From assembly GCA_035508495.1 (NCBI GenBank), contig DATJMX010000030.1, positions 33,894-97,893 of the forward strand: a DNA stretch of 64,000 nucleotides, given 5' to 3'. Shown here piece after piece: positions 1 through 64,000 of this stretch. A program made the translations under genes and the position numbers. Within the stretch, counting starts at the first letter, position 1. The number at the start of each line of letters is the position of its first letter. This DNA comes from Candidatus Binataceae bacterium. Its GTDB lineage: Bacteria > Desulfobacterota > Binatia > Binatales > Binataceae. Under the pieces are notes generated by a model, which was given only the letters and a program-made list of their open reading frames with translations, did no database searches and was not told the origin of the DNA.

Positions 1-797
1 TTCTTGCCGTCGGCGTCGGCGATGAGCAGGTTCGCCTCGGCGTGATAATTCGCGATGTACGCGAAGCGCTTATGGTCGGGCGACCAGCACGGCGTCTTGA
101 AGGGCGTGCGTCCGCTCGACAAGACCTTGACGACCCTCTGGCTGCTGGGCGTTACCGAAATCAGCGATACCTGTTCGGTGCGATCCGAGTTGAGGCCGAC
201 GGTATGTACCGCGACCTGGTCAGCGTCCGGACTCCAATCGAAATAAAGTGGCATCCCGGTCGTGACGATCCGTACCGGCGCGCCTTCCTTCACTTCCGCG
301 AGGATGAGGCTTAGCCCTTGCGGCTCGCCGAGGAGGAATGAGAGATGGCGTCCGTCGCTCAGCCAATCGACGTACACGATTCGCTGACTGCGGCTCTCGA
401 AGATCTGCGTCGCCTGATGCTTGGCGATGTCATAGACCCAGACGGCATAGGTCGAGCCGTCGGGCTTCTCATCGATTGACGAGTAGGCGATCTGTTTGCC
501 ATCGGGCGAGAACGTCGGCCATCCGTATTCGGTGTGCGATTCCTCGGGATGCTCGGCTTGGGCGAGATCGAACGCGGCGCGCAAGATGCCGGTCTCGCGC
601 TGGCGCATCACGTGAGCGCCTTCGCCTTTGCAGGTTATGCATTGCGGCTCGCCGCAGTTGCCGTCGCAATAGTAGATGTTGGAGTCGGTGCCGACGTAAA
701 CGATCGCGCCTGCGGGCGAAACGCTTGCCGCGATCGCACTGGAAATTGCGAACAAAAGCAGGGCCGTGGCGGCGGTCAGGATCGCACCAGCCGTCAT
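1..797 (-). CDS. TolB-like periplasmic beta-propeller (PD40 repeat) protein, N-terminal part; gene runs off the window start
   Basis: Minus-strand translation from ATG (complement 795-797; an upstream ATG sits at 823-825) gives a signal-peptide-like MTAGAILTAATALLLFAISSAIAA, then PD40-type repeats (WPTFSPDGKQIAYSS, TPCWSPDHKRFAYIAN). The reading frame continues to position 1, so the gene is partial and absent from the ORF track. Confidence 0.55.
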   Translation of the reverse strand, partial: MTAGAILTAATALLLFAISSAIAASVSPAGAIVYVGTDSNIYYCDGNCGEPQCITCKGEGAHVMRQRETGILRAAFDLAQAEHPEESHTEYGWPTFSPDGKQIAYSSIDEKPDGSTYAVWVYDIAKHQATQIFESRSQRIVYVDWLSDGRHLSFLLGEPQGLSLILAEVKEGAPVRIVTTGMPLYFDWSPDADQVAVHTVGLNSDRTEQVSLISVTPSSQRVVKVLSSGRTPFKTPCWSPDHKRFAYIANYHAEANLLIADADGK

Positions 798-937
798 CTT
801 CGAGCAGCGGAATCGTGATGCCATCGCAATCAGAATTGCGCGCGTGCGCCGAACAAGGCAAGAACGTATCCGATCCCTACGCCCCCGATACGTTTCGGCG
901 GTTGACTTAGTCGGCGCGGATCGGAAAGAGTGAGCTC

Positions 938-1369
938 ATGAAGCGAGCAGCGATGGTTATTGCCGCGGCGTTGTTTCTGCTGGCGCCGCAATTCGCTCAT
1001 GCGCAGAGCTTCGTCGAGGACCGGCAGCACCCTGACGACTACACCGACGAAGATTCCCAGCCGCTCGCGATTGCGAGCTACGTGCTCTATCCAATCGGAT
1101 GGGCGGTAGAGTGGGGTATCGCGCGGCCGCTGAAGTGGAGCGCCACCAAGGGTCCGCTATCGTTCATTTACAAGCCGGCGGATGCCGACGAGAACGGACC
1201 GCCGCCGCCGATCGCATACATCCCGGATAATTCGCTCACAGCCGAGAGCTCGAGCCCGATTCCCGCTCCGGTCTCCGGTGCGCCCACGGCGCGTCCGCGC
1301 TACGGCGTAGTCCAGGCTCCGGTTGAACAGCCGATAGCTCCTCCCTCGAGTCAGCCAGCACTTCATTAA
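938..1369 (+). CDS. hypothetical secreted protein (signal peptide, Pro-rich C-terminus)
   Basis: N-terminus MKRAAMVIAAALFLLAPQFAHAQ looks like a Sec signal; no recognisable domain. Confidence 0.4.
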   Translation: MKRAAMVIAAALFLLAPQFAHAQSFVEDRQHPDDYTDEDSQPLAIASYVLYPIGWAVEWGIARPLKWSATKGPLSFIYKPADADENGPPPPIAYIPDNSLTAESSSPIPAPVSGAPTARPRYGVVQAPVEQPIAPPSSQPALH

Positions 1370-1543
1370 GCCGCATCGAGCGGCAATTTTCTCTTCGATG
1401 CATCACGGCAAAATACCGCGGTGCATCGATTTGCCTTGAATCATCCACCCTTTTCCGTCATAGAATTTTCTCTAATCACATCCGTCCAATTCGATGAGGG
1501 CGATTGAAGTGGTTCGTCGCCAGATGGGAGGATTTCGGTTTAG

Positions 1544-2155
1544 ATGGCTGCTGCACCCAAACCTCAGATTCCGACCGACCCCGAAGAGCTCAAAAAGTGG
1601 CGCGAGGCCGAACAGGCTCGCGAGCGCTCCAAGCGCGACCGTGAAAAGGCCGAAATCGGCTCCCTGTGGAGCCGTCGCGACTTCCTGGGCAGGCTGGGAT
1701 GGGCGGGATTCGGCGTATTCTCGCTCGTCGGATTGCTAGCCGCGCTGCGCTCGGCGTTCCCGCGCGTGCTGTTCCTGCCGCCTTCGAAATTCAAGGCCGG
1801 TTATCCCGACGATTACGTAGTAGGCGAAGTCAGCGAGAAGTATAAGCAGGACTATCGTACCTGGATTATCCGCACCAAGGCGGGTTTCTACGCGATCTTC
1901 GCCAAGTGCACGCATCTCGGATGCACGCCGCGATGGCTCAAGGCGGAGCAGAAGTTCAAGTGCCCGTGCCACGGTTCGGGCTACTACATCAGCGGGCTGA
2001 ATTTCGAAGGCCCCGCGCCGCGCCCAATGGATCGGTTCAAGATTTACGTCGGCGACGACGGCCAACTCGTCGTGGACAAGTCAGTACTATATGAAATGGC
2101 GCCCGGCGTAGATCCCAACGTCCAGCATCCTGAGAGCATCCTGAAAATCGCCTGA
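1544..2155 (+). CDS. Rieske [2Fe-2S] iron-sulfur protein with twin-arginine-like leader
   Basis: Rieske boxes CTHLGC and CPCHGS about 17 aa apart; RRDFLGRLGWAG Tat-like motif; RBS GGGAGG upstream. Confidence 0.8.
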   Translation: MAAAPKPQIPTDPEELKKWREAEQARERSKRDREKAEIGSLWSRRDFLGRLGWAGFGVFSLVGLLAALRSAFPRVLFLPPSKFKAGYPDDYVVGEVSEKYKQDYRTWIIRTKAGFYAIFAKCTHLGCTPRWLKAEQKFKCPCHGSGYYISGLNFEGPAPRPMDRFKIYVGDDGQLVVDKSVLYEMAPGVDPNVQHPESILKIA

Positions 2156-2164
2156 GGCGGGCAA

Positions 2165-2255
2165 AGATCAGAAGCAGAAAAAGATCACCACGAAGACACT
2201 AAGAACCCAAAGCAATAGAATTTCTACGAGGCGGCGCTGCGCCGCCTCGCTTCGC
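2165..2255. repeat. dispersed repeat family D copy (GC hairpin AGGCGGCGCTGCGCCGCCTCGCTTCG with CACGAAGACACTAAG flank), between convergent gene ends
   Basis: Related copies at about 3352-3452, 6334-6490 and 60353-60470 share ACCA(A/C)AGGCACGAAGACACTAAG, the hairpin GAAGCGGCGCAGCGCCGCTTCG, and an inverted flank. Confidence 0.6.
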
Positions 2256-2290
2256 GCCTCAGCGATCCAATTCTTCCGCCTGCCCGCCGA

Positions 2291-3301
2291 TCATTGACGA
2301 CGCGGAGCCTCGGCCGGCGTTATTTCAAGGCTCACCTTCTCAGTACCGCGAATCAGCGTGATCGGAATCTTTGCGCCGATCTTCTCCGCCGTCAGCACAC
2401 GCTGCAGGTCGTCGATTCCCGCGATTGCGGTGCCGTCGAACTCGACCATCACGTCGCCTTCATGGATTCCGGCTTGCTGCGCGGGGCTGTTGGCTTCGAC
2501 GCCCGCGATTCGCACGGCGCTGTCCTTGGCGAAACGATAGAAGCGCACCATCCGGCGCGGCAGCACGACGTTGTGGCCCGCGATTCCGATATAGCCGCGG
2601 CTGATCTTGCCGTCCTTGATCAGATGGCCCGCGACGAGCTTCGCCGTGTTGATCGCGATCGCAAAGCAGATTCCCTGCGCCGGCAGGATGATCGCCGTGT
2701 TGACGCCGATCACGTCGCCGCGCGAGTTCACGAGCGGACCGCCGGAGTTGCCGGGGTTCAGCGCCGCGTCGGTTTGTATCACGTTGTCAACCAGCCGCCC
2801 GCTGTTCGTGCGCAGCGATCGTCCAAGTGCGCTCACGACACCTGCGGTCACCGTGTACTGGAAGCCGTACGGATTGCCGATCGCGATCGCAAGCTGGCCC
2901 ACGCGAATCGCCTGCGAATCGCCAAGCAACGCCGCCGAGAGACCCGGCGCACCGATCCTGATTACGGCGAGGTCCGTATCGGGATCGTCGCCCACTGGCT
3001 CGGCCGTCACGCGCCGCCCATCTGCGAGCGTCACGTTGATTCGCGTCGCGCCGTGCACGACGTGACTATTTGTCAGAATGTATCCATCGGGAGTGAACAC
3101 AAAACCCGATCCACTACCGCCATTTGCATCCTGACCGTGGCGCACCTCGATATATACGACCGCGGGGCTGACCGCATCGGCCGCGCCTGTGACTGCGTGC
3201 GAGTAAGCGTCGAGTAAAAGAGCTTCGCGATCATCGGAAATCGATGTCCGCGCCGCCGTGTTGAAATCATTGTTCGAAACGAGACGAATGCTTCGAGGCA
3301 T
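2291..3301 (-). CDS. HtrA/DegP-family trypsin-like serine protease with C-terminal PDZ domain
   Basis: GNSGGPLVNSRGDVIGVNTAI catalytic-serine motif with His and Asp blocks and a PDZ-like C-terminus. Start placed at the internal Met (MPRSIRL...) because the longer ORF to 3388 runs into a family D repeat. Confidence 0.75.
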   Translation of the reverse strand: MPRSIRLVSNNDFNTAARTSISDDREALLLDAYSHAVTGAADAVSPAVVYIEVRHGQDANGGSGSGFVFTPDGYILTNSHVVHGATRINVTLADGRRVTAEPVGDDPDTDLAVIRIGAPGLSAALLGDSQAIRVGQLAIAIGNPYGFQYTVTAGVVSALGRSLRTNSGRLVDNVIQTDAALNPGNSGGPLVNSRGDVIGVNTAIILPAQGICFAIAINTAKLVAGHLIKDGKISRGYIGIAGHNVVLPRRMVRFYRFAKDSAVRIAGVEANSPAQQAGIHEGDVMVEFDGTAIAGIDDLQRVLTAEKIGAKIPITLIRGTEKVSLEITPAEAPRRQ

Positions 3302-3351
3302 CTGACCTACACCACTCCTTGCTAACGAATGTAACCACGATCCGCGGACTG

Positions 3352-3452
3352 GAAAGCAGAAGGGAAAAAGATCGCCACAAAGGCACAAAGGACACTAAGG
3401 AAGATCCGCCGAAGCGGCGTCGCGCCGCTTCGCTTAGTGCCCTGGTGCCTAA
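3352..3452. repeat. dispersed repeat family D copy
   Basis: CACAAAGGCACAAAGGACACTAAGG ... GAAGCGGCGTCGCGCCGCTTCG ... CTTAGTGCCCTGGTGCCTAAG, an inverted-repeat architecture around a GC hairpin. Confidence 0.6.
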
Positions 3453-3627
3453 GAGCTTTTCACGGTTTGCCCGCTGAAGGCCTGCATTTTCCGAAAATGC
3501 TTGTCCAGGACAAGTATAAATAGTCGCCGCTTGGCGCGTTTTTCTGATTGGTTCGGCCAGAGAAGCTAGAATTAGATGACGGAAGGAAATCGCAACCGAA
3601 CGCGAATCGAGCAGGGGGCAGAGGGCG

Positions 3628-4380
3628 ATGAATGTAGAAGGGGCGGAGCGTGAAGAAGAGCTGATTCAATCACGTGTGCGTGCAGTCGTTCGCTCGAAGC
3701 ATTACGCGTACGAGAAAATCTGGTTCAATCCAGGCTACGTCTACCGGATTCAGGAACTCGAACGCGCGATACTGGCGGCACTCGGACGAACCGGCCATGC
3801 AAATATGGAAACTCTAACCGCACTCGATATCGGTTGCGGCAGCGGAGACTGGACGCGGCAACTGATAAATTGGGGCGCACAGCCTCAGAATCTATGCGGA
3901 GTCGACCTTGTCAAGGAGCGCGTCGACGCAGCGCGCCGGCTCTGCGCCCCGGGCGTGAGAATCGATTGCGGCAGCGCTCTGCAACTGCGCCATCCCGATC
4001 GCAGCTTCGATGTCGTGATATTGTTTTCGGTCTTCTGCATGATCCTCAATGACGACGTATGCCGCGGAATCGCGCGCGAGGCCATGCGCGTGCTCAAGCA
4101 TAACGGCGTGATTCTCTGGTGTGACTATCGGTATCACCCGCCAGGCGAGAAAGACGCCCGCGGGGTGAACCTGCGCCAGCTCCGGCAGTTCTTTCCCGGT
4201 GCCCGGATAACCGCCCGTCCGATTCATCCTCTGCCGCCGTTGCTGCGCAGGATCGGCCCATATGCGCCATTCATGTGCGGCATCGTCGGCCTCGTCCCGT
4301 TCGCCCGCACGCACTACTTTGCCACCATTGAGCACGCGGTGAGAGCAAAAGAGGTCGCCTTGTCTGAACTTGAGGGGTAG
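3628..4380 (+). CDS. class I SAM-dependent methyltransferase
   Basis: Motif I LDIGCGSGDWT, a later VVILFSVF acidic-loop region, and RVLKHNGVIL. Confidence 0.7.
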   Translation: MNVEGAEREEELIQSRVRAVVRSKHYAYEKIWFNPGYVYRIQELERAILAALGRTGHANMETLTALDIGCGSGDWTRQLINWGAQPQNLCGVDLVKERVDAARRLCAPGVRIDCGSALQLRHPDRSFDVVILFSVFCMILNDDVCRGIAREAMRVLKHNGVILWCDYRYHPPGEKDARGVNLRQLRQFFPGARITARPIHPLPPLLRRIGPYAPFMCGIVGLVPFARTHYFATIEHAVRAKEVALSELEG

Positions 4381-4440
4381 GCTAAGCACGTTCGCAGGGC
4401 GCGATTGGCATGCAGATGCGCCCGCAGGAGAGCAGCGGCT

Positions 4441-4653
4441 ATGGTGGAAAAGACGCTCGAGCTTACCGGAATCTCGGCCAACTCGGTTGAAGATGCCGTT
4501 CAGCTCGCGGTGACGCGCGCCGGGGTGACGATTTCAGGCATCCACAGCGTGCACGTCGAGGACATCGCGGCGGCTGTGGAAAACAACAAGGTCGTGCGCT
4601 GGAAGGTCAGAATCAAGGCCACCTTCCTGGTCAAGGACGAGTTGCACGAGTGA
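4441..4653 (+). CDS. dodecin-family flavin-binding protein
   Basis: About 70 aa: MVEKTLELTGISANSVEDAVQLAVTRAG...VRWKVRIKATFLVKDE, matching the dodecin pattern (VxExxGxSxxSxEDA...V.V...F). Confidence 0.6.
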   Translation: MVEKTLELTGISANSVEDAVQLAVTRAGVTISGIHSVHVEDIAAAVENNKVVRWKVRIKATFLVKDELHE

Positions 4654-4765
4654 GCGCGCCGCACCGCGCGTCACGCTACTTCCGCCTGCTCGCGGCTTAA
4701 GGCCGCGATCGATGCGGAGCGCGAGGATCTTTGGGTCCAGCGAAACCGAATCGGAGTGTTGAGCG

Positions 4766-5764
4766 ATGGCGTCCAAAGTCGTTGAGGTTCACCCGGGAAT
4801 CTACGAAATCTTCCTGCCGCTGCCGATGCGGCCCACGATCATCAACGTCTACCTGGTCGATTGTCACGGCGGGTGGGCGCTTGTTGACACGGGGATGAAT
4901 TCGCCCGAAAGCGTGGCGACGCTCGAAGAGGCGTTCGACCAGGTCGGGATGAAGGCCGAGGATCTCACGGTGATCATCGGCACGCATCATCACATTGATC
5001 ACTTCGGCGCATCCGGCGAGCTGCGGCGCAGGAGCCGCGCGATTGTGCATCTGCACGCGCTTGAGGCGGAGCGTGCAAACCGCATGATTGCGTTCGGCTC
5101 AATGGGTGGGCACGCCGAGCGGCCCGAATCGCGCGCGTTCTTTACGAGCCACGGCTTTCCGATCGAGCAGTTCAATCCGACCGGGATGCGCCCGGCGTGG
5201 ATGGGCACCTCGATGTACGATCCCGTCGTGACGCCGGATCGTTTCATAGGCGACGGCGATGTGATCAAGGTCGGCGATCGCGAGTTCGAAGTGATCTGGA
5301 CACCGGGTCATTCACCTGGTCACAACGTGATCTATCTGCGGCGCGAGAAAGTGATGATCGTAGGTGATCATCTGCTACCCAAGATAACTCCTCACGTCGG
5401 AATCTACCCTGATAGCAGCGGGATGAATCCGCTTGGCGATTTCATCAACTCGCAAAAGAAAGTGCAGAAATTCGATGTCGAGCTGGTGCTACCTGCCCAT
5501 GGTGGCGTCTACCATGACCATCGGCATCGCGCGAATCAGCTCATCGAGCATCATCGCTATCGCGAAGAGGAGATGCTCGATCTGACGCGCAAAAAACCTC
5601 AAACAGCTTTTGAAGTCGCGCATCAGATTTTTGGCGAGGAGCGCCCGATCTTCCATGTAATGGCGGCGACGTTCGAGACGTTGGCCCATCTGGAACTTGC
5701 CTATTTGGAAGGCCGTGCTAAAAAAATGGAACATGAGGCGCGAATTGTTTATCAGGCCTTATGA
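4766..5764 (+). CDS. MBL-fold metallo-hydrolase
   Basis: THHHIDHFG (HxHxDH) zinc-binding motif, then GHSPGH. Confidence 0.8.
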   Translation: MASKVVEVHPGIYEIFLPLPMRPTIINVYLVDCHGGWALVDTGMNSPESVATLEEAFDQVGMKAEDLTVIIGTHHHIDHFGASGELRRRSRAIVHLHALEAERANRMIAFGSMGGHAERPESRAFFTSHGFPIEQFNPTGMRPAWMGTSMYDPVVTPDRFIGDGDVIKVGDREFEVIWTPGHSPGHNVIYLRREKVMIVGDHLLPKITPHVGIYPDSSGMNPLGDFINSQKKVQKFDVELVLPAHGGVYHDHRHRANQLIEHHRYREEEMLDLTRKKPQTAFEVAHQIFGEERPIFHVMAATFETLAHLELAYLEGRAKKMEHEARIVYQAL

Positions 5765-5896
5765 ACAACCCTTGGATTATGCCGAGATTACAGGGGGTTT
5801 GCTAATTCTTTGAATCGGTGTATTTTGGCGCTGCTTTGACCTGCGCGGCGGTGACTTGTTAGATAGCGGAGGGGTCCAAGACTGAAGGAGGATGCC

Positions 5897-6274
5897 ATGA
5901 AACGCACAATAGGATTTGCGCTGGCCACAGGGCTGGCATTGCTGGTTGCCGGATGCGCCAGTCAGGGGGGAGGCGCAAGCAGCGGGGCAGCAGGCGGAGG
6001 GATGGCTGAGGCTCAGCCCGCCGCGGCCAGAAATTTCAATCTCGCGGTCAAGTGTCCGGGAGTTCACTATCTGAAGAAGAAGGGCTGGACCGATCAGCAG
6101 ATCATGGAGCAGGAGTCGCTGACCGAAGCGTCCGACATCCCTGCTTGCGAGGACTGGGTAGCGCATCAGCCCAAGGGCTACGTGCCTGCCGCACCTCCGG
6201 GATCGACTGCGGCGGCGGCTGTCAAGGCGTCTAACGCGCCTGGACCCAATGCTGCGCCGTCACCTGCGCAATAA
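5897..6274 (+). CDS. hypothetical lipoprotein
   Basis: MKRTIGFALATGLALLVAGCASQ: signal peptide plus lipobox LVAGC. Confidence 0.5.
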   Translation: MKRTIGFALATGLALLVAGCASQGGGASSGAAGGGMAEAQPAAARNFNLAVKCPGVHYLKKKGWTDQQIMEQESLTEASDIPACEDWVAHQPKGYVPAAPPGSTAAAAVKASNAPGPNAAPSPAQ

Positions 6275-6333
6275 GGTTCTGATCGAACAATCGGTCGCGC
6301 ACATCGCGTGACCGGCGCCGGCTCGGGGGAAAA

Positions 6334-6490
6334 CGAAGCGGCGCAGCGCTCATGGAAGCGCCGCGCCGCTTTTGTTCATTTGTGGCGAGCACAAAAGACT
6401 CACCGCAAAGACCCGAGGGCACAAAGCCAAGGGATCTTACTTCCCTTGGTGGCTTGGTGGTTGTCTGATTTTCTGCGGCGAAGCTTCGAC
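6334..6490. repeat. dispersed repeat family D-related copy (rearranged)
   Basis: ACGAAGCGGCGCAGCGC...GCGCCGCGCCGCTTT hairpin, then GGCACAAAGCCAAGGGATC and a second hairpin CCAAGGGATCTTACTTCCCTTGG. Confidence 0.45.
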
Positions 6491-6572
6491 GATCGCGACG
6501 GTCGTACCAGCGAAAAAGAAGCGCGGCGCCCAATGAGCGCCGCGCCTTCCTTACTTCTACGTAGATGCGAGC

Positions 6573-7007
6573 TTAGTTTGCGCGCGCGGCGCGCTTCGCT
6601 TCGCGATGCGCCGGGGCGCTGATACGCCCACTGCGGACCACCGGTGAACGGCGCGCGAGACGGCGCGTCGACACGCCGGCCAGCTGCTGGCTGCGCCATT
6701 CGCGCAGACCCTTGCGCAGGAACCCAGGCTCGATGCCGAGCGTTTCGCAAACCACCTCGAACGAGAACGGGCCTTCGCCGCCCTCGCCGCACAGCCACTG
6801 CTCGGCCTCATTGAACAGGCGCTTGCGGGCGCCAGTCTTCGCGTCGGCGTTATTCTGGAAGCATCGCAGCGCGTCCTCGAGAATCGCCATCATCAGCTTT
6901 TTGACGGGGCGGATCGAGCTATCGTCGCGCCGGCTGTCATAGAACTGCTCGGGCGTCAGAACGTCCGGAACAAAGAGATTCCCCAATGCGCTGTTTTCCC
7001 ATTCCAT
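6573..7007 (-). CDS. hypothetical protein with basic C-terminal tail
   Basis: Start placed at MEWENSALGNL (ATG complement 7005-7007, GGAAGG RBS). No recognisable domain. Its upstream region 7008-7377 is AT-richer and carries palindromes. Confidence 0.4.
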   Translation of the reverse strand: MEWENSALGNLFVPDVLTPEQFYDSRRDDSSIRPVKKLMMAILEDALRCFQNNADAKTGARKRLFNEAEQWLCGEGGEGPFSFEVVCETLGIEPGFLRKGLREWRSQQLAGVSTRRLARRSPVVRSGRISAPAHREAKRAARAN

Positions 7008-7197
7008 TGTCGTGTGCCTTCCCACTGACCCGGCTGTTAATCGAAGTGCTGCTCTCATGAGCCGCCGGGTTCTGAACTTAGACGCCAGTAGCTCAAGCAA
7101 TATTCATACCGCTGCCCAATTCAGCACCATCGAGCACGCGCAATCGAATGATCACATCAATCAAACACAAAATTAGTTCCGCTTTTCAGTGCGAATC

Positions 7198-7241
7198 GCG
7201 GAAATCATTAGGATTTCGCAAACGTATACGCAATTTGCGAA
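7198..7241. promoter_or_regulatory. two adjacent palindromes (GGAAATCATTAGGATTTCG and TTCGCAAACGTATACGCAATTTGCGAA), candidate operator upstream of the 6573-7007 gene
   Basis: Inverted arms GAAATC/GATTTC and TTCGCAAA/TTTGCGAA seen directly in an AT-rich promoter region. Confidence 0.3.
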
Positions 7242-7377
7242 GGTACTTCGGCGTCTCTAATCGTAACGGATCTGAGGCGATGTTGCCTCAGGTGCGGTCC
7301 ACATTTCGACGCGGTGTCACCCGATTGACGCCATCGCATCGATTGGGATGCATGCAATCGGCTTCGATGCCGCCTGG

Positions 7378-8031
7378 CTACTGCACCGTATCCGACCCGG
7401 GACCAGAGGATCCGCCCCGGCGGCGCTCTTCAAGCCGGAACGTCAAAACATCGATCAGGCAGTCGGCGCGGTTGCGTGTAGCTTCGAGCAGTGTCTGCTT
7501 TTCGATCGGGGTCACGTCGAGATGGAAGCACAGGAAGTTCACAAGGTCCGCGCCGCGCAGCCGCCGCTCCTCGACCATGGTCTTCCACGCTTCCAGCGCT
7601 GGCTCGCCGAGATAGCTGAACAGCACCTCGCGCAGACCCTCGATCGTCTCGTCGTCACATTCGCGTTCGGCTGGTGTTGCCGAATTCCACTCGATCTCGG
7701 CTTGGCGATACGAACGTTCGCGAATCTCGCGCCGCAAGCGGAACTCATCGATACCGTCGAGCACGATGTTATAGCGGCCGTCGGGTAGCTTGACGAGGTC
7801 GCTGATCTTGCCGGCGCATCCGACTTCGAAGATGTCAGGTTGGCCGTAGTACTGCTCCTGCCAGTCGCCCTTGAGTAGCGCCATCCCGATGATCCCGTGC
7901 GACGCCGACACTTCGGCTACCATCTCGCGATAGCGCGGCTCAAAGATTCGCAATGGAACGCTGACTCCCGGAAAGAGAACCAGGTTCGGTAACGGGAAGA
8001 GCGGGATTATGGACGGTAACTCTGTCGGCAT
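7378..8031 (-). CDS. LON N-terminal (substrate-binding) domain-containing protein
   Basis: PLFPLPNLVLFPGVSVPLRIFEPRYREMV is the classic Lon N-domain signature; no AAA or protease domains follow. Confidence 0.7.
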   Translation of the reverse strand: MPTELPSIIPLFPLPNLVLFPGVSVPLRIFEPRYREMVAEVSASHGIIGMALLKGDWQEQYYGQPDIFEVGCAGKISDLVKLPDGRYNIVLDGIDEFRLRREIRERSYRQAEIEWNSATPAERECDDETIEGLREVLFSYLGEPALEAWKTMVEERRLRGADLVNFLCFHLDVTPIEKQTLLEATRNRADCLIDVLTFRLEERRRGGSSGPGSDTVQ

Positions 8032-8180
8032 CGCCGCCTCGGCCCAGCCTAGGACCGTTGCAGTGGACCGGTCAAGATTGACTCTACCCGTATTCGCTTC
8101 GCCAAGTGGATTCGCTAGTCACGCGCGCATATAAGGCGATCAGACGTTAGCCTGCCGAGCACAGGCAGCCGGAGACAGCA

Positions 8181-9356
8181 ATGAATCAATCCGCGCGTCA
8201 ACTTGCAGACTGTATCGATCGCGTTCGACAGCTTGGCCCGACCATCACGGGACACGCCGCCGAGTCCGAGCGGCTCGGCCAACTCGCGCCAGCAATCGTC
8301 GACGCGTTTCACGATTCGCGCTTGTTCCGCGCTCTCTTACCGAAAGAACTGCACGGCTTCGGGCTGACGATTCCCGAGCAGAACGAAGTGATTGAGGAGG
8401 TCGCGAGCTTCGACGGCGCCGCCGGATGGAACTTCGCGATAGGCTCGGGCGGCCCTGCGATTGCAGGCTTCGTCGCGCGCGATGCATTCGAGGAAATCTT
8501 CTCCGACCCGCGCGCACTCGTCGCCGGATCGTTCAGCCCGATGGGCAATACCGCCGTGCGATGCGACGGCGGCCATCGCTTCACCGGCAAGTCCACCTTC
8601 GCCAGCGGCTCGGCCCAGGCGACCTGGCTCACGGCCAACGGCGTCGAGCTCATCGACGGCGCACCGCAAATCCAAAACGGCATTCCGCGCTTCAAGGCCG
8701 GGATGATGCCGATCAAGCAAGCGAAGATTCTCGACACCTGGTCAGTCTCCGGACTCTGCGGCACCGGCAGCAATGACGTGGTTTTCGAAAACGTCTTCAT
8801 TCCTGAAAAGTTCACCTTTGATTTTCCCAACGCCAAGCCCACCTGGCAGAAGGGCGCGCTCGCACAGATTCCCCTGATGGTGCAACTCGGCGGCGCGCTC
8901 GCGTCGGTATCATTAGGGATCGCGCGTCACGCGATCGAAGCGCTCAAGGAACTCGCGATCTCCAAGGTCCCCCTCGGCACGTTCGCCTCGCTGCGCGAGC
9001 GTCCCGTCGCGCAGCTTCAGTTAGGCGAGGCCGAAGGCACGCTGCAGGCGGCGCGCGCGTATCTGCATCAGAGCGTCAACGAGGTCTGGCGCAAAGGCGA
9101 AGCCGGCGAGCCGTTCGATCTGCCCACGCTCGCAGCCGCGCGCCTTGCGACGGTGACTGCGGGCAAGCTAGCCGCCCGCGCCGTTGACCTCATCTACGAC
9201 GCCGCCGGAATCAGCGCGATGCAGACCGCGCTGCCGATCGAGCGATGCTGGCGCGACGTACATGCAGTCACCCAGCACGTAACGATGAACACCGCCCGCT
9301 ACGAAGTAGTCGGCCGCATCCTGTTCGGCCTGCCGCCAACGACGCCGTTGGTTTAA
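8181..9356 (+). CDS. acyl-CoA dehydrogenase-fold flavoprotein (group D flavin-dependent monooxygenase-like)
   Basis: About 390 aa with an ACAD-like domain layout. It sits next to the aromatic catabolic genes. Confidence 0.55.
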   Translation: MNQSARQLADCIDRVRQLGPTITGHAAESERLGQLAPAIVDAFHDSRLFRALLPKELHGFGLTIPEQNEVIEEVASFDGAAGWNFAIGSGGPAIAGFVARDAFEEIFSDPRALVAGSFSPMGNTAVRCDGGHRFTGKSTFASGSAQATWLTANGVELIDGAPQIQNGIPRFKAGMMPIKQAKILDTWSVSGLCGTGSNDVVFENVFIPEKFTFDFPNAKPTWQKGALAQIPLMVQLGGALASVSLGIARHAIEALKELAISKVPLGTFASLRERPVAQLQLGEAEGTLQAARAYLHQSVNEVWRKGEAGEPFDLPTLAAARLATVTAGKLAARAVDLIYDAAGISAMQTALPIERCWRDVHAVTQHVTMNTARYEVVGRILFGLPPTTPLV

Positions 9357-9516
9357 GCGACACGCCCTGGAATGTGGCGTGAGCCGCGCGGCTACGTGTC
9401 CAACTGCGGGCAGGGACGCCCATAGGGACGCGCACCCCACAGATTCTTAGAGGCATATTGCGCCCGTTCATCAACAGTCACCGCCCAGCGACCATTCGTC
9501 ATGATCGAAAAATTCC

Positions 9517-9592
9517 GTCATCCCCAGCGAAGTCGAGGGATCTTGGAGGCCCCCAAAGGGGCCGGTGCCAAACATCGCGCGCAGCGCTTTCG
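9517..9592. repeat. dispersed repeat family C copy (GTCATCCCCAGCGAAGTCGAGGGATCTTGGAGGCCCCCAAAGGGGCCGGTGCCAAACATCGCGCGCAGCGCTTTCG)
   Basis: Near-identical units at 27101-27178 and 56821-56905, and a partial one at 28998-29013. It creates the spurious N-terminal extension of ORF 9501. Confidence 0.7.
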
Positions 9593-9659
9593 TTTGTTGC
9601 CTGTGAACCCCGCCGCAACATCCTGCCGCCCATCCCACATTCTGGTAAGGTCACGATCG

Positions 9660-11135
9660 ATGGAGACCCGGCTATTCATCAACGGCGCGTATGTCGATGC
9701 GGCGGGCGGCGCGCGCTTCCTTGATATCGAACCCGCAACCGAACGCGAGCTCGCCCAAATCGCGAGCTCCTCCGATGCCGACATCGACCGCGCCGTCGCC
9801 GCCGCGCGCGAAGCCGCCGATCGTGGTCCATGGCCGCGCATGAGCGCCGAGACGCGCGGCAAAATCCTCGGCCGCTTTGCCGATACGATCGAGCGCCACG
9901 CGCGCGAGCTCGGGATGCTCGAGGCGCGCGACGTCGGCAAGCCCGTCGCCGAATGCGTCAATCACGACGTCGCGCGCGCCGCGCGCAATATCCGCTTCTT
10001 CGCCGCCGCCGCCGAAACCTGGACCCAGGAAGCCGCCGCGAGCGAGGCGAAGTTCCTCAGCCGCGATCTGCATCTCGTCAACTTCACTGAGCGTCCGCCA
10101 CTCGGAGTCGGCGCGATCGTCATCCCGTGGAATTCGCCGATCATGCTCGGCACCTGGAACCTCGGCCCCTGCCTCGCCGCGGGCAACACCTGCGTGTTGA
10201 AGCCATCGGAGCTTGCGCCGCTCACGTCGATCGCCCTCGGCGCGATCGCCAATGAAGCGGGTCTGCCGCCCGGCGTGCTCAATATCGTGCCCGGCCTTGG
10301 CGATGCGGGCGCGGCACTCGTGGCGCATGCTGGAGTGCATGCGATCGCGTTCACGGGCGGTGTCGCCACCGGCAAGCGCGTGATGGCTGCGGCGGCCGAG
10401 TCGCTCAAGCGCGTTACGCTCGAGCTCGGCGGCAAGTCGCCGAACCTCGTCTTTGCCGACGCCGACCTGAAGCTCTCCGCCGCAGGCGTCGCGCGTTCGA
10501 TCTATCGCAGCCAGGGACAATCGTGCGTTGCGGGATCGCGCCTGCTCGTCGAGCGGCGCATTGCCGACGATTTTATTTCAAGGCTCATCGCGGAAATTCC
10601 CAAGCTCAAAATCGGTGACCCGCTCGTCGATGGCACCGAATATGGCCCTCTGATCTCGGGCGCCCATCGCGAGCGTGTCCACGCCTTCGTCGCCGAAGCG
10701 ATCGCATCGGGCGCGAAGCTGCTCGCGGGAGGCAAGGTTCCCGAATTGCCGCGCCCCGGGTTTTACTACGAGCCGACGCTTCTCGACGAAGTTGACGAGA
10801 AGTCGCACGCCGTCAACGAAGAGATATTCGGGCCCGTCCTGACGATCGAGCGCTTTGACGACGAGGACGGCGCAATCGCAAAGGCCAACGCCTCGCGCTA
10901 CGGCCTGGCGACGTACCTGTGGACCTCCAAAGTCGATCGCGCGTTGCGCGTAGCGTCGCGGATCAAAACCGGGATGGTCTGGGTCAACAGCTTTTTCCTG
11001 CGTGACCTGCGCACGCCCTTCGGCGGCGCCAAGCAGAGCGGCCTCGGCCGCCAGGGCGGCCGTTTCAGCCTCGAATTCTGGACCGAGCCGAAGCTCGTGT
11101 GCCTGGCCTATGGCGAGGAGGAGCGCGATGGGTGA
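9660..11135 (+). CDS. NAD(P)-dependent aldehyde dehydrogenase (semialdehyde dehydrogenase of a meta-cleavage pathway, HpaE-like)
   Basis: ALDH family hallmarks: ELGGKSP, a catalytic Cys region QGQSCVAGSR, and EEIFGPV. Start at METRLFINGAYVD; stop overlaps the next gene by 8 bp. Confidence 0.8.
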   Translation: METRLFINGAYVDAAGGARFLDIEPATERELAQIASSSDADIDRAVAAAREAADRGPWPRMSAETRGKILGRFADTIERHARELGMLEARDVGKPVAECVNHDVARAARNIRFFAAAAETWTQEAAASEAKFLSRDLHLVNFTERPPLGVGAIVIPWNSPIMLGTWNLGPCLAAGNTCVLKPSELAPLTSIALGAIANEAGLPPGVLNIVPGLGDAGAALVAHAGVHAIAFTGGVATGKRVMAAAAESLKRVTLELGGKSPNLVFADADLKLSAAGVARSIYRSQGQSCVAGSRLLVERRIADDFISRLIAEIPKLKIGDPLVDGTEYGPLISGAHRERVHAFVAEAIASGAKLLAGGKVPELPRPGFYYEPTLLDEVDEKSHAVNEEIFGPVLTIERFDDEDGAIAKANASRYGLATYLWTSKVDRALRVASRIKTGMVWVNSFFLRDLRTPFGGAKQSGLGRQGGRFSLEFWTEPKLVCLAYGEEERDG

Positions 11136-11994
11136 GATCAGGGCCGCGATTTTCACGACCCACGTGCCGCGCCTGATGATAATCGACCCCGCGGCGCGCC
11201 GGGCTTACATGGGCCGCAACGTCACGACCTTTTATGATGCGATGCCGCAGGTTGAGCGCGAGCGGCTGAGCTCCCTCCACTTCGACACCTTCGTGCTGAT
11301 CGATTCGCACTGGTTTACCACGCTCGAATACGTGATCAACGCGCACGAGCGCCTCGCCGGCGTGTACACCTCCGAGGAGTTGCCGGCGATGCTGCACGAT
11401 CTCGAATACGACTATCGCGGCGACCCCGAGCTGGCGCGCGCGATCGAGCAATCAGCTAAGGAGCATGGGATGCGCGCGCTCGCCTCGGCGCATCGCAATC
11501 TGCCGCTCCATTATCCGACCCTCAACGTGATGTACTATTTCAATCCCGGCGCGCGCCGCCGCGTCGTCTCGATGAGCGTGTGCCAGACAGCGTCAGTCAA
11601 AAACGACCTCGCGCTCGGCGCAGCAGTCGGCGACGCGATTCGCAAATCAGATCGGCGCGCGGTGATCGTCGCGTCGGGCGGCATGTCGCATCGCTTCTGG
11701 GACTACGATCGAGTCCTCGATCACGCGTCGGCCTCGCCCGAGGACATCAGCTCGACGGCCAATCGCCTCTACGACGAGCGCATCATGGAATGGTTCAAAG
11801 CGGGGCGGCACGACGAAGTGCTGAAGTGCGCCGACGATTTCCGCGCCCACTGCTCGCCCGAAGGCCGCTTCTCGCATTATCTCGTAATGGCCGGCGCGCT
11901 CGGCGCAGAAAAATGGAACTGGCGCGGGGAGCAATTCGGCCGCTACGAAGCCGCGATAGGCACGGGGCAGTCGATTTTCTACTTCGCGCCCTAA
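11128..11994 (+). CDS. LigB-family (class III) extradiol ring-cleavage dioxygenase, HpaD-like (3,4-dihydroxyphenylacetate 2,3-dioxygenase-like)
   Basis: Blocks DSHWF, AGVYTSEELP, YDYRGDPEL, ASGGMSHRF and TGQ near the C-terminus align with E. coli HpaD from memory. Translationally coupled to the aldehyde dehydrogenase. Confidence 0.7.
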   Translation: MGEIRAAIFTTHVPRLMIIDPAARRAYMGRNVTTFYDAMPQVERERLSSLHFDTFVLIDSHWFTTLEYVINAHERLAGVYTSEELPAMLHDLEYDYRGDPELARAIEQSAKEHGMRALASAHRNLPLHYPTLNVMYYFNPGARRRVVSMSVCQTASVKNDLALGAAVGDAIRKSDRRAVIVASGGMSHRFWDYDRVLDHASASPEDISSTANRLYDERIMEWFKAGRHDEVLKCADDFRAHCSPEGRFSHYLVMAGALGAEKWNWRGEQFGRYEAAIGTGQSIFYFAP

Positions 11995-12010
11995 CCTGGG
12001 TATCGAGGAT

Positions 12011-12041
12011 TTGACAGAAGAACGTAACTATATATAGTTAC
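12011..12041 (+). promoter_or_regulatory. near-consensus sigma70-like promoter (TTGACA-N16-TATAGT) overlapping an 18-bp perfect palindrome GTAACTATATATAGTTAC, candidate HicB operator
   Basis: TTGACA at 12011-12016; TATAGT at 12033-12038; the palindrome at 12024-12041 is its own reverse complement. Confidence 0.45.
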
Positions 12042-12044
12042 AAA

Positions 12045-12287
12045 TTGAACAAGCTAAGCAAGCTGCTGGCCGAGGCCCGAAACAATCCTGGTGGACTTTC
12101 CTTCAGCGACTTCGAAAGTTTGATGAATCAGGCCGGATGGAGATTTGATCGCCAGCGCGGCAGTCATCGCATCTGGTATTCCCCTGAGAGGTTGATGCTT
12201 TCAGTGCAACCCAGGCGCAACAAGGCAAAGAGCTATCAGGTCCGGCAGTTTCTGCAGATTTATGAAAAAGAAACCTCGAGTGGCTAA
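12045..12287 (+). CDS. hicA: HicA-family type II toxin (mRNA interferase)
   Basis: LSKLLAEARNNPGG...GWRFDRQRGSHRIWYSP...LSVQP matches the HicA/YcfA fold, including the conserved GSH. Start is non-ATG (TTG) and uncertain. Confidence 0.65.
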   Translation: MNKLSKLLAEARNNPGGLSFSDFESLMNQAGWRFDRQRGSHRIWYSPERLMLSVQPRRNKAKSYQVRQFLQIYEKETSSG

Positions 12288-12624
12288 GCAAGACCTGTTC
12301 GACGGATACGGCGTCGAACTCTTTATAGACGAGGACAACGACTGGCTCGCACATCTCACCGAGCTTCCTTCTATCTCCGCCTTCGGCTCATCGCCGCAGG
12401 CCGCGCTCAAGGAACTCGCTGCGGCGTGGGAACTCGCCAAGGAATCGTACGCCGCGAATGGCCTCGAAATTCCAGTCGCACCTGCGCGGCGGGAATATCG
12501 TGGCGTGTTTCAGGTGCGGATCGACAAGCGGGTCCATCGCGCGCTTGCAATCGAGGCCGAGCGAGCCGGAGTGAGCTTAAACGCGCTTGTCGCAGAGAAG
12601 CTCGCCAAGTCGACGGACATCTAG
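12262..12624 (+). CDS. hicB: HicB-family antitoxin with C-terminal ribbon-helix-helix DNA-binding domain
   Basis: N-terminal HicB-like YGVELFIDEDNDWLAHLTELPSISAFGSSPQAALKEL; C-terminal RHH-like RVHRALAIEAERAGVSLNALVAEKL. Overlaps the hicA 3' end. Confidence 0.65.
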   Translation: MKKKPRVAKQDLFDGYGVELFIDEDNDWLAHLTELPSISAFGSSPQAALKELAAAWELAKESYAANGLEIPVAPARREYRGVFQVRIDKRVHRALAIEAERAGVSLNALVAEKLAKSTDI

Positions 12625-12645
12625 CAGCTTCGGAGGAACGCACTG

Positions 12646-13533
12646 ATGAAACTCGTGCATGGAATTATTGCGATGCTGGTGACCCCGTTTCATGACGACT
12701 ACCGGCTTAATGAAGATGCATTGCGGGCCGAGGTCAGGTGGGCGCTCGACAATGGCGCCGAGGGTGTCGTCGCCGCGCCGAGTATCGGCGAGTTCCTGCA
12801 CTTGAACGAGGCCGAGCGCACTCGGGTCTTCGAGATCGTGATCGAAGAGGCGCGCAAGCGCAGCGGTGTCTCCGCACTCGCGATGACCTCCGGCGCGACC
12901 ACGCTCGAAACTCTGCACTACGCGAAGATCGCCGCGCGCCTCGGCTACGATGCGCAGCAGGTGATCGCGCCGTACTACTGGCGATGCGGCGAGACCGAAG
13001 TCGAGCATCATTTTCGCATGGTCGGTGAGGCGGGCGACCTGCCGGTTGTCATCTACCACAATCCCGCGCTCAGCAAGTTCAACATCTCGCCGCGCTTCGC
13101 CGGCCGCCTCGCGACGCTGCCGGGCGTCGTCGCGTTCAAGGAAGTGCTGACCGACTTGCAGCATCTCGAGGCGCTCTACGACGAGGTCGATGGCCGCGCG
13201 GATATCTACAACACCTTCCGCGTGCTGCTCGCAGGTCTCATGCTCGGCGCGGCGGGCGGCTTGATTAATATTTTCGCCGTGCCCGCTTCGGCCGCGCTGC
13301 TCCGCGCGTTCAAGGCCGGCGATTACAAGCGCGCCGAGGAAATCCAGCGCCGCCTTAATCGATGCTTCCCGCGCGGCGGCGAGGAAACTCTCGGTCATCT
13401 CGGCACAACCAAGGTGACAGCCTCCGTCGCGACCGGAATCGAGATGGGACCGGCGCGACCGCCGTACATGGCGCCGGCAGACGCCGCCGAGCGAATCAAG
13501 AAACGGCTGCCGCTGCTCAAGGAGATCCTCTGA
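12646..13533 (+). CDS. DapA/NAL-family class I (Schiff-base) aldolase/lyase
   Basis: TPF...GEFLHLNEAER, YHNP, a conserved Lys in VVAFKEV, and the TIM-barrel DHDPS-family layout. Confidence 0.7.
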   Translation: MKLVHGIIAMLVTPFHDDYRLNEDALRAEVRWALDNGAEGVVAAPSIGEFLHLNEAERTRVFEIVIEEARKRSGVSALAMTSGATTLETLHYAKIAARLGYDAQQVIAPYYWRCGETEVEHHFRMVGEAGDLPVVIYHNPALSKFNISPRFAGRLATLPGVVAFKEVLTDLQHLEALYDEVDGRADIYNTFRVLLAGLMLGAAGGLINIFAVPASAALLRAFKAGDYKRAEEIQRRLNRCFPRGGEETLGHLGTTKVTASVATGIEMGPARPPYMAPADAAERIKKRLPLLKEIL

Positions 13534-13534
13534 G

Positions 13535-14980
13535 ATGGGCGCGCGCTCGGGCAACAACTACCTGTCATCGATAAAGAAGCTGGGCGGCGAGATCTGGCTC
13601 GGCGGCGAGCGCGTCAAAGATCCGACTACGCATCCGGGCCTCATGCACGCGGCCCGCTCGCTCGCCTCGCTCTACGACATGCAGGCCGAGCGGCCCGAGG
13701 CGATGACGTTCCGCACCGAAGACGGCGGCCGCGCCGGAATCTCGTTCATGATTCCGAAGAGCGTCGACGACGTGCGCAAGCGCTCGCGGATGATGAAGGC
13801 GTGGGCCGATTACAGCGGCGGCATGATGGGCCGCACCCCCGACTATCTCAACGCGAGTATCGCGGCGATGGCGGCCGCGCGCGAGTTCTTCGCCGAGAGC
13901 GATCCACGCTTCGGCGACAATATCTGGAACTACTATTTGAGCGCGCGCGAGCATGACTGGTGCGCGACGCATACTCTCGTCAATCCGCGCGCGAGCCGTG
14001 CGCAGGGATGGGCGGGGCATACCGACGCCGACCTCGCACTCAAGCTCGTCGACAAGACGAACGAGGGAATCATCGTCAACGGAGCGCGGATGCTCGCGAC
14101 GCTCGCGCCGCTCTCGGAAGAACTGCTCGTGTTTCCATCGACGGTGCTTAGGGCGGAGTCTGCTGCGGAGCCGTTCGCGCTCTCGTTTGCGATCAACTGC
14201 AACGCCAAGGGCCTCAAGTTCCTGTGCCGCGAGACGTTTGACCTCGGACGCTCGCATTTCGATCATCCGCTCGCCTCGCGCTTCGAGGAGATGGACGCCG
14301 TTGTCATCTTCGAAAATGTGACGGTGCCTTGGGAGCGCGTATTCCTGTGCGGCGATGTCGCGCGATGCAACGCGCTCTACGGCGCGACCAATGCTGTCGT
14401 CCACATGATGCACCAGGTCGCGGTAAAGAACGTCGCCAAGAGCGAGTTTCTGCTCGGTCTCGCAACGCGAATCGCCGAGGTCGCCGATGCGATGCCACTG
14501 CAGCATGTGCGCGAGCGCCTGGCGGAGATGATCACGACGACCGAGACGATGCGCGCGTGCCTGCGCGCGTCGGAAGCCGATGCGTCCGTCGATAAATGGG
14601 GCGTATGCGTGCCGGCGCGGCCGCCGCTCGACACGGCGCGCAACCTGTTCCCGAAGCTCTATCCGCGGATGGTCGAGATCATCCAGCTCAACAGCTCGAG
14701 CTCGCTGATGGCGACGCCTGCGGCGAGCGATTTCGCTAATCCTGCCGAGTTGCCCGATATCGAGAAATACTTTGCATCTGTAGATGCGGCCGCGCGCGAG
14801 CGCGTCGCGCTCTATCGCCTCGCCTGGGACGTCGCATGCAGCGCATTCGCGGGCAGGCAGGTGTTATACGAGCGCTTCTTCTTCGGCGATCCGGTCAGGA
14901 TGGCTTCGGCGCTGGTCGATAATACCGACCTGAAGCCCTTGGTAGAGCGGGTAAAGCAATTCCTGAATCGTCCCACATGA
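13535..14980 (+). CDS. HpaB-family two-component flavin-dependent monooxygenase, oxygenase component (4-hydroxyphenylacetate 3-hydroxylase family)
   Basis: YLSSIKKLGGEIWLGGERVKDPTTHPGLMHAARSLASLYD aligns with the E. coli HpaB N-terminus YLKSLQDGREIYIYGERVKDVTTHP; RTPDYLNA and a C-terminal helical domain. 481 aa. Confidence 0.8.
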   Translation: MGARSGNNYLSSIKKLGGEIWLGGERVKDPTTHPGLMHAARSLASLYDMQAERPEAMTFRTEDGGRAGISFMIPKSVDDVRKRSRMMKAWADYSGGMMGRTPDYLNASIAAMAAAREFFAESDPRFGDNIWNYYLSAREHDWCATHTLVNPRASRAQGWAGHTDADLALKLVDKTNEGIIVNGARMLATLAPLSEELLVFPSTVLRAESAAEPFALSFAINCNAKGLKFLCRETFDLGRSHFDHPLASRFEEMDAVVIFENVTVPWERVFLCGDVARCNALYGATNAVVHMMHQVAVKNVAKSEFLLGLATRIAEVADAMPLQHVRERLAEMITTTETMRACLRASEADASVDKWGVCVPARPPLDTARNLFPKLYPRMVEIIQLNSSSSLMATPAASDFANPAELPDIEKYFASVDAAARERVALYRLAWDVACSAFAGRQVLYERFFFGDPVRMASALVDNTDLKPLVERVKQFLNRPT

Positions 14981-14996
14981 TGATTGCCGATCTCTT

Positions 14997-15048
14997 TGAA
15001 TAACCTCGCCTTGAATAACCTCTCCCGTTTTGCGGGCGAAATTATTCA
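14997..15048. repeat. collapsed remnant or solo inverted-repeat of MITE family A (TGAATAACCTCGCC + TTGAATAACCTCTCCCGTTTTGCGGGCGAAATTATTCAA)
   Basis: Matches the terminal inverted repeats of the 238-bp element at 44113-44350. Confidence 0.55.
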
Positions 15049-15198
15049 AACCAGGCAGAGCGAATGCATCGAGCGTTGTGCGGCTTGACTGTTGGAGGGC
15101 GCGACGATACTTTCGGCGCGTCACGTTTCGCGTGCTCCTATGAAGGCAACCTTCGCAGATATCCAAATCGTTTAGGGAAAATTCGAAACCTGACTTGT

Positions 15199-15240
15199 AA
15201 AAAGCCCCGGGCTTCGATGCCCGGGGCTTTTTCTTTTTCT
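15199..15240 (+). terminator. rho-independent terminator after the hpaB-family gene
   Basis: AAAAAGCCCCGGGCTTCGATGCCCGGGGCTTTTTCTTTTTCT: 9-bp GC stem, 6-nt loop, T-run. Confidence 0.6.
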
Positions 15241-15256
15241 GCTTTGAGGATTTGCG

Positions 15257-16567
15257 ATGGATATGCGTGAAGATTCTCGCGAGCGCGCCGAGGTGCGGGT
15301 GAGCCTGCTCCGGCGGCATCGCGATTTCCGCCGGCTGTGGACCGGCGAAACGATTTCCGTGTTCGGCACAAGGATGGGCGACGTTGCCGTGAGCTTCGCC
15401 GCTGTTATCGCGCTCGGTGCGACTCCACTCCAGATGGGAATGCTCGCGGCGGCGCGCCTGGTCCCTAAACTTATCTTCAGTCTCGTCGCCGGAGTGTGGG
15501 TCGATCGCGTCCGCCGGCGGCCGCTGATGATTGGCGCCGATCTTGGCCGCTTCGCGCTGCTGGCGACGATTCCGCTCGCCGCGATGCTCGGTCATCTCGA
15601 GATGAAGTACCTCTATCCAGTGATTCTCATCGTCGGGCTGCTCGATCTGCTGTTCGATGTCGCCTACGGCGCATATCTGCCGTCGCTCGTCGATGCGTCC
15701 GACGTGGTCGAGGCCAACAGTAAGTTGTCCGCGAGCTACGCCGCGGCCGAAGTGGGCGGCTTCGCAATAGCCGGATGGCTGGTGCAGATTCTCACTGCAC
15801 CCTACGCGATCCTCGTCGATGCGCTCTCGTTCATCGCGTCGGCGGTCGCGATTCGATCGATCGAAAAGCCCGAACTCGAGATTGCGCCGGGCCGTCGTCA
15901 ACGCAGTTTTTTTCACGAAGCGCGCGAGGGCATCGGAGTCATGGTCGCTGACCGGAGGCTGTACGCGTTGACCGCGATCAACGGAATCGCCGGACTCGGC
16001 TTCGCGACGTTCTCGACTTTGTACATGCTGTTCGTCGTCGATGAACTGCGCTTCCGACCAGGCCCGCTCGGTGTGATCTTCGCTGTTGGCGGCGTCAGCT
16101 CGCTTATCAGCTCGATCGCGGCGCCGAATATCATCAGGAGAATAGGCGAAGGGCGGGGCTTTGCGATCGGTCTCGCGCTGCAGGGCGCTTCATGGATATG
16201 CGTCCCCGCAGCGCGAGGTGCCACGATGCTCGCGGCCTTGCTGCTCATCGCGCAGCAGCTCTTTGGTGACGCGGGCGGCACAGTAGCGCTGATCAGTGGG
16301 CAGACGATCCTGCAGATCCTCGTGCCGACGCGGATGCTGGGACGAGTCAGGGCGACGATCTCGTTCGTGGCGCTGGCTTCAATGATCGTCGGCTCGATCG
16401 GCGCCGGTCTGCTCGCCGAGTTCGTTGGCATAAGACCGGTGATGTACGCGGGTGCGATCGGCCTCGCGCTCGCGGGCGCTTCGCTCGCTCTATCGTCTGT
16501 GTGGTCTGTTAGCGCTACCGATCGCGCGATTGCGTTGCCTGAGGAAGTGAAAGCGACGGCCGGGTGA
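15257..16567 (+). CDS. MFS transporter (EntS/MFS_3-like, 12 predicted TM helices)
   Basis: Hydrophobic profile with the RRLW motif near the N-terminus (RHRDFRRLWTGETIS) and the VDRVRRRPLM loop typical of this MFS subfamily. Confidence 0.75.
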   Translation: MDMREDSRERAEVRVSLLRRHRDFRRLWTGETISVFGTRMGDVAVSFAAVIALGATPLQMGMLAAARLVPKLIFSLVAGVWVDRVRRRPLMIGADLGRFALLATIPLAAMLGHLEMKYLYPVILIVGLLDLLFDVAYGAYLPSLVDASDVVEANSKLSASYAAAEVGGFAIAGWLVQILTAPYAILVDALSFIASAVAIRSIEKPELEIAPGRRQRSFFHEAREGIGVMVADRRLYALTAINGIAGLGFATFSTLYMLFVVDELRFRPGPLGVIFAVGGVSSLISSIAAPNIIRRIGEGRGFAIGLALQGASWICVPAARGATMLAALLLIAQQLFGDAGGTVALISGQTILQILVPTRMLGRVRATISFVALASMIVGSIGAGLLAEFVGIRPVMYAGAIGLALAGASLALSSVWSVSATDRAIALPEEVKATAG

Positions 16568-16640
16568 AAACCACCATATCGCGAGGTTCGGGTTGCGATG
16601 CTATTGTGCATCGCAGCCTCGACTTCCGATTCCTTCTGAA

Positions 16641-17660
16641 ATGCGACTGGCCGATCTCGATTACGAATTGCCCGAGGAACTGATTGCGCAGGAGCCGCTC
16701 GACCAGCGCGACTCGGTGCGCATGATGGTCGTCGATCGGCGCGCGAAGAGTGTCGAGAACTCGCGCTTCTATAAGATGCCGCGCCTTTTGCGCGAGGGCG
16801 ATTTGATCGTCCTCAACGATACGCGAGTGCTGCCGGCGCGCGTCTTTGCCAAGAAGGAATCAGGCGGCAAGGTAGAGCTGCTAATGATCCGCCCTGTCTC
16901 TGACGCGCCCGGCGGATGGCTCGCGATGATGCGGGCGCATCGCCCGCTCAAGGAAGGCGCGCGCCTGGAGCTCAGCGACGGTCACACGCTCGTTGTCGCG
17001 AAGTACGCGCGGCACGGCCGTCCGATTCTGATTGCCGAGGGCGAGCAATCCATCGAGCAGATTCTCAAAGCGTCGGGGACACTCGCGCTCCCGCACTATA
17101 TTCATCGCACGGTCGAGCCCGCCGACTTCGATGACTACCAGACTGTCTATGCTGAGAAGGAAGGCGCGATCGCGGCGCCGACCGCGGGACTTCATTTCAC
17201 CGAAGAGCTGTTCAAGGAGCTCGCCGACGCGGGAATCCGCACGGCGCGTGTGACTCTGCATATTGGACCGGGCACGTTCGCTCCGCTGCGCGCGCCCGAG
17301 GTCGAGCGGCATACGATGGAAGCAGAGTGGTTCACGATTCCGCCTGCGACGCAGGATGCGATCGCGCACGCGCATCGCGTGGGCGGGCGCGTGATCGCAG
17401 TCGGCACCAGCACGACGCGCTCGCTCGAATCGTGGGCGATCACGGGCGACGCCGAAGGCTTCACAGGCCTGTTCATTTATCCCGGCTTCCGCTTCAAGCT
17501 CATCGACGCGATGATCACGAATTTCCACATGCCGCGCACGACGGTACTTGCGATGGTAATGGCGCTGGCGGGGCGCGATCTGATCCTCCACGCGTATCGC
17601 GAAGCCGTGCGCCATCGATATCGCTTCCTCAGCTACGGCGATGCGATGCTGATCATCTAG
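16641..17660 (+). CDS. queA: S-adenosylmethionine:tRNA ribosyltransferase-isomerase
   Basis: MRLADLDYELPEELIAQEP...RDSVRMMVVDR is the canonical QueA N-terminus. Confidence 0.85.
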   Translation: MRLADLDYELPEELIAQEPLDQRDSVRMMVVDRRAKSVENSRFYKMPRLLREGDLIVLNDTRVLPARVFAKKESGGKVELLMIRPVSDAPGGWLAMMRAHRPLKEGARLELSDGHTLVVAKYARHGRPILIAEGEQSIEQILKASGTLALPHYIHRTVEPADFDDYQTVYAEKEGAIAAPTAGLHFTEELFKELADAGIRTARVTLHIGPGTFAPLRAPEVERHTMEAEWFTIPPATQDAIAHAHRVGGRVIAVGTSTTRSLESWAITGDAEGFTGLFIYPGFRFKLIDAMITNFHMPRTTVLAMVMALAGRDLILHAYREAVRHRYRFLSYGDAMLII

Positions 17661-18793
<1,133 letters not shown>

Positions 18794-18794
<1 letters not shown>

Positions 18795-19141
18795 TGTTTT
18801 TTGAAGGCGTTGCATGGGCGCAGGCTGCGGGCGGCGCGACGGCGGGTAGCACGGAGCAGACGATGCTCCAGACGGTGGTGCCGCTGGCGGCGATTTTCGC
18901 GGTCTTCTATTTCCTGTTGATTCGGCCGCAGACCAAGAAGGCGCAGGAGCACAGCAAGATGCTGGGCGAGCTCAAGCGCAACGACGAAGTGGTAACGACC
19001 GGCGGTATCGTCGGCAAGATCACCGAGCTCGGCGACAAGATCGTCACGGTGGAGATTGCGCCCAACGTGCGGATCCGCGTCGAGCGCTCGCAGATCTCGG
19101 GAATCTCCAACTACGGGAAGACCTCGTCAAAATCATCTTGA
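18794..19141 (+). CDS. yajC: preprotein translocase subunit YajC
   Basis: LAAIFAVFYFLLIRPQTKKAQEHSKMLGELKRNDEVVTTGGIVGKI; 1-nt overlap with the tgt stop. Confidence 0.8.
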
Positions 19142-19169
19142 ATTGAGCGAATTTGCGGCGCGCCTTTAA

Positions 19170-20846
19170 GTGGTGGCCGATTCGAGAAGCATAGTGGAAA
19201 ATCAAAGTTTCGCACCGATGTTGATGCTGCTGGCGCTGGTGGTAGCCTTCCTCTACCTGCATTTCTCGGGTGGCAGCGGGCTGACGCGGCTCTACGTCGC
19301 GGGGCTTCTGCTCGTCGCCTCGGCGCTTATCCTGATACCGAGTTTCGTCACTGATTTGCCCGACTGGTATTCGACGTGGCTCGGCGCGGCGAAGATCCAG
19401 CTCGGACTCGATCTGCAGGGAGGGACGCATCTGCTGTTGGGCGCCGATCTCGACTCTGCCGTGGTGACCCAGCTGCGACGCCGTGGCGACGATCTCAAGA
19501 GTCAGCTCAAGGCTGACAAGCCTCCGATCGATGTCGATATCACGCAGGACAAATCAGGGGCGCTGGTCGTAAAACTCAAGAACCCCAGCGATCGCTCCGC
19601 GTTCCTCGACCTGCTCTCGTCGGCCTTTACGGACCTCACCGTTAACACCTCGCCGACTGATAACGGCGGCCCGGCCTACACGCTGGCTTACAAGCCGCGC
19701 GAAGCTACCGAGATCCAAAAGAACGCGATGGACCAGGTGCTCGAGACGATCCGCAATCGTATCGACCAGCTCGGTGTTCGCGAGACGACCGTGGCGCAGG
19801 AAGGCAGCAATGAAATCCTGATTCAGCTCCCCGGTATCCAGGATCCCGAACGCGCCAAGGAGCTGATCGGCAGAACTGCGGTGCTGCAGTTCAAGCTGAT
19901 CGACGACTCGCACGACTTGCAGGACGCGATCAAAAACGGACCGCCTCCCGGAGACGATCTGCTCTACAGCTCCGATCGCCACACCCAGTACCTGGTCGAG
20001 TCTCCCGTGTTGCTCAGCGGCGATACGGTGACCGATGCGCGCGTGCGGCCCGGCGGGCGCCTCGAGGGACCGTATGTCGCGGTCGAGCTCGACCCGCGCG
20101 GCGCGGACATTTTCGATACGGTCACGGCCGAGAACGTCGGCAAGAAGCTCGCGATCATCCTGGACAACACCGTCTATTCCGACCCCGTCATCAAGGAGCG
20201 AATCCCGGGCGGGCACGTGCAGATTTCCGGGCGCTTCTCGATGGAGGAAGCGCACGACCTCGCGATCGTGCTGCGCTCAGGCGCGTTGAGCGCTCCTGTA
20301 TCGATCGAAGAGGAGCGCACCGTCGGTCCGACGCTCGGCCGCGAATCGATCCGCCAGGGTGAGATCTCTTTCGTGATCGGCGCGGGTGCGGTGCTGATCT
20401 TCATGGCGGTGTATTACAGCGGCGCGGGATTGCTTGCCGACTTTGGCCTCACGCTCAACATTATCTTGCTGCTGTGCGTGATGGCCGCGATGGGCGCGAC
20501 ACTCACGCTGCCGGGTATCGCGGGTATCGTGCTGACGCTCGGAATGTCGGTGGATGCAAACGTTCTCGTCAACGAGCGAATGCGCGAGGAACTGCGCAAC
20601 AACAAGTCGCCGCGCGAGGCGGTCAAGCTCGGCTATCAGCGCGCCTGGTCGGCGATTCGGGACTCGAATATCTCGACTTTCGTCGCCGGTCTCATCCTGT
20701 TTCAGTTTGGTACCGGGCCGGTTAAGGGTTTTGCGGTCACCCTGTGCGTCGGCGTGCTGACAGGCCTATTCTCATGTATCGTGGTGACGAGGGCGTGGTA
20801 CGACTATCGAATCATGGTGCGGCGTCTTGACAGGATTAGCGTGTAA
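19170..20846 (+). CDS. secD: protein translocase subunit SecD
   Basis: Periplasmic domain plus a C-terminal 6-TM bundle (GAGAVLIFMAVYY...GIAGIVLTLGMSVDANVLVNERMREEL). 558 aa, so SecD alone rather than a SecDF fusion. Confidence 0.85.
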   Translation: MVADSRSIVENQSFAPMLMLLALVVAFLYLHFSGGSGLTRLYVAGLLLVASALILIPSFVTDLPDWYSTWLGAAKIQLGLDLQGGTHLLLGADLDSAVVTQLRRRGDDLKSQLKADKPPIDVDITQDKSGALVVKLKNPSDRSAFLDLLSSAFTDLTVNTSPTDNGGPAYTLAYKPREATEIQKNAMDQVLETIRNRIDQLGVRETTVAQEGSNEILIQLPGIQDPERAKELIGRTAVLQFKLIDDSHDLQDAIKNGPPPGDDLLYSSDRHTQYLVESPVLLSGDTVTDARVRPGGRLEGPYVAVELDPRGADIFDTVTAENVGKKLAIILDNTVYSDPVIKERIPGGHVQISGRFSMEEAHDLAIVLRSGALSAPVSIEEERTVGPTLGRESIRQGEISFVIGAGAVLIFMAVYYSGAGLLADFGLTLNIILLLCVMAAMGATLTLPGIAGIVLTLGMSVDANVLVNERMREELRNNKSPREAVKLGYQRAWSAIRDSNISTFVAGLILFQFGTGPVKGFAVTLCVGVLTGLFSCIVVTRAWYDYRIMVRRLDRISV

Positions 20847-21053
20847 TAGCGATAGTAGGATTGCGTGAGGAATAGTTAACTCGTTGTTCATGGCAGAATA
20901 ATATCAACGCTAGCATCCGAGTCATGAGGCACGCAGCTCAATCAACAATCTACAGATTTCCGTGGCAGTTCCTTGACTTGTTCGACAACGGCGTATTAGA
21001 ACCGGCGACGCTCGAAACAATCCTGTAGAAAGGGCGTCTTGTTGGACTAAGAC

Positions 21054-21248
21054 ATGGCCGATAAAGACGACATCTTGTTGAATTCGCGTGAGGTCGCGTT
21101 TCTTCTGGACCTCAGTCCCGACACGGTCAATGAATTTGCCCGCCGGAATATTATTCCCGCCTTCAAGAAGGGCCGCCAATGGCGCTTTCGCAAGCGGGAC
21201 ATTACCTCAGTTAAACGACAGTTAAGGGGGATCAACGCTGCCGCTTGA
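21054..21248 (+). CDS. small HTH_17 / excisionase-family (MerR-like) DNA-binding protein
   Basis: LLNSREVAFLLDLSPDTVNEFARRNIIPAFKKGRQWRFRKRDI; a paralogue of 61632-61826 (LPAFKVGSDWRF). Lies in a visibly AT-richer stretch after secD. Confidence 0.5.
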   Translation: MADKDDILLNSREVAFLLDLSPDTVNEFARRNIIPAFKKGRQWRFRKRDITSVKRQLRGINAAA

Positions 21249-21352
21249 CGCCTGCTGAGATGGGATGTGCGGGGCGGTAGGCGGCAATCCTCGCCGTCGT
21301 CTGGCGCTCGGACCTCTCGCGTTGCGGTGCATTCTCAGGGAGTTCAAAACGA

Positions 21353-21964
21353 ATGGCAGAACCGCATGAGAGCCGAATCTATTCTGACCTGGCGCGCTTC
21401 TACGACCAGTTTTTCGGCCGCGCGTTTACCGATCACGAGCATGAGATAATCGAAGAGCTGAACCTGCGTCCCGAGCAGCAGGTGCTCGAGGTGGGCGTCG
21501 GAACCGGCATCGCGCTCGACGGCTATCCGCCCTACGTGCACGTCGTCGGCATCGATCCGTCGACCGACATGCTCGCGCAGGCCGTCAAGCGCGCCAATGA
21601 CAACGGATGGAAGCACGTCGAGCTCCGGACTGGCGACGCGCTCAATCTCGATATTCCCGATAATACTTTCGATTGCGTGACCTGCTTTCATGTGATCACC
21701 GTCGTTCCCGACCCATACAAGATGATGGCGGAGATGGTGCGCGTGTGTAAGCCGGGCGGCCGGATTGTGATCACGACGCACTTTCAGAGCGAGAATCCGG
21801 TGCTTTCGATTTTCGGCAACCTGCTCAATCCGATCACGCGCGTGCTCGGATGGACCTCGAAGCTCAAGAAGAGCAGGTTGCTCGAAGGCCAGCAGATCAG
21901 CGTCGTGACCGACAGCCCGTGCGGGCCTGTTCACCGCCTGTTGATTTTGCGCAAGACCGCCTAG
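21353..21964 (+). CDS. class I SAM-dependent methyltransferase (PmtA-like phospholipid N-methyltransferase candidate)
   Basis: Motif I VLEVGVGTGIAL and motif II FDCVTCFHVI; about 200 aa, like the small PmtA family. Confidence 0.55.
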   Translation: MAEPHESRIYSDLARFYDQFFGRAFTDHEHEIIEELNLRPEQQVLEVGVGTGIALDGYPPYVHVVGIDPSTDMLAQAVKRANDNGWKHVELRTGDALNLDIPDNTFDCVTCFHVITVVPDPYKMMAEMVRVCKPGGRIVITTHFQSENPVLSIFGNLLNPITRVLGWTSKLKKSRLLEGQQISVVTDSPCGPVHRLLILRKTA

Positions 21965-21979
21965 TTCCGTAGCCCTGAT

Positions 21980-23386
21980 TCAGACGGAACCTCGCCACTG
22001 GCCGTGGAAGCCCACGGGCACGCGATGGTCGAGGTGCGCCCGCGCGATCGGACCGCGCTCGATTTCGCTCGCATCGAAGATCGCAAGATGGCTCGCGTCC
22101 CGCGCCTCATCGTAGATGTTGGTCAGCAGGTAGCCGTCGCCCTCGGCGGCATCGTGCGATTCAGGCACGAAGACCGGTTCCGCAAGTGCGAACGCGGGAC
22201 CCGCGTTGTAGATGCGCATCTCGCGCGTCGAATGATCGAAGCGGCCGATGCCGCGATGGAATAGATCGTCGCTGCCAGGACCTCCAATGCATGCGACGTA
22301 GCCGTAGCGATAGGCGGCGCTCGTACGGCGCTCGTCGATACGCGGATACTCGCATTGCTCCTCGCACAGTCTCTCGATTGCGAACTTGCCGGGCTTGTCC
22401 CAATCGATCACCCATCGCGCGAGGCGCTGAGTCGCGAGTCGAGGTTCTGTCGGCGTTCCATCAGGATAGGGAAAAACCGCGGCGTCCTGTTCGCACACGT
22501 CGACGAAGATCCTGGAGTCGTTGCTGAAGGCATTCATCGAATGCCACGCCATCCGCGCTCCCGCCGCGAACCATCGGAAGTCTCCCGCGCCGCCATTGCG
22601 CGGTATCACGCCGATCTGCGTGCCATGGTTGGGCTCCCACGCGATCGCCGGAAGCCCCACCATCGCCCGTTTGATCGAAACGGTCACGGGACAGAACCAC
22701 ACCACGATAAAATCCTGCGTGATTGCGAAGTCATGAATCAGCGCCGGGATCGGACCGCGCATACTCATCGAGCGAACAATCTCGCCTGACGCGTTTGCGA
22801 CGTAGAGCTCAACGTCGCCGTTGAATCTGCCGCGAGGAAAGTTGGCGAAGAAAATCATCTCGCCCGTTTCACGATCGATCTTTGGATGCGCTGTCATGTT
22901 GCGCGGCAATCGATCGTTGAACGACCATCTACCGATCGTATCGAGCGAGTCGGGATCGATTTCGATCGGCGCGTGCCCTTCCTCTAGCGCGAGCATCTTT
23001 CTGCCGTGCCAGACGAGGTTGGTATTCGCGACGCCATCGGTGCGTATCGCGGCGACGCTTGGATCGGCATCGGAAGGATTTCCCGTCGTCGCGAAGAGGG
23101 CACGGCCAGCTTCGTTTTCGAGCTTCCACTGCTGCGTCCGCACCCATCGATTGCGATACGACACTCGTCCGCCGCGGATTCGAAACGCGTGTACCATCCC
23201 ATCGCCGCCGAGTGGATTGTAGATGCCGCACGGCGGAAATTGCGGATTCGGCCCGATGCGGTAAAACGTGCCATCGAGCGATTCCGGCACCTGACCTTCA
23301 ACGACCAGGTCCGCGTCGTCGTACTCAACCCGAACCGGCGCAAAACCCTTCGCCAGATATGGATTCGCTGCAACAGGCGTCGCCAT
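21980..23386 (-). CDS. carotenoid/stilbene cleavage oxygenase (RPE65/CCO family)
   Basis: The four His ligands are dispersed (e.g. MTAHPKID, HDFAITQ, HSMNAF, and a terminal FHGQW); seven-bladed propeller family. Start at MATPVAANPYL. Confidence 0.75.
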   Translation of the reverse strand: MATPVAANPYLAKGFAPVRVEYDDADLVVEGQVPESLDGTFYRIGPNPQFPPCGIYNPLGGDGMVHAFRIRGGRVSYRNRWVRTQQWKLENEAGRALFATTGNPSDADPSVAAIRTDGVANTNLVWHGRKMLALEEGHAPIEIDPDSLDTIGRWSFNDRLPRNMTAHPKIDRETGEMIFFANFPRGRFNGDVELYVANASGEIVRSMSMRGPIPALIHDFAITQDFIVVWFCPVTVSIKRAMVGLPAIAWEPNHGTQIGVIPRNGGAGDFRWFAAGARMAWHSMNAFSNDSRIFVDVCEQDAAVFPYPDGTPTEPRLATQRLARWVIDWDKPGKFAIERLCEEQCEYPRIDERRTSAAYRYGYVACIGGPGSDDLFHRGIGRFDHSTREMRIYNAGPAFALAEPVFVPESHDAAEGDGYLLTNIYDEARDASHLAIFDASEIERGPIARAHLDHRVPVGFHGQWRGSV

Positions 23387-23721
23387 AGGCACCTCCAACG
23401 ATTTCAAGCTGACAATCGCCGACGCTAGCAGCGCCTCAATATCCAAACAACACAAAAAGTCGCAAATTCACCGATTGTTGCTGACTTTGAGTTACCGGCG
23501 GAAAAGATTGTTTCTGTCAAGAGGATTCTGAGTCGGGAGAATATGATGGTTTTCCAGATTTTCAGGGGCAGAGGATTAATTGCTGCCGCTCGCATGCAGC
23601 CGCGTCCGATGAGCCGCTTATCACCAGCCCTGTGCATCAGCTTTCTCCGATCAATTGCCGTTGCCGCCGTGCTTTCGGATAATCGGCTTAGCGCCTGAGC
23701 CGAGAGGAGGGGCAGGTTTCG

Positions 23722-24261
23722 ATGCGATGTCCGCAGTGCGGGAGCGAACTGGCAGCCGGCGCGGCTTTTTGCTCGCGATGCGGCACGCGGCTCTACGTCC
23801 CAAAGCCGGCTGACGTTCGCGAGTACGCGCTCGCCAAGCTGCGGCCGTCGGCCTGGCAATTCGCGCACGCGTTCGTACTCGGCGCGATCATCATCGGCGG
23901 GGGTTCCTTCATCGTTTACAACAACCACGACGCCTGGCGGCCCGGCTTCGCGCTGGTCGCCTTCGGAATCCTCGTGATCACCTTCGCCGTGATCGCGGTG
24001 CGCGCCGTAAGTTGGAGTATCACTTCCGATCGCGTGATCGAGCGGCGCGGCTACCTCGCCTCGCGGCGGCGCGAGATGGAGCTGGCGGATATCCGCTCGG
24101 TCGAAGTGGATCGGCGCATCCTGCAGCGCCTGCTCGGACTCGGCAACGTGACGATCGCCTCGGCGGCGAGCGCCGATTTTGCGATCCAGCTCCGCGACAT
24201 CTATGATCCCGAGGCGGCGGCGGAAACGATCCGCAAGGCGCGCCTCAAACGCCTCGCCTGA
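23722..24261 (+). CDS. zinc-ribbon plus bacterial PH (bPH_2/YdbT-like) domain membrane protein
   Basis: MRCPQCGSELAAGAAFCSRCG zinc ribbon, two TM helices, then a PH-like module (ITSDRVIERRGYLASRRREMELADIRSVEV). Confidence 0.5.
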   Translation: MRCPQCGSELAAGAAFCSRCGTRLYVPKPADVREYALAKLRPSAWQFAHAFVLGAIIIGGGSFIVYNNHDAWRPGFALVAFGILVITFAVIAVRAVSWSITSDRVIERRGYLASRRREMELADIRSVEVDRRILQRLLGLGNVTIASAASADFAIQLRDIYDPEAAAETIRKARLKRLA

Positions 24262-24267
24262 ACGACG

Positions 24268-24918
24268 ATGTCGAAGCGACCTGACCTGCGCTACGAGCGC
24301 AAACTGTGGAAGACCGGAATCGAGGTCGTTGCCGGTGTCGATGAGGCGGGAGTCGGTCCGATGGCGGGGCCGGTGGTCGCGGCGGCGGTGATCTTCGCGC
24401 CGGAAAAATTTATCCGGGGTGTGCACGATTCCAAGCAGCTCACCGCTGAGCGGCGCGACGAGCTTCACGAACTGATTCGCACGGGAGCGCTGGCGATCGG
24501 TGTCGGAATCGCCGAGGTCGAGGAAATCGATCGGCTCAACATCTTCTGGGCGACGATGGCGGCGAGCCGGCGCGCGGTCACAGCGCTCGGCGTCGCGCCG
24601 CAGCACGTGCTGGTCGATGGCCGCAGGATTCCCGGCCTGGCGCACGAGCAGACGCGAATCGTCGGCGGCGATCGCAAGAGTTTCTGTATCGCGGCGGCGT
24701 CGATCATCGCCAAGGTCACACGCGATCGGATCATGGCCGAGCTCGACGCGCTCCATCCCGGTTACGGCTTCGCCCGGCACAAGGGCTACTGCACCGCGGA
24801 TCACTTCGACGCGCTTGAAAAGCTCGGTCCGTCGCCGATTCATCGCCGCTCATTCGCGCCCGTTGCCGAGAGCGCCCAACTCAGACTCTTCGTGGACGCC
24901 GATGACCTCGCGGACTGA
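24268..24918 (+). CDS. rnhB: ribonuclease HII
   Basis: VAGVDEAGVGPMAGPVVAAAV, DSKQL, GDRKSFCIAAASIIAKVTRDRIM. Confidence 0.9.
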   Translation: MSKRPDLRYERKLWKTGIEVVAGVDEAGVGPMAGPVVAAAVIFAPEKFIRGVHDSKQLTAERRDELHELIRTGALAIGVGIAEVEEIDRLNIFWATMAASRRAVTALGVAPQHVLVDGRRIPGLAHEQTRIVGGDRKSFCIAAASIIAKVTRDRIMAELDALHPGYGFARHKGYCTADHFDALEKLGPSPIHRRSFAPVAESAQLRLFVDADDLAD

Positions 24919-25642
24919 GCTGCTCGCGCTTTATCGAACTATCGGACTGGTCAGTCGATTCAACGGAAACGCAGACGTCGCGGCAGCGGCGGCGGTCCTG
25001 TGCGGCGCGCTTTCTCCGATGCGCGAAACTGACTGTATAGTCGCAAAGATTGATCGCGAAGTTCTGAAACTCGCGAACGAAGCGCCGCAGATCGCGACCG
25101 GCGGAATGCGCCACGCGCTCGAGCCGGCCTACACGGCACAGAATCGTAACCAACAGGCGATAGTCTGCTGCCTCTTTGATGACTCGATTCTGGCTGACGG
25201 CGAATTTCACGAGGCGATGAATGAAGCCGCCGTCGCCGCGCTACCGATCGTGTTCGTGTGCGAGAACAATTTCTACGGCCTTGGCACGCTGTTCGACGGC
25301 GCGAGCTGCCAGGAGGAGCTGTACCGTTTCGCCGCCGGCTACAAGATTCCGGCGTGGCGCGTCGACGGCGCCGACGTGCTGGAAGTCCGCGCCGCCGCGC
25401 TCGCGGCGGCAAATCACGCACGCGCCGGTGAGGGTCCCGCGCTCATCGATGCCGTCACGTATCATCCGCGCGGCGATTCGGCCGAGCCCGAGGGCTTCAA
25501 GCCGCCGCACGAGGAGATCATCCTGCATGAGCGCGAGCCCCACGCGACGTTGCGCGCGCGAATCGTTGCGGAGCATCCGGGCATTCAAACTGCCCTCGAT
25601 GAAATCGATCGCGAGTGCGGCTTTGCGCGCCATCGCGCTTAG
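24902..25642 (+). CDS. truncated/degenerate TPP-dependent 2-oxoacid dehydrogenase E1 alpha-like protein (possible gene remnant)
   Basis: Keeps the E1-alpha ends (ELLALYRTIGLVSRF; LPIVFVCENNFYGLGT; YHPRGDSAEPEG) but lacks the central GxHLYxGQEA, HRxHG and GKGGSMH blocks. About 246 aa, versus about 330 aa for a full E1 alpha. Confidence 0.45.
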   Translation: MTSRTELLALYRTIGLVSRFNGNADVAAAAAVLCGALSPMRETDCIVAKIDREVLKLANEAPQIATGGMRHALEPAYTAQNRNQQAIVCCLFDDSILADGEFHEAMNEAAVAALPIVFVCENNFYGLGTLFDGASCQEELYRFAAGYKIPAWRVDGADVLEVRAAALAAANHARAGEGPALIDAVTYHPRGDSAEPEGFKPPHEEIILHEREPHATLRARIVAEHPGIQTALDEIDRECGFARHRA

Positions 25643-25671
25643 GCCCAAAATGGTGATCGAGGATCTTCATC

Positions 25672-27084
25672 TTGGCGAACACACGTTACGACCTCGTGGT
25701 TATCGGCTCGGGACCCGGCGGATATGTCGCTGCGATCCGCGCGAGCCAGCTCAAAATGAAAGTCGCGGTTATCGAGCGCGATCGGCCCGGCGGCGTATGC
25801 CTTAACTGGGGATGTATCCCGTCGAAGGCGCTGCTCAACTCGGCCGAGACGATGGAGAAAATTCGTCACGCAGGGAAGGAGCACGGAATCGAGGTCGGCG
25901 AGATCAAGTTCGACTTCACTAAAGTGATCGCGCGCTCGCGCGGCGCCGCCGAGAAGCTCTCCAAGGGCGTGCTGTTTCTCCTCAAGAAAAACAAGATCGA
26001 TTTCTACCCGGCGAGCGCCTCGATCACCGGGCCTAATACCGTCGCACTCGCGCAGGCCGAAGGTCTGCCGGCACCAGCGGCGCCAGCGCTCGATGCGGAC
26101 AAAATTTTGATCGCCGCAGGATCGGGCGAGCGGCTTTTCCCCGGCATGAACGTCGGCGACGGCGTTGTGACGAGCAAGGAGGCTCTCGTGCTCGACAAGC
26201 TGCCCGCGAGCGTCATCGTCATTGGCGCCGGCGCAATCGGATGCGAGTTCGCATATTTCTACCAATCGTTCGGCGCCAAGGTGACGATGGTCGAGCTCGA
26301 AAAGCAGATGCTCCCCGGGATGGACGCCGAGGTCGCCGAGGAGCTGCGGCGCGCATTCGTGAAACGCGGCGTCGCCGTGATGCTCGGGCATGGCTACAAG
26401 TCGATGGCGAAGCACGGCGACCTGTGGTCGGTTACGCTCGATGCGTCAGGGACTGCGAAAACCCTCGAAGCCGAAGCTGTCCTCGTCGCGGTCGGGCGCA
26501 CGCCGCTCAGCCGCGACATGGGCCTCGAGAAACTCGGCATCGAGGTCGAGCGCGGCGGATTCATAAAGATTGATGAGTCATTCCGCACGGCCGTGCCGAG
26601 TATCTGCGCGATCGGCGACGTGGTGCGCCCGCCGTTGCTCGCTCATAAGGCGTCAGCCGAAGGCATCGCGGCCGTCGAAATCATGGCGGGAGTGCGCGAG
26701 CCGGGCTTCGATCTGCTGTCGATCCCCGGTTGTATTTATTGCATCCCAGAGGTCGCGACCGTGGGATTGAGCGAGGCCGACGCCAAGGCGCGCGGCCTCG
26801 AGGTGAAAGTCGGCAAGGTGCCGTTCCGCGCGATCGGCAAAGCGGTCGCGATCAACGAGGCGGAAGGCTTCGTGAAGATCGTCGCGACCACCCAATACAG
26901 CGAAGTCGTGGGATGCCAGATCATCGGCCACAACGCGACCGACATGATCTCCGAAGTGGTGCTGGGCAAGACCCTCGAAGCGACGACCGCCGAGCTCGGC
27001 CGCACCGTCCATCCGCATCCCACGATGTCCGAAGGTATAATGGAAGCCGCGCTGAACGCGGAAGGCGAGTCGATCAATTTTTGA
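25672..27084 (+). CDS. lpdA: dihydrolipoyl dehydrogenase (E3)
   Basis: YDLVVIGSGPGGYVAAIRA FAD motif, redox disulfide GGVCLNWGCIPSKALL, C-terminal HPHPTMSE. TTG start. Confidence 0.9.
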   Translation: MANTRYDLVVIGSGPGGYVAAIRASQLKMKVAVIERDRPGGVCLNWGCIPSKALLNSAETMEKIRHAGKEHGIEVGEIKFDFTKVIARSRGAAEKLSKGVLFLLKKNKIDFYPASASITGPNTVALAQAEGLPAPAAPALDADKILIAAGSGERLFPGMNVGDGVVTSKEALVLDKLPASVIVIGAGAIGCEFAYFYQSFGAKVTMVELEKQMLPGMDAEVAEELRRAFVKRGVAVMLGHGYKSMAKHGDLWSVTLDASGTAKTLEAEAVLVAVGRTPLSRDMGLEKLGIEVERGGFIKIDESFRTAVPSICAIGDVVRPPLLAHKASAEGIAAVEIMAGVREPGFDLLSIPGCIYCIPEVATVGLSEADAKARGLEVKVGKVPFRAIGKAVAINEAEGFVKIVATTQYSEVVGCQIIGHNATDMISEVVLGKTLEATTAELGRTVHPHPTMSEGIMEAALNAEGESINF

Positions 27085-27100
27085 TGATGAATGACTCTCT

Positions 27101-27270
27101 GTCATCCCGAGCGAAGTCGAGGGATCTTGGTGGTCCCGAAGGGACTGGTGCCAGACATCGCGCGCAGCGCTTTCATAATGAAAGGGCGCGGTCCCGCCCG
27201 CTGTCCGGAACCGGCCCCTTCGGGACGCTCCGAGATTCTTCGACTCCGCAGACTCCGCTTAGAATGACGG
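27101..27270. repeat. full-length palindromic MITE-like element of repeat family C (two inverted arms)
   Basis: Arm 1 TGTCATCCCGAGCGAAGTCGAGGGATCTTGGTGGTCCCGAAGGGACTGGTGCC...; the reverse complement of the 3' end (CCGTCATTCTAAGCGGAG...CCCGAAGGGGCCGG...) mirrors it. Confidence 0.6.
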
Positions 27271-27323
27271 AATAGATGGCAGCCAGTGATCGAGGGGACG
27301 ACAGGTAGTAGAGCGTAGTTTTT

Positions 27324-28028
27324 ATGAGCCCGCACAGATCACTCGATGTGGCGCGGCTGGGCGTCGTTCAGTATGAGACGGCGCTTACGCTGCAGACTGC
27401 GATGGTCGCGGCGCGTATCGAGGATCGTATCGGCGATACGCTCCTGCTCCTCGAGCATCCGCACGTGCTCACGCTCGGGCGCGGCGCTGACGAACGGTTT
27501 ATCGTCGATAACGGGGCGCATCTTCCGGTGTTTCGCGTCTCGCGCGGCGGCCAGGTCACGTATCATGGGCCCGGCCAGCTCGTTGCGTATCCGATTCTCA
27601 GGCTCGAAGGCGCGGCGCGCGACGTGGGTGCGTATCTCAGGAATCTCGAGCAGGTGATGATCGACGCGCTCAGCCGTTACGGAATAGTCGCCGAGCGGCG
27701 CAAGGGCCTCACCGGCGTATGGATCGGGACGCGCAAGATCGCATCGATTGGCGTGGGGCTCAAGCGCTGGGTGACTTATCACGGTCTCGCGATCAATGTT
27801 TCGACGGATCTGGATCGATTCGCCGCAATTGTTCCGTGCGGAATTGATGGATGTGAGATGGCATCAGTAGCCGGCGAAGGCCATCCGGAAGTCACGATGC
27901 GCGAGTTCGGCGACGCGCTCGCGATGGCGTTCGGCGCGGTGTTCGGCCACGACGTCATCACGACGATCGAAAGCGCGGCGCTGTGGCGGCTCGTTGATAC
28001 ATCCGCGAATATCCCGCAAGCTCGGTGA
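27324..28028 (+). CDS. lipB: lipoyl(octanoyl) transferase
   Basis: HPHVLTLGRGAD and RVSRGGQVTYHGPGQLVAYPIL, with a catalytic Lys region. Confidence 0.9.
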   Translation: MSPHRSLDVARLGVVQYETALTLQTAMVAARIEDRIGDTLLLLEHPHVLTLGRGADERFIVDNGAHLPVFRVSRGGQVTYHGPGQLVAYPILRLEGAARDVGAYLRNLEQVMIDALSRYGIVAERRKGLTGVWIGTRKIASIGVGLKRWVTYHGLAINVSTDLDRFAAIVPCGIDGCEMASVAGEGHPEVTMREFGDALAMAFGAVFGHDVITTIESAALWRLVDTSANIPQAR

Positions 28029-28897
28029 TCACGATGCCCGAGCGGAAACATCCCGATTGGATCAAGGTGCGCGCACCGGCGTCGCCGGAATTTTTCCGCA
28101 CCAAGCAGATCCTCGGTGAGCGCAAGCTTCACACCGTGTGCCAGGAGGCGTGTTGCCCGAATATCGGCGAATGCTTCTCGCATCGCACGGCGACTTTTAT
28201 GCTGATGGGCGACGTATGCACGCGCAATTGCCCGTACTGCGCGGTCGCTCACGGCAAGGTGCGGCCTCTGGATCCCGACGAGCCGCGCCGTATCGCCGAC
28301 GCCGTGCGTGAGTTGGGCTTGCAGCATGTCGTGGTCACGTCGGTCGATCGCGACGATCTTCCCGACGGCGGCGCGGGGCACTTTGCCGCGACCGCGCGCG
28401 CGATCAAGTCGATGCTGCCGAAGACACGCGTCGAAGTTCTGGTTCCCGACTTCCAGGGATTGCTCGCGGCGGTCAATACCGTCGTCGCCTCGCCGGTCGA
28501 CATCTACAATCACAATATCGAGACCGTCCCGAGCCTCTATCGCACGACGCGCCCGGGCGGGAAGTACGAACGATCGCTCGATGTGCTCCGCCATGCCAAG
28601 GAAACCGCGCGCGCGGCGCATAATCCGATGCTGACGAAGGCGGGAGTCATGCTCGGCCTCGGCGAGCAGCGCGACGAGTTGATCTCAGTGCTGCGCGATC
28701 TGGCTGAAATCGAGTGCGACATAATCACGCTCGGCCAGTATCTGCGCCCATCGAAGGATCATCTGCCGGTCGTGCGCTACGTGCCGCCGGCGGAGTTCGC
28801 CGAACTGAAAGTCGAAGCGCTGAAGCTAGGCTTTCGCCACGTCGAATCAGGCCCGCTTGTGCGCAGCTCCTACCACGCCTGGGAACACGTCAACTGA
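28025..28897 (+). CDS. lipA: lipoyl synthase (radical SAM)
   Basis: CQEACCPNIGEC and CTRNCPYC cysteine clusters. Confidence 0.9.
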   Translation: MITMPERKHPDWIKVRAPASPEFFRTKQILGERKLHTVCQEACCPNIGECFSHRTATFMLMGDVCTRNCPYCAVAHGKVRPLDPDEPRRIADAVRELGLQHVVVTSVDRDDLPDGGAGHFAATARAIKSMLPKTRVEVLVPDFQGLLAAVNTVVASPVDIYNHNIETVPSLYRTTRPGGKYERSLDVLRHAKETARAAHNPMLTKAGVMLGLGEQRDELISVLRDLAEIECDIITLGQYLRPSKDHLPVVRYVPPAEFAELKVEALKLGFRHVESGPLVRSSYHAWEHVN

Positions 28898-29406
28898 TTC
28901 GGCCCGAACGAATTCAGTGGGACGTCCACCCTACTATTTTTCGAACAGCACCATTGCTCACTGTTTGTCGTGCTGAATGGTTGGCTGCTATCAACTCCGT
29001 CATCCAGAGCGGGCCGCCACGAGCCACCTGCCAGCGTCTTCGATGAAAAGCTCCTTCCACTCGTGTTCTGCCTCCTCATTTCACTCACGAGCACAGGGGC
29101 TGCCGTGCGGAAACTGGAACGAAGTTTCAATACTTTACCGTTTCGGCCCGCTGCGGTTGAAAATGATTTTGCGGGAGGCGATCTATGAAAAAACGCTGGA
29201 CACCTTGGGGCAGTGGTGATGGACACCAGGGTACCGTTCCAGTGGATATCGAAATAGACAATTCGGAAGAAGCTCGCACAAACTTGCAAGCATTCGCTGA
29301 GGTGGGTGTTTCAGCTCTTTATAAAGATCAGCTCTCGTTTTTCAAGAAGCCGCCGGAGCGTGTTGACATAACGAGAGGTCGCTCGACACTTCGACCTTCT
29401 GCGCTT

Positions 29407-29754
29407 TCAGTCCGTCAGGTCCAGCACTTCTTTGATCGCTTCGCCGATTTTAGCCATCAGCGGAGCGTCGAACGTTACCAGCGGCCCTTCGATGAGGCGG
29501 CGGTTGTCGATTGCGCGCATCTGGTCGATGAGCAAATCGGAGCGCTCGCGCAGCTTTCCCGCGGGCAACATCCCGATGCGAAGCGGTTCCGCACCCGGGA
29601 TGGTGTTGGTGGTCAAGGGAATGATTAGTGTCGAGGGATAGGATTCGTCGAGCAGGACTTGAGCCTGAACGATCAGGACGGGGCGAAGCTTGGCCGGCTC
29701 GGCGCCGCGTTTGGGGTTCAGATTCGCGAGCCACACTTCGCCGCGATTAGGCAT
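29407..29754 (-). CDS. mazF: MazF/PemK-family type II toxin endoribonuclease
   Basis: MPNRGEVWLANLNPKRGAEPAKLRPVLIVQ is the classic MazF/PemK N-terminus. Confidence 0.8.
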   Translation of the reverse strand: MPNRGEVWLANLNPKRGAEPAKLRPVLIVQAQVLLDESYPSTLIIPLTTNTIPGAEPLRIGMLPAGKLRERSDLLIDQMRAIDNRRLIEGPLVTFDAPLMAKIGEAIKEVLDLTD

Positions 29755-29983
29755 CGGGGTTACGCTCGGCCGCCTCGAACTCGGCGCTTACGCGCATGTT
29801 CTCCTTGCGGACTTTGCGCGAGGCGCTCACCAGTCGATCGGCTCGAAGCCTTGCCTCGGTATCGCGGTTCATCCGCTCGATCGCTTGCCGGATGTATTCG
29901 GCGCGGGCGAGCCCGAGCGCGCGGGCATTTCGTTCGCTACGCTCGAGAGTGCCTTGGGGCAACTTGAGGGAAATGGCTTCCAT
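29747..29983 (-). CDS. ribbon-helix-helix (CopG/MazE-like) antitoxin
   Basis: 78 aa, RHH-like (AEYIRQAIERMNRD); overlaps the mazF start by 8 bp. Confidence 0.6.
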   Translation of the reverse strand: MEAISLKLPQGTLERSERNARALGLARAEYIRQAIERMNRDTEARLRADRLVSASRKVRKENMRVSAEFEAAERNPDA

Positions 29984-30080
29984 CGATGTCTAGATTAGAT
30001 ATCTCTTGAGAATATTTCCAGGCCACAAAAAAACCCCCGGCGGGTGCCGAGGGCTTCTGAAAATCGTCTTTCGACTTCTG

Positions 30081-30617
30081 TTACTCGATACCCAATCGTT
30101 CGCGGGCTTCGGGCGTGATCATTTGCGGCGTCCAAGGCGGATCCCATACCAGATCGACATCGGCTTCCGACACGCTCGGCAGGCCCATCAGTTTCTGCTT
30201 GGCATCGTATGCGATCGATGCGCCCATGCCGCATCCCTGCGCCGTCAGCGTCATCTTGACCTCGATGCGCTTGGTGCCGTCGTCCTGGTCCTTGATCTCC
30301 ATGCCGTAGATGAGGCCGAGGTCAACGATATTCACCGGGATTTCCGGGTCGTAGCAGCTCTTGAGCTGCTCCCACACCATCGCTTCGAGATCGCCGCCCT
30401 GCGCGGCTATGCTCCCCGCGTCCTCGGGCTTCTTGCCGACGGCGTCGGCGTCCTTGCCCGCGATGCGATACAAGCCGCCGTAGGCAGGAACCTGGATGGT
30501 GAACGTCCCGCCGAGCGACTGGGTGATGTAAGCCTCCAGTCCTTTCTCGAGCGTGACCTTGGTGCCGGCCGGGATCTGTACGGCCTCGCACTCGCGGGAA
30601 ATCTCAACGCGTTCCAT
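30081..30617 (-). CDS. DUF59/MIP18-family Fe-S cluster assembly protein (SufT-like)
   Basis: IVDLGLIYGMEI...VKMTLTAQGCGMGASIAYDAKQKL...VDLVWDPPWTPQM matches the DUF59 pattern; about 178 aa as for SufT. Confidence 0.5.
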   Translation of the reverse strand: MERVEISRECEAVQIPAGTKVTLEKGLEAYITQSLGGTFTIQVPAYGGLYRIAGKDADAVGKKPEDAGSIAAQGGDLEAMVWEQLKSCYDPEIPVNIVDLGLIYGMEIKDQDDGTKRIEVKMTLTAQGCGMGASIAYDAKQKLMGLPSVSEADVDLVWDPPWTPQMITPEARERLGIE

Positions 30618-30758
30618 CTGCCAATACCTTCCTTATCAGACCCACTATTGTACTTTGCGCGCCCGAGGCTCGCCATAGCGCGATTGCGAGCAGATTGAGA
30701 CATAGCCGCAAAGCGCGCCGAGTGGGATAGTCGCCGCATCAGCTAAAGGAGTGTTGCG

Positions 30759-31061
30759 ATGGCCAACTACGTTATCTTTTTCCATATCACTCATCAGGGT
30801 CTAGACCATCTCAAAGGCGGGCCGGAACGGATCGAAGCGATCCGCCAGGACTTCGACAAACACGGCGCGAAGGTCAAGGATTTCTACGCCTTCATGGGGC
30901 ATCCGACCTACGACACGATGTTTCTGGTCGAGGCGCCGAGCGACGAGGCGATCTCGCAGCTCGTCTTGAAGATCGAGGCGGCAGGCAACGTGCGCAGCGA
31001 AACCCATCGCGCATTCAACTTCGACGAGTGGAAGAAGCTCGTCGCTGGCGTAGGCAAGTAA
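30759..31061 (+). CDS. GYD domain-containing protein
   Basis: MANYVIFFHITHQGLDHLKGGPERIEA...FMGHPTYDTMFLVEAPSDEAI...GNVRSETHRAF matches the GYD family layout. Confidence 0.65.
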   Translation: MANYVIFFHITHQGLDHLKGGPERIEAIRQDFDKHGAKVKDFYAFMGHPTYDTMFLVEAPSDEAISQLVLKIEAAGNVRSETHRAFNFDEWKKLVAGVGK

Positions 31062-31087
31062 GCTTTTGCCGGATGATGCGTTCGACC

Positions 31088-31200
31088 AAATTCCCGTGCG
31101 GGAAGGGAAAGAGAGTTAGTTTTTTTCTGGATTCGGCTTGAGTAAAAAATCCAGAAACGACCTAAACCCCTAGCCCCTTCCGGCACGGGAAGGGGAACCG
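31088..31200. repeat. MITE-like palindromic element, repeat family B (TTCCCGTGCGGGAAGGGAAAGAGAGTTAG ... spacer hairpin ... ACGACCTAAACCCCTAGCCCCTTCCGGCACGGGAAGGGGA)
   Basis: Inverted arms with an internal TCTGGATT/AATCCAGA hairpin. Related copies at 58364-58471 (full) and 41921-41962 (single arm). Confidence 0.65.
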
Positions 31201-31973
31201 GAAACGGAGCGGCGGCCCGGGCGGGCAAGATGCTTTGAGGCTTCGGCGATGCTTAGGTTCGAGAGGCGCTTTTCGTTGCGTTTGATGAAGGCGCCGACGG
31301 CGCGAGGATCGCTTTTGCTGTATTCGCGCAGGGCCCATCCAATTGCCTTGCGGATGAAGAATTCCTTCTCATGAGCGCGGCGCAGGCAATGAGCGAATAG
31401 CTGCCGCGCGTCGGTCTCGTGCTTGTGCTTCAGATGCGCTATCAGCGCGGTGCGTCGAATCCACATGTCGTCGTCGTCGATCCACTGCTCGATGATCGGC
31501 CTCACTTCTTTGCGATTGGCGCTAAGTACGTTGCCGACGAGATGCGCCGCGATTTCATCGACGAAGTCCCACCACGCTCCCTCGCGAACCATCCGCTCGT
31601 ACAGCGCGAGCGATTCGAGCGCGATGAAATCGCGATGCTGCCGCGCGTAGGCGATCGCGATGTACTGTTCTTCGCGGTGCGGCAACTTCCACAACGCGAG
31701 CACGCCGCTTTCGTATGACTTGCGATCCGTCGGCGCGAATCTGGTGCGTATTTCCTTGATGATCGGTGCGCGCAGCGGCGTCGGCACGCCATAGAAGGTC
31801 TGCGACGTTTTCATATAGGCGGCCATCTGCACGGCCTTCTCAGGATCGGCGAGCCGCTTCAGCTCTGCCGTGACGAATCGCGCGAGCGCGGCGCTCTGGT
31901 CGGTCGATTTCACAGCCTGTTGACTAGCATCCGAGAGCATCCGTGAGCGAGCTTCCGGCTTGCCCGCCAACAT
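31170..31973 (-). CDS. DNA alkylation repair protein (AlkD-like HEAT-repeat glycosylase family)
   Basis: All-helical, with WWDFVDEIAAHLVGNVL, HLKHKHETDARQLF and RKAIGWALREYSKSDP matching the PF08713 pattern. Its last 10 or so codons and its stop lie inside the family B element. Confidence 0.65.
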   Translation of the reverse strand: MLAGKPEARSRMLSDASQQAVKSTDQSAALARFVTAELKRLADPEKAVQMAAYMKTSQTFYGVPTPLRAPIIKEIRTRFAPTDRKSYESGVLALWKLPHREEQYIAIAYARQHRDFIALESLALYERMVREGAWWDFVDEIAAHLVGNVLSANRKEVRPIIEQWIDDDDMWIRRTALIAHLKHKHETDARQLFAHCLRRAHEKEFFIRKAIGWALREYSKSDPRAVGAFIKRNEKRLSNLSIAEASKHLARPGRRSVSGSPSRAGRG

Positions 31974-32020
31974 CTGTGGGAGTTAAATCCACCAGAGCTC
32001 ACGAGCGACGCTCTTTCTCT

Positions 32021-32180
32021 GCCCCTCTCTCTGAGCAGGGAGAGGGCAAGGGTGAGGGTATTCTGGGTTTTGATCTCGCGGGGATCAGCGCAGAGTCAGG
32101 CGACCCTCACCCGGCGCCGGGGTGCGGCGCCGATCTCTCCCTGGTCAGGGACAGGGATTTTGAGCGAGAGGCGGTCGCGA
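32021..32180. repeat. composite palindromic repeat, family E (CCCCTCTC(T/C)CTG(A/G)(G/T)CAGGGAG...GGGATTTT), with internal GGGTGAGGG/CCCTCACCC inverted repeat
   Basis: CTCTCCCTGGTCAGGGACAGGGATTTTGAG at about 32144 matches CCTCTCCCTGGTCAGGGAGCGGGATTTTCGG at 48957-48988; a related half-copy sits at 32021-32078. Confidence 0.55.
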
Positions 32181-32201
32181 AGCTCTAGCGAGGAGGGGAC
32201 G

Positions 32202-34115
32202 GTGGAGGGAGACGCGGCATCGGCAGGCGCGCATCAGCGCCATTTCGGCGAATCGATCAGGCAGAAGCTCTACGCCTATCTCGAGGCGCGCCCGGCGGGT
32301 GCCGATGCGCGCGAGCTGGTCGGACTGCTGCTGAGCGGTGCGGGCAACGATCCCGAGCTCGGCGCGCGGCTCGTGCGCGGGCTGCTCGACGGCGATCCCA
32401 ATTTCATTTTCGATCAGGCGACGAGTCTCTGGCGCCTCAGCAAGAGCGAACGCCTGCGCGTGCCGCTGGACGAGGCCGAATTCGTCGTCGTCGATCTCGA
32501 GACCACCGGCGGGCGGCCCGGCCCCGGTGGCATTATCGAAATCGGTGCATGGCGGATGGTTGGGCGGCGGCTGGTCGAATCGTTCCAGACGCTGGTGCGG
32601 CCGCAAGGCGTGATTCCGCGCTTCGTGATGGGACTCACGTCGATCACCAATGAGATGGTGCGCGAGGCGCCGCCGATCGAAGCCGTGCTGCCGGCATTTC
32701 GCGACTTCCTGCGCGATCGCGTGATGGTCGCGCACAACGCCGCGTTCGATTTTTCATTTCTCGATTTCGAGTTCAGGCGCCTATTTGGGCTGGGCCTCAG
32801 AAATCCGGTGCTGTGCACGCTTCGGATGTCGCGGAGGTTCGTGCCTTCGCTCAAGCGCCGGCGGCTCGACCTGCTGGCCGAGCATTTCGGGCTTTCGACC
32901 GAAGGACGCCATCGCGGACTCGGCGACGCGCGGATGGCGGCCGAGATTCTCAGCATCTTTCTCGATATCGCGATGAAGATGGGCGTCGCGCGGCTCGACC
33001 GCCTGCTCGACGATCATCAGCGCGGGGCGGCGGGTCGCAGGATCGAGCGTCATGTGCCGCCCGAGGAAATCGCGGCACTGCCCGTGGCGCCCGGTGTGTA
33101 CATCATGCGCAACGAGCGCGGCGATATCCTATATGTCGGCAAGGCGCGTCGGCTCAAGGATCGCCTCGGCTCGTATTTCAATTCCAACGTCAGCGCGAAG
33201 ACGGCGGAGCTTATCAGTCACGTTTATAAAATCGAGACGCGCGTGACGCGATCGTCGCTCGAAGCGGCGCTCGACGAGGCGCGGCTGATTCGCGAGCTCA
33301 AGCCGGCGTACAACAGGATGCTCAAGTCGGCCGCGCCGGCGTATTTCATCAAGCTCGACATGATGGAGGATTTTCCGCGCATCGCGGTCGCGCAGAAACT
33401 TTCGGCCAAGCGCGGCGCGATGCATCTTGGACCGTTTGTCGGCCGCGCCAATCTCGAAAAGTCGGTGAATGCGCTCTCGCGGATACTTGGCCTGCGCACC
33501 TGTGCCGGCAAGCTCGCGCTCGACGAGGATTTCTCGCCGTGCATGTACGGCCAGATCGGCCACTGCACGGCGCCCTGCAATCTGAGTATCGGCGAGGAAG
33601 CCTACGCGGACCGCGTGCGGCAGGCGCTCGCATTCATGCGCGGAAGAACTGGTCCGATACTCGGCGCTCTCGTGAGGGCGCGCGATCAAGCCGCATCGAG
33701 TCTGCGCTACGAGGAAGCGGGGCGTATCCGCCGCGATTTGGAGGCGCTGACGACGCTCGCGCATCGCGCGACCCGCCTGAGCCAGGTCGTGACCGAGAAC
33801 AATGTCGTCATCGTGACGGGCGAGGGCAGCGATCGCGTGGCGCATATCGTCCTCAGCGGCAGGCTCGCGCTGAGCCGCGCGCTCGACAGGCCCGAAGCGG
33901 CGGCCGAGGTGGCGTCGTTCGTCGGCAGCAACTACGAGCGTATGAAATTGAAAGCAGTAGAGCGCCCCGAGCTCGAAGCGATGGCGATCGTGGCGCGATG
34001 GCTGAAAGAGCGCCGCCCCAACGAAGGCCAGGTGATCAATCTACGTGGCGCGCATCTCGACCAGCGGTTATTGGAAAGCAACGCAACGAACGCTGTTGGC
34101 TGCGAAGAAACCTGA
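32202..34115 (+). CDS. DEDDh 3'-5' exonuclease (DnaQ-like) fused to a GIY-YIG (UvrC N-terminal-like) nuclease domain
   Basis: Exo motifs FVVVDLETTG, HNAAFDFSFL and HRGLGDARMAAEI; GIY-YIG GVYIMRNERGDILYVGKARRLKDRLGSY...EARLIRELKPAYNR. Start placed at GTG 32202 (RBS GAGGAGG 6 nt upstream), because the ATG at 32052 lies inside the family E repeat. Confidence 0.75.
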   Translation: MEGDAASAGAHQRHFGESIRQKLYAYLEARPAGADARELVGLLLSGAGNDPELGARLVRGLLDGDPNFIFDQATSLWRLSKSERLRVPLDEAEFVVVDLETTGGRPGPGGIIEIGAWRMVGRRLVESFQTLVRPQGVIPRFVMGLTSITNEMVREAPPIEAVLPAFRDFLRDRVMVAHNAAFDFSFLDFEFRRLFGLGLRNPVLCTLRMSRRFVPSLKRRRLDLLAEHFGLSTEGRHRGLGDARMAAEILSIFLDIAMKMGVARLDRLLDDHQRGAAGRRIERHVPPEEIAALPVAPGVYIMRNERGDILYVGKARRLKDRLGSYFNSNVSAKTAELISHVYKIETRVTRSSLEAALDEARLIRELKPAYNRMLKSAAPAYFIKLDMMEDFPRIAVAQKLSAKRGAMHLGPFVGRANLEKSVNALSRILGLRTCAGKLALDEDFSPCMYGQIGHCTAPCNLSIGEEAYADRVRQALAFMRGRTGPILGALVRARDQAASSLRYEEAGRIRRDLEALTTLAHRATRLSQVVTENNVVIVTGEGSDRVAHIVLSGRLALSRALDRPEAAAEVASFVGSNYERMKLKAVERPELEAMAIVARWLKERRPNEGQVINLRGAHLDQRLLESNATNAVGCEET

Positions 34116-34196
34116 CGATACCTGTACGATAAGCACCACCGCTAAGCACGCTTGGGGGAGCTTCTGAGGTACGCGCTCATCTGATAATCAGATAAT

Positions 34197-34463
34197 ATGA
34201 CCAAGCGAATATCGGCCACCGAGGCTGCGCGAAATTTTTCTGACCTCCTCAATCGAGTTGCATACCGGCACGAGTCTTTTGTGGTCGAGCGCGGCGGCGA
34301 GCCTTTCTGCGAAATAGTGCCGCCGCAACCGAAGCTCGCTTACGGCCGGGACCTCATCGACTTGATCGAAAAAGCACCTCGACCCGATAAGCGCTACCTG
34401 GATTTGGTGGAAGAACTCGTAAGGCGCCAACCTAAGATTGCTAAGTCGCCATGGCAGCGCTGA
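34197..34463 (+). CDS. Phd/YefM-family type II antitoxin
   Basis: MTKRISATEAARNFSDLLNRVAYRHESFVVERGGEPFCEIVP is a Phd/YefM N-terminal fold. Confidence 0.65.
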   Translation: MTKRISATEAARNFSDLLNRVAYRHESFVVERGGEPFCEIVPPQPKLAYGRDLIDLIEKAPRPDKRYLDLVEELVRRQPKIAKSPWQR

Positions 34464-34851
34464 TCGATTCAAGCATCTTGATCGCCGCAGAACGTGCGGT
34501 ATTCGACTTGCAGGTATTATTCGCGCAGCGCCCCGACGACCAGTTTGGGATCTCCGCGATTACCGCTGCCGAGTTACTGCACGGTGTCATGCGGGCAAGG
34601 ACCGCGAAGCTGCGGGAGAGGCGACAGGATTTTGTGGAAGCGTCTTCGCGCGTCTGCCGGTGCTTCCGTTCGATCTCCATGTAGCACGCGTTCACGCTGG
34701 TTTGTGGGCCGATCTCGCGAACAAGGGCGCGCTCGTTGGTGAGCGAGATCTGATGATCGCTGCGACCGCAATCGCCCACGACCTTCAAGTTATGACCCTC
34801 GACCTGAGAAGCTTCCCAAGAGTCCCCGGCCTCAGCACCATCAGAGCCTAG
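34451..34851 (+). pseudogene. vapC: PIN-domain VapC toxin disrupted by a 1-nt frameshift near 34640-34650
   Basis: Frame 1 gives MAALIDSSILIAAERA...AAELLHGVMRARTAKLRERRQDFVEA, then a stop. Frame 2 continues FARLPVLPFDLHVARVHAGLWADLANKGALVGERDLMIAATAIAHDLQVMTLD, the VapC C-terminal half. Confidence 0.6.
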
Positions 34852-34879
34852 CCGTTCAGCAGTCGCGCATCTCGCGCCT

Positions 34880-35854
34880 TCACTCCGCGGCGGCGATTGG
34901 GATGAAGCCGACGGTGCCGGTTCGCAGGCGCACTTGCAAGTAGTTGCCGGCGATGCCGGTTACGTGGACGTATTTGTTGGCGCGCACCTGGGCGACGACG
35001 GCGCTCGCGTTATCGGGATTCTGATAGACGGGTGAATTTTTCGTCAGCAGGAACAGCTTGTTGAGCGGCTTGATCTTCACCGGCGCTGCGGCGGCGGCAG
35101 TCGGCATTGCTGGCATCGGCGGCGACGGTGCTGCGGCTGGGGTCATCGCGGCAGCCTCGCTCGGCGCGGCCGACGGCGCCGCTGCCGGTGCTACAGTCGC
35201 GGCCGCTTCGGGCGTCGATTCCGCATTCTCCGGCGCGGGTCCCGTCAGCTTCGGATCAAGCGCACGCGCCTGCTCGTATTCGGTCTGCGCCTCGGCCTGG
35301 CGATTCGGAATCGTGTTGAGCAGATTCGCGAGCGCGTAGTGGGCCTGCGCGTTCTTCGGATCGAGACCGAGCGCGGTGCGAATCTGATCTTCGGCGGCGT
35401 CGAGCTTGTTTTGTTTAATTAGCGCCTGCGACAGATCGAGGTGATAAGCGGGCCGCTCGGGCTCGAGCGCGACCGCGGCGCGATACTGATTCTCCGCCAG
35501 CGGATACTGGCTCTGATCCATGTAGAGGTTGCCGAGCGCGACGTGGGTCGCGGCATTCTTGGGATCGAGGTCGAGGACCTTCATGAACTCGGCCTGCGCC
35601 TGCGCGGTCTTATGCTCGAAGATGTAGAGATTGCCCAGCGCGATATGCGTGCGCGGATCGTTGGGCGCGGCTTTGATCGCTTCGTTGTAGTCGCTCTCTG
35701 CTTCCCCGAGCTGATTGGTCTGCATCGCGGAGTCGCCGGCTGCAAGATCGTCGTCAACCGAACGATGATGACATCCACCGAGAAAGAGGATGGCCGCGCC
35801 AAGCGCTGCGAGCGCAGTTAGCGACGGGTAGAGGTGGCGGATTGTCTTGAGCAT
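34880..35854 (-). CDS. TPR-repeat lipoprotein with C-terminal SH3b-like domain
   Basis: Start MLKTIRHLYPSLTALAALGAAILFLGGCHH (lipobox LGGC; RBS AAGGAG). Repeated TPR units (ALGNLYIFEHKTAQAQAEFMKVLDLDPKNAATHVALGNLYMDQSQY...), a Pro/Ala linker, then YVHVTGIAGNYLQVRLRTGTVGFIP. Confidence 0.6.
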   Translation of the reverse strand: MLKTIRHLYPSLTALAALGAAILFLGGCHHRSVDDDLAAGDSAMQTNQLGEAESDYNEAIKAAPNDPRTHIALGNLYIFEHKTAQAQAEFMKVLDLDPKNAATHVALGNLYMDQSQYPLAENQYRAAVALEPERPAYHLDLSQALIKQNKLDAAEDQIRTALGLDPKNAQAHYALANLLNTIPNRQAEAQTEYEQARALDPKLTGPAPENAESTPEAAATVAPAAAPSAAPSEAAAMTPAAAPSPPMPAMPTAAAAAPVKIKPLNKLFLLTKNSPVYQNPDNASAVVAQVRANKYVHVTGIAGNYLQVRLRTGTVGFIPIAAAE

Positions 35855-35920
35855 CGAGGGGCTCCTTTCCAGGAAGAGGAAAATGGTGCGTCGCGCTGAA
35901 TAGTTGTCGGCAGACAACAG

Positions 35921-36751
35921 TTGAATATGTTGGAGACGCAATCGGAACGATGTCAAGCTGAGTCCATGGCAGCCCTCGAATCCGGCGTAATCACCGTGCA
36001 ACAAAGGCCGACTCGCGTGTGGCGCGGAGGCACTGGTGATGCGCTCCTGCTGCTTCATGCGGCCGGCGGCGACGCCTATACCGGATGGCATTGGATCTGG
36101 GACGATCTGGCGCGCGATTTCACCGTTATCGCACCCGATTGGCCCGGCTTTGGCCAATCGCAAGCGATGCCGATCTCGCAGGTCAATCTGTCGAGTCTGG
36201 CCGGCTGGGTTGAGGACCTGCGCGAGGTATTGGGCCTTGAGAAATTGTCAATCGTCGGAAATTCCTTCGGAGGAACATCGGCACGGCTCTACGCTGCTCA
36301 GTATCCCGCGCGGGTCGAGCGGCTGGCGGTGATTAACGGCGCCGGTCTGCCGGCCCCCGGCGCTCCGCTGCCGGCGATCGCCGAGATTGTTGCGTCGGGA
36401 AAAGTTTCTGGTCCCGACGATGTCGCGCGCGAGGTGCTGAAGCTAATGTTTCATGATCAGAATCTGCTCACGCCGCAACTCATGGCGGAGTTGAGCGCGG
36501 ACATGCTGACAATCATGTCGATCCTCGGCAAGTTGGGAGCGAGCCCACTGCCGCAACACACGATGCCGAAAGCGCCTACGCTCGTGCTGTGGGGCGAAGG
36601 CGATCGCTTCGCGCCGCCTACGGTCGGTCAAGCGCTTGCCGCAGAACTACCGAAGGCCACGTTCAAGGGCTTGCCAAACGCGGGTCACCTGCCACAAATT
36701 GAGCAGCCCGCCGCGGTGGTGGCCGCATTGCGACAATTCCTGCTGGATTGA
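35921..36751 (+). CDS. alpha/beta-fold hydrolase
   Basis: LLLHAAGGDAY and VIAPDWPGFGQS; nucleophile elbow GNSFGG; C-terminal GHLPQIEQP. Confidence 0.75.
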   Translation: MNMLETQSERCQAESMAALESGVITVQQRPTRVWRGGTGDALLLLHAAGGDAYTGWHWIWDDLARDFTVIAPDWPGFGQSQAMPISQVNLSSLAGWVEDLREVLGLEKLSIVGNSFGGTSARLYAAQYPARVERLAVINGAGLPAPGAPLPAIAEIVASGKVSGPDDVAREVLKLMFHDQNLLTPQLMAELSADMLTIMSILGKLGASPLPQHTMPKAPTLVLWGEGDRFAPPTVGQALAAELPKATFKGLPNAGHLPQIEQPAAVVAALRQFLLD

Positions 36752-36824
36752 TTCTGCGAGGCGACTTTTAAGCGGATGCTGCCGGCGTTGGATGCTTTTG
36801 GATGGTAGGTTATAAAGAATCGCC

Positions 36825-37472
36825 GTGCGTTCGATTCTGATTGCCGCCAAGGAACTCGATCACGCCAAGACGCGGCTTGCGCCCGCATTGCCGCCAGGAG
36901 AGCGGCGCGTCCTGGCCGAGGCGATGTTCCGCGACGTGCTCGCAGCGTCGCTGGCTTCGCGCGTGGCCGACCAGGTTGCAGTGATCACATCGGATCGATT
37001 GCTGCTCGAAGTTGCGCGCGCGGCCGGCGCGTACACGATCGATGAGGAATATCCGCGCGGGCTTAATGTTGCGGTTGGGATAGGGACGGCCCATCTCGCC
37101 AACCTCGGCGCGGATACGGTCTGTACGGTGCTGTCAGATATCCCGATGATCACTGGCGACGATATCGACGACGCCTTCCACGCGATGCCGCCCGCCGGGG
37201 CGGGCGTGGTGCTGGTGCCGTCGCGCGATTTCTCAGGGACCAACGTGATCGTGCGATCGCCCGCGGGCGTGGTGCGCACCCGCTTTGGCCGGATGAGCCT
37301 CGTCAAGCATCGCGAGGACTGCCGCAATCGCGGCGTTCCCTGCGAAGTTTTGCGCCTGATGCGGCCGGCGCTGGACCTTGACCTGACGACCGATCTCGCG
37401 GAGTTTGTACGTGCCGGCACGACGACGCATACGCACAACCATCTTGCCCGCCTCGGAATTGCCCATCACTGA
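36825..37472 (+). CDS. cofC: 2-phospho-L-lactate guanylyltransferase (coenzyme F420 biosynthesis, CofC/FbiD family)
   Basis: ILIAAKELDHAKTRLAPAL corresponds to FbiD IIAVKRLAAAKTRLAP; FSGTNVIV, RFGRMSLVKH and DLDLTTDL also correspond to the family blocks (from memory). Confidence 0.7.
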   Translation: MRSILIAAKELDHAKTRLAPALPPGERRVLAEAMFRDVLAASLASRVADQVAVITSDRLLLEVARAAGAYTIDEEYPRGLNVAVGIGTAHLANLGADTVCTVLSDIPMITGDDIDDAFHAMPPAGAGVVLVPSRDFSGTNVIVRSPAGVVRTRFGRMSLVKHREDCRNRGVPCEVLRLMRPALDLDLTTDLAEFVRAGTTTHTHNHLARLGIAHH

Positions 37473-37494
37473 TATTCAAACCGGACCGATATCG

Positions 37495-38265
37495 ATGGTT
37501 GGACTGATCGAGCGCCTCGGCGCCCTGATAATAGATGGGATTCTGGATCTCGGTTATTTCGTACTTTTCCTCGTTTACTCATTGCTGAATATCTTCCTGC
37601 CGCCCTACAAGCCGCGGCTGTGGATTCGCCAGATTCGCATCATCGGCGCCGACTCGACGATGCTGATCGTTCTTATCGGCACCTTCACCGGGATGGTGCT
37701 CGGGCTGCAGGGCTACAACACGCTCAATCGTTTCGGTGCTGCCGGCGCGCTCGGCACGCTCGTCGCGCTCGCGCTCGTGCGCGAGCTGGGTCCCGTGCTC
37801 GCGGCCCTTATGATCGCGGCGCGTTCGGGCTCGGCGATGGCGGCGGAGCTGGGCTCGATGCAGGTGACCGAGCAGGTCGACGCGCTTACCGTGATGGCGA
37901 TCAACCCGGTCCAGTACCTGGTATCACCGCGGATGCTCGCCGGGCTCATAAGCTTTCCGCTTCTCACGACGATATTCGACGTGGTCGGAATCTACGGCGG
38001 CTACCTTGTCGGCGTGAAGCTGATGGGCGCGCCGCGGGGACCGTACTTCAGCGGAATCTCGTCCAACATGGACCTGCATGATATCGCGACCGGTTTCTGG
38101 AAGTCGGTGGTGTTCGGCGTAATCGTGATGTGGGTCTGCTGCTACAAAGGCTACAACGCCGAACGGATGGCGACCGGGGTGAGCCGCGCCACCACCGAGG
38201 CGGTAGTCCTATCAAGTGTGCTGATCCTCGCGTTTGATTATGTTATAGGCGCTATCCTCATCTGA
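37495..38265 (+). CDS. mlaE: phospholipid ABC transporter permease MlaE
   Basis: MlaE/YrbE signature RQIRIIGADSTMLIVLIGTFTGMVLGLQGY...ELGPVLAALMIAARSGSAMAAELGSM. Confidence 0.85.
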   Translation: MVGLIERLGALIIDGILDLGYFVLFLVYSLLNIFLPPYKPRLWIRQIRIIGADSTMLIVLIGTFTGMVLGLQGYNTLNRFGAAGALGTLVALALVRELGPVLAALMIAARSGSAMAAELGSMQVTEQVDALTVMAINPVQYLVSPRMLAGLISFPLLTTIFDVVGIYGGYLVGVKLMGAPRGPYFSGISSNMDLHDIATGFWKSVVFGVIVMWVCCYKGYNAERMATGVSRATTEAVVLSSVLILAFDYVIGAILI

Positions 38266-38266
38266 T

Positions 38267-39076
38267 ATGAGCGGCGGAACCACAAACGGGACCTTTCAGA
38301 ATGGCGCAGTCAGCAACGCGATCGAGGTTCGCGAGCTCTGCCGGCACTTCGGCCGTCAGCAGGTGCTCGATCACCTGTCGCTGGACATTCCCGAAGGCCA
38401 GATCACGACGATCGTGGGACCCTCAGGATGCGGCAAAACCGTGCTGCTCAAGCATCTGAACATGTTGCTGGTCCCCGATTCCGGTACAATTACGATTTAC
38501 GGAACCGACGTGACGCGGCTCGGGAATCGCGGGCGCGACGCGGTCCGCGAAAACCTCGGCATGCTGTTCCAGGCGGGAGCGCTGTTCGATTCGATGACAG
38601 TTTACGACAACGTTTCGTTCCCGCTGGTCGAGAAAACGCGGCTGCCTGAAAACGAGATCCGCAGCCGTGTCGGCGAGACCCTCGCCGCTGTCGGCCTCGA
38701 AGGGATGGAGAACAAGTTCCCCTCGGAAATGAGCGGCGGGATGCAGAAGCGTGCGGCGCTCGCGCGTGCACTCGTGCGGCGGCCCAAAATCCTGATGCTC
38801 GACGAGCCCACTACGGGGCTCGATCCCACACGCACCGGCGCGATCCACGAACTGATCCGCGAAACGCAAAAGAAGTTCAACCTTACGGCCGTGATGGTCA
38901 GTCACGACGTGCCGGCGGTGTTCCAGGTCTCCGATCGCGTCGCGTTTCTCAATCACGGCAAGACTCATCTGAATGGAACCGTCGCGGAGGTGATGGCCGC
39001 CGACGACGCGGTCTTCAAGCGGTTCCTCGCCGGACGTGCCGCCGGCGACGACGACGGCGCCTCGCTCGGGGGCTGA
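38267..39076 (+). CDS. mlaF: phospholipid ABC transporter ATP-binding protein MlaF
   Basis: Walker A GPSGCGKT, signature MSGGMQKRAALARAL, Walker B ILMLDEPTTGLD. Confidence 0.85.
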   Translation: MSGGTTNGTFQNGAVSNAIEVRELCRHFGRQQVLDHLSLDIPEGQITTIVGPSGCGKTVLLKHLNMLLVPDSGTITIYGTDVTRLGNRGRDAVRENLGMLFQAGALFDSMTVYDNVSFPLVEKTRLPENEIRSRVGETLAAVGLEGMENKFPSEMSGGMQKRAALARALVRRPKILMLDEPTTGLDPTRTGAIHELIRETQKKFNLTAVMVSHDVPAVFQVSDRVAFLNHGKTHLNGTVAEVMAADDAVFKRFLAGRAAGDDDGASLGG

Positions 39077-39088
39077 AAAACCATAATC

Positions 39089-39565
39089 ATGTACGCGAGC
39101 CGCACTACTAAAATCCTGGTCACGATTTTCGCACTTGCGGGATTAGCTGCGCTCGTCGTGCTGACGACATCGCTCCGCGGCGTCGCGATCTTCGAGCCGT
39201 CGGGCTACGTGCTCTATACGACCCTTGATCAAGACGCGTCAGGCCTAAAGGCGAACAATCCTGTCGAGTTGAATGGCGTGCTCGTCGGCAAGGTTCTCTC
39301 GGTTCGCCTCAAAGACCTGCGTACGCATCTGGCGCTCCTTATCGACGATGGTGTTCGGATCAATCGGTGCGCAACGGTGAGTCTCAAGACGGAAGACAGC
39401 GTGTTAGTGACGAAGTTCGTTTCGATCGAAAGCCAATCGAACGGGCCGCCACTTATGGCGCACGATACGATCGGCGGGTGTCACGGGCCCGTTGTACTGG
39501 AGCAGGCGATCGGCGCCTATGGGCCCCACGTTGAGCAACATTCGAGCCTGCGACGCGATAGCTAG
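39089..39565 (+). CDS. divergent MlaD paralogue (MCE-domain protein), upstream copy of a tandem duplication
   Basis: Shares MYASRTT...IFALAGLAAL and the MCE-domain N-half with the next gene. The first 21 nt of the two genes are identical (ATGTACGCGAGCCGCACTAC) and the C-terminus has diverged. Confidence 0.55.
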   Translation: MYASRTTKILVTIFALAGLAALVVLTTSLRGVAIFEPSGYVLYTTLDQDASGLKANNPVELNGVLVGKVLSVRLKDLRTHLALLIDDGVRINRCATVSLKTEDSVLVTKFVSIESQSNGPPLMAHDTIGGCHGPVVLEQAIGAYGPHVEQHSSLRRDS

Positions 39566-39583
39566 AGGACGGAACCTACCCTA

Positions 39584-40186
39584 ATGTACGCGAGCCGCAC
39601 TACACAGTTCCTGGTTGGGATCTTCGCGCTGATCGGAGTCGCGGCGCTTATTGTGCTGTCGATCACGCTCGGCAAGGTGCAGATCTTCGCGCCGCCGGGC
39701 TACGTTCTCTATGCCAACTTCGACAATATCTCGGGGCTCAAGGTCGGCGATTCGGTGGACCTTGCCGGCGTGCATATCGGCAAGGTCGCAAGTGTCAGGC
39801 TGAAGGATTTGCGCGCACACGTGACGCTGTTTATCGACCGCGGCGTCGACATCGATAAGGACGCGATCGCCGGCATCAAGACCGAAGGTCTGCTCGGCAA
39901 CAAATACGTATCGATCGCGCTCGGGCCGAGCGACAAGATGCTGACCGATCACGATACGATCCGGCAGACCGAATCAGCCTTCGTGCTCGAGGATGCGATT
40001 GGAACATTGATCAACAACCTCGGTTCGGGCGGGAGCAAGGACTGCAAGGACAAGGATTCCGACAAGCAGGCGAGCAGCGGCGGCCCGGCGTCGGGCGACG
40101 ATATCAGCCTGCCACCCGGCGTCGCCGATTCCAAACCTTCGCCCGCGGCCAAGCCGTCTGCGGCGTCGAAGCCCGGCCAGAAGTGA
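39584..40186 (+). CDS. mlaD: MlaD (MCE-domain periplasmic substrate-binding component) with Lys/Pro/Ala-rich tail
   Basis: MCE domain with GLKVGDSVDLAGVHIGKVASVRL...IKTEGLLGNKYVSIALG. Confidence 0.8.
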   Translation: MYASRTTQFLVGIFALIGVAALIVLSITLGKVQIFAPPGYVLYANFDNISGLKVGDSVDLAGVHIGKVASVRLKDLRAHVTLFIDRGVDIDKDAIAGIKTEGLLGNKYVSIALGPSDKMLTDHDTIRQTESAFVLEDAIGTLINNLGSGGSKDCKDKDSDKQASSGGPASGDDISLPPGVADSKPSPAAKPSAASKPGQK

Positions 40187-40205
40187 GATAACAGCGAGAT
40201 TACAA

Positions 40206-40874
40206 ATGACCAACTTAATGATGAGCGATAAATCTTCGGTTTCACGGCTCCGAGCGATGGTGCGCGTTGCCGCCCTCGCGCTTTGTGCAACGATCCTTGG
40301 AGCCGGCGCGAACACACCAGCCCGGGCCGACGAGCCGATGAGCGTGGTGCAAACCACCGTCAACCAGGCGCTCGAGGTGCTGCGCAACAAATCGATTCCG
40401 CTCCCGCAGCGCCAGGATCAGCTGCGCAAGATCGTCGACGCGACCTTTGACTTCAAGGAAATGGCACGCTCGGCGCTGGGATACCATTGGCGGCAGATCA
40501 CGCCCGACCAACAGCAGGAGTTCACCGACGCCTTCGTCGCGTTCATCCAGGATTCCTACCTCGGCAAGATCAACGAATACACCAACCAGCAGGTGCAGTT
40601 CGTGACGACCAAGAGCCTTGGGCAAGGTTATGCGCAGGTAAACACCGATATAGTCAAGCCGAGCGGCAATGGAGACGCGATTAAGGTCAATTATCTGCTC
40701 GAGCAGGAAGGCTCGAGTTGGAAAATCTACGACGTGACGGTTGACGCGATCAGCATTATCGCGAATTATCGCAACCAATTTAATCGCGTCATGAACAACC
40801 AAGGATACGATACGCTCATCAAGGATCTGAAGAGCAAACAAGCAGCGCTGGCTGCGTCCCTTGCCAACCATTGA
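40206..40874 (+). CDS. mlaC: MlaC (Ttg2D-like periplasmic phospholipid-binding protein)
   Basis: Signal peptide, then QQEFTDAFVAFIQDSYLGKINEYTNQQVQFV...VNYLLEQEGSSWKIYDVTVDAISII. Confidence 0.8.
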   Translation: MTNLMMSDKSSVSRLRAMVRVAALALCATILGAGANTPARADEPMSVVQTTVNQALEVLRNKSIPLPQRQDQLRKIVDATFDFKEMARSALGYHWRQITPDQQQEFTDAFVAFIQDSYLGKINEYTNQQVQFVTTKSLGQGYAQVNTDIVKPSGNGDAIKVNYLLEQEGSSWKIYDVTVDAISIIANYRNQFNRVMNNQGYDTLIKDLKSKQAALAASLANH

Positions 40875-40967
40875 TGGATTCAAGGTGCGCGCCGCGCTAT
40901 GCTGCGGGGTCTGAAATCGGTGGTGGTTGACGCCGACGGTCCTCCATTCAAGGAGAATAGAGCCAAG

Positions 40968-41807
40968 ATGGAACGAGCTGCCAAACTCGCCAAGGGATCC
41001 GCCGCGCTTCGCGCGCTGGTCACCTCGGCATTCGTTGCAGGACTGTTCTGCGCGTCGTCTGCATTCTGCCAGGATGCCGCTCCGATCGCGCAAAACCCCA
41101 CCGCGCAGTCGGCGGCTCAGGCCAAGCCGCTGCCCCCGGGCGAGAACGGAGGACCTCCGGGCGAGAACATGAGCGTGCGCGCCGATCCGCTCGAACCGTT
41201 CAACAGCGCGATGTTTAAATTCAACCTCAAGCTCGACGACTGGGTGCTCCATCCGGTTGCATCGGGCTACGCCTTCATCGCGCCCGAGCCGGTGCGCAAA
41301 AGCGTCGGTCACTTCTTCAACAACGTCGACGTGATCCCACGCCTGGCCAACAATCTCTTCCAGTTGAAGATGGCTGAGGCGGGTGTCGAGGTGGCGCGCT
41401 TCGGAATCAACAGCACACTTGGCGTGGCGGGATTTTTCGATCCAGCCAAGGACTGGTTCGGACTTGACCAGCATGACAACGACTTCGGACTGACGCTGCG
41501 CTACTGGGGCGCGCCGACTGGTCCGTACCTGATGCTGCCGTTTTTTGGTCCATCGACGATCGGCGACACCATCGGCAAAGTCGCCGACGGTGCAATGAAT
41601 CCCATGGACTACTTGCTGCCGTGGTACGTATACATACCGGCGAACGCTGGATGGCGCATTGGCGAGGCGGTGAACTATCGCTCGATGCATCTGAACCAGT
41701 TCGAAGAGGCCGACCGCTATGCGATCGATCTCTACGGCGCGGTGCAGGATGCGTACATGCAGCAGCGCGACAACACGGTGAAGAAGCTCCACGAAGAAGA
41801 GTGGTAA
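40968..41807 (+). CDS. mlaA: MlaA/VacJ-family lipoprotein
   Basis: DPLEPFNSAMFKFNLKLDDWVLHPVASGY and GFFDPAKDWFGLDQHDNDFGLTLRYWG. Start at MERAAKLAKG with AAGGAGAA RBS. Confidence 0.8.
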   Translation: MERAAKLAKGSAALRALVTSAFVAGLFCASSAFCQDAAPIAQNPTAQSAAQAKPLPPGENGGPPGENMSVRADPLEPFNSAMFKFNLKLDDWVLHPVASGYAFIAPEPVRKSVGHFFNNVDVIPRLANNLFQLKMAEAGVEVARFGINSTLGVAGFFDPAKDWFGLDQHDNDFGLTLRYWGAPTGPYLMLPFFGPSTIGDTIGKVADGAMNPMDYLLPWYVYIPANAGWRIGEAVNYRSMHLNQFEEADRYAIDLYGAVQDAYMQQRDNTVKKLHEEEW

Positions 41808-41920
41808 GCTGAATTAGTTTCGACGCTGGCGCGCCGCGAGCGATATGCTCGCGGCGCGCTGTTTTTGGCTCTGCCTCGTATTCGACATGCTCGGAATCAA
41901 CGCCGCCGCCTGGCCAAGGT

Positions 41921-41962
41921 TTCCCTTCCCGGTGCGGGAAGGGGACAGGGGTTAGGTCGTCT
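41921..41962. repeat. single-arm copy of repeat family B (TTCCCTTCCCGGTGCGGGAAGGGGACAGGGGTTAGGTCGTCT)
   Basis: Matches the arms of the elements at 31088-31200 and 58364-58471. Confidence 0.55.
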
Positions 41963-42023
41963 GTCTTGATTCTGACGGAAGGAAGACTCTCGGATTAGTC
42001 CGCTGACAAAGGGAGGCCGTCAA

Positions 42024-42221
42024 ATGAAGACCCTCGGAATCATCATTGTGTTGGCCGGTGTGATGCTCTGCGGCGTTACCGTGCTGCTCGCCGCTCGCGC
42101 CACCGGCGAGAATCAGGTTGCATCAGTCGCCGTATCGTTGGCCTCGATCGGCACGGTGATGGCGGGCGCGGTCGTAATCTGGGCCGCTCGCGGCGGAATT
42201 GACCGCCCACGGTCGGCATAA
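42024..42221 (+). CDS. small hypothetical membrane protein (2 predicted TM helices)
   Basis: 65 aa, hydrophobic, with a possible GGAGG-like RBS (AAGGGAGG); no homology recognised. Confidence 0.3.
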   Translation: MKTLGIIIVLAGVMLCGVTVLLAARATGENQVASVAVSLASIGTVMAGAVVIWAARGGIDRPRSA

Positions 42222-42264
42222 GCGACTGAAACTGGTAGCCAATAATCGCGAAGCCACGCCGCAT

Positions 42265-42292
42265 TGACAGGCTCGGCGCGCTCGGATACTTA
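42265..42292 (+). promoter_or_regulatory. candidate sigma70-like promoter for rplU-rpmA (TTGACA-N16-TACTTA)
   Basis: TTGACA at 42265-42270; a weak -10 follows. Confidence 0.3.
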
Positions 42293-42311
42293 AATTTGTT
42301 CCGGTAGAGAA

Positions 42312-42686
42312 ATGTTTGCAATCGTAAAGACAGGCGGAAAGCAGTATCGCGTCGGCGTCGGCGACCAGATAACGGTCGAGCGGCTCGAGGGTGACGTCGG
42401 CGCTCAAGTTTCCTTGAATGAAGTTCTGGCAGTCGGCGGCGACGCACCTAAGATCGGTACGCCGATCGTTGATGGTGCATCGGTGACGGCGAAGATTGTC
42501 CAGCAGCCGCGCGGCACCAAGGTTATCGTCTTCAAGAAGAAGCGGCGCAAAAATTATCGCCGCAAGCGCGGTCATCGCCAGGAACTTACCGTGCTCAAGA
42601 TCCAGTCGATCTCGGCCGACGGTTCCGAACCGGTCGCATCGAGCTCGAACGAACCCGCGGCTGAAACGCCGCCGAATCAGGAGTAA
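42312..42686 (+). CDS. rplU: 50S ribosomal protein L21
   Basis: [20 protein letters not shown]...VLAVGGD. Confidence 0.9.
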
Positions 42687-42690
42687 CGCC

Positions 42691-42975
42691 GTGGCTCACA
42701 AGAAAGGCCAAGGCTCTACGCGCAACGGCCGCGACAGTCCCGGACAACGCCGCGGTATCAAGATTTACGACGGCCAGACCGTCAAGGCCGGCAATATCCT
42801 CGTGCGCCAGTGCGGCACCCGGATCCATCCCGGACGCAACGTCGGTCTAGGGCGCGACTACACGATTTACGCGCGCGTCGATGGTGTGGTTAAGTACGAA
42901 CCGCGCGGCGAGAAGCGGCAGGTGAGCGTCGAACCGCTCCCGACCAGCGCCGGAGCAGCCGGGGCCGATGCGTAG
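42691..42975 (+). CDS. rpmA: 50S ribosomal protein L27
   Basis: GTG start, [48 protein letters not shown]. Confidence 0.9.
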
Positions 42976-43008
42976 CGCTTAAGCCGCATCGTAATTTCGA
43001 TCGTCATA

Positions 43009-43040
43009 AGCCCCGCGCACTCCGCGGGGCTTTTCATTTT
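43009..43040 (+). terminator. rho-independent terminator after rpmA
   Basis: AAGCCCCGCGCACTCCGCGGGGCTTTTCATTTT. Confidence 0.55.
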
Positions 43041-43061
43041 CAGACGCCGGAGGATTTCATC

Positions 43062-44087
43062 ATGCGACTCGGTCTCGTTACCGGATATTCAGGTGCCCAG
43101 ATGGGCATGCCGATGGACGTCATTCTCGAGGCGGAAAAATGCGGCTTCGATTCGGTGTGGACCGCGGAGGCCTACGGCTCCGACGCGATCGTGCCGCTCT
43201 CGTGGATCGCCGCGCTCACCAAGAAGATCAAGCTCGGCACCGCGATCATGCAGATGCCGGCGCGCACGCCCGCAATGACAGCCATGACCGCGATGACCCT
43301 CGACGCGCTCTCGGGCGGCCGCTTTATCCTCGGTATCGGCCCATCGGGACCGCAGGTGGTCGAAGGATGGCACGGCGTGCCCTACGGCAAGCCGCTCCAG
43401 CGCACCCGCGAATACATCGATATCGTGCGTATGGTGCTGGCGCGTCAAGTGCCCGTCGAGCATCACGGCAGCGAGTTCCGCATCCCCTATGACGGCCCCG
43501 GCGCGAGCGGCCTCGGCAAGCCGCTCAAAAGCATCCTGCACGGCCGCAAGGACATGCCGATCTACACCGCATCGATCAGCCCCAAGGGAATCGCGCTGGC
43601 GGCTGAGATCGCCGACGGTGTGATCCCGGTCTGGATGAATCCCGAGCGCTTCGATCTTTACGACGGGCCGCTCAAGGAAGGCTTCGCGAAGTCGGGCGGT
43701 AAGAAGTCGATGGCCAACTTCGAGGTCGCGCCGTTCGTGACCTGCGTGATGGGCAACGACGTCGAGAAATGCCGGATGCCGGTGAAGTCGATGCTCGCGC
43801 TGTACATCGGCGGGATGGGCGCGCGCAAAAAGAATTTCTACAACGACTACGCCAAGCGCCTCAACTACGAAGGCGAGGCAGTGGAGATCCAGGACCTGTA
43901 CCTGACCGGCAAAAGAAACGAAGCAATCGCGCTAGTGCCGGACAAGCTTGTCGACGAAGTCGCCTTGGTCGGTCCCAAAGAAAGAATCAAAGAGCGCCTC
44001 GCCGCGTGGAAAGCCTCCCCAGTAAAAAGCATCCTGATCGGGAGCGGCTCGATCGACACGGTGCGAGCGCTCGCGGAGATGGTATAG
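43062..44087 (+). CDS. LLM-class (luciferase-like) F420-dependent oxidoreductase
   Basis: TIM-barrel luciferase-like family with VWTAEAYGSDAIVPLSWIAALTKKIKLGTAIMQMP and RFILGIGPSG; GGAGGA RBS. Confidence 0.7.
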   Translation: MRLGLVTGYSGAQMGMPMDVILEAEKCGFDSVWTAEAYGSDAIVPLSWIAALTKKIKLGTAIMQMPARTPAMTAMTAMTLDALSGGRFILGIGPSGPQVVEGWHGVPYGKPLQRTREYIDIVRMVLARQVPVEHHGSEFRIPYDGPGASGLGKPLKSILHGRKDMPIYTASISPKGIALAAEIADGVIPVWMNPERFDLYDGPLKEGFAKSGGKKSMANFEVAPFVTCVMGNDVEKCRMPVKSMLALYIGGMGARKKNFYNDYAKRLNYEGEAVEIQDLYLTGKRNEAIALVPDKLVDEVALVGPKERIKERLAAWKASPVKSILIGSGSIDTVRALAEMV

Positions 44088-44112
44088 CGACCCAAGTCGC
44101 GAGCGCTCGATC

Positions 44113-44350
44113 TGAATAACCTCGCCCGCAAAGCGGGAGAGGTCGGATGGCGAGGAGCTTGAGATGTCTGAGTTCAAGCTGCTTGCCATCCGGGCGAGGG
44201 TGCAGCGGCGGGAGCGTGCAGGAACTTCTCGCTGCTAACATTCTGCCAGCTTCGAACGCCGCACCCTCACCCGCACGTCACGGCGCATGCGAAAAAAACG
44301 CAACCGCTGCGCCGCGCGACCTCTCCCGCGATGCGGGCGAGGTTATTTGG
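44113..44350. mobile_element. 238-bp MITE-like element (family A) with about 33-bp terminal inverted repeats, inserted between the LLM oxidoreductase and obg
   Basis: Left end TGAATAACCTCGCCCGCAAAGCGGGAGAGGTCG; right end CGACCTCTCCCGCGATGCGGGCGAGGTTATTTGG, whose reverse complement is CCAAATAACCTCGCCCGCATCGCGGGAGAGGTCG. A collapsed copy sits at 14997-15048. Confidence 0.65.
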
Positions 44351-44401
44351 GAAATCGGAGAGGCCCCATACACTCGCAGCAACTATATTGTTCGAACCGC
44401 C

Positions 44402-45415
44402 ATGCGATTTATTGATGAAACTCGGGTTTTTGTTAAGGCCGGCAACGGTGGCAATGGGGCGATTGCGTTCCTGCGCGAGAAATATCGCCCCTTCGGCGGG
44501 CCCTCGGGCGGCGATGGCGGCAATGGCGGCAGCGTCATTATCGAAGTCGATGAGGGCCTCTCGACGCTGCTCGATTTCAAGTACCAGCCGCGCCTTATCG
44601 CGCGCGACGGCGAGTCCGGCCGCGGCAAGCAGCAATACGGCCACTCCGCCGACGATCTCGTCGTGCGCGTGCCGCCTGGCACGATCGCCTTCGACGATGA
44701 AACCGGCGAAGTGCTCGCCGATGTTGTGATGCCCGGCTCGCGCGCCGTGATCGCCGAGGGCGGCAAAGGCGGCGCTGGCAATATGCATTTCGCGACCTCC
44801 ACTCGCCGCGCGCCGCGTATCGCGACTCCCGGCACGGCGGGTGTCCAGCGATGGGTGCGGCTCGAGCTGCGCCTGGTCGCGGAAGTCGGCCTCGTCGGCC
44901 TGCCCAACGCTGGCAAATCGACTCTGCTGCGCGCGCTCACCGCCGCGCGGCCCAAGGTCGCGTCGTATCCGTTCACGACGCTGACGCCGAATCTCGGCCG
45001 CGTGCATATCACTGATGAGGAGAGCTTCTCGATCGCCGATATCCCGGGACTTATCGAAGGTGCGCATCTCGGGCACGGCCTCGGAATCCGATTCCTGAAG
45101 CATCTGTCGCGTACCCGCGTCCTGCTTTACGTTCTCGATATTGCAGACAAGCCTGACGAGGCGTTCAAGACCGTGCGCGGCGAGCTCGAAGCCTTCGACG
45201 CGTCCCTGCTCGGGCGTCCCGCGCTCGTCGCACTCAACAAGATCGATCTCCTGGGCGAAGAAGACATTGCGCGTGCGACGCGCGAGGTTGTATCCGCAAC
45301 GAAACTCGAAGTGGTGACGATCTCCGCCGACAAAAAACTGGGACTCGAACCGCTCGTTGCGCGGCTCGCCACGATGCTGCATGAGTTCGATCAGCCCGCC
45401 ACATGTCCCACCTGA
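44402..45415 (+). CDS. obg: GTPase Obg/CgtA
   Basis: MRFIDETRVFVKAGNGGNGAIAFLREKYRPFGGPSGGDGGNGGSV Obg fold; G-domain GLVGLPNAGKST and DIPGLIEGA. Confidence 0.9.
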   Translation: MRFIDETRVFVKAGNGGNGAIAFLREKYRPFGGPSGGDGGNGGSVIIEVDEGLSTLLDFKYQPRLIARDGESGRGKQQYGHSADDLVVRVPPGTIAFDDETGEVLADVVMPGSRAVIAEGGKGGAGNMHFATSTRRAPRIATPGTAGVQRWVRLELRLVAEVGLVGLPNAGKSTLLRALTAARPKVASYPFTTLTPNLGRVHITDEESFSIADIPGLIEGAHLGHGLGIRFLKHLSRTRVLLYVLDIADKPDEAFKTVRGELEAFDASLLGRPALVALNKIDLLGEEDIARATREVVSATKLEVVTISADKKLGLEPLVARLATMLHEFDQPATCPT

Positions 45416-46548
45416 GCTACAAGGCGGAAATCGTCGCCCGCGCGCGCCGCGTCGTGATCAAAGTCGGCAGCGCCGTGCTTTCCGATGCTGACGGACTGCG
45501 TGCCGACGTAATCGATCAGTTAGCATCGCAAGTCGAGGATGCCGTTCGCGCGGAACTCGAAATCGTGATCGTAAGCTCGGGCGCCGTCGCCGCCGGCCGC
45601 GCGAAACTCGGCAAACTCGGCGGCGCGACGATCGCGGCGCGCCAGGCCGCCGCAGCCGCGGGGCAGATCGAGCTGATGTCCGCATGGGCGCGCTCCTTTG
45701 CGGCTCATGGCAGAACCGTCGGGCAGATTCTGCTGACGCATCAGGATGTTGCCGAGCGTAAGCGCAGGGCCAACGCGAATCAGACGATCTCGGAATTGCT
45801 CGGAGCGGGCGTGATTCCGATCGTCAACGAAAACGACACGGTCGCGGTCGAGGAAATCCGCCTCGGCGACAACGACGAGCTGTCGTCGCTGGTCGCAAGC
45901 CTCGTGCAGGCCGAGTTGCTGATAATCCTGAGCGACGTGCCGGGCGTGCTCACCGGCGATCCGCGCAAGCGTCCCGACGCGAGTCTCGTCCCCGTCATCA
46001 CCGATCCTGAAGCCGGGATGCGCGGGCTGGTCGCCGAAAGCGCGGGTCCGCTTGGCAGCGGCGGGATGGCGACCAAGCTCAAGTCGGCGCGGCAGGCCGC
46101 GCGCGCGGGTATCGCGACGATTATCGCCCCGGGCCGTGAGCCCGGCACGATCACGGCCGCGCTCGATCCGGCGCGCGAAGTCGGCACGCTCATCGTTCCC
46201 GCCAGTATCCGGATGAAAAGCCGCAAGCATTGGATCGCCTTCGCGCTCAGGCCCACGGGCGAGCTAGCAGTCGATCGCGGCGCGGCCGAGGCGCTCAAGA
46301 CCAAGGGCCGCAGCCTGCTCGCCTCCGGAATCCGCGAAGTGCGAGGAGAGTTCGGCGGCGGCGACTGCGTGAGCCTGCGCGATCCCGACGGCGTCGAGTT
46401 CGGGCGCGGCCTCGTCAACTATCCGGCCGCCGACGTAATGAAAGTGGCGGGGCGCCGCTCCGCCGAGATCGCATCTTTGCTTGGCTACAAGGTTGCCGAC
46501 GAGATCATACATCGGGATAATTTTGTCTTGCTCAAGGAACTTGAATGA
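45403..46548 (+). CDS. proB: glutamate 5-kinase (with C-terminal PUA domain)
   Basis: VIKVGSAVL, IVSSGAVAAG and IPIVNENDTVAV. Confidence 0.9.
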   Translation: MSHLSYKAEIVARARRVVIKVGSAVLSDADGLRADVIDQLASQVEDAVRAELEIVIVSSGAVAAGRAKLGKLGGATIAARQAAAAAGQIELMSAWARSFAAHGRTVGQILLTHQDVAERKRRANANQTISELLGAGVIPIVNENDTVAVEEIRLGDNDELSSLVASLVQAELLIILSDVPGVLTGDPRKRPDASLVPVITDPEAGMRGLVAESAGPLGSGGMATKLKSARQAARAGIATIIAPGREPGTITAALDPAREVGTLIVPASIRMKSRKHWIAFALRPTGELAVDRGAAEALKTKGRSLLASGIREVRGEFGGGDCVSLRDPDGVEFGRGLVNYPAADVMKVAGRRSAEIASLLGYKVADEIIHRDNFVLLKELE

Positions 46549-47801
46549 GTCTCGAAGCTGAAGTAATTGGCGCGCTCGAGCGTGCCCGCGCCGCCGCGCA
46601 TCCGATGTCGCTCGCGACCACGGAGCAGAAGAACGCGGCGCTGCGCGCGCTCGCCACCTCGATTCGCGCAAACTGCGAGGCGATCGTCGCCGCCAACTCA
46701 AAAGACTTGAAGCGCGCGCGCGACGATGGCCGCACGGGAGCGTTTATCGAGCGACTCACGCTGAATGCGTCACGAATCGAGACGATGGCGAAGTCGGTCG
46801 AGGAGGTCGCCGCCTTGCCCGATCCGGTCGGCGGCGTACTCGAGGAATTCACGCGTCCCAACGGTCTCACGATCAGAAAGGTGCGCGTGCCGCTCGGCGT
46901 GATCGCGATCATTTACGAGTCGCGGCCCAACGTGACGATCGATGCGGGCGCCCTCGGATTCAAGTCCGGCAATGCGATCGTACTGCGCGGCGGCAAGGAA
47001 GCGCTCGAGGCCAACTGCTGTCTCGCCGATCTCATCATCGCGGCGATCCAAGGCGTGGGTCTCAATGCCGACGCGGTCACGCTGATTCGAAATCCCGACC
47101 GCGAAGCGATTCAGATCATGAAGCGGCAGACCACGCTGATCGATTTGATAATCCCGCGCGGCGGCAACGCGCTGAAAGACGCGCTCGCGGGATCCGCGGT
47201 GCCGCTGCTGCCGCATTTCGACGGCCTCTGCAACACCTACGTCGATCGCGCCGCCGATCTGAAGATGGCCGAGGAGATCTGCTTCAACGCGAAGTGCTCG
47301 CGGCCCTCGGTCTGCAACGCGATGGAGAACATGGTCGTTCACTCGGCCGTTGCGGAGCAATTCTTGCCCGCGATCGCGTCGCGATTGATCGCGGCCGGCG
47401 TCGAGTTGCGCGGCGACGAGCGCGTTTGCAGAATCGTTCCGCAAGCGAAGCCCGCTGCACTGAGCGAGTTCGATACCGAATATCTCGACATGATTCTTTC
47501 GATTGCGATCGTCGACTCGCTCGACCAGGCGATCGCCTTCGTCGAGCGTCACAGCTCGCATCTGGCCGATGCGATCGTGACCGGGGATCCGGCCGCGGCC
47601 GCGCGCTTTGAACGCGAGGTCGATTCGGCTACCGTTTACGTCAACGCGTCAACCCGCTTCACTGACGGCTTCGAGTTCGGGTTTGGCGCCGAAACCGGCA
47701 TTTCAACGAACCGCCTGCACGCGCGCGGTCCGATGGGACTCAACGAGCTGACCACTTACAAGTACGTGATTGAGGGCACCGGGCAGGTAAGGATCGTTTA
47801 G
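46545..47801 (+). CDS. proA: gamma-glutamyl phosphate reductase
   Basis: ALDH-like fold with IPRGGNAL, the catalytic Cys region FNAKCSRPSVCNAME, and NASTRFTDGFEFGFGAE. Confidence 0.9.
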   Translation: MSLEAEVIGALERARAAAHPMSLATTEQKNAALRALATSIRANCEAIVAANSKDLKRARDDGRTGAFIERLTLNASRIETMAKSVEEVAALPDPVGGVLEEFTRPNGLTIRKVRVPLGVIAIIYESRPNVTIDAGALGFKSGNAIVLRGGKEALEANCCLADLIIAAIQGVGLNADAVTLIRNPDREAIQIMKRQTTLIDLIIPRGGNALKDALAGSAVPLLPHFDGLCNTYVDRAADLKMAEEICFNAKCSRPSVCNAMENMVVHSAVAEQFLPAIASRLIAAGVELRGDERVCRIVPQAKPAALSEFDTEYLDMILSIAIVDSLDQAIAFVERHSSHLADAIVTGDPAAAARFEREVDSATVYVNASTRFTDGFEFGFGAETGISTNRLHARGPMGLNELTTYKYVIEGTGQVRIV

Positions 47802-47818
47802 GCCGCAGTCTTTGGGGT

Positions 47819-48463
47819 TTGCAGGTGCGGGTAGGACTGTTCGGCGGAAGTTTCAATCCCATTCATCTCGGACACTTGCGCTCGGCTGAGGAAGTGCGCG
47901 AGGCGCTGAAGCTCGACCTGATTTATTTCATCCCGGCCGCCTCGCCGCCGCATAAGGCGGAGGGCGATCTCGCCCCCGCCGAGCATCGCCTGGCGATGGT
48001 GCGCCTCGCGACCAAGGGCAATCGCCATTTCATGGTCTCGGATATCGAGGTGCGGCGCATGGGGCGCTCGTTCACGATCGAGACCGTCCGCTACTTCAAC
48101 TCGACGCTCCGTCAGCCCGCGCCGCTCTACCTTATGATGGGGATGGATCAGTTCAACGAATTCGACACCTGGCGCGAGGCCGACGAGCTCGTGCGGCTGT
48201 GCAATCTCGCCGTTCACACAAGATTAAACGAGGAGCAGGACGGGCCGTCGCGAATTTCGGTTGCCACGCTCGATCGCTTTGGCTACAGTCGCAGTGACGA
48301 TCACTACGTGCATCCGAGCGGAAACACGCTTTCTTTCGTTCAAACCACTTTCCTTCCTATTTCTGCCACCGCGATCCGCCACAAGCTCCAGCAAGGCGAG
48401 TCGATCAACTATCTCGTGCCCGGCGATGTCGTCGATTATATCAAGCGCCACGCGCTCTACTGA
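47819..48463 (+). CDS. nadD: nicotinate-nucleotide adenylyltransferase
   Basis: GLFGGSFNPIHLGHL (HxGH nucleotidyltransferase motif). Confidence 0.85.
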   Translation: MQVRVGLFGGSFNPIHLGHLRSAEEVREALKLDLIYFIPAASPPHKAEGDLAPAEHRLAMVRLATKGNRHFMVSDIEVRRMGRSFTIETVRYFNSTLRQPAPLYLMMGMDQFNEFDTWREADELVRLCNLAVHTRLNEEQDGPSRISVATLDRFGYSRSDDHYVHPSGNTLSFVQTTFLPISATAIRHKLQQGESINYLVPGDVVDYIKRHALY

Positions 48464-48544
48464 GGTTTAGGAACTGGGTATTCCCCGCCAATCCGTATCA
48501 GCCCTACATACCGCCGCGGCACGCAGCCGCAGCGAGAGGAAGCA

Positions 48545-48934
48545 GTGACAGCAATCGAAAAAGCCTATGCTGCCGTCGAGGCGGCACTGGACAAGAAAGG
48601 CTATGACCTGGGCGTGTTCGAAGCCGAGCATCTGAAATCGGTCGCCGACTATTTCATGGTCGTGACGGGACGCTCGGACGTTCAATGCCAGGCGATTGCG
48701 CGCGGAATCGAGGAACGCCTCGCCACCGCAGGCGCTCGCCCGCTTGCGATCGAAGGCTTTCAGCATGCGCACTGGATCCTGCTCGACTACGACGACGTCG
48801 TGGTCCACGTCTTCTACGAACCGGCAAGAGAATTCTACAGACTGGAGACCAACTGGCTCGACGCAAACGCAGTCCCGCTCCCGGAGCCTCTCAGCCGGCA
48901 AGCGAAGGAACTGCGTCTACACGCCAGCGGCTGA
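48545..48934 (+). CDS. rsfS: ribosome silencing factor RsfS (Iojap family)
   Basis: KKGYDLGVFEAEHLKSVADYFMVVTGRSDVQCQAIARGIEE...WILLDYDDVVVHVF; GTG start. Confidence 0.8.
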   Translation: MTAIEKAYAAVEAALDKKGYDLGVFEAEHLKSVADYFMVVTGRSDVQCQAIARGIEERLATAGARPLAIEGFQHAHWILLDYDDVVVHVFYEPAREFYRLETNWLDANAVPLPEPLSRQAKELRLHASG

Positions 48935-48956
48935 TTCCTGTCCCCGATCCTTCAAC

Positions 48957-48988
48957 CCCTCTCCCTGGTCAGGGAGCGGGATTTTCGG
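48957..48988. repeat. repeat family E copy (CCCCTCTCCCTGGTCAGGGAGCGGGATTTTCGG)
   Basis: Matches 32137-32175. Confidence 0.5.
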
Positions 48989-49077
48989 ACCTGGCGAAAG
49001 TGGGCCGGTTGTTCCGCGATGCGCGGGTCTGTTAGATGAATCCTTAGCGTTGTATCGAACGGGTCTGGGCGAAAATC

Positions 49078-50106
49078 GTGGATCATCATGAAATGGGCGC
49101 CAGCGCGGGCGACGTGACCGCGCCTTCTGCCGCCTTCGCCACCGGCTATGATGCCGCGACGAAGGCCGCAGGCGTGCGCGTGATGCGCGAGCGGATGGTC
49201 GTGCGCGTGGTCGGCGACGATCGCGTCTCGTTCTTTCACGGGATGTGCAGCGCCGATGTGAAAGGCGCATCGGCGGGATCGATACTGCCCGCGCTCTTTC
49301 TCACCGAGCATGCTCATGTGATCGCTGATCTCTTTATCTGGGTGACGGATGATTCGCTCCTGCTCGAAATCGACTCTGGTGCATGGCAACGTACGCGAGA
49401 GCATCTCGAACGACTGCTCGTCGCAGACGATGTTGAGTTCGAGGATACAGACCTTGCCGTCATCGACGTCGAGGGTCCGCGATCATCCGATACTGCCGCG
49501 CTCCTCGGCGCTCGCGATGCATCGTCGCCGCAATCATGGCGCTATCTGCCAGTTAACGAATTGCTGATCGGCAACCTGCCGCGGGTTGGATCTCCTGCGT
49601 TCACGATTCTCGCGCCTGTGGAGCGTGCGGATTCGATCGCCGCGAAAATCATTGCGGCGATTCCGGGCGCGGCCGCGATCGATGATGCCGTCGTCGAAAC
49701 GCTACGCATCGAAAACGGTCTCGCGCGTGCCGGCGTCGATACTGGCGAGAAGACGCTCGCGCTCGAGGCTCGCCTCAATCGCGCGATCTCATTCAACAAG
49801 GGATGCTACCTGGGCCAGGAAACGATCGAACGTGCGACCGCGCGTGGAGCATTGAAAAAGCAGCTCTTTGTGCTTAAGTTTCCCGCCGGAAAGATTCCGC
49901 CCGCGGGCGCGGCGCTGATGCTCGACGGCAAGGAAGTTGGGCGTGTGACGAGTACGGCGATTTCGCCGCGCGCAGGCACAATTGGCCTCGCGATACTCCA
50001 TCACAGCGCATGGGCCGCGGGTACGAAACTCAGCCTCGACGGCGACGGCGACGCCGCGATCGTTGGTGACATCCCCTCGCAATCGAGCGGACGAATGTTA
50101 GATTGA
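49078..50106 (+). CDS. ygfZ: folate-binding Fe-S cluster repair/tRNA-modification protein YgfZ (GcvT-like)
   Basis: NKGCYLGQETIERATARG matches the YgfZ KGC(Y/F)xGQE signature. Confidence 0.7.
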   Translation: MDHHEMGASAGDVTAPSAAFATGYDAATKAAGVRVMRERMVVRVVGDDRVSFFHGMCSADVKGASAGSILPALFLTEHAHVIADLFIWVTDDSLLLEIDSGAWQRTREHLERLLVADDVEFEDTDLAVIDVEGPRSSDTAALLGARDASSPQSWRYLPVNELLIGNLPRVGSPAFTILAPVERADSIAAKIIAAIPGAAAIDDAVVETLRIENGLARAGVDTGEKTLALEARLNRAISFNKGCYLGQETIERATARGALKKQLFVLKFPAGKIPPAGAALMLDGKEVGRVTSTAISPRAGTIGLAILHHSAWAAGTKLSLDGDGDAAIVGDIPSQSSGRMLD

Positions 50107-50150
50107 ATCATGCTTTCACGCCGCCAGCGTGAAAACAGGGAGTTGAAAAG

Positions 50151-50294
50151 ATGGCTAACACTCTTGGAAAGCGATACATGTGCGAGAAGTGCGGTACCGA
50201 GGTACTCTGCAACAAGGCCGGCACCGGCGAGTTCGAGTGTTGTGAAGTGCAGATGAAGATCAAGGAGGCCAAGCCGCTTCCATCTTCCGACTGA
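50151..50294 (+). CDS. desulforedoxin-like small metal-binding protein (47 aa; below the ORF-track threshold)
   Basis: MANTLGKRYMCEKCGTEVLCNKAGTGEFECCEVQM fits the desulforedoxin pattern VYxCxxCGxxV...GGTLxCCGxxM (CxxCG ... CC); AGGGAG RBS 8 nt upstream. Confidence 0.55.
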   Translation: MANTLGKRYMCEKCGTEVLCNKAGTGEFECCEVQMKIKEAKPLPSSD

Positions 50295-50333
50295 CGTAGT
50301 GGAACCGCCCGCGTAATGCGGACGGCGTGGTGA

Positions 50334-51899
50334 TTGCCGCAAGTGACATCGACGCCTGGGAAGGCCGACCTGGTGCTGCATGAGGGCGTGGTCCTGGGAC
50401 ATCCAGGCAGCGACTCGGTAGCACTCGGCGGCGGATTTATCACGGCTCACGGCTCGTACTCGGATCTAAAGTCGGTGGTGGGTCCTCGCACCCACCTCAT
50501 CAAGCTCGCTGGCCGCGTCGTGGCGCCAGGTCTCGTCGATTCGCATCTGCATTTCTTCGAGGCCGCAGCGGTCACGACCGGAGTCTCGATTCAGCGCTGC
50601 CAGACGATCAAGGACCTCCTCGCGGACCTGCGCGTGGCTGCGGGCCGCACTCCGCCCGGCAATTGGCTGCGCGCCTTCGGATGCGATGAGGCGCTGCTCG
50701 CCGAGAAACGCGGACCGACGCGCGCCGAGCTCGACCTCGCGATTCCGAAAAATCCCATTCGCCTGCGCCATCAGACGCTCCACGCCTCGTGGCTCAATTC
50801 CCGCGCGATCAATCTGCTCGGCCTCGAAGCTCCGGGCTTCGCGCCGCCCGAGGGTGCGACGATCTACACCGATGCTGCGGGGAAGCCGAGCGGCCTCGTG
50901 CTCGGGATGGAAGAATGGATCACGCGGCATCTGCCGCTGGTGACCAAAGCCGAGGCTGAGGCACGCGCGCGCACGATGAGCCGCGAGCTATCCGCCGCCG
51001 GCGTGACCGCGTTCACCGATGCGACCTCGCGCAACAGTGCCGTCGAGGTGGAAGCGTTTGCGAAGTACGTGCAATCGGGCTCGATCTGCCAGCGCGTTGG
51101 CGTGATGATCGGCGCGCCGCATCTCGATTCGGCTGAGCAAGCGTCCGCACTCGCAAACGCCGCCGGCATGCGGCTGGCGGGCGCCAAGTTCATGCCGGGC
51201 GCGGGCTACGATGGTGAGGCCACTGTCTCTTTGACAGCGCAGGCAGCGACGATGGGCCTCGACTGCGCGTATCACGTCACCGAAGTCGAAGAACTCGAGC
51301 AGGCGCTCCTGGCGATTGAAGCGACCCGGCCGACGCTCACCGAAGCGCAGATGCCGGTTTTTAGAATCGAGCACGGCGGCACGATTCCGCCGAACTATAT
51401 CGATCGAATCACCGCCAGCGGCGCGTGGGTGGTGACAAATCCCGGCTTCGTTTATTTTCGCGGCGCCAAGTATCTCGCCGATCCCGGCATGGTGCCTCAT
51501 CTCTATCGCGCCGAGAGCCTGCGCAAGGCTGCGATTCATCTCGCGGGCGCGACAGATGCGCCTGTCACTCCGGCGCGCCCGCTGGCCGCGATCGCCGCCG
51601 CGATCTCGCGCACGACGGTGCAGGGCAAGGAGTTCGGGCCTAACGAAAAGATTGCGCCCGACGAGGCTTTCGCGATGTTCACCCGCGCGGGCGCTCGCTT
51701 GGCGCGGCTTCGCGCAGGTGTGATCGAGCCGGACAATCTTGCGGACTTGATCGTCCTGCCGCGCGACCCGACGACGCTCAAGCCCGCCGACCTGATGAAC
51801 ATGCAGGTCGATCTGACGATCGTCGGTGGACGCGTTGTCTATGAGCGCGGCCGTCCTGCGGTCGCCAATAGCGACAGCGCCGATCTCCATTCAGCCTGA
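50334..51899 (+). CDS. amidohydrolase-family metal-dependent hydrolase
   Basis: PGLVDSHLHFFEAA (HxH) and downstream His/Asp ligands; Amidohydro_3-like length. Confidence 0.7.
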   Translation: MPQVTSTPGKADLVLHEGVVLGHPGSDSVALGGGFITAHGSYSDLKSVVGPRTHLIKLAGRVVAPGLVDSHLHFFEAAAVTTGVSIQRCQTIKDLLADLRVAAGRTPPGNWLRAFGCDEALLAEKRGPTRAELDLAIPKNPIRLRHQTLHASWLNSRAINLLGLEAPGFAPPEGATIYTDAAGKPSGLVLGMEEWITRHLPLVTKAEAEARARTMSRELSAAGVTAFTDATSRNSAVEVEAFAKYVQSGSICQRVGVMIGAPHLDSAEQASALANAAGMRLAGAKFMPGAGYDGEATVSLTAQAATMGLDCAYHVTEVEELEQALLAIEATRPTLTEAQMPVFRIEHGGTIPPNYIDRITASGAWVVTNPGFVYFRGAKYLADPGMVPHLYRAESLRKAAIHLAGATDAPVTPARPLAAIAAAISRTTVQGKEFGPNEKIAPDEAFAMFTRAGARLARLRAGVIEPDNLADLIVLPRDPTTLKPADLMNMQVDLTIVGGRVVYERGRPAVANSDSADLHSA

Positions 51900-52645
51900 T
51901 GCCGGAATCATCCGCCGACGCGGTTCTCTATGAGAAGCGCGGCCCCATCGCATGGGTCACGCTCAACCGCCCCAAGCAGTACAACGCTTACAACGTAGCG
52001 ATGCGCGACGCGCTGTTCGGCGCGCTCAACGCCGTTCACGACGACCATGAAGTCCGCGCGATGGTGCTCTGCGGCGCGGGCTCGGCGTTCTCGACCGGCG
52101 GCGACCTCGCCGAGTTCGGATCCGCGCCGTCGCCGACCGTCGCGCGATGGGTCCGCTTTCGCCGCGACGTGTGGGGCACGATGCGCTCGTTGCCGATCCC
52201 GACGATCGCCGCGATTCACGGCTTTACGGTAGGCGGCGGGCTCGAGATGGCGCTCATTTGCGACTTTGCCATAGCTGCCGACGATACGCGGATTTGTCTG
52301 CCCGAAACCGGCTCGGGAATGATCCCCGGCGTCGCGGGAACGCAGACCGCCTCGCGCCGGCTCGGGCTCAGCCGCGCTCTCGATCTCTGCATCACCGGCC
52401 GTTGGATTGACGCGCAAGACGCGTTACTTGTAGGTTTGGTCGCCGACGTGGTGCCGCTCCCGGACCTCGAGCGCCGCGCCCTCGAAATGGCGCACGCGGT
52501 GGGTCGCCTGCCCCGCGAAACCTCCGCAATGTTGAAGCTTGCGGTGTGGGGTGGGCTGGAGTTGCCGATGCGGGACGGCCTCGAACTCGAACGGCATCTG
52601 GCGAAACGCCTTGAACAGATTACGGCGCGGGTTGCCCGCGGCTGA
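51899..52645 (+). CDS. enoyl-CoA hydratase/isomerase (crotonase) family protein
   Basis: ITLNRPKQYNAYN...RAMVLCGAGSAFSTGGDLAEF...GFTVGGGLEMALICDFAIAADDTRICLPE. Confidence 0.8.
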   Translation: MPESSADAVLYEKRGPIAWVTLNRPKQYNAYNVAMRDALFGALNAVHDDHEVRAMVLCGAGSAFSTGGDLAEFGSAPSPTVARWVRFRRDVWGTMRSLPIPTIAAIHGFTVGGGLEMALICDFAIAADDTRICLPETGSGMIPGVAGTQTASRRLGLSRALDLCITGRWIDAQDALLVGLVADVVPLPDLERRALEMAHAVGRLPRETSAMLKLAVWGGLELPMRDGLELERHLAKRLEQITARVARG

Positions 52646-52701
52646 AATCCGTTCGCCTCGCCATTGGATTGAATTGAAGCGCTCAGGAGGCTTCGCGGTT
52701 A

Positions 52702-54249
52702 GTGAACACGGTTAACTTCGTAACGATTCCGTCCGCTATCGTACCCGACCAGGAAATCCTGGTTTTCGGCGAAAAGCGGCTTAACTTTGCAGAGCTTGCC
52801 GAGCGAGTGGGGCGTCTTTCCACCGCTTTCAAGCAGTTCGGACTCGGCCAGCGCGACGTGGTTGCCGTGCTGGACACCAACTCGGACCTCTATATCTCGT
52901 GCTACTACGGCGCGGCCAAGGCGGGACTAACGTTCCTGCCGCTAAACTACCGGGCCAAGGAAGCCGAGCTCGAGTACATGATCAATACCGCGGCCGCCAA
53001 GGTCCTGCTGGTCGGCGATCGCTATCTCGATCTCGTTGCGAAGCTCCAGCCCAAGCTCAAGGTCGAGCAGATCGTGGCGATGGGCGACGGCCGGAACGGC
53101 ATGCCGCGAATCGGCGAGATCATTGCGAAGTCGGATCCCGACGAGGGCGAAGCAGAAGTCGATGACGAGGACACCTCGATCCTGATGTACACGAGCGGTA
53201 CCACGTCGCTGCCCAAGGGCGTGATGCTCTCGTTCCACGACTTCACCGCCTACGTGACGGCGAATGTCGATATGGCCGACGGCACCGATCGCGGCACGGC
53301 GCTCGTGTGCGTGCCTTTTTACCATATCGCCGGGACCACGGCGTACATGTCGAATGTCTGGACCGGCAGGCGCCTCGTTATTATGCCGCAGTTCGATGCG
53401 AAGACGTGGCTCGATCTCGTTCAGAAGGAGCACGTCACGCATGCCTTCGTCGTCCCGACGATGATGAAACAGCTTATCGACGATCCCGCCTTCGCCAAGA
53501 CCGATCTCACGAGCCTGACCAACGTCGCCTACGGCGGCGCGCCGATGCCGGTGCAGGTAATCCGTCGCGCGATCGAGGTCTTTCCCAAGACTGTCGGGTT
53601 CGTGAACGCATATGGCCAGACTGAGACGACCTCCTCGCTGACGGTGCTCGGCCCCGACGACCATCGGATTCAGGGCACGCCCGAGGAAGTCGAGCTGAAG
53701 CTGAAGCGCCTCAATTCGATCGGCAAGCCGCTCCCCGACGTCGAGATTCGCGTGCGCGACGATGACGGCGCGTTCCTCGATATCGGCAAGATCGGCGAAA
53801 TCGTGATTCGTACGCCGCGCATCATGAAGGGCTACGCTGGGCGCGAGGATGACGCCAAGCTCGCCGACGGATGGCGCGCGACCGGCGATCGCGGCTGGAT
53901 CGACGACGACGGCTACGTGTTCTTCGCCGGCCGCAAGGACGACATGATCATCCGTGGCGGCGAGAATATCGCGCCCGCCGAAATCGAGTCGGTGCTGATG
54001 AGCCATCCGGGTGTCGATGAGTGCGCGGTCATCGGTATCCCGTCGGTGGAATGGGGTCAGACGGTCAAGGCCTTCGTCGTTCCTCGCAAAGGCGCGAAAG
54101 TTACCGAGGAAGATCTCAGCGAGTATTGCCGCAGCCGTCTTTCGAGCTTCAAGCGGCCCGAAACGATCGAGTTTATCGACGAGCTGCCGAAGAATCCGCT
54201 CGGCAAGATCCTGCGCAAAGATCTGCGCGCCGCTTCCGGAGAGATCTGA
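52702..54249 (+). CDS. AMP-dependent acyl-CoA synthetase/ligase
   Basis: AMP-binding motif ILMYTSGTTSLPKGVML, YGQTETT, GWRATGDRGWIDDDGYVFFAGRKDDMIIRGGENI, and a C-terminal lysine region. GTG start with AGGAGG RBS. Confidence 0.85.
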   Translation: MNTVNFVTIPSAIVPDQEILVFGEKRLNFAELAERVGRLSTAFKQFGLGQRDVVAVLDTNSDLYISCYYGAAKAGLTFLPLNYRAKEAELEYMINTAAAKVLLVGDRYLDLVAKLQPKLKVEQIVAMGDGRNGMPRIGEIIAKSDPDEGEAEVDDEDTSILMYTSGTTSLPKGVMLSFHDFTAYVTANVDMADGTDRGTALVCVPFYHIAGTTAYMSNVWTGRRLVIMPQFDAKTWLDLVQKEHVTHAFVVPTMMKQLIDDPAFAKTDLTSLTNVAYGGAPMPVQVIRRAIEVFPKTVGFVNAYGQTETTSSLTVLGPDDHRIQGTPEEVELKLKRLNSIGKPLPDVEIRVRDDDGAFLDIGKIGEIVIRTPRIMKGYAGREDDAKLADGWRATGDRGWIDDDGYVFFAGRKDDMIIRGGENIAPAEIESVLMSHPGVDECAVIGIPSVEWGQTVKAFVVPRKGAKVTEEDLSEYCRSRLSSFKRPETIEFIDELPKNPLGKILRKDLRAASGEI

Positions 54250-54299
54250 CGCCGCGCCGAGCTAAAGCCGCCGCAAAGCGGAAAACTCGCCCAACCACC

Positions 54300-55034
54300 G
54301 TGGCCGGTGCGGTCGAGGTCGCACTCGCCAACGGATGCGTAACGGCGACGCTCAACTTCGGCGACGCGCGCGCAATCCTCGACGAGACGATGGCTGCTTC
54401 GCTGCTCGAGGTCTTCGAGCAGGTCGAGGACGATGACGACATCCGGATGCTCGCGATCACGGGCAGCGGCGCGAATTTCTGCCGCGGCTTCGAGCGCAAT
54501 TGCGATGCGCGCCTGGTCGAATCGCTCGCGGTTATCTCGAAACCTACCGTCGCGATTATCAACGGCTTTGCGATTGACGAGGGCCTCGAGCTCGCGATGG
54601 CGGCTGATATCCGCATCGCGCTTGGCGCTGCGCGCCTGGCGATGACGCAGCTGAATCGAGGCGAGCTGCCGCGCTTCGGTGGCACGCAGCGACTGCCAAG
54701 GCTCGCGGGTGCTGCGAATGCGCTCCGCATGATGCTCACGTCGGCCTCGATCGACGGAAACGAGGCGGCGCGAATCGGCCTCGTCAGTTACCTCGCCAAC
54801 GGCCATGTGCAGCTCGCTCAGATCTCAGCGCAGGTCGCTCAGGCTATAATAAGTCGTGCGCCCGTCGCGGCGCGGCTGGTCAAGGATGCCGTCCTCAAGG
54901 GCTACGACATGACGCTCGACCAGGGCATCAGGCTTGAGGAAGATCTCTATGCCCTGCTACAAACGACAGCCGACCGCGCCGAGGGCGTGCGGGCGTTCCT
55001 GGAAAAACGCAAGCCGCTCTTTCGCGGCGCGTGA
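54300..55034 (+). CDS. enoyl-CoA hydratase/isomerase family protein (second copy)
   Basis: GSGANFCRGFE, KPTVAIINGFAIDEGLELAMAADIRIA and RAFLEKRKPLF. GTG start chosen at 54300 to avoid overlapping the ligase; start uncertain. Confidence 0.65.
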   Translation: MAGAVEVALANGCVTATLNFGDARAILDETMAASLLEVFEQVEDDDDIRMLAITGSGANFCRGFERNCDARLVESLAVISKPTVAIINGFAIDEGLELAMAADIRIALGAARLAMTQLNRGELPRFGGTQRLPRLAGAANALRMMLTSASIDGNEAARIGLVSYLANGHVQLAQISAQVAQAIISRAPVAARLVKDAVLKGYDMTLDQGIRLEEDLYALLQTTADRAEGVRAFLEKRKPLFRGA

Positions 55035-55073
55035 TCGATGATTACTACATTCCTGAAGGAGTTCCGGTTCACG

Positions 55074-55193
55074 ATGCCTAATCAGCTTGGAAAAGTTTAT
55101 ATCTGCGGCAAATGCGGCTCGCAGGTAATTGTCACCAAGGGCGGCACCGGCGCACTCAAGTGCTGCGGCGCCCCGATGGAACAGAAGAAATAG
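55074..55193 (+). CDS. desulforedoxin-like small metal-binding protein (39 aa; below the ORF-track threshold)
   Basis: MPNQLGKVYICGKCGSQVIVTKGGTGALKCCGAPMEQKK; compare D. gigas desulforedoxin [30 protein letters not shown] from memory. GAAGGAG upstream. Confidence 0.6.
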   Translation: MPNQLGKVYICGKCGSQVIVTKGGTGALKCCGAPMEQKK

Positions 55194-55211
55194 GCGAGCA
55201 GGAGGCGCTGC

Positions 55212-55871
55212 ATGGACGCTGAAGCTTTCGTCCGGCAATTGGTCTCCGAAAATGACGAAATCCTGCGCCGACTCGCGCCTGCCCAGGCCCTCAAGGCCGA
55301 AAGCGGCGGCGACCTGAATCCGCAGCGGCTGCTGCGTATCGCGCTCAAGAACGAGATCGAAGCGAGCGAGATCGCCGCGCTCTGGATGCCGCACGCTGCT
55401 GGCGCCGAGCTGAAGCTCGCGCTCGCGCGGCAGGCGGGTGACGAGGCGCGGCACTATCGGCTTATCGAAGAGCGCCTCCATGCGCTCGGCGACGATCTGG
55501 CGGGCTACGATCCGCTCGCGCCGGGCTACAGCCCGATGTTCCAGTTTCTCGCGGGGCTCAAGTCCGACGTTGAGCGCGTCGCGGCGGGTCAGTTCACGCG
55601 CGAGGCGATCGCACTCGCGCGTAACGCGCAGTTCATCGAACTATGCGATATGACCGGAGACCACCAGACGGCGCGCCTCTACCGCGACGTGATCCAGCCC
55701 GACGAGCGCTTCCATCATGAGCTCGGTGTGCGCTTCCTGGAGCGGCTGGCGACCGGCGACGAGGCGCAGGCGCTCGCGCAAGGCGCGCGGGCGCGCACGA
55801 TCGAACTGGCCGAGGAACTGCAGACGCTCGCCTTCAAGCGCAGCGGGATTCATCACGCTCCCGGCTGTTGA
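55212..55871 (+). CDS. ferritin-like superfamily protein with putative di-iron carboxylate site
   Basis: All-helical, with paired E...ExxH motifs (EIEASE...DEARHY and REAIA...ERFHHE) spaced as in di-iron four-helix bundles. Confidence 0.5.
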   Translation: MDAEAFVRQLVSENDEILRRLAPAQALKAESGGDLNPQRLLRIALKNEIEASEIAALWMPHAAGAELKLALARQAGDEARHYRLIEERLHALGDDLAGYDPLAPGYSPMFQFLAGLKSDVERVAAGQFTREAIALARNAQFIELCDMTGDHQTARLYRDVIQPDERFHHELGVRFLERLATGDEAQALAQGARARTIELAEELQTLAFKRSGIHHAPGC

Positions 55872-55901
55872 TCGCGGGCCGACCGGCGCGAGTTAACCGC
55901 G

Positions 55902-56507
55902 ATGGAAAACGTCCACGACAACAGCACCATAATCAGCGAAGTATTCACTGCGCTATGCGCGAGCGATCTCAGAAAGGCGCGCTTCACGATCAAGGACAAG
56001 TACGAGTTCCAGCTCGTGACGCCCGCGACGCGTGTATACAGCGAGGTCGAGCTGCTCTCGGTCTTCATGCGCGACGGCTTTATCGATCGCTACTCGCCCA
56101 ATCGCCAGCGCCTGATGTTCCCGGGAGTCCTGCGGCTGCTGTCACATTTCATGCCCGATTTGTTCCCCTTCGATCCGCATTGGAAACTCTCCGAATGCCA
56201 TATCGCCTACTGGGAGCTGATGCCGACGATTGACCATCGCGTGCCGGTCGCGCGCGGGGGCGTCGATGCGGAATCGAACTGGATCACGACCTCGCAGATT
56301 CGCAACAGCGCCAAGGGCGCGTGGACACTCGAGGAACTCGGATGGAAAGAGCAGCCGCCCGGAAACCTCGCCGAATGGGACGGGCTGATGGCGGCATTCG
56401 TCGATTACTTCGACAAGAACCCGCCGCTCGCCGAGGAGCCCTCCCTGAAAACGTGGCGCGATGCGGTCGCCGCATGCGAAACCAATCGCGCCAAACAACC
56501 CGCCTGA
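55902..56507 (+). CDS. HNH (His-Me finger) nuclease-like protein
   Basis: CHIAYWELMPTIDHRVPVARGGVDAESNWITTSQIRNSAKG resembles an HNH motif (DH...GG...N...N). Confidence 0.4.
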   Translation: MENVHDNSTIISEVFTALCASDLRKARFTIKDKYEFQLVTPATRVYSEVELLSVFMRDGFIDRYSPNRQRLMFPGVLRLLSHFMPDLFPFDPHWKLSECHIAYWELMPTIDHRVPVARGGVDAESNWITTSQIRNSAKGAWTLEELGWKEQPPGNLAEWDGLMAAFVDYFDKNPPLAEEPSLKTWRDAVAACETNRAKQPA

Positions 56508-56526
56508 GACAGCAGCCGGAGAATCG

Positions 56527-56760
56527 ATGATCGCAACAATAGTGATCGGTCTCGTCGCAGGATGGCTCGCCGGCATCCTGATGCGCGGCAGCGGCTACGG
56601 AATGTTCGTCGACATCCTGCTTGGCCTGATCGGCGCAGTGATCGGCCGCTGGATCTTCGCAACGCTCGGAATCGCCGCAGTAGGCGGCCTCGGCTACCTC
56701 GCGATGTCCACGGTAGGCGCCGTGGTTCTGGTAGCGATCACGCATCTGTTCCATCGCTAG
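56527..56760 (+). CDS. GlsB/YeaQ/YmgE-family small stress-response membrane protein
   Basis: MIATIVIGLVAGWLAGILMRGSGYGMFVDILLGLIGAVIGRWIF matches this family. Confidence 0.7.
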   Translation: MIATIVIGLVAGWLAGILMRGSGYGMFVDILLGLIGAVIGRWIFATLGIAAVGGLGYLAMSTVGAVVLVAITHLFHR

Positions 56761-56820
56761 CGATGCGGAGGCTCCGAGCCTTTCCGTCGCCCATTTAAAT
56801 CGTTGGCCGCGATCGAGTCC

Positions 56821-56930
56821 GTCATCCAGAGCGGTGACCGCGAAGGATCTCGGAGGCCCCGAAGGGGCCGGCACCGGTAAGCGCGCGAAGCGCTTTCCTT
56901 AAGCGCGATCTATCGCGAGAAAACGCTTAA
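56821..56930. repeat. repeat family C copy (CGTCATCCAGAGCGGTGACCGCGAAGGATCTCGGAGGCCCCGAAGGGGCCGGCACCGG...) with CTTAAGCG/CGCTTAAG inverted tail
   Basis: Matches 9517-9592 and 27101-27270; its 5' end matches the partial copy at 28998-29013. Confidence 0.6.
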
Positions 56931-57023
56931 GGGTTGGACGCGAACAAGAAAGCTCGAACTGATCCAAACAACCAACCCGGCGATGGCCGATCTCAGTCCC
57001 GCATTGGCATAGAATACTGGACG

Positions 57024-58286
57024 ATGCGGTTTCACTTCGTGCACGCACGAATCTTTCTTGCACTCGCGATCGTGGTGGCGTTCTCAATCGCGCCCGCACC
57101 AGCGCACGCCGACACCCTCGCGGATCGCGCGGGGCAGCTTGCCGATGCTGCGTTTGTGATGCTCAATTCGCTCAACAATGCGGAGGCCGGCAAGTACAGC
57201 GGCGGGCCGCTGCTTGCGCCTACCGCTGAACTCGCGAGCAATGCGCAGGCGCTCGCTTCGGCAGTGAAATCCGGCGATACCTCGGGAGCGCGGCATGCGA
57301 TGGCCGCGATCGTTCGCGACCAGGGCACGATTGAGCCGCTCACCAATGGCATATCGCCCACAATTCTCGCCGAATGGGGTTCGCTGAAGACCCAGATCGC
57401 GTTGGTACAGAAAGAGGTGCCGCCCGAGCAGGGTGCGCCGCCTTCGATTCCGGCTGCATCTGAACCTCCTGCCGAATCACCGCCGCCGGTCGGCTCGGCG
57501 CCGGTATCGAGTCACGCCAGCGCACCGCAAATCGTGATCGACAAGCGCACTTCAAATCCCGAAGACGATTCGCTGACCGTGCATGGCTTTATCCAGGGCA
57601 CCGATCTCAAGGACGCCGGGATCTATCAGGGTGGCCGCAAGCTCAAGGATATCGAGGTCGCGAGCGTGCACGGTGAGCAGCGCCTCAACTTTACCTTCAA
57701 GATCAATGATCCCGAGCCCGACCAGTACATCAGTGCGACGGATATCGAGGGCCGCCAGGCGAGCGCCAGTATCACGGGCGATTCGAGCGCCCCGTCATTA
57801 GCACCGCCAGCGAGCGAAGCGGGCGGTGCGTCCGAAGCGGGAGTCGCACCCGAAGCGGGAGAGGCGCCGACGATCGGAGGCTCGGACAGCAGCACGGCCG
57901 AGATTTCACCGTCGGGCGGTCCCGAGCTTTCACCCGAGCCCACCCGCCGCCTGACTGAGCTTGGCAACGTGCAAATCAATATCGCGATGATCCGGCGCTC
58001 GCCGACCGCGACCAATGAGTACGAAGTGAGCGGCCAGATCGTTGGCAACGTGACGCGCGCCGGAATCTACGCCGGCGGCCGCATGATCAAGCAAATCCCG
58101 CTGATCCCCGGCGGCTTCAGCAACTTCGACGTGACCTTCTCACGACTCGGCCGCAAGAATATCGCGATTCGCGCCTACGGACCCGGCAGCGACTTCGTCG
58201 AGCAGCCTCTCGCCCCGGGCGCCGGTATCTCGACCTTCAGCAACGCCCGCCCGTCGAGTCCATATCCTTACGGTGCCGCCCCCTAA
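57024..58286 (+). CDS. secreted protein with Pro/Ala/Ser-rich linkers and two internally repeated beta-domain modules
   Basis: Signal MRFHFVHARIFLALAIVVAFSIAPAPAHA. Repeats HGFIQGTDLKDAGIYQGGRKLKDIEV...FTFKI and SGQIVGNVTRAGIYAGGRMIKQIPL...FDVTF. Confidence 0.5.
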   Translation: MRFHFVHARIFLALAIVVAFSIAPAPAHADTLADRAGQLADAAFVMLNSLNNAEAGKYSGGPLLAPTAELASNAQALASAVKSGDTSGARHAMAAIVRDQGTIEPLTNGISPTILAEWGSLKTQIALVQKEVPPEQGAPPSIPAASEPPAESPPPVGSAPVSSHASAPQIVIDKRTSNPEDDSLTVHGFIQGTDLKDAGIYQGGRKLKDIEVASVHGEQRLNFTFKINDPEPDQYISATDIEGRQASASITGDSSAPSLAPPASEAGGASEAGVAPEAGEAPTIGGSDSSTAEISPSGGPELSPEPTRRLTELGNVQINIAMIRRSPTATNEYEVSGQIVGNVTRAGIYAGGRMIKQIPLIPGGFSNFDVTFSRLGRKNIAIRAYGPGSDFVEQPLAPGAGISTFSNARPSSPYPYGAAP

Positions 58287-58363
58287 ACTGCGCGCGACGA
58301 CAAATCAGCGGCGGCGTGGATTTACACAACAATCGCCCGGGGCAGAGAACGCGGGCGATCGAA

Positions 58364-58471
58364 CTTCCCTTCCAGTGCAGGAAGGGAAAGAGGGTTAGGT
58401 CGTCTCTTTTTCTGAAAAGATCTCAGACAAACGACCTAACCCCCAGCCCCTTCCCGCATCAGGACGGGGGG
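58364..58471. repeat. MITE-like palindromic element, repeat family B, full copy
   Basis: CTTCCCTTCCAGTGCAGGAAGGGAAAGAGGGTTAGGTCGTCT, a spacer, then ACGACCTAACCCCCAGCCCCTTCCCGCATCAGGACGGGGGGG. Confidence 0.65.
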
Positions 58472-58515
58472 GCAGGCGCAGTCCTGCGACTACCCTGATC
58501 ATTCGCGGAGCAGCC

Positions 58516-58543
58516 TTGCTGCGTCCATCGGCTGTGGTAAAAT
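58516..58543 (+). promoter_or_regulatory. candidate sigma70-like promoter for efp (TTGCTG-N16-TAAAAT)
   Basis: Seen directly at 58516-58521 and 58538-58543. Confidence 0.35.
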
Positions 58544-58576
58544 TGGCTACTTAACCTTCACGAGAGTATTTCGACA

Positions 58577-59140
58577 ATGCAGATTCAAGCGACGCAACTC
58601 CGCGCCGGTATGGTGCTCGAGTACAACAAGGATCTATGGCGCGTGATGAGCGTCACTCACATCACACCCGGCAACTGGCGCGGGATGGTGCAGACCAAAC
58701 TGCGCAACATCAAGAGCGGCTCGCAGACAGAAAATCGCTTCCGCTCTGAAGACCGCGTCGAGCGCGTCATCCTGAACCAGCATACGATGCAGTTCCTCTA
58801 CCAGGATGGCGACGACTATCACTTCATGAACACCGAGAACTACGAGCAGATCACGATTCCCAAGGATCTGATCGAAGACGTCGTCGGCTACCTCACGCCC
58901 AACCTCGAAGTCGAAGTCGAGTTCTACGAGACCACGCCGCTCAACGTCACTCCGCCCAAAACGATCACGCTCAAGGTGATCGCGGCCGACCCGGGTCTCA
59001 AGACCGCCGCTGTCACCAACACGCTCAAGAATGCCACGGTCGAAACCGGGATGGTCGTGCAGGTGCCGCACTTCGTCAACGAAGGCGATACCATCACGCT
59101 CAACACCGAAACCGGCGAATATCTCTCGCGGAACAAGTAG
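58577..59140 (+). CDS. efp: elongation factor P
   Basis: MQIQATQLRAGMVLEYNKDLWRV...KLRNIKSGSQTENRFRSEDRVERV...PHFVNEGDTITLNTETGEYLSRNK. Confidence 0.9.
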   Translation: MQIQATQLRAGMVLEYNKDLWRVMSVTHITPGNWRGMVQTKLRNIKSGSQTENRFRSEDRVERVILNQHTMQFLYQDGDDYHFMNTENYEQITIPKDLIEDVVGYLTPNLEVEVEFYETTPLNVTPPKTITLKVIAADPGLKTAAVTNTLKNATVETGMVVQVPHFVNEGDTITLNTETGEYLSRNK

Positions 59141-60352
59141 GTGCAGACGCCTGGCGGCAAGCGTGCGCCCGCGCGCGGCCGCGCTAATGCGCCCACGGAC
59201 ACCAGCCGGCCGCGAGGTCCACGGCGCGCGCCGCGTCCTGAGCGCGAGTCGCCCGCGCCGCTGCGGCTCGTGCCGGGGCTCTACTCGGCATATACGCAGC
59301 CTGGATTCGAGGTGATCGCGGCGAACGAAATTGCCGCCCGGATCGCAGGCGCGCGCGAAGTCGCTCGGCGTTCGATTCCGGATCGCGCCGGGGTCACGAT
59401 CTTCTCCGCAAGGAACGCGGCCGATGCGCTCGCACGGCTGCGAACTACCGAAGACATCTTCACGGTTGCCGGCTATCGCGCGGGCCTTGGTATCGAGCCG
59501 CCGACGCTCGACAAGGTGCGAGGCGTATCGCGCGATGCGCCCTTTGTCGAAGCCGCCCTGCACGATCGCGCTACGATGACGCCCGGCTCGCGCGCGGGCC
59601 GCCGATTGCGCTATCGCGTCGTGGCGCGCCTGGTCGGCGATCACCAGTTTCGCCGCGTCGATCTCCAGCACGCCGTCGAACGTGGAATCGCCGAGCGCGA
59701 GGACCATACCTGGCGCCTTGACGAGGAAGCCGACGTCGAGTTCTGGGCCACAATGAACGCGGGCGAATTAGTGCTGGAAGTGCGGCTCACCGACGAGCGC
59801 ATGCGCCATCGCGAGTACAAGGCGGCGCATCGAATCGCGGCGCTCAGGCCGTCGGTCGCAGGCGCGCTCGCATGGCTCTCGGAGCCCGAGGAATCCGACG
59901 TAGTGCTGGATCCGTTCTGCGGCACGGGTACGATTCTCATCGAGCGGGCGCATCTGGGACGCTATGCGATGCTCTACGGCAGCGATCGCGATCCCGCGGC
60001 GCTCGAAGCGGCGCGCGCCAACGTCGGTCCGCGCTACAAACCGATCCAGCTCGAGCGATGGGACGCGGCTGCCCTTCCAATCGAACCCGCGAGCGTGTCG
60101 AAAATCGTGACCAACCTGCCGTGGGGCAAGACCTACGGCACGCACGGCGAGAATCGCCGCCTCTATCCAAAGTGGTTCGCTGAGTTCAGCCGCGTGCTCA
60201 GGAAGGACGGCCGAGTCGTCGCGCTCACCTCCGAATGGCGCCTGATGCGCGAGCTCGAAGAGCGCGGCATCTTCAAAGCCGACAAAGTCTTCCGCGTGTC
60301 GATCCTCGGCGCCTCAGCCGCAGTGTACGTCGGCCGCAATCGCGCTCAGTAA
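59141..60352 (+). CDS. THUMP-domain class I SAM-dependent RNA (m2G-type) methyltransferase
   Basis: Motif I LDPFCGTGTILIE and catalytic NLPWG (NPPY-type), with an upstream THUMP-like region. The first 40 or so codons are Arg/Pro-rich; an in-frame GTG at 59270 (VPGLYSAYTQPGFE) may be the real start. Confidence 0.7.
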   Translation: MQTPGGKRAPARGRANAPTDTSRPRGPRRAPRPERESPAPLRLVPGLYSAYTQPGFEVIAANEIAARIAGAREVARRSIPDRAGVTIFSARNAADALARLRTTEDIFTVAGYRAGLGIEPPTLDKVRGVSRDAPFVEAALHDRATMTPGSRAGRRLRYRVVARLVGDHQFRRVDLQHAVERGIAEREDHTWRLDEEADVEFWATMNAGELVLEVRLTDERMRHREYKAAHRIAALRPSVAGALAWLSEPEESDVVLDPFCGTGTILIERAHLGRYAMLYGSDRDPAALEAARANVGPRYKPIQLERWDAAALPIEPASVSKIVTNLPWGKTYGTHGENRRLYPKWFAEFSRVLRKDGRVVALTSEWRLMRELEERGIFKADKVFRVSILGASAAVYVGRNRAQ

Positions 60353-60470
60353 AAAAGCAGAAGCAGTTACCACCAAGGCACGAAGACACTAAGCGAAGCG
60401 GCGCAGCGCCGCTTCGTTTATTACCTTACTGACTTTCTGCCTTCGTGCCTTTGTGGTTCTCTGCCTGCCT
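60353..60470. repeat. dispersed repeat family D, best-preserved copy (ACCAAGGCACGAAGACACTAAG + GCGAAGCGGCGCAGCGCCGCTTCG + inverted CCTTCGTGCCTTTGTGGTT)
   Basis: Inverted flanks around a 10-bp GC stem, located at the 3' end of the methyltransferase gene. Confidence 0.6.
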
Positions 60471-60493
60471 GACTTTGTGCTAAATCCCGTCGC

Positions 60494-61336
60494 ATGAAAT
60501 TCGGATTATTCGGAATCAATAACGGCGCTTGCGCATTTCCCAAGACTGCCGCGGCCGTGGCGCGCGCGGCTGAAGCGGCAGGCTTCGAAAGCTTGTGGAC
60601 GGGTGAGCACGTGATCCTGCCCGACCCGCAGGTGGCGCCGTCTCCCGTCGCTCCCGATTATCCGATGCTCGACCCTGCGGTATCGCTCGCCTTTATCGCG
60701 GCGCATACGACGAAGGTGAAGCTCGGCACGGGGATTATCATCCTGCCGCAGCGCAATCCTGTAGTGCTCGCGAAGGAACTCGCCTCGACGGACACGCTGT
60801 CCGGTGGGCGGCTCATTTTCGGTATCGGAATCGGCTATCTCAAGCCGGAGTTCGAGGCGATCGGCGCGCCGTTCGATCACAAGGGCCCGCGTACCGAGGA
60901 GTTCCTCGCCGCGATGATCGCGTTGTGGACGATGGAGAAGCCCGAGTTTCACGGCAAGTGGGTGAACTTCAAGGGCGTCAATGCGATGCCGCGGCCGGCC
61001 TCGAAGCCTCATCCTGAGATCGTCTTCGGGGGCCATACCGCCGACGCCTACAGCCGCGCGGCGCGCCTCGCCAAGGGATGGTATGGGTTTGCGCTCGACG
61101 TTGACGGCGCGAAGAAGTGTATCGATGGCGTCAGGGAAGCATGCGCGAAGGCCGGCCGCAATTTCGCCGACGTTGAGATCAGCGTGACGCCGCGCGTGCC
61201 CATTGATCGTGATACGGCCAAGCGCTTCGCCGATCTCGGCGTGCATCGGTTGATCCTGCTGCAGCGCGCGCAGGACGAGGCCGGGATCCTGAAGCAGGTT
61301 GGCGAGGTCGAGCGGGAGCTTATCGGAAAGATCTAG
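60494..61336 (+). CDS. LLM-class F420-dependent oxidoreductase (Rv2161c-like subfamily)
   Basis: MKFGLFGINNGACAFPKTAAAVARAAEAAGFESLWTGEHV...RLIFGIGIGY is the typical N-terminus of this subfamily. Confidence 0.7.
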   Translation: MKFGLFGINNGACAFPKTAAAVARAAEAAGFESLWTGEHVILPDPQVAPSPVAPDYPMLDPAVSLAFIAAHTTKVKLGTGIIILPQRNPVVLAKELASTDTLSGGRLIFGIGIGYLKPEFEAIGAPFDHKGPRTEEFLAAMIALWTMEKPEFHGKWVNFKGVNAMPRPASKPHPEIVFGGHTADAYSRAARLAKGWYGFALDVDGAKKCIDGVREACAKAGRNFADVEISVTPRVPIDRDTAKRFADLGVHRLILLQRAQDEAGILKQVGEVERELIGKI

Positions 61337-61631
61337 GTTCGCTGACGGCTTGTTTAGTTAGTCTGCTTTCGTCCCGACTTGGGACAGAGCGTCCGCGATA
61401 GGACGAGGATGCCGCACGGCTGCGGAAATCGGCCAAGAGGTCGTTTTCGTGGCCTGATCGTCAATTTTGCGTCGCCCCGCCAAAAACATATCGACTGAGG
61501 CCATCCTTTTTTTGCCATCTTTCGCTACGATGCGTGATTTTTCCGAGCGCATTCTCCGGCACGCCGCTTGCGAGGTACGCAAACAAGTCTTGAATCGGCG
61601 AGCAAACGGTGGGAATGAGGAGGTTTGCGTA

Positions 61632-61826
61632 ATGGTGAAGAACGAAAGCAGTCGTGTCCTGACGGTCAAAGAACTGTCTGATTATTTGAAAGTGCATCCA
61701 TCGACGATCTACCGGCAGCTCAAGCGTGGTCGTCTTCCGGCGTTCAAAGTCGGCAGTGACTGGCGGTTTAATATCGAATCGATCGATCGCTGGCGCCTGG
61801 AACAGGACAGCTTCAAGGCGCTGTAA
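61632..61826 (+). CDS. small HTH_17 / excisionase-family DNA-binding protein (paralogue of 21054-21248)
   Basis: LTVKELSDYLKVHPSTIYRQLKRGRLPAFKVGSDWRFNIESIDRW; GAGGAGG RBS. Confidence 0.55.
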   Translation: MVKNESSRVLTVKELSDYLKVHPSTIYRQLKRGRLPAFKVGSDWRFNIESIDRWRLEQDSFKAL

Positions 61827-61867
61827 ACTGCGGGGCTGGGGTGAAGGGGGATGTGGCAAAGGGGAGT

Positions 61868-61920
61868 GTGGCCACGCGCGGGGTGCGGATGACGCTCCCC
61901 GCCGCGGCCACCGTTTTTTC
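61868..61920 (+). terminator. terminator-like imperfect GC hairpin plus T-run after the HTH gene
   Basis: GTGGCCACGCGCGGGG...CCCCGCCGCGGCCACCGTTTTTTC. Confidence 0.4.
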
Positions 61921-62118
61921 TGCAAGGAAGCGCGGCGGAAGCGCGAAGCGGTCCGAGGTGATTTGGCCCCCAAAAACCCCTTTTTTGCCCTAAACCATGT
62001 TGAGGGTATCGCCAGTCATTTGAAGTGATTGGCTGCGACTTACTCCGAGCCTTCGCGGCAGCCGCTCAGGATGACGGATTCGATCGCAGCGATAGGATCA
62101 GACGATAGAGTCATCTCC

Positions 62119-62192
62119 AAAAAAATACAGTGGGGTGGGCGTCCCTGCCCGCCATTAAGATGGCGCGCTGCGCGCCTTCGATGGCTGTGAAA
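62119..62192. repeat. repeat family F copy 1 (GGTGGGCGTCCCTGCCCGCCATTAAGATGGCGCGCTGCGCGCCTTCGATGGCTGTGAAA)
   Basis: About 75-bp direct repeat with two internal palindromes (GGGCGTCCCTGCCC; GGCGCGCTGCGCGCC). The second copy is at 62871-62946. Confidence 0.6.
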
Positions 62193-62361
62193 TCTAGCGC
62201 GAAGACGACCGCGCTCGATCAACGGCCACCCAAGGCCGCACCCGCTAACGGTCTTCCTCAACCTCGTCAGCGAGCTTTAGGAGCGATGGGCTTAGGCTGA
62301 ATTGACGTAGAAAGGGCAGTTTACTAACTGACGGCATTAGCTCACACGCTGGAGGGGGAAC

Positions 62362-62865
62362 ATGTCAAAACCAGGTGCCCTAATGTTGGTAGCACTTGCC
62401 GTTGGTGGAATTGCATTTACACCGATCGCTCATGCCCAGACCGACGGTGACAAGGCGGCGGTCAAGACACTCAACCAACAGATCATGGCCGGCTTCAACC
62501 ATCACGACGCCTCAGCAATCATGGCTTTCTACTCCAATGACCCGGACGCGATCTTCTTCGAGGACACTATCCCACTTCAGTTCAACAAGGCGGCGCTAAT
62601 CAAGGTTACTACGGACTTCTTCAAGTCCGCATCCGATTTTCAGGCCACCATGGACTCGTACGATTCGGTCGTAAGCGGCGACCTGGCCGCCGTGCATTAC
62701 GTCATTCGGAACAGTTGGACCGACAAGAACGGTAAGCATTCGCAAACCAGCCGCTACACGCAGATTGATAAGAAGGAGGGCGGCAAGTGGCTCGTATGGC
62801 ATGAGCATTATTCCGTGCCGTTCGACCCTGCGACCGGCAAAGCTGTGTTCAACGCAGCGCCGTAG
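62362..62865 (+). CDS. secreted SnoaL-like/DUF4440 (NTF2-fold) protein
   Basis: Signal peptide MSKPGALMLVALAVGGIAFTPIAHAQ, then NTF2-like GDKAAVKTLNQQIMAGFNHHDASAIMAFYSNDPDAIFFED...GKWLVWHEHYS. Visibly lower GC than its surroundings. Confidence 0.55.
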   Translation: MSKPGALMLVALAVGGIAFTPIAHAQTDGDKAAVKTLNQQIMAGFNHHDASAIMAFYSNDPDAIFFEDTIPLQFNKAALIKVTTDFFKSASDFQATMDSYDSVVSGDLAAVHYVIRNSWTDKNGKHSQTSRYTQIDKKEGGKWLVWHEHYSVPFDPATGKAVFNAAP

Positions 62866-62870
62866 TTCTG

Positions 62871-62946
62871 AAAAATCGGTGGGGCGGGCGTCCCTGCCCG
62901 CGGTTAAGATGGCGCGCTGCGCCGCCTTCCATGGCTGTGAAAAAAG
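62871..62946. repeat. repeat family F copy 2
   Basis: GGTGGGGCGGGCGTCCCTGCCCGCGGTTAAGATGGCGCGCTGCGCCGCCTTCCATGGCTGTGAAAAAA, a direct repeat of 62119-62192. Confidence 0.6.
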
Positions 62947-63050
62947 GTCGCGCCGAGAGGACTCCGCGCAATCAGTGGCCGGCTAGGATGCCCGCCCTAC
63001 TAGATTTTGAAAGCATCAGAAGCTGCGAACGACGCGATGCAAATTCGATG

Positions 63051-64000
63051 CTACGGCGCGCGACGCGCCTCTCGATCTCCCACGCCTATATAGTCAAATG
63101 CCAGCCAGCCGCGCAGCGGATCTACGCGGCTTACCTGCACGAGGATCTCCGCCTGGTTCGATAGCGATGGAGCGTTGTGCAGTGTGCCGCGGACTGCGTA
63201 GTCAATTAGCTCGGCGCTGGCGCCATCGCGCGTGGCCCAGGCCTTGAGCGGCACTCCGATGCTGTTTTCTTCGAGATAGCGCAGCGTCCAGTAGCGTTTT
63301 GCGCGGCGCTCAAGTTCGCGGAATGAATCCTCGGCGCTCTCGGCGCCTGCGAGCACCGCCAGCAATTCGTCGGCGTTGTATGGCGCCGGCTCGCCCGCCA
63401 GCGCGGCCAGGATTTGGCGCTGCAGCACCAGGTCGGCGTAGCGCCGAATCGGCGAGCTGAGCTGGGCGTAGTAATCGAGTCCGATTCCCGCGTGATATTC
63501 GGGATAGAGCGATAGCCGCGGCCGCTGCATCGCATAGTCGAGCCCGGTTTGCGGCTGGACGCGGTAAATGATCGGGATGCGATTCTCTGCCGCATAGCGG
63601 GCCGCGACGAAATTGCTAAGCACCATGAACTCCGCGACCAGCACGCGCGCGGGCGATCCGGAGTCGAGGATCTGAATTTCGATCTCGCGCCCGTTGCGAA
63701 CGCGAATCTTGGACTCGCGCCGCTGCGTGAGCATCGCTCCCGCGCGCCGCCGAATCTCCCGCATCTGCATCGCCATGCTGAACAGGCGCCGCACGGCGCC
63801 AGCCGCGTTCGAGTTCTCACCCTCGTTGGCGAGCATCGCATTGGCGCGGTCGTAGTCGACACGCTCGACGATCGGAATCGTTGCCGGATAGATCGACGAT
63901 TTCAGCAGTTCGCCTTCAGGCGAAAGCGTCACGTCGGTCGTCAGCACCGGCCGCTCCCGCCCCGCGAGCAGACTGGCAGTGTCGCAGCCGAGGACGTCGG
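63051..64000 (-). CDS. RNB-domain 3'-5' exoribonuclease (RNase R / RNase II family), C-terminal part; gene continues beyond the window end
   Basis: Minus-strand ORF open to position 64000. RNB signature SSPIRRYADLVLQRQ and a downstream S1-like tail. Confidence 0.75.
   Translation of the reverse strand, partial: DVLGCDTASLLAGRERPVLTTDVTLSPEGELLKSSIYPATIPIVERVDYDRANAMLANEGENSNAAGAVRRLFSMAMQMREIRRRAGAMLTQRRESKIRVRNGREIEIQILDSGSPARVLVAEFMVLSNFVAARYAAENRIPIIYRVQPQTGLDYAMQRPRLSLYPEYHAGIGLDYYAQLSSPIRRYADLVLQRQILAALAGEPAPYNADELLAVLAGAESAEDSFRELERRAKRYWTLRYLEENSIGVPLKAWATRDGASAELIDYAVRGTLHNAPSLSNQAEILVQVSRVDPLRGWLAFDYIGVGDREARRAP

What the first reader, a model, noticed from the sequence alone, without database searches (positions are those of the whole stretch)
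50151..55193. Two unannotated desulforedoxin-like mini-proteins bracket a CoA-dependent catabolic operon
Small ORFs at 50151-50294 (47 aa) and 55074-55193 (39 aa) both carry the desulforedoxin signature (K/R-Y-x-C-x-K-C-G ... G-T-G ... C-C): one [Fe] centre bound by four Cys with adjacent CC. The 60-aa ORF track cannot see them. They flank amidohydrolase - crotonase - acyl-CoA synthetase - crotonase. Each has a reasonable RBS (AGGGAG 8 nt upstream of the first, GAAGGAG 13 nt upstream of the second). Stand-alone desulforedoxins are rare outside sulfate reducers, and two paralogues framing one operon suggest a dedicated electron-transfer or metal-handling role for this pathway.
Basis: partly seen in the sequence, partly recalled or inferred. 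Interest (0 to 1): 0.7.

Follow-up and report, generated by a model that had tools for sequence, protein, structure and literature searches.

The report
Split desulforedoxin-like partner of acyl-CoA ligase
The two tiny genes are real and encode the two halves of a conserved, uncharacterised metal-binding mini-protein that travels with one clade of acyl-CoA ligases and their crotonases in many soil bacteria, so it looks more like a small enzyme partner than a free electron carrier.

Summary
Both small ORFs exist exactly as described. They are 49% identical, keep the C-x2-C...C-C desulforedoxin (Dx) pattern and are under purifying selection (pN/pS 0.12-0.14). ORF2 passes Pfam PF06397. The ORF1 model superposes on D. 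gigas Dx (rmsd 0.6 A).

They are two distinct paralogue types. The short type ends in KK. The tailed type ends in an invariant ...PLPSSD.

- The short type lies directly upstream of the tailed type in 69 of 73 metagenomic loci.
- The two are fused into one ~100-aa protein in Rhodococcus, Streptomyces, sphingomonads and a betaproteobacterium.
- Only Binataceae-like genomes put them at the two operon ends.
- The unit sits next to an acyl-CoA ligase (10 of 11 annotated plasmid loci) or a CoA-transferase, usually with a complementary crotonase pair.
- The ligases form their own clade.
- Many fused forms have lost every cysteine but keep GKRY, the tail and the neighbourhood.

So the link to this operon is supported. 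The electron-transfer reading is not: no redox enzyme is common to all contexts. The best reading is a heterodimeric accessory subunit of the ligase/crotonase set. That step is inferred, not shown. The family is uncharacterised and everywhere annotated as hypothetical.

The parts
50151..50294 (+). Dx1, the tailed type: a 47-aa desulforedoxin-fold protein with Cys11/14/30/31, an extra Cys20 and an invariant C-terminal ...KPLPSSD
   Evidence: Sequence. Pfam PF06397 gives E 1.5e-3. The AF2 model has pLDDT 86.5 and matches 1DXG_A at TM 0.94, rmsd 0.6 A. pN/pS is 0.139. Family alignments are A3 and A4.
55074..55193 (+). Dx2, the short type: a 39-aa desulforedoxin-fold protein with Cys11/14/30/31, ending ...PMEQKK
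   Evidence: Sequence. Pfam PF06397 scores 35.1 bits, above the threshold of 23. The best PDB sequence hits are 1DFX and 1DXG, E about 5e-4. pN/pS is 0.119. It lies next to the tailed type in 69 of 73 loci elsewhere.
50137..50142 (+). Shine-Dalgarno-like AGGGAG, 8 nt upstream of the Dx1 start codon
   Evidence: Read directly from the sequence.
55055..55061 (+). Shine-Dalgarno-like GAAGGAG, 12 nt upstream of the Dx2 start codon
   Evidence: Read directly from the sequence.
50373..51899 (+). Amidohydro_3 metal-dependent hydrolase, 508 aa by the public gene call (an alternative TTG start lies at 50334)
   Evidence: Pfam PF07969, E 2.6e-65. Gene call. Orthologues at 34-35% identity sit in the same module in L094 and L178. 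Only uncharacterised PDB relatives were found.
51899..52645 (+). ECH1: a crotonase with an intact oxyanion segment and both catalytic Glu, but without the usual C-terminal helix
   Evidence: alignment A6. Orthologues are 42-58% identical in other module loci.
52702..54249 (+). Acyl-CoA ligase (AMP-binding) belonging to the clade that co-occurs with the Dx-like unit
   Evidence: Pfam PF00501 and PF13193. It is 45-58% identical to ligases of loci with Cys-containing units and 38-40% identical to those beside Cys-less fused units. It is only 26% identical to an unrelated ligase in the DK17 locus.
54300..55034 (+). ECH2: a divergent crotonase with a degenerate N-terminal CoA/oxyanion segment and the second catalytic Glu replaced by Gln, but keeping the C-terminal helix. 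It complements ECH1.
   Evidence: A6. Orthologues are 39-48% identical in other module loci.
55212..55871 (+). Ferritin-like (DUF455-like) protein with a putative diiron site, starting 18 nt after Dx2. It is a lineage-specific neighbour, not part of the conserved module.
   Evidence: It follows Dx2 in 21 of 21 Binataceae loci. It has no Dx neighbour in 59 of 59 other loci. BolA and glutaredoxin take its place in L094.
49093..50106 (+). YgfZ/CAF17-like folate-binding protein (contains KGCYLGQE), directly upstream of Dx1 in all split-type loci
   Evidence: Pfam GCV_T, GCV_T_C and CAF17_C. Adjacency was seen (L158, L171, L175). It is absent from the adjacent-type and fused-type contexts.

Best explanation
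ORF1 (Dx1, tailed type) and ORF2 (Dx2, short type) are the two halves of one small two-domain protein unit built from a duplicated desulforedoxin fold.

Shown:
- Both are real genes under purifying selection and have the Dx fold.
- The two types are distinct, co-conserved paralogues. They are adjacent in most genomes and covalently fused in others.
- The unit is encoded beside a specific clade of acyl-CoA ligases, or beside a CoA-transferase that takes the ligase's place. It usually comes with a complementary pair of crotonases.

Inferred:
- In this organism Dx1 and Dx2 form a heterodimer that mimics the D. gigas desulforedoxin homodimer.
- Each half is held together by its Cys4 metal site (Fe or Zn).
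- The dimer acts as a non-catalytic accessory subunit (activator or scaffold) of the ligase/crotonase set of this operon.
- It docks through the conserved basic L-G-K-R-Y patch and the invariant flexible C-terminal tail ...K-P-L-P-S-S-D of Dx1.

On this reading the metal sites are structural, or at most sensing, and not an obligatory electron relay. That would explain why fused homologues can lose every cysteine yet keep the tail and the gene neighbourhood.
For: Real genes: pN/pS is 0.12-0.14, and there are 126 and 81 close homologues.

Fold: PF06397; the AF2 model matches 1DXG at TM 0.94, rmsd 0.6 A.

The two types act as a unit:
- The short type lies directly upstream of the tailed type in 69 of 73 loci, with a median gap of 18 nt.
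- Natural fusions of 80-113 aa exist.
- The model of fusion P0322 has pTM 0.71. Both domains are confident and Dx-like, and the linker is disordered.

Link to CoA activation and crotonases:
- Type A is ECH2-ECH1-CoA-transferase A/B-Dx2-Dx1. Type B is ECH2-ECH1-ligase-Dx2-Dx1. The split type is Dx1-amidohydrolase-ECH1-ligase-ECH2-Dx2, and it occurs with different flanking genes.
- An ECH lies within 5.5 kb in 19 of 35 loci that have enough flanking sequence, against 0 of 59 control loci.
- The fused forms lie 2-60 nt from an AMP-binding ligase in 10 of 11 annotated plasmid loci of cultured bacteria and in L176.
- Partner ligases are 34-58% identical to one another but only 26-33% identical to an unrelated ligase in the same locus.
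- ECH1, ECH2, the ligase and the amidohydrolase are orthologous across loci.
- ECH1 and ECH2 show complementary degeneration.

The metal is not essential to the family:
- Cys-less members keep GKRY, the tail and the context.
- Among the best 150 profile hits, every form that lost all the ligands is longer than a single domain, nearly all of them two-domain fusions.
Against: - No physical interaction has been shown. The heterodimer and the docking role are inferences from gene order, fusions and a single-chain model.
- In this window both proteins keep all four Cys, and a diiron protein gene starts 18 nt after Dx2, so a redox role here is not excluded.
- In type A loci a FabK-like FMN enzyme follows the pair.
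- In 16 of 35 loci with enough flank the pair stands alone among housekeeping genes (type C). The partner is therefore not always encoded nearby.
- In type A a CoA-transferase replaces the ligase, so the partner cannot be the ligase in every lineage.
- One plasmid locus (L195) has no adjacent ligase.
- Locus counts include related organisms and are not independent.
Confidence: 0.5

Rival explanations
1. Electron carrier. Dx1 and Dx2 are rubredoxin-type Fe(Cys)4 proteins that pass electrons to a lineage-specific redox enzyme of the pathway. Here that enzyme would be the diiron ferritin-like protein encoded 18 nt after Dx2. In other lineages it would be the FabK-like flavoenzyme.
For: - All four Cys are invariant in both types across Binataceae and the type A-C loci.
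- The fold is identical to Dx, and the best matches are Fe-binding proteins.
- Dx2-Ferr adjacency holds in 21 of 21 Binataceae loci.
- Ferr has an E/ExxH/E/ExxH pattern.
- A FabK-like gene follows Dx1 in type A loci.
- There is precedent, from my own knowledge: rubredoxin-type centres reduce diiron enzymes, and a Dx domain is fused to rubrerythrin in desulforubrerythrin.
Against: - 59 of 59 Ferr homologues outside Binataceae have no Dx-like ORF within 8 kb.
- The L094 lineage keeps the whole module without Ferr.
- Type B, L176 and most plasmid loci have no redox enzyme next to the unit.
- Cys-less and Cys3His variants keep the same context.
- No reductase for the Dx pair appears in any neighbourhood.
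- The most conserved residues (GKRY, the terminal S-x-D) are not metal ligands.
Confidence: 0.25
2. Carrier or acceptor protein. The invariant C-terminal ...P-S-[SA]-D tail of Dx1 is covalently loaded or modified by the neighbouring adenylate-forming enzyme, in the way LysW-type or scaffold-peptide pathways work. The amidohydrolase would release the product.
For: - The terminal Asp is invariant and a Ser is nearly invariant in a flexible tail. Tail pLDDT is 75 against 84-93 for the core.
- An adenylate-forming enzyme is directly adjacent.
- An amidohydrolase is present in the split-type and L178 modules.
Against: - A 3-oxoacid-type CoA-transferase replaces the ligase in type A. That points to ordinary small acyl-CoA substrates.
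- The crotonases need CoA thioesters.
- The amidohydrolase is missing from most contexts.
- There is no ATP-grasp or peptidase partner.
- The LysW match is insignificant (E 0.97).
Confidence: 0.08
3. Iron or Fe-S handling. The mini-proteins belong with the Fe-S trafficking genes that flank the module (YgfZ upstream; BolA and glutaredoxin downstream in one lineage). The CoA genes would merely be inserted between them.
For: - A YgfZ-like gene with the KGCYLGQE motif lies directly upstream of Dx1 in all split-type loci.
- BolA and Grx lie directly downstream of Dx2 in L093-L095.
Against: - No YgfZ, BolA or Grx occurs in type A, B or C, in fused contexts or in plasmid contexts.
- Cys-less forms cannot bind iron through a Cys4 site.
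- The link to the ligase and ECH genes is far more general.
Confidence: 0.05
4. Chance Cys-rich reading frames in GC-rich DNA; not genes.
For: The region has many spurious overlapping ORFs on both strands.
Against: - pN/pS is 0.12-0.14, with third-position bias.
- Hundreds of homologues occur across phyla.
- Pfam and structural matches support real proteins.
- The genes are annotated in cultured genomes.
Confidence: 0.01

Closest known systems
Desulforedoxin of Desulfovibrio gigas (PDB 1DXG; Pfam PF06397)
   Same: - Size of about 36-47 aa.
- C-x2-C...C-C ligand pattern with adjacent cysteines.
- Conserved Tyr before the first Cys and a G-x-G turn.
- The predicted fold superposes at rmsd 0.4-0.6 A.
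   Different: - Dx is a homodimer of one gene product (my own knowledge). Here two distinct paralogue types are co-conserved, adjacent or fused.
- The tailed type adds a 10-residue invariant C-terminal tail and often a fifth Cys.
- Family members can carry Cys3His or no ligands at all.
- The genomic partners are CoA ligases and crotonases, not sulfate-reducer redox proteins.
N-terminal centre-I domain of desulfoferrodoxin / 2Fe superoxide reductase (PDB 1DFX, 1VZG, 2JI1)
   Same: These are the best sequence matches in the PDB and the second-best fold matches. One short contig even joins a Dx1-like domain to a superoxide reductase domain (P0364).
   Different: There is no superoxide reductase domain in this window or in any module locus. 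The proteins here are stand-alone, paired and tailed.
MbtH-like proteins (small partners of adenylation enzymes). This is a functional analogy only, from my own knowledge.
   Same: A small protein of 70-100 aa, encoded directly next to an ANL-superfamily adenylating enzyme and co-varying with a specific enzyme clade.
   Different: - No sequence or fold relationship.
- The partners here are acyl-CoA ligases of catabolic clusters, not NRPS adenylation domains.
- In some lineages a CoA-transferase stands in place of the ligase.
- Binding has not been shown.
DUF35 (zf-ChsH2 + OB fold) scaffold proteins of thiolase/HMG-CoA synthase and steroid side-chain complexes. This is a functional analogy, from my own knowledge.
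   Same: A small Cys4 zinc-ribbon protein acting as a non-catalytic subunit of CoA-ester enzymes. DUF35 genes even sit next to the fused Dx-like gene in L180, L186, L192 and L193.
   Different: The fold differs: there is no OB domain. The unit is separate from the DUF35 genes present in the same clusters.
LvaB, the 12-kDa partner of the LvaA kinase in the Pseudomonas putida levulinate operon (as described in PMC6692424, citing Rand et al. 2017)
   Same: - Similar size to the fused form.
- A hypothetical protein required together with an enzyme of a CoA-ester catabolic operon that also holds a ligase, an SDR, an acyl-CoA dehydrogenase and an APH-type kinase.
- APH genes often neighbour the fused form.
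   Different: Homology was not tested, because the LvaB sequence could not be obtained with these tools. This window has no APH gene and no acyl-CoA dehydrogenase gene. Two APH operons inspected on plasmids had no such small gene.

Membership tests
Desulforedoxin / Desulfoferrod_N (PF06397, TIGR00319) | Profile match above the curated threshold | tested here: inconclusive
   ORF2 scores 35.1 bits against the Pfam threshold of 23, so it passes. It scores 29.5 against the TIGR00319 cut-off of 36. ORF1 scores 18.6 bits, below the threshold, at E 1.5e-3. Many close ORF1 homologues carry a precomputed PF06397 hit.
Desulforedoxin / Desulfoferrod_N (PF06397, TIGR00319) | Four Cys ligands as C-x2-C ... 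C-C, with the last two adjacent | tested here: met
   C11, C14, C30 and C31 are present in both ORFs. They are invariant in alignment A1 and align with the Cys of D. gigas Dx.
Desulforedoxin / Desulfoferrod_N (PF06397, TIGR00319) | Dx fold (small beta-hairpin knuckle fold) | tested here: met
   The ORF1 AF2 model (pLDDT 86.5) has 1DXG_A as top hit: probability 1.00, TM 0.94 normalised to the target, rmsd 0.6 A. Dfx N-domains follow. ORF2 itself was not modelled. In the model of fusion P0322 both domains, including the Dx2-type half, are confident, and the best PDB match is again 1DXG_A.
Desulforedoxin / Desulfoferrod_N (PF06397, TIGR00319) | Binds one Fe in a distorted Fe(Cys)4 centre (UV-vis/EPR signature) | not testable with these tools
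   Fe and Zn cannot be told apart from sequence. Cys3His and ligand-free relatives show that the metal is not a constant of the wider family.
Desulforedoxin / Desulfoferrod_N (PF06397, TIGR00319) | Homodimer of one polypeptide | not testable with these tools
   Gene pairing in 69 of 73 loci and natural fusions point to a hetero- or pseudo-dimer instead.
Rubredoxin (PF00301) | Two C-x2-C-G knuckles (C-x2-C ... C-P-x-C) | tested here: not met
   The second pair is an adjacent C-C, not C-x2-C. There is no PF00301 hit at E <= 0.01.
LysW-type amino-group carrier proteins | Zn ribbon plus an acidic EDWGE-type C-terminus, with an ATP-grasp LysX-type ligase in the cluster | tested here: not met
   The LysW match has E 0.97. 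The tail is PLPSSD. No ATP-grasp gene occurs in any context.
IpdAB/IpdC/EchA20 steroid C/D-ring (KstR2) module, considered for the type A context | IpdA/IpdB-type CoA-transferase-like hydrolase and an IpdC reductase | tested here: not met
   The L135 proteins match 3-oxoacid CoA-transferase subunits A and B (TIGR02429, TIGR02428) and FabK (TIGR03151, below its cut-off). No Ipd-specific model was hit.
LvaB (small partner of the LvaA kinase) | Sequence homology to P. putida PP_2792 | not tested
   The sequence was not obtainable. Only the literature description was read.

The most novel reading that the evidence does not exclude
The Dx1/Dx2 unit, together with its fused and metal-free forms in Rhodococcus, Streptomyces and sphingomonads, is a previously unrecognised class of obligate small partner proteins for a clade of catabolic acyl-CoA ligases and their heteromeric crotonases. 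It would be a functional counterpart of MbtH-like proteins, built from a duplicated desulforedoxin fold that docks through an invariant C-terminal Ser-x-Asp tail. In the Cys-containing forms, the metal sites might make the partnership sensitive to redox state or iron.
Probability: 0.35. Interest if true: 0.75.

Novelty: new variant of a known kind. Interest (0 to 1): 0.6.

Why it matters
If the reading is right, three things follow.
- A fold known only as a redox centre of anaerobes has been re-used, duplicated, split, fused and even stripped of its metal. It would serve as a small accessory subunit of CoA-ester catabolic enzymes in widespread aerobic soil bacteria.
- An unnamed family of at least about 1000 sequence clusters, everywhere 'hypothetical', would gain a role.
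- Heterologous expression of these ligases and crotonases, which sit in catabolic clusters of cultured degraders such as Rhodococcus sp. DK17 and R. opacus, may need the small partner.

It also shows that 40-aa genes missed by ORF-length cut-offs can be integral parts of operons.

Tried and rejected
- **Dx2 as obligate partner of the ferritin-like protein.** Rejected. 59 of 59 homologues outside Binataceae lack a Dx-like ORF, and the L094 lineage lacks Ferr.
- **Type A context as the steroid Ipd/EchA20 module.** This was a lead from memory. It was not supported by NCBIfam.
- **A dedicated curated family.** Pfam and NCBIfam give only PF06397, TIGR00319 or nothing, also for fused forms. The precomputed PF26435 tag on P0023 was not reproduced.
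- **Literature.** No paper links desulforedoxin to enoyl-CoA hydratase, to heterodimers or to the PLPSSD motif.
- **LvaB homology.** The Rand et al. 2017 paper and the sequence could not be reached. A search for lva-like operons through the APH gene found no small partner in the two loci inspected.
- **Promoter, terminator and Rfam scans of 48400-57200.** There were no promoter-like sites, only terminator-like hairpins inside genes, and no RNA family. This fits one operon but proves nothing.
- **Naive longest-ORF gene calling.** It failed in GC-rich loci. It was replaced by public gene calls and a GC3-based choice.
- **Technical dead ends.**
  - The 39-aa query was too short for the homologue search and was padded with two upstream residues.
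  - The afdb50 fold library was unavailable.
  - Model coordinates are not exposed, so the inter-domain geometry of the fused model could not be measured.

Full report
**1. Observation**

ORF1 is 50151-50294 (47 aa) and ORF2 is 55074-55193 (39 aa), both on the + strand. Both carry Y-x-C-x2-C-G ... G-x-G ... C-C. AGGGAG ends 8 nt before the ORF1 ATG, and GAAGGAG ends 12 nt before the ORF2 ATG.

Between them lie four genes (public gene calls):
- Amidohydro_3 (50373-51899)
- a crotonase, ECH1 (51899-52645)
- an AMP-binding acyl-CoA ligase (52702-54249)
- a second crotonase, ECH2 (54300-55034)

All gaps are 0-78 nt on one strand. No promoter-like site, intergenic terminator or Rfam element was found. 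The window is an ENA soil-metagenome contig. Its relatives are 'Candidatus Binataceae' MAGs. Both ORFs are already called as genes in public data, so 'unannotated' holds only for the 60-aa ORF track.

**2. Are they genes and desulforedoxins?**

- ORF2 passes Pfam PF06397 (35.1 bits against a threshold of 23). ORF1 is just below it (18.6 bits, E 1.5e-3).
- The best PDB sequence matches of both are desulforedoxin and the N-domain of desulfoferrodoxin.
- The two ORFs are 49% identical to each other.
- The four Cys, a Tyr and two Gly are invariant in an alignment with D. gigas Dx.
- An AlphaFold model of ORF1 (pLDDT 86.5) has 1DXG_A as its top PDB match (TM 0.94, rmsd 0.6 A), followed by Dfx N-domains.
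- Across about 20 Binataceae species pN/pS is 0.139 for ORF1 and 0.119 for ORF2, and about 70% of differences fall at third codon positions.

Chance frames are excluded.

**3. Two co-conserved types**

ORF1 belongs to a 'tailed' type. It carries EVLC[NT]K with a fifth Cys and ends in an invariant ...[KR]-P-[LI]-P-S-[SA]-D. ORF2 belongs to a 'short' type, with ...VIVT[KR]GG... and an ending of ...ME.KK.

A metagenome scan with the tailed-type alignment gave 496 confirmed relatives. In the 80 loci kept, the short type lies directly upstream of the tailed type in 69 of 73 loci that have upstream sequence. The median gap is 18 nt.

An exhaustive profile search found 1067 cluster representatives at E <= 1e-3. 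Among the best 150 are many natural fusions of 80-113 aa: short type, linker, then tailed type. A model of one fusion (P0322) has pTM 0.71, with two confident Dx-like domains and a disordered linker. Adjacency plus fusion is classical evidence that two proteins act as one unit. Since D. gigas Dx is a homodimer (established knowledge), a Dx1/Dx2 heterodimer is the simplest inference. It is not demonstrated.

**4. What the unit travels with**

Four context types were seen.

- **Split type (this window).**
  - The order is YgfZ-like, Dx1, amidohydrolase, ECH1, ligase, ECH2, Dx2.
  - It is kept in 21 Binataceae species and in L158 and L171.
  - It is also kept in a 5.0-Mb circular contig with different flanks: Glu dehydrogenase, Rieske protein and flavin reductase upstream, BolA and glutaredoxin downstream, and no ferritin-like gene.
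- **Type A.**
  - The order is ECH2, ECH1, 3-oxoacid-type CoA-transferase A/B, Dx2, Dx1, FabK-like gene.
  - It occurs in an Acidobacteria MAG and many metagenome contigs.
- **Type B.** The order is ECH2, ECH1, ligase, Dx2, Dx1.
- **Type C.** The pair stands alone among housekeeping genes in low-GC contigs.

An ECH lies within 5.5 kb in 19 of 35 loci with at least 3 kb upstream, against 0 of 59 control loci. These counts include related organisms.

Fused forms show the same association:
- A betaproteobacterial MAG has ECH, ECH, fused unit, Amidohydro_3 and ligase.
- L176 has a Cys-less fused unit, then 3 nt, then the ligase, then an ECH.
- L180 lies in an APH / DUF35 / thiolase / acyl-CoA dehydrogenase cluster.
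- tblastn found the fused form on 19 megaplasmids of cultured Rhodococcus, Streptomyces, Sphingomonas/Sphingobium and Mycobacterium, annotated 'hypothetical protein' wherever a feature is annotated under the match.
- In 10 of 11 annotated loci the fused gene is 2-60 nt from an AMP-binding or class I adenylate-forming enzyme on the same strand.

The partner ligases form two related sub-clades, with 45-58% and 49-57% identity within each and 34-41% between them. An unrelated ligase in the DK17 locus is only 26-33% identical. ECH1, ECH2 and the amidohydrolase are likewise orthologous across module loci.

**5. The crotonase pair**

ECH1 orthologues keep the oxyanion segment and both catalytic Glu but lack the usual C-terminal 'EG..AF.EKR.P.F.G' helix. 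ECH2 orthologues have a degenerate or deleted N-terminal CoA/oxyanion segment, and the second Glu is replaced by Gln or His, but they keep that helix. This complementary decay suggests an obligate hetero-oligomeric crotonase. That is an inference.

**6. Metal and redox**

The ligand set varies within the tailed family:
- C-x2-C...C-C
- C-x2-C...C-H
- no ligands at all, as in P0393, P0402, P0411, P0421, and the Rhodococcus proteins of L186 and L187

Among the best 150 hits, every form that has lost all the ligands is longer than a single domain, and nearly all are two-domain fusions. Single-domain forms always keep C-x2-C plus C-[CH]. Across all forms the invariant features are G-K-R-(Y) and the terminal Asp, with a nearly invariant Ser two residues before it.

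No redox enzyme is common to all contexts. This argues that the conserved role is not electron transfer, and that the metal mainly stabilises the tiny domains. For this window a redox role cannot be excluded:
- Both proteins keep four Cys.
- A ferritin-like protein with an E/ExxH/E/ExxH pattern starts 18 nt after Dx2.
- However, that protein's 59 homologues outside Binataceae have no Dx-like neighbour.

**7. Most likely mechanism**

The steps are marked as shown or inferred.
- Shown: real genes, Dx fold, a paired or fused unit, and a conserved neighbourhood with one ligase clade (or a CoA-transferase) and crotonases.
- Inferred: Dx1 and Dx2 form a pseudo-symmetric heterodimer.
- Inferred: the dimer binds the ligase and/or the ECH1/ECH2 complex as a non-catalytic activator or scaffold. 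It would use the basic GKRY patch and the acidic flexible PLPSSD tail.

By logic, not by homology, this resembles MbtH-like partners of adenylating enzymes and DUF35 scaffolds of thiolase complexes (my own knowledge). LvaB of the P. putida levulinate operon is a 12-kDa hypothetical protein that pulls down with LvaA (PMC6692424). It is a possible relative that I could not test.

The substrate of the pathway is unknown. The closest solved relative of both crotonases is a 3-hydroxypropionyl-CoA dehydratase (5ZAI). The amidohydrolase has only uncharacterised solved relatives.

**8. Rivals**

Four rivals are detailed in their own section: electron carrier (0.25), tail-loaded carrier protein (0.08), Fe-S or iron handling together with YgfZ/BolA/Grx (0.05) and chance ORFs (0.01).

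**9. Novelty and verdict**

The fold and the Pfam family are known. The following appear undescribed:
- the paired, fused and tailed sub-family
- its metal-free members
- its association with acyl-CoA ligases and crotonases

No curated model exists, and no paper was found.

I rate it a new variant of a known kind, with interest 0.6.

Noticed in passing
window 55212-55871 (+): A 219-aa ferritin-like protein. Its DUF455 score is 32 bits, below the threshold. It has invariant E48 / E78-x2-H81 / E131 / E165-x2-H168 and an invariant C-terminal 'HHAPGC'. It has more than 4298 homologues and is 57-65% identical between Binataceae, Methylomirabilota/Rokubacteria, Terriglobia and Limnocylindria. No relative with a solved structure was found by sequence. 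Function unknown; not modelled.
   Followed up: partly
window 51899-52645 and 54300-55034; also L094, L135, L166 and L178: The two crotonases show complementary decay. ECH1 is catalytically intact but lacks the C-terminal helix. ECH2 has lost the oxyanion segment and one catalytic Glu but keeps the helix. The pattern is conserved across phyla and suggests an obligate heteromeric crotonase.
   Followed up: partly
L094 6889-13872 (5.0-Mb circular contig ERZ25072076): In this lineage the whole Dx-bracketed cassette sits between a YgfZ-like gene and BolA plus glutaredoxin. All three are genes of Fe-S trafficking type.
   Followed up: no
window 55902-56507 (+): A 201-aa protein with no family match except a weak HNH motif (PF01844 E 0.03; 'DHRVPVARGG...N'). 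It is conserved downstream of the ferritin-like gene in close relatives.
   Followed up: no
P0373, P0383, P0386, P0390, P0395 and others; L182: A third architecture of the tailed family: an N-terminal domain of roughly 60 residues with no family match, joined to a tailed Dx-type domain (105-118 aa in total). Pfam sees only PF06397. The single context retrieved was uninformative.
   Followed up: partly
L185 99-341 (576-bp contig): P0364 joins a Dx1-like domain ('EVLCNK') to a superoxide reductase domain (PF01880). There is only one short contig, so it may be chimeric.
   Followed up: partly
window 55038-55193 (+): An in-frame upstream ATG gives a 51-aa form of ORF2, which NCBI annotates in one MAG (P0121). 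Family conservation begins at M-[AP]-N-Q, so 55074 is the likely start.
   Followed up: yes
L197 (Acinetobacter pittii plasmid pApiHUM1c): An operon with SDR, acyl-CoA dehydrogenase, APH kinase, ECH, thiolase, a nitronate-monooxygenase-family gene, a second ECH and an acyl-CoA synthetase. Its enzyme set resembles the type A and actinobacterial contexts, but no Dx-like small gene is annotated.
   Followed up: no

What the first reader, a model, noticed from the sequence alone, without database searches (positions are those of the whole stretch)
55074..56760. Candidate split rubrerythrin-like oxidative-stress module: desulforedoxin-like peptide + di-iron ferritin-like protein + HNH-like protein + YeaQ/YmgE
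The second desulforedoxin-like gene is immediately followed (18-bp gap) by a 219-aa all-helical protein with two E...ExxH pairs typical of di-iron carboxylate sites. Rubrerythrin and related peroxidases fuse exactly these two modules, a di-iron four-helix bundle and a rubredoxin-like Fe(Cys)4 domain. Here they are separate genes, with the small protein first. Downstream in the same orientation are an HNH-motif protein and a GlsB/YeaQ/YmgE stress membrane protein. As a four-gene unit this arrangement is not a described system, to my knowledge.
Basis: inference. Interest (0 to 1): 0.65.

Follow-up and report, generated by a model that had tools for sequence, protein, structure and literature searches.

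The report
Four adjacent genes, not one module
The four genes are real and correctly identified, but comparison with about 170 related loci shows they are not a conserved unit, so the small iron-sulfur protein and the two-iron protein are at most occasional partners.

Summary
Window 55074-56760 (+) carries four co-oriented genes:
- a 39-aa desulforedoxin-type protein (Dx2);
- 18 bp later, a 219-aa ferritin-like protein (DI) with a complete E..ExxH / E..ExxH di-iron ligand set;
- a 201-aa HNH nuclease;
- a YeaQ/Transgly_assoc membrane protein.

The interpretation as a four-gene split rubrerythrin is not supported as a unit.

- DI-centred sampling (80 genomes): Dx2 lies upstream of DI in all 21 Binataceae-type loci. 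It is absent within 6 kb in all 59 loci from other phyla, where DI sits next to peptide deformylase, a pseudo-receiver protein and a SirB1-like protein.
- Dx2-centred sampling (80 metagenome loci): Dx2 almost always follows the upstream enoyl-CoA hydratase. Only 15 of 67 informative loci have DI after it. The rest have YeaQ directly (19), a polysaccharide deacetylase (18), HNH alone (1) or something else (14).
- HNH is confined to the window's own subclade.

DI is not a rubrerythrin family member. It belongs to a small uncharacterised DUF455-like family marked by a conserved C-terminal ...PGC tail.

Best reading: a conserved Binataceae operon (Dx1-amidohydrolase-ECH-acyl-CoA synthetase-ECH-Dx2-[variable slot]-YeaQ) whose slot here holds DI plus HNH. 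Electron transfer from Dx2 to DI remains possible but is untested.

The parts
55074..55193 (+). Dx2: stand-alone 39-aa desulforedoxin-type Fe(Cys)4 protein (CxxC-15-CC)
   Evidence: Pfam PF06397 at 35.1 bits against a cut-off of 23. Aligns with D. gigas desulforedoxin and the Dfx N-domain with all four Cys in register. Orthologues are 64-100% identical in more than 100 loci, and ECH2 was detected just upstream in 78 of the 80 Dx2-centred loci.
55212..55871 (+). DI: 219-aa ferritin-like di-iron-carboxylate protein of a DUF455-like family, with a flexible C-terminal HHAPGC tail
55902..56507 (+). HNH nuclease gene, a subclade-specific insertion into the DI-YeaQ spacer
   Evidence: Absent from 80 DI loci. 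Shown as an insertion by alignment A3. Present at the same site only in L087 (100%), L088-90 (92%) and L091 (72%). HNH motif invariant. dN/dS 0.10-0.16.
56527..56760 (+). GlsB/YeaQ/YmgE (Transgly_assoc) small membrane protein, usual last gene of the block
   Evidence: PF04226 at 40.5 bits against a cut-off of 25.3. Follows DI, or follows Dx2 directly, in most Binataceae-type loci.
50151..50294 (+). Dx1: paralogous 47-aa desulforedoxin-like protein, first gene of the conserved block
   Evidence: CxxC-15-CC motif. PF06397 at 18.6 bits, below the cut-off. Conserved upstream of the amidohydrolase in 18 of the 21 Binataceae-type loci; in L004 and L009 the contig ends before that position, and no Dx1 was found in L017.
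50334..51899 (+). Amidohydro_3 family amidohydrolase
   Evidence: Pfam 222 bits. Syntenic in Binataceae-type loci.
51899..52645 (+). Enoyl-CoA hydratase/isomerase (ECH1)
   Evidence: Pfam ECH_1 at 163.8 bits. Syntenic.
52702..54249 (+). AMP-binding acyl-CoA synthetase-like enzyme (ACS)
   Evidence: Pfam AMP-binding at 271 bits plus AMP-binding_C. Syntenic.
54300..55034 (+). Enoyl-CoA hydratase/isomerase (ECH2), the constant upstream neighbour of Dx2 (start inferred at the GTG at 54300)
   Evidence: Pfam ECH_1. Start candidates. Detected directly upstream of Dx2 in 78 of 80 Dx2-centred loci.

Best explanation
The region is the 3' end of a conserved Binataceae (phylum Binatota) gene block: Dx1 - amidohydrolase - enoyl-CoA hydratase - acyl-CoA synthetase - enoyl-CoA hydratase - Dx2 - [variable slot] - YeaQ.

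Shown:
- Dx2 is a fixed member of this block. It almost always sits 35-50 bp after the second hydratase.
- The slot between Dx2 and YeaQ differs between lineages. It is empty, or holds a polysaccharide deacetylase, or holds DI, or holds an HNH gene. In this genome it holds DI plus HNH.
- DI belongs to a small, strongly conserved, uncharacterised ferritin-like family (DUF455-like). In other phyla it lives in a different operon: peptide deformylase - pseudo-receiver - DI - SirB1-like.

Inferred:
- DI binds two Fe through E48, E78/H81, E131 and E165/H168 in a bacterioferritin/DPSL-like four-helix core.
- DI turns over O2 or H2O2 as an oxidase or peroxidase-type enzyme.
- The flexible, conserved C-terminal tail (HHAPGC, ending in Cys) and Cys145 act as a thiol or metal relay.
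- In Binataceae that carry DI, co-expressed Dx2 could supply electrons. DI does not depend on Dx2, and Dx2 does not exist for DI.

HNH is a separately acquired gene under purifying selection. It is not part of any redox function.
For: Domain calls.

Di-iron site and fold. A profile search against the PDB puts bacterioferritin 1nf4 (6e-6) and DPSL 2vzb (1e-3) on top.

DI-centred context:
- 21/21 Binataceae-type loci carry Dx2 with the upstream acyl-CoA genes (18 also show Dx1). 0/59 other loci carry any Dx motif within 6 kb.
- In Rokubacteria/Methylomirabilota the genes RR-like, DI and SirB1-like overlap by 1-7 bp (Pfam).
- One cluster representative is an in-frame RR-like::DI fusion (P0122).

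Dx2-centred context:
- ECH2 is detected upstream in 78/80 loci.
- DI is downstream in 15/67, YeaQ directly in 19, a Polysacc_deac_1 gene in 18, HNH alone in 1.
- L083-85 show ACS-ECH-Dx2-YeaQ without DI.

HNH: an insertion limited to the subclade, with dN/dS 0.10-0.16.

The Dx2-DI spacer varies from 18 to 364 bp between genomes, so the two genes are not tightly coupled.
Against: - Within Binataceae-type genomes, every DI gene found sits right after Dx2 (21/21, plus 15 metagenome loci). This is also what a functional pairing would produce.
- The window has only an 18-bp gap and a strong Shine-Dalgarno sequence, which is compatible with co-translation.
- A di-iron enzyme needs a reductant, and Fe(Cys)4 proteins are classic partners. 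Desulforubrerythrin fuses exactly these modules in the same order.
- No transcript, metal or activity data exist.
- The chemistry assigned to DI is inference from fold and ligands only.
- Whole-genome absence of DI in the DI-less lineages, and absence of Dx-like genes elsewhere in Rokubacteria genomes, could not be checked.
Confidence: 0.6

Rival explanations
1. Split (desulfo)rubrerythrin-like peroxidase. Dx2 is the dedicated electron-entry protein for DI, and together they reduce H2O2 or O2, as in rubrerythrin or desulforubrerythrin but with the two domains encoded as separate genes.
For: - Dx2 is a bona fide desulforedoxin-type protein.
- DI has the full di-iron ligand set and a bacterioferritin/DPSL-like core.
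- Gene order, small protein first, mirrors the domain order in desulforubrerythrin.
- DI is adjacent to Dx2 in every Binataceae-type locus that has DI.
- The gap in the window is 18 bp with AGGAGG.
- DPSL proteins with this type of centre prefer H2O2 and act in oxidative stress (PMC12532284).
Against: - DI has no Dx motif within 6 kb in 59/59 loci of other phyla.
- Dx2 lacks DI in 52/67 informative loci, where a deacetylase or nothing occupies the slot.
- Dx2's constant neighbour is ECH2, not DI.
- The spacer is variable, 18-364 bp.
- The window DI has no Rubrerythrin Pfam hit.
- Adjacency within one family can be inherited synteny.
Confidence: 0.2
2. DI is the oxygenase of the upstream acyl-CoA pathway. 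It would act as a small PaaA/BoxB-like di-iron epoxidase or hydroxylase on the CoA thioester made by the AMP-binding ligase. Dx1 and Dx2 would be its electron carriers, and the two crotonase-family enzymes and the amidohydrolase would process the product.
For: - Same-strand block ligase + two ECH + amidohydrolase + two Dx + DI.
- Some sources auto-annotate homologues as the phenylacetyl-CoA epoxidase catalytic subunit.
- The aerobic CoA-dependent aromatic pathways (Paa, Box) combine exactly these enzyme classes (established knowledge).
Against: - The operon exists without DI in most sampled lineages.
- In other phyla DI is not directly flanked by CoA-pathway genes. Only distant acyl-CoA-synthetase homologues (30-44% identity), on the opposite strand and kilobases away, were seen in 9 of 59 loci.
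- DI (219 aa) is much smaller than PaaA or BoxB.
- PaaA scores only E=0.42 in the profile search against the PDB.
Confidence: 0.08
3. DI is an iron-handling ferritin-type protein, either a bacterioferritin/DPSL-like ferroxidase cage or an iron donor for repair of Fe enzymes, rather than a catalytic oxidase. The His/Cys tail would then bind or deliver metal.
For: - The tail is rich in metal ligands (HH...C) and is predicted to be disordered.
- Neighbours in other phyla include Fe-dependent or Fe-S-related genes (peptide deformylase, QueG, YgfZ).
Against: - About 70 extra residues form three additional helices around the bundle, unlike the 140-170-aa cage subunits.
- The closest sequence family is DUF455/MiaE_2-like, whose relatives are monomeric enzymes.
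- No oligomer information is available.
Confidence: 0.1

Closest known systems
Desulforubrerythrin (C. jejuni) and rubrerythrins
   Same: They combine a Fe(Cys)4 desulforedoxin or rubredoxin-type centre with an E..ExxH/E..ExxH di-iron four-helix bundle. In desulforubrerythrin the Dx-like domain comes first, as the Dx2 gene does here.
   Different: Here there are two separate genes that are unlinked in most genomes. DI has no Pfam Rubrerythrin match and no C-terminal rubredoxin domain. It has extra N- and C-terminal helices and a PGC tail.
DUF455 (PF04305) / MiaE_2-like ferritin-like proteins
   Same: This is the best sequence-family match: 32.4 bits for the window protein, and 17 of 22 relatives hit. 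Size (~220-250 aa) and di-iron ligand pattern are similar.
   Different: The window protein scores just below the curated cut-off. The family itself has no known function. The C-terminal PGC tail defines a narrower subfamily of only 364 clusters at 50% identity.
Bacterioferritin / DPSL ('thioferritin') / Dps-like PA4880
   Different: DI is about 60 residues longer, with additional helices. The Cys positions differ: the end of helix C and the extreme C-terminus. No evidence for a cage assembly.
Desulforedoxin (D. gigas) / desulfoferrodoxin N-domain
   Same: Dx2 has the same length class (36-39 aa) and identical Cys spacing, including the adjacent CC pair. It scores above the Pfam cut-off.
   Different: It occurs in an uncultured soil lineage (Binatota) as part of an acyl-CoA/amidohydrolase operon. 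A paralogue (Dx1) sits at the other end of the operon. No superoxide-reductase domain is attached.

Membership tests
Rubrerythrin | Sequence membership in the rubrerythrin di-iron domain (Pfam PF02915) | tested here: not met
   The window DI has no hit. Only 1 of 22 relatives has a weak hit, E=0.0023. PDB rubrerythrins score E=0.15 with the family profile.
Rubrerythrin | Rubredoxin-like Fe(Cys)4 domain fused to the di-iron bundle | tested here: not met
   DI has no CxxC pairs. Its only Cys residues are C145 and C219. The Fe(Cys)4 protein is a separate gene that is unlinked in most genomes.
Rubrerythrin | Two E...ExxH motifs forming a di-iron site in a four-helix bundle | tested here: met
   E48, E78xxH81, E131 and E165xxH168 are invariant. 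They lie on predicted helices 37-61, 65-91, 119-148 and 151-179.
Rubrerythrin | Peroxidase activity with a reduced Fe(Cys)4 centre as electron entry point | not testable with these tools
   This needs biochemistry.
Desulforedoxin / Desulfoferrod_N (PF06397) | Score above the Pfam gathering cut-off | tested here: met
   Dx2 scores 35.1 bits against 23. Dx1 scores only 18.6 bits.
Desulforedoxin / Desulfoferrod_N (PF06397) | CxxC ... CC ligand pattern with the spacing of D. gigas desulforedoxin | tested here: met
   Alignment to 1CFW/1DXG and 1DFX has all four Cys in register. The Cys are invariant in orthologues.
Desulforedoxin / Desulfoferrod_N (PF06397) | Binds Fe in a distorted tetrahedral site and forms a homodimer | not testable with these tools
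   This needs metal analysis. A Zn-ribbon role cannot be excluded from sequence alone.
DUF455 (PF04305) | Score above the Pfam gathering cut-off | tested here: inconclusive
   The window DI scores 32.4 bits against 34.3. Relatives P0132 and P0003 pass at about 36 bits. 17 of 22 relatives hit at E<0.01.
Ferritin-like di-iron-carboxylate superfamily | Four-helix-bundle fold superposable on ferritin-like proteins | tested here: met
DPSL / thioferritin | Bacterioferritin-like centre plus two conserved Cys between the centre and the surface; dodecamer | tested here: inconclusive
   The centre is present. Two conserved Cys exist (C145; C219 in the PGC tail), but at other positions. The oligomeric state is not testable. 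Definition taken from PMC12532284.
HNH endonuclease | The ββα-Me (beta-beta-alpha metal finger) catalytic motif (D/H-H ... N ... N/H) | tested here: met
   The motif IDH..P..RGG.D...NW..S...N..K is invariant in 16 homologues. Pfam HNH scores only 14.8 bits against 21.4. PHROG HNH families hit weakly.
GlsB/YeaQ/YmgE (Transgly_assoc, PF04226) | Score above the Pfam gathering cut-off | tested here: met
   40.5 bits against 25.3.
Conserved four-gene (or two-gene) functional module | Co-occurrence of the genes across independent lineages | tested here: not met
   The four-gene order occurs only in the window's subclade (L087-L091). Dx2-DI occurs only in a subset of Binataceae-type genomes. DI has no Dx nearby in 59/59 other-phylum loci, and Dx2 has no DI in 52/67 loci.

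The most novel reading that the evidence does not exclude
The DI family is defined by a ferritin-like di-iron core plus a conserved flexible C-terminal ...PGC-COOH tail, and usually Cys145. It could be a new class of thiol-coupled di-iron redox enzyme. The terminal Cys would swing between the di-iron site and an external reductant. In Binataceae that reductant would be the co-expressed desulforedoxin Dx2, which would make the pair a genuinely split desulforubrerythrin-like peroxidase or oxidase in an aerobic soil phylum.
Probability: 0.15. Interest if true: 0.55.

Novelty: new member of a known kind. Interest (0 to 1): 0.3.

Why it matters
If Dx2 did feed electrons to DI, it would extend rubrerythrin-type peroxide defence to a split, two-gene format in the uncultured phylum Binatota. 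It would also give a first function to a DUF455-like family.

As the evidence stands, the value is mostly corrective. The four genes should not be annotated or mined as one system. The more useful leads are these:
- the conserved Dx1...Dx2-bracketed acyl-CoA/amidohydrolase operon;
- the variable slot in front of YeaQ;
- the uncharacterised di-iron family with its invariant C-terminal PGC tail.

Tried and rejected
- The afdb50 library was unavailable.
I used the 51-aa upstream-extended ORF instead. That search is limited by its word index and returned only close relatives.
- I tried to model Dx2 and DI as one chain through the in-frame read-through 55074-55868. No complex prediction was possible.
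- A literature search for DUF455 returned nothing relevant.
- PADLOC gave no hit for any of the genes, and NCBIfam gave none for DI. The region is not a known defence system.
- The sigma-70 promoter scan found nothing, and no + strand terminator lies inside 55034-56760. This is uninformative for this phylum.
- I looked in the window for the Rokubacteria partners of DI (RR-like, SirB1-like, Def, QueG). None is present.
- I considered DI as a MiaE-like tRNA hydroxylase, given the MiaE_2 hits and the QueG/YgfZ neighbours. The support is too weak (E about 0.03).
Full report
**What is there.**
On the + strand the window carries these genes (sequence):
- Dx2, 55074-55193 (39 aa);
- after an 18-bp gap holding an AGGAGG Shine-Dalgarno sequence, DI, 55212-55871 (219 aa);
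- an HNH-type gene, 55902-56507 (201 aa);
- a YeaQ-type gene, 56527-56760 (77 aa).

Dx2 scores 35.1 bits on Pfam Desulfoferrod_N against a cut-off of 23. It aligns end to end with D. gigas desulforedoxin and with the N-domain of desulfoferrodoxin. All four cysteines are in register, CxxC-15-CC. YeaQ scores 40.5 bits on Transgly_assoc. The HNH call is weak by Pfam (14.8 bits). However, the motif PTIDH..P..RGG.D...NW..S...N..K is invariant across 16 homologues of a ~190-aa family.

A six-frame scan of the whole window for the Dx motif finds only Dx2 and one paralogue, Dx1, at 50151-50294. The window comes from a Candidatus Binataceae MAG. An identical 51-aa ORF call is deposited as VMA09_10455 (lineage).

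**The 219-aa protein.**
- It has thousands of homologues. Those most similar to the window protein come mostly from Binataceae (plus some Rokubacteria), and most are exactly 219 aa long. The family is nonetheless narrow: 364 clusters at 50% identity out of 1.84 billion representatives.
- E48, E78, H81, E131, E165 and H168 are invariant in 31 homologues. They are kept in almost all full-length distant representatives. A few clearly degenerate members have lost several of them.
- AlphaFold2 gives pLDDT 90 and pTM 0.86. The four long helices (37-61, 65-91, 119-148, 151-179) carry the ligands. There are two extra N-terminal helices, one extra C-terminal helix, and a disordered tail at 213-219.
- A family profile against PDB sequences ranks bacterioferritin 1nf4 (6e-6) and 2vzb (1e-3) first. 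Rubrerythrin scores only 0.15.
- By Pfam the nearest family is DUF455, at 32.4 bits against a cut-off of 34.3. The window protein has no Rubrerythrin hit.

The protein ends in ...PGC-COOH in 118/118 close homologues and in 24 divergent cluster representatives down to about 30% identity. In the window's clade the tail is the invariant HHAPGC. Cys145 tends to accompany the tail: 21/27 members with the tail have it, against 4/14 without. These counts are not corrected for phylogeny.

**Is the four-gene unit conserved?**
No.

*Sampling from the DI side (80 species-representative genomes).*
- All 21 Binataceae-type loci (DI at least 67% identical to the window's) have Dx2 44-209 bp upstream of DI, measured from the end of the CC motif (the window's own stop-to-start gap is 18 bp), together with the upstream acyl-CoA genes of the block Dx1-amidohydrolase-ECH-ACS-ECH-Dx2-DI-YeaQ. 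Dx1 itself was seen in 18 of them; two contigs end before it.
- None of the 59 loci from Rokubacteria/Methylomirabilota, Terriglobia, Limnocylindria or Entotheonellaceae has any Dx motif within 6 kb.
- None of the 80 loci has the HNH gene.

In those other phyla DI sits in a different operon. Peptide deformylase and a ~130-aa pseudo-receiver protein lie upstream, and a Transglut_core2+TPR (SirB1-like) protein lies downstream. Start and stop codons often overlap by 1-7 bp. One cluster representative is an in-frame pseudo-receiver::DI fusion (P0122).

*Sampling from the Dx2 side (80 metagenome loci).*
- ECH2 is detected directly upstream of Dx2 in 78/80 loci.
- Of the 67 loci with at least 900 bp downstream, 15 have DI, 19 run straight into YeaQ, and 18 have a ~215-aa polysaccharide deacetylase in the slot.
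- One locus has an HNH homologue (52% identical) without DI. The remaining 14 have other genes.
- Four further loci show ECH-Dx2 followed by YeaQ or by an unrelated gene, with no DI.

The constant partner of Dx2 is thus the acyl-CoA operon. DI is one of several occupants of a variable slot.

**HNH.**
Alignment with the closest HNH-less relatives shows a clean ~620-bp insertion into a 30-70-bp DI-YeaQ spacer. The same arrangement is found only in the window's strain (L087), in relatives with 92% identical HNH (L088-90) and in one with 72% (L091). The next homologues are about 50% identical and lie in Planctomycetota and others, in unrelated contexts. dN/dS is 0.10-0.16, similar to DI and YeaQ. 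The gene is maintained, but it has no detectable link to a redox function. It matches no PADLOC model.

**Most likely explanation.**
The finding describes the tail of a conserved Binataceae operon whose last intergenic slot has picked up DI and then HNH.

Shown:
- the gene identities;
- the di-iron ligand conservation and the fold;
- the separability of Dx2, DI and HNH.

Inferred:
- DI binds two irons and reacts with O2 or H2O2;
- its Cys-terminated flexible tail is a redox or metal relay;
- Dx2 may serve as an opportunistic electron donor where the two are co-expressed.

The split-rubrerythrin reading keeps some weight, about 0.2, for three reasons. Every Binataceae DI lies next to Dx2. The gap here is short. 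And the Dx-first, di-iron-second order mirrors C. jejuni desulforubrerythrin. Adjacency inside a single family is not independent evidence, however, and both genes are found alone far more often than together.

An acyl-CoA oxygenase role for DI is unlikely, because the operon persists without DI and DI persists without the operon. This idea rests on the operon composition, the PaaA structural similarity and some automatic annotations. A ferritin-like iron-handling role cannot be excluded from the fold alone.

**Novelty and score.**
All four genes belong to known kinds. The DI subfamily is uncharacterised, but databases already recognise it as 'ferritin-like/DUF455'. The claimed module does not exist as a conserved entity. 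Interest is modest (0.3). The testable residue is whether Dx2 reduces DI, and what the PGC tail does.

Noticed in passing
window 50151-55193 (Dx1 50151-50294 ... Dx2 55074-55193): Two paralogous desulforedoxin-like genes bracket a four-enzyme block: Amidohydro_3, ECH, AMP-binding ligase, ECH. The acyl-CoA genes are syntenic in the 21 Binataceae-type genomes, and Dx1 is seen in 18 of them. No oxidoreductase lies inside the block, so what two Fe(Cys)4 proteins do there is unexplained. Dx2 ends in an almost invariant ...QKK.
   Followed up: partly
between Dx2 and YeaQ; window 55194-56526; loci L093-L172: The interval between Dx2 and YeaQ is a variable slot across Binataceae-type lineages. It is empty in 19 loci, holds a ~215-aa polysaccharide deacetylase in 18, DI in 15, HNH alone in 1, and other genes in 14.
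   Followed up: yes
L125:1017-1580, compared with window 55902-56507: A second HNH homologue, 52% identical, sits immediately upstream of YeaQ in a lineage that has no DI. This is either an old resident with many losses or a repeated insertion at the same site.
   Followed up: partly
window 55854-55871 (DI residues 214-219) and Cys145: The invariant C-terminal HHAPGC (more broadly ...PGC-COOH) is predicted to be disordered, and it co-occurs with Cys145. No described ferritin-like family that I could find has this tail.
   Followed up: partly
L024-L082 (for example L058, L061, L082) and protein P0122: In Rokubacteria/Methylomirabilota, DI is translationally coupled (overlaps of 1-7 bp) to an upstream ~130-aa pseudo-receiver protein with no Pfam hit and to a downstream SirB1-like Transglut_core2+TPR protein. 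Peptide deformylase and QueG lie further upstream. One representative is an in-frame pseudo-receiver::DI fusion.
   Followed up: partly
window 49078-50106; L015, L020, L045, L032, L080: A YgfZ/CAF17-type folate-binding protein (GCV_T) lies within a few genes of DI in Binataceae, Methylomirabilis and Terriglobia loci. This is a loose association that recurs in three phyla.
   Followed up: no
window 55038-55073: The public annotation starts Dx2 at the ATG at 55038 (51 aa). Orthologues show that conservation begins at M-(A/P)-N-Q-L-G-K, so the 39-aa start at 55074 is the likely true one.
   Followed up: yes
window 56934-58286: A 450-aa ORF rich in Ala, Pro and Ser, with an N-terminal hydrophobic segment, lies directly downstream. 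It has no Pfam, NCBIfam or PADLOC hit. Binataceae loci with the HNH gene carry a 398-aa gene at the same position.
   Followed up: no
L083-L085 and L047: Contigs labelled Stellaceae (Alphaproteobacteria) carry a Binataceae-type ACS-ECH-Dx2-YeaQ block (ACS 77% identical to the window's). A contig labelled Nitrosocosmicus (an archaeon) carries a Rokubacteria-type QueG-DI-SirB1 locus. Both look like binning errors, or possibly transfers.
   Followed up: no
window 43062-50106 and 58577-60352: The block is embedded in housekeeping genes: luciferase-like oxidoreductase, Obg, ProB, ProA, NadD, RsfS and YgfZ upstream, and EF-P and an RlmK/L-like methyltransferase downstream. In other Binataceae, RsfS and NadD lie downstream on the opposite strand, which indicates a local rearrangement.
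   Followed up: no

Follow-up and report, generated by a model that had tools for sequence, protein, structure and literature searches.

Intergenic palindromic repeats in a Candidatus Binataceae genome carry arms of a class that brackets GxxExxY nuclease genes

The window analyzed here is a 64 kb stretch (64,000 nucleotides) of a Candidatus Binataceae contig, in which four copies of a palindromic repeat, family D, lie between genes. Copy 1 (from position 2165) is found where the Rieske and HtrA genes converge, copy 3 (from 6334) between two convergent small genes, and copy 4 (from 60353) in a tandem gap that leads from a methyltransferase gene to a luciferase-like gene on the same strand, with its end ~22 nt before the start of the latter. 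Copy 2 (3352–3452) occupies a divergent promoter region, 50–150 nt upstream of the minus-strand HtrA gene (ATG at 3301) and ahead of a methyltransferase gene that begins at 3628 on the plus strand. These placements are based on rough ORF calls and on independent gene calls made on a near-identical ENA contig, which agree with each other, and the latter calls showed no gene inside the gap of copy 2. An earlier sequence-only reading had placed all four copies at gene 3′ ends, which is right for the three that follow stop codons (two in convergent gaps, one in a tandem gap) and wrong for 3352–3452, located between divergent gene starts. All four are intergenic in a window that is ~16% intergenic, and the chance of all four falling there is roughly 6e-4.

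A search with the 22-nt core GAAGCGGCGCAGCGCCGCTTCG, with ≤3 mismatches allowed, placed core hairpins at 2227–2249, 3410–3432 and 60394–60416, with no matches in 100 shuffles. All three hairpins consist of a perfect 10-bp stem and a 3-nt loop (CGARGCGGCG-NNN-CGCCGCYTCG), with one A-T pair replaced by a compensated G-C pair in the stem at 2227–2249, and the shared 10-bp perfect GC stem proposed for the family proved real in these three copies. In copy 4, an outer-left purine-rich segment (GCAGAAGCAG, 60357–60366, plus strand), which pairs with 60460–60468, is followed by a forward arm of three CACNAAG units (CCAC-CAAGG CAC-GAAGA CAC-TAAG, 60370–60393, plus strand), the core GC hairpin (CGAAGCGGCG-CAG-CGCCGCTTCG, 60394–60416, no strand assigned, then TTTATTAC), a reverse arm of two inverted units (CCTTCGTGCCTTTGTGG, 60440–60456, plus strand), and an outer-right segment (TTCTCTGCCTGCCTG, 60457–60471, plus strand). 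The motif of the last segment also ends the orthologous site-1 element of a relative, L169. The forward and reverse arms of copy 4 pair fully, except for a C/T mismatch at the variable position N.

The same parts can be followed in the other copies. Copy 2 comprises an outer-left segment and forward arm (..GAAAAAGATCGCCACAAAGGCACAAAGGACACTAAG, 3354–3399, plus strand), a core hairpin (CGAAGCGGCG-TCG-CGCCGCTTCG, 3410–3432, no strand assigned), and a reverse arm (CTTAGTGCCCTGGTGCCT, 3433–3450, plus strand), all within the divergent 5′ region. In copy 1, the outer-left segment and forward arm (..CAGAAGCAGAAAAAGATCACCACGAAGACACTAAG, 2165–2203, plus strand) and the core hairpin bearing the compensated pair (CGAGGCGGCG-CTG-CGCCGCCTCG, 2227–2249, no strand assigned) are followed by a degenerate reverse arm (CTTCGCGCCTCAGCG, 2250–2264, plus strand), where the orthologous element of L169 has the full arm CTTTGTGCCCTAGTGCCTTTGTGGTG. 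Copy 3 (6334–6490) had been described as rearranged, and this was borne out; its first 16 nt (CGAAGCGGCGCAGCGC) match the copy at 60394, its GC hairpin is longer and imperfect (6332–6376, plus strand), and a separate arm-loop-arm palindrome follows at 6391–6462. The latter is built of degenerate forward units (CACAAAAG, CACCGCAAAG, GGCACAAAG, CCAAGGGA), a loop, and a reverse arm (CCCTTGGTGGCTTGGTGG), and with the outer-right segment it extends over 6391–6476 (plus strand). The conserved inverted flanks claimed for all copies are thus complete in copy 4 and good in copy 2, are reduced to a degenerate remnant on the right side of copy 1, and take the form of different arms in copy 3.

Copy 4 (60353–60470) folds as one long composite hairpin at −57.8 kcal/mol on the plus strand (z −6.1) and −62.3 kcal/mol on the minus strand (z −6.9), and the predicted folds of the copies at 3352 and 6334 are likewise much stronger than those of shuffled sequence. 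The copy at 2165 beats shuffles weakly, owing to its degenerate right arm. Family D is a real, dispersed, intergenic, palindromic, and structured repeat family, and the earlier label of a REP-like family, in the sense of dispersed intergenic palindromes with strong predicted structure, was a fair description.

The 'GGCACGAAG' flanks of the hairpins are tandem arrays of 8–9-nt units of the form CACNAAG, with an inverted CTTNGTG array opposite. The forward-arm units read CAC-AAAGG CAC-AAAGGA CAC-TAAG in copy 2 and CAC-GAAGA CAC-TAAG in copy 1. The sequence-only reading had missed this unit structure. We defined a wider class as ≥2 tandem C-R-C-N-R-A-G units with an 8–9-nt period and an inverted partner array, a definition made in this analysis. 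The window contains 10 arrays of ≥2 CRCNRAG units, where 1.27 would be expected, and family D accounts for six of them, with forward arrays at 2189–2203, 3376–3399, and 60371–60393 and reverse arrays at 60441–60455, 6445–6459, and 2250–2264. Family D has the tandem units and the inverted partner array with position N free of pairing. Given that a PDDEXK_3 gene between the arms is absent from it, we have filed family D as a gene-less form of the class. Across gene-less hairpins, position N is paired in just 9 of 60 unit pairs, compared with 118 of 120 for the two R positions; the figure for N in cassettes that contain a nuclease gene is 70 of 146, and the other variable positions pair in ≥93% across the class. 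With N mostly unpaired and the R positions paired, the arms amount to 7-bp paired blocks broken by one free position, which points to repeated sites of recognition and not to a simple stem.

The near-identical ENA contig matches the window at 99.7–99.9% and shows copies 1–3 unchanged and two SNPs in copy 4. These are two of the 19 SNPs within 13.5 kb, and one of them, G>C at 60401, breaks a stem pair. Another repeat family nearby is even more variable between strains. In a more distant relative, L169 (91% HtrA identity), the element is present at the same three sites, 1–3, with arm unit numbers that differ from those of the window, a complete right arm retained at site 1, and one compensated pair in the site-1 hairpin that sets it apart from the window. 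The copies at these three sites, which are those testable in L169, predate the split from that relative, and the copies evolve fast. There is no sign of recent movement, given that the copies occupy the same three sites in this 91% relative.

At 75–80% identity the element is missing. It is absent from sites 1 and 2 in L170, L171, and L172, and from site 4 in L254 (75%), where the spacer is 49 bp compared to 141 bp in the window. In L254, the order of the EF-P, methyltransferase, and luciferase genes is as in the window, with homology resuming at window position 60477, and gene order at sites 1 and 4 is unchanged in the relatives without the element. As relatives at 75–80% identity lack it at three testable sites, the copies are lineage-specific insertions or deletions. 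The comparisons show that the elements entered, or were retained in, the intergenic DNA of the Candidatus Binataceae lineage. No clear target-site duplication was observed when filled and empty sites were compared.

A consistent placement of the copies after stop codons had led to the proposal that the elements were co-opted as bidirectional terminators, a reading in which they are kept as Rho-independent, possibly bidirectional, terminators or as 3′-end hairpins that protect mRNA. We consider it unlikely, and the evidence in its favor is weak. Like Rho-independent terminators, family D has a strong, GC-rich stem-loop core, lies downstream of stop codons in three of four copies, and has one or two T-rich tails. 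By a simple hairpin-plus-T-run scan of both strands, the hairpin at 6352–6375 (plus strand), which is the 3′ part of the copy 3 hairpin together with TTTTGTTCATTT, is the only one in family D to pass, and that at 60394–60416 is borderline, with TTTATT directly after it. The hairpin sequence is also conserved with a compensated pair, both between copies and between the window and L169. Against this, the hairpins at 2227–2249 and 3410–3432, half of the copies, have no T-run on either strand, copy 2 sits in a 5′ region between two gene starts, and terminator-like sites across the window are no more frequent than in shuffled sequence. Family D occupies just four of the ~35 intergenic gaps of ≥60 bp, and relatives that keep the gene order of sites 1 and 4 do without the element, with the genes at site 4 only 49 bp apart. 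Unlike Rho-independent terminators, moreover, family D shares its stem sequence between sites and has long flanking arm arrays, which are unnecessary for termination and match the class found around nuclease genes. In copies 3 and 4 the central hairpin may plausibly terminate transcription or stabilize mRNA; such an effect does not account for the family.

Each copy could alternatively be read as a cis-regulatory element, in which a host protein or a small RNA would bind the unit arrays, or in which the entire structure would serve as a regulatory RNA for the neighboring genes. The regular 8–9-nt period with its one free position, and the pairing contrast between N and the R positions, would suit such a role, as would the positions of copy 2 upstream of HtrA and of copy 4 shortly before the next start codon. 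However, the whole window gave no match to an Rfam family at the gathering threshold (nor does it contain a tRNA or tmRNA gene), the neighbors are functionally unrelated (a Rieske protein, the HtrA protease, methyltransferases, a luciferase-like oxidoreductase, and a lipoprotein), and the orthologous sites in the 75–80% relatives are without the element. We regard a cis-regulatory role as improbable.

The link between the arms and a nuclease gene came from a genome scan with the loose pattern ACACTAAGN{0,30}CGARGCGGCG. Among the matches listed, almost all were either chance or an unrelated high-copy repeat of one Acidobacteriaceae MAG. Among the same matches listed, a Brevundimonas locus (L119) was the one with CACNAAG units upstream. 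At this locus, inverted arrays enclose a 125-residue ORF, with TTCATCACCAGGGACACGAGGGACCACAAAG ahead of the gene and CTTAGTGTCCTTGGTGACCCTTGGTGTCCTTCGTGATGAA behind it, and the ORF product belongs to PF13366 (PDDEXK_3, E 4e-40) and TIGR04256 ('GxxExxY protein'). A B. lenta locus (L164) contains a cassette as in L119 with perfect ends, GGTTCATCAC...GTGATGAACC. Among the best 120 Brevundimonas relatives of the protein, 87 carry the N-terminus MHEGHEG.., which is the array read as protein. An unrelated metagenome contig (L166) reads ATG-AACCACGAAGACACAAAGACACTAAGG, gene, TAA-TTCCTTAGTGCTTTTGTGCCTTGGTGGTT, and then a further forward arm; AACCACGAAGACACAAAGACACTAAGG precedes the gene and CCTTAGTGCTTTTGTGCCTTGGTGGTT lies after the stop codon, and this arm sequence is that of family D. 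The cassette in L167 is similar to that in L166.

PDDEXK_3 is a large family, with 19,244 clusters at 50% identity (E ≤1e-3), and 45 diverse members share invariant D69, E79, and K81 residues, which fits the PD-(D/E)XK signature. For a systematic test, we used these 45 proteins as queries and collected 80 loci from JGI metagenomes. An inverted repeat between the upstream and downstream flanks with a score ≥8 above that of the best of 30 shuffles was found in 54 of 77 loci, and in the loci inspected it is an array of the CRCNRAG units CACGAAG, CACCAAG, CACAGAG, CGCAAAG, CGCAGAG, or CGCCGAG. Where both flanks were present (75 loci), ≥2 forward units occurred within 100 nt upstream in 51 and ≥2 reverse units within 130 nt downstream in 50, with both sides positive in 41, compared to a chance expectation that we estimated at ~0.7% per flank. 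The density of arrays is 5.8/kb in the flanks of the nuclease genes, compared to 0.51/kb for the remainder of these loci and 0.048/kb across unrelated genome loci (0.88 Mb). At the level of sequence, these counts show CRCNRAG arms to be strongly and specifically associated with GxxExxY nuclease genes, which is a correlation.

The nuclease and its arms also vary together. For 56 of 73 nucleases, the nearest neighbor carries arms of the same unit type, where shuffled labels gave an expectation of 20.6 and a maximum of 36, and unit type does not simply track GC content. A shared unit type between neighboring nucleases would fit co-inheritance and co-evolution alike. In 33 of 47 cassettes, the reverse arm begins ≤24 nt from the stop codon, without an inner hairpin. 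Locus L185 has a forward arm (951–979), the gene, a GC hairpin (1405–1432), and a reverse arm (1448–1475), which is the order of parts of family D with the gene still present. Given that an inner hairpin is the minority case among cassettes, the GC hairpin of family D is not a general feature of the class.

The structure model of the GxxExxY protein is confident (pLDDT 95.8) and displays a generic PD-(D/E)XK core only. We found no solved structure homologous to it by sequence, and a fold search gave no hint of the substrate; the best match was Cas4 SSO0001 (TM 0.59, E 0.04), which is weak, as was the match to lambda exonuclease, and I-Bth0305I at rank 40 (E 0.85) is not meaningful. Viral contigs searched with a single GxxExxY protein gave nothing, and a search with an alignment gave just two loci.

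Gene-less hairpins of the CRCNRAG arm class are common. A scan of IMG/VR for three CACNAAG-type units returned 36 loci, in which, besides pure tandem arrays, there are 22 arm-loop-arm hairpins with loops of 6–34 nt and up to four per 5 kb; no nuclease gene was found near these gene-less hairpins. In one locus (L132, 62% GC), the exact 23-nt forward arm of copy 4 surrounds a gene-less ~130-nt loop with an inner hairpin. The strict composite of an arm and the family D GC hairpin had no match in JGI metagenome contigs, so family D itself looks small and local. The flanking sequence, 8.5 kb on the left of the window and 9 kb on its right, yielded no further copies. A profile of the 45 PDDEXK_3 proteins found no such gene in the window, in L123 and L125, or in L169–L172, and none is present in the 81 kb of contig covered (the window with 17 kb of flanks).

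Palindromic intergenic repeats paired with a single bracketed gene are known from the REP/REPIN-RAYT systems, as described in PMC3116915, PMC3337134, and PMC3733652. Like these systems in Pseudomonas and enterobacteria, family D and its relatives combine short intergenic palindromes and many gene-less copies with a single-gene 'master' bracketed by inverted repeats, and both show vertical inheritance within a lineage and joint variation of protein and repeat type. Family D could accordingly be taken for classical REP/REPIN elements mobilized by a RAYT (HUH, Y1) transposase, a reading that the short, intergenic, palindromic, multi-copy, vertically shared, and fast-evolving character of the copies would fit (traits drawn from PMC3116915 and PMC3337134). 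We judge it very unlikely. PMC3733652 gives a GTAG or CGTC head as a feature that most REPs share, and no such head lies beside the hairpins or arms of the four copies, with the CTAC of copy 1 on the wrong side. The arms are tandem octamer arrays, of 8–9-nt units with one unpaired variable position each, rather than a single 20–40-bp palindrome, and the gene found inside such arms elsewhere encodes a ~125-residue PD-(D/E)XK nuclease (PF13366/TIGR04256), not an HUH Y1 transposase. The Pfam-annotated gene calls on the contig (81 kb) included no transposase that we noticed. GxxExxY genes probably also occur in several copies per genome, unlike the single-copy RAYTs. As for a chance likeness of independent GC-rich hairpins or an assembly artifact, metagenome assemblies can blur repeats and strain differences pile up in them, but the hairpin had no match in shuffled sequence, three independent assemblies (the ENA contig, Logan contigs, and the window) agree at 99.7–100% identity across the copies, and the different relative L169 has elements at the same sites, making this explanation extremely improbable.

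Two other known systems offer partial likenesses. Like bacterial MITEs (Correia/NEMIS, RUP, BOX, and ERIC), family D elements are 100–150 bp long and intergenic, form long hairpins, can sit within transcripts, differ in presence or absence between relatives, and have terminal inverted repeats of the MITE type (arms 60370–60393/60440–60456, 3375–3399/3433–3450, and 6391–6434/6443–6462; four copies in 64 kb). Unlike in MITEs, no clear target-site duplication was observed, the arms are periodic unit arrays, and the only gene-bearing counterpart is without a recognizable transposase. The GxxExxY gene resembles homing endonuclease genes in being placed inside a sequence for which an 'empty' version exists, which allows a cut-and-copy model; the target differs, being a dispersed palindrome rather than a conserved host gene, and the likeness is one of layout only. 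PD-(D/E)XK homing enzymes are rare, and I-Bth0305I, the fold match at rank 40, is one of them. A further counterpart is the GxxExxY cassettes, whose structure is an observation made here; their arm class, period, and inverted layout are identical to those of family D, the innermost CACTAAG unit is common to family D and to L119, L166, L185, and L191, and the order in L185 (arm, gene, GC hairpin, arm) is that of family D once the gene is removed. What family D lacks, unlike the cassettes, is the nuclease gene, and its own GC hairpin (CGAAGCGGCG..) was found in no cassette.

We consider it probable that family D of this Candidatus Binataceae genome consists of non-autonomous or relic palindromic elements, the 'empty' form of GxxExxY cassettes. 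Each element pairs a forward CACNAAG array of 8–9-nt units with an inverted one on the far side of a central GC hairpin, and its arms belong to the widespread CRCNRAG class that in many bacteria brackets the ~125-residue GxxExxY/PDDEXK_3 gene as inverted repeats. Family D would have kept the arms and inner hairpin without the nuclease gene, much as a REPIN stands beside a RAYT or a MITE beside its parent element, and we infer that it is a derivative of the nuclease cassettes. The arm arrays may be recognized by a GxxExxY nuclease whose gene lies in another part of the genome or was present in an ancestor, and which would copy, move, or maintain the elements, possibly through cutting of the hairpin or cruciform followed by repair from another copy. 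A central GC hairpin that happens to lie downstream of a gene could incidentally stop or stabilize transcripts, as a side effect and not as the reason for the family. Several observations speak against the cassette origin: the 81 kb of contig covered contains no PDDEXK_3 gene, JGI metagenome contigs gave no match to the exact composite, the copies keep the same three sites in L169, an inner hairpin is the exception among cassettes, and the central hairpin is conserved between copies with one compensated pair, which could reflect selection on RNA or DNA structure rather than the decay of a relic.

A description of the arm arrays or of their link to GxxExxY genes was not found in the full-text literature, in which subscription journals are thinly covered, making this weak evidence of novelty. 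Taken by itself, family D looks like an ordinary palindromic repeat between genes, one that may affect transcripts in passing. Its wider setting is the very large and functionally uncharacterized GxxExxY protein family (PF13366/TIGR04256), which in most loci sampled lies within inverted arrays of short units, and the same arrays occur as gene-less hairpins scattered in the intergenic DNA of other bacteria. Tentatively, and by analogy with RAYT and REPIN, the GxxExxY nucleases and CRCNRAG arrays may form a selfish or domesticated DNA system spread over several phyla, built on a PD-(D/E)XK nuclease that would recognize the periodic arms and drive the copying, homing, or upkeep of gene-less hairpins, with family D as its non-autonomous members in Binataceae. 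The arrays explain the odd low-complexity N-termini in GxxExxY annotations (MHEGHEG.., MNHEDTK..), and they offer a testable function for the family, in which a nuclease specific for structures or arrays would be tied to a palindrome that moves or maintains itself. Such a pairing would be a second, mechanistically different example of a host-repeat association of the REPIN-RAYT type.

Besides family D, the gene-less intergenic palindromic repeats of the window, comparison of repeats within the window revealed a second intergenic family, ..GTCATCCCGAGCGAAGTCGAGGGATC..GGCCCC.AAGGGGCC.., with copies in both orientations at 9514-9591, 27098-27249, 56806-56897 and 62047-62090. The peak of variability between two near-identical strains coincides with a copy of this family, 9 SNPs and a 20-nt indel falling within 56764-56902. 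A third family, TTCCCGTGCGGGAAGGGAAAGAG.GTTAGG.., is present as direct and inverted copies (31091-31128, 41923-41966, 58370-58407 and 58425-58468), the last of which carries one SNP between the near-identical strains, at position 58461.

Other repeats in the window include an inverted repeat, AATAACCTCGCCCGCAAAGCGGGAGAGGT.., whose arms (44115-44161 and 44301-44347) enclose 139 nt; a third, related copy is located 29 kb from this pair, at 15018-15048. Two copies of a 52-nt repeat, ..GGTGGGG.GGGCGTCCCTGCCCGC..TTAAGATGGCGCGCTGCGC (62122-62173 and 62871-62922, 88% alike), bracket a SnoaL-like gene (62362-62865). A 140-nt direct repeat (39089-39228 and 39584-39723, 73% alike) is located at the starts of the neighbouring ORFs 39089-39565 and 39584-40186, a placement that points to a tandem gene duplication.

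Beyond the window, a loose-pattern scan of genome contigs matched by chance an element, ..GACTGTGTCACGACCGGAAATCATAATTCGCGGTGGAACAAACACTAAGAAATCCGGCTCATTCAGCCGCGAAGCGGCGGCATTTGTG.., that measures 140 nt or more and has at least 16 near-identical copies among the matches listed for the Acidobacteriaceae MAG MFD03044.bin.1.102 (loci L003, L011, L026, L038, L044, L045, L051, L067, L077, L095, L101, L102, L105, L109 and L117). This element has no relation to family D and probably belongs to a mobile element of high copy number. The unit of the palindrome arms itself recurs, identically, in eight IMG/VR loci (L128, L133, L136, L145, L151, L153, L155 and L161), where the octamer CACTAAGG or CACCAAGG forms pure head-to-tail arrays of up to about 12 units, none of which has an inverted partner array.

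In Brevundimonas, the cassette formed by a GxxExxY (PDDEXK_3) putative nuclease gene and its flanking arms occupies a fixed site directly after hslV and is followed by a DUF4440-type gene (L119, 5024-7176; L164, 892-3408), beyond which lies hslU in L164. Throughout the genus, the cassette appears to have been passed on by vertical descent. In a minority of the GxxExxY loci (L201, L202, L204, L222 and L233) the layout is the opposite one: units of the reverse type lie upstream of the gene and those of the forward type downstream, and the gene therefore does not always sit within a forward-loop-reverse palindrome. At a further locus (L168, 860-1540), the PDDEXK_3 gene lies between direct, not inverted, repeats (AATCAGCGTAAATC.GCGAGATCCG.GGGAAATAAAAAA..CCCGCAGAT.ACGCAGATAA) that are unlike the arms built of CRCNRAG units. 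The CRCNRAG arms are used by part of the PDDEXK_3 family, not by all of its members.
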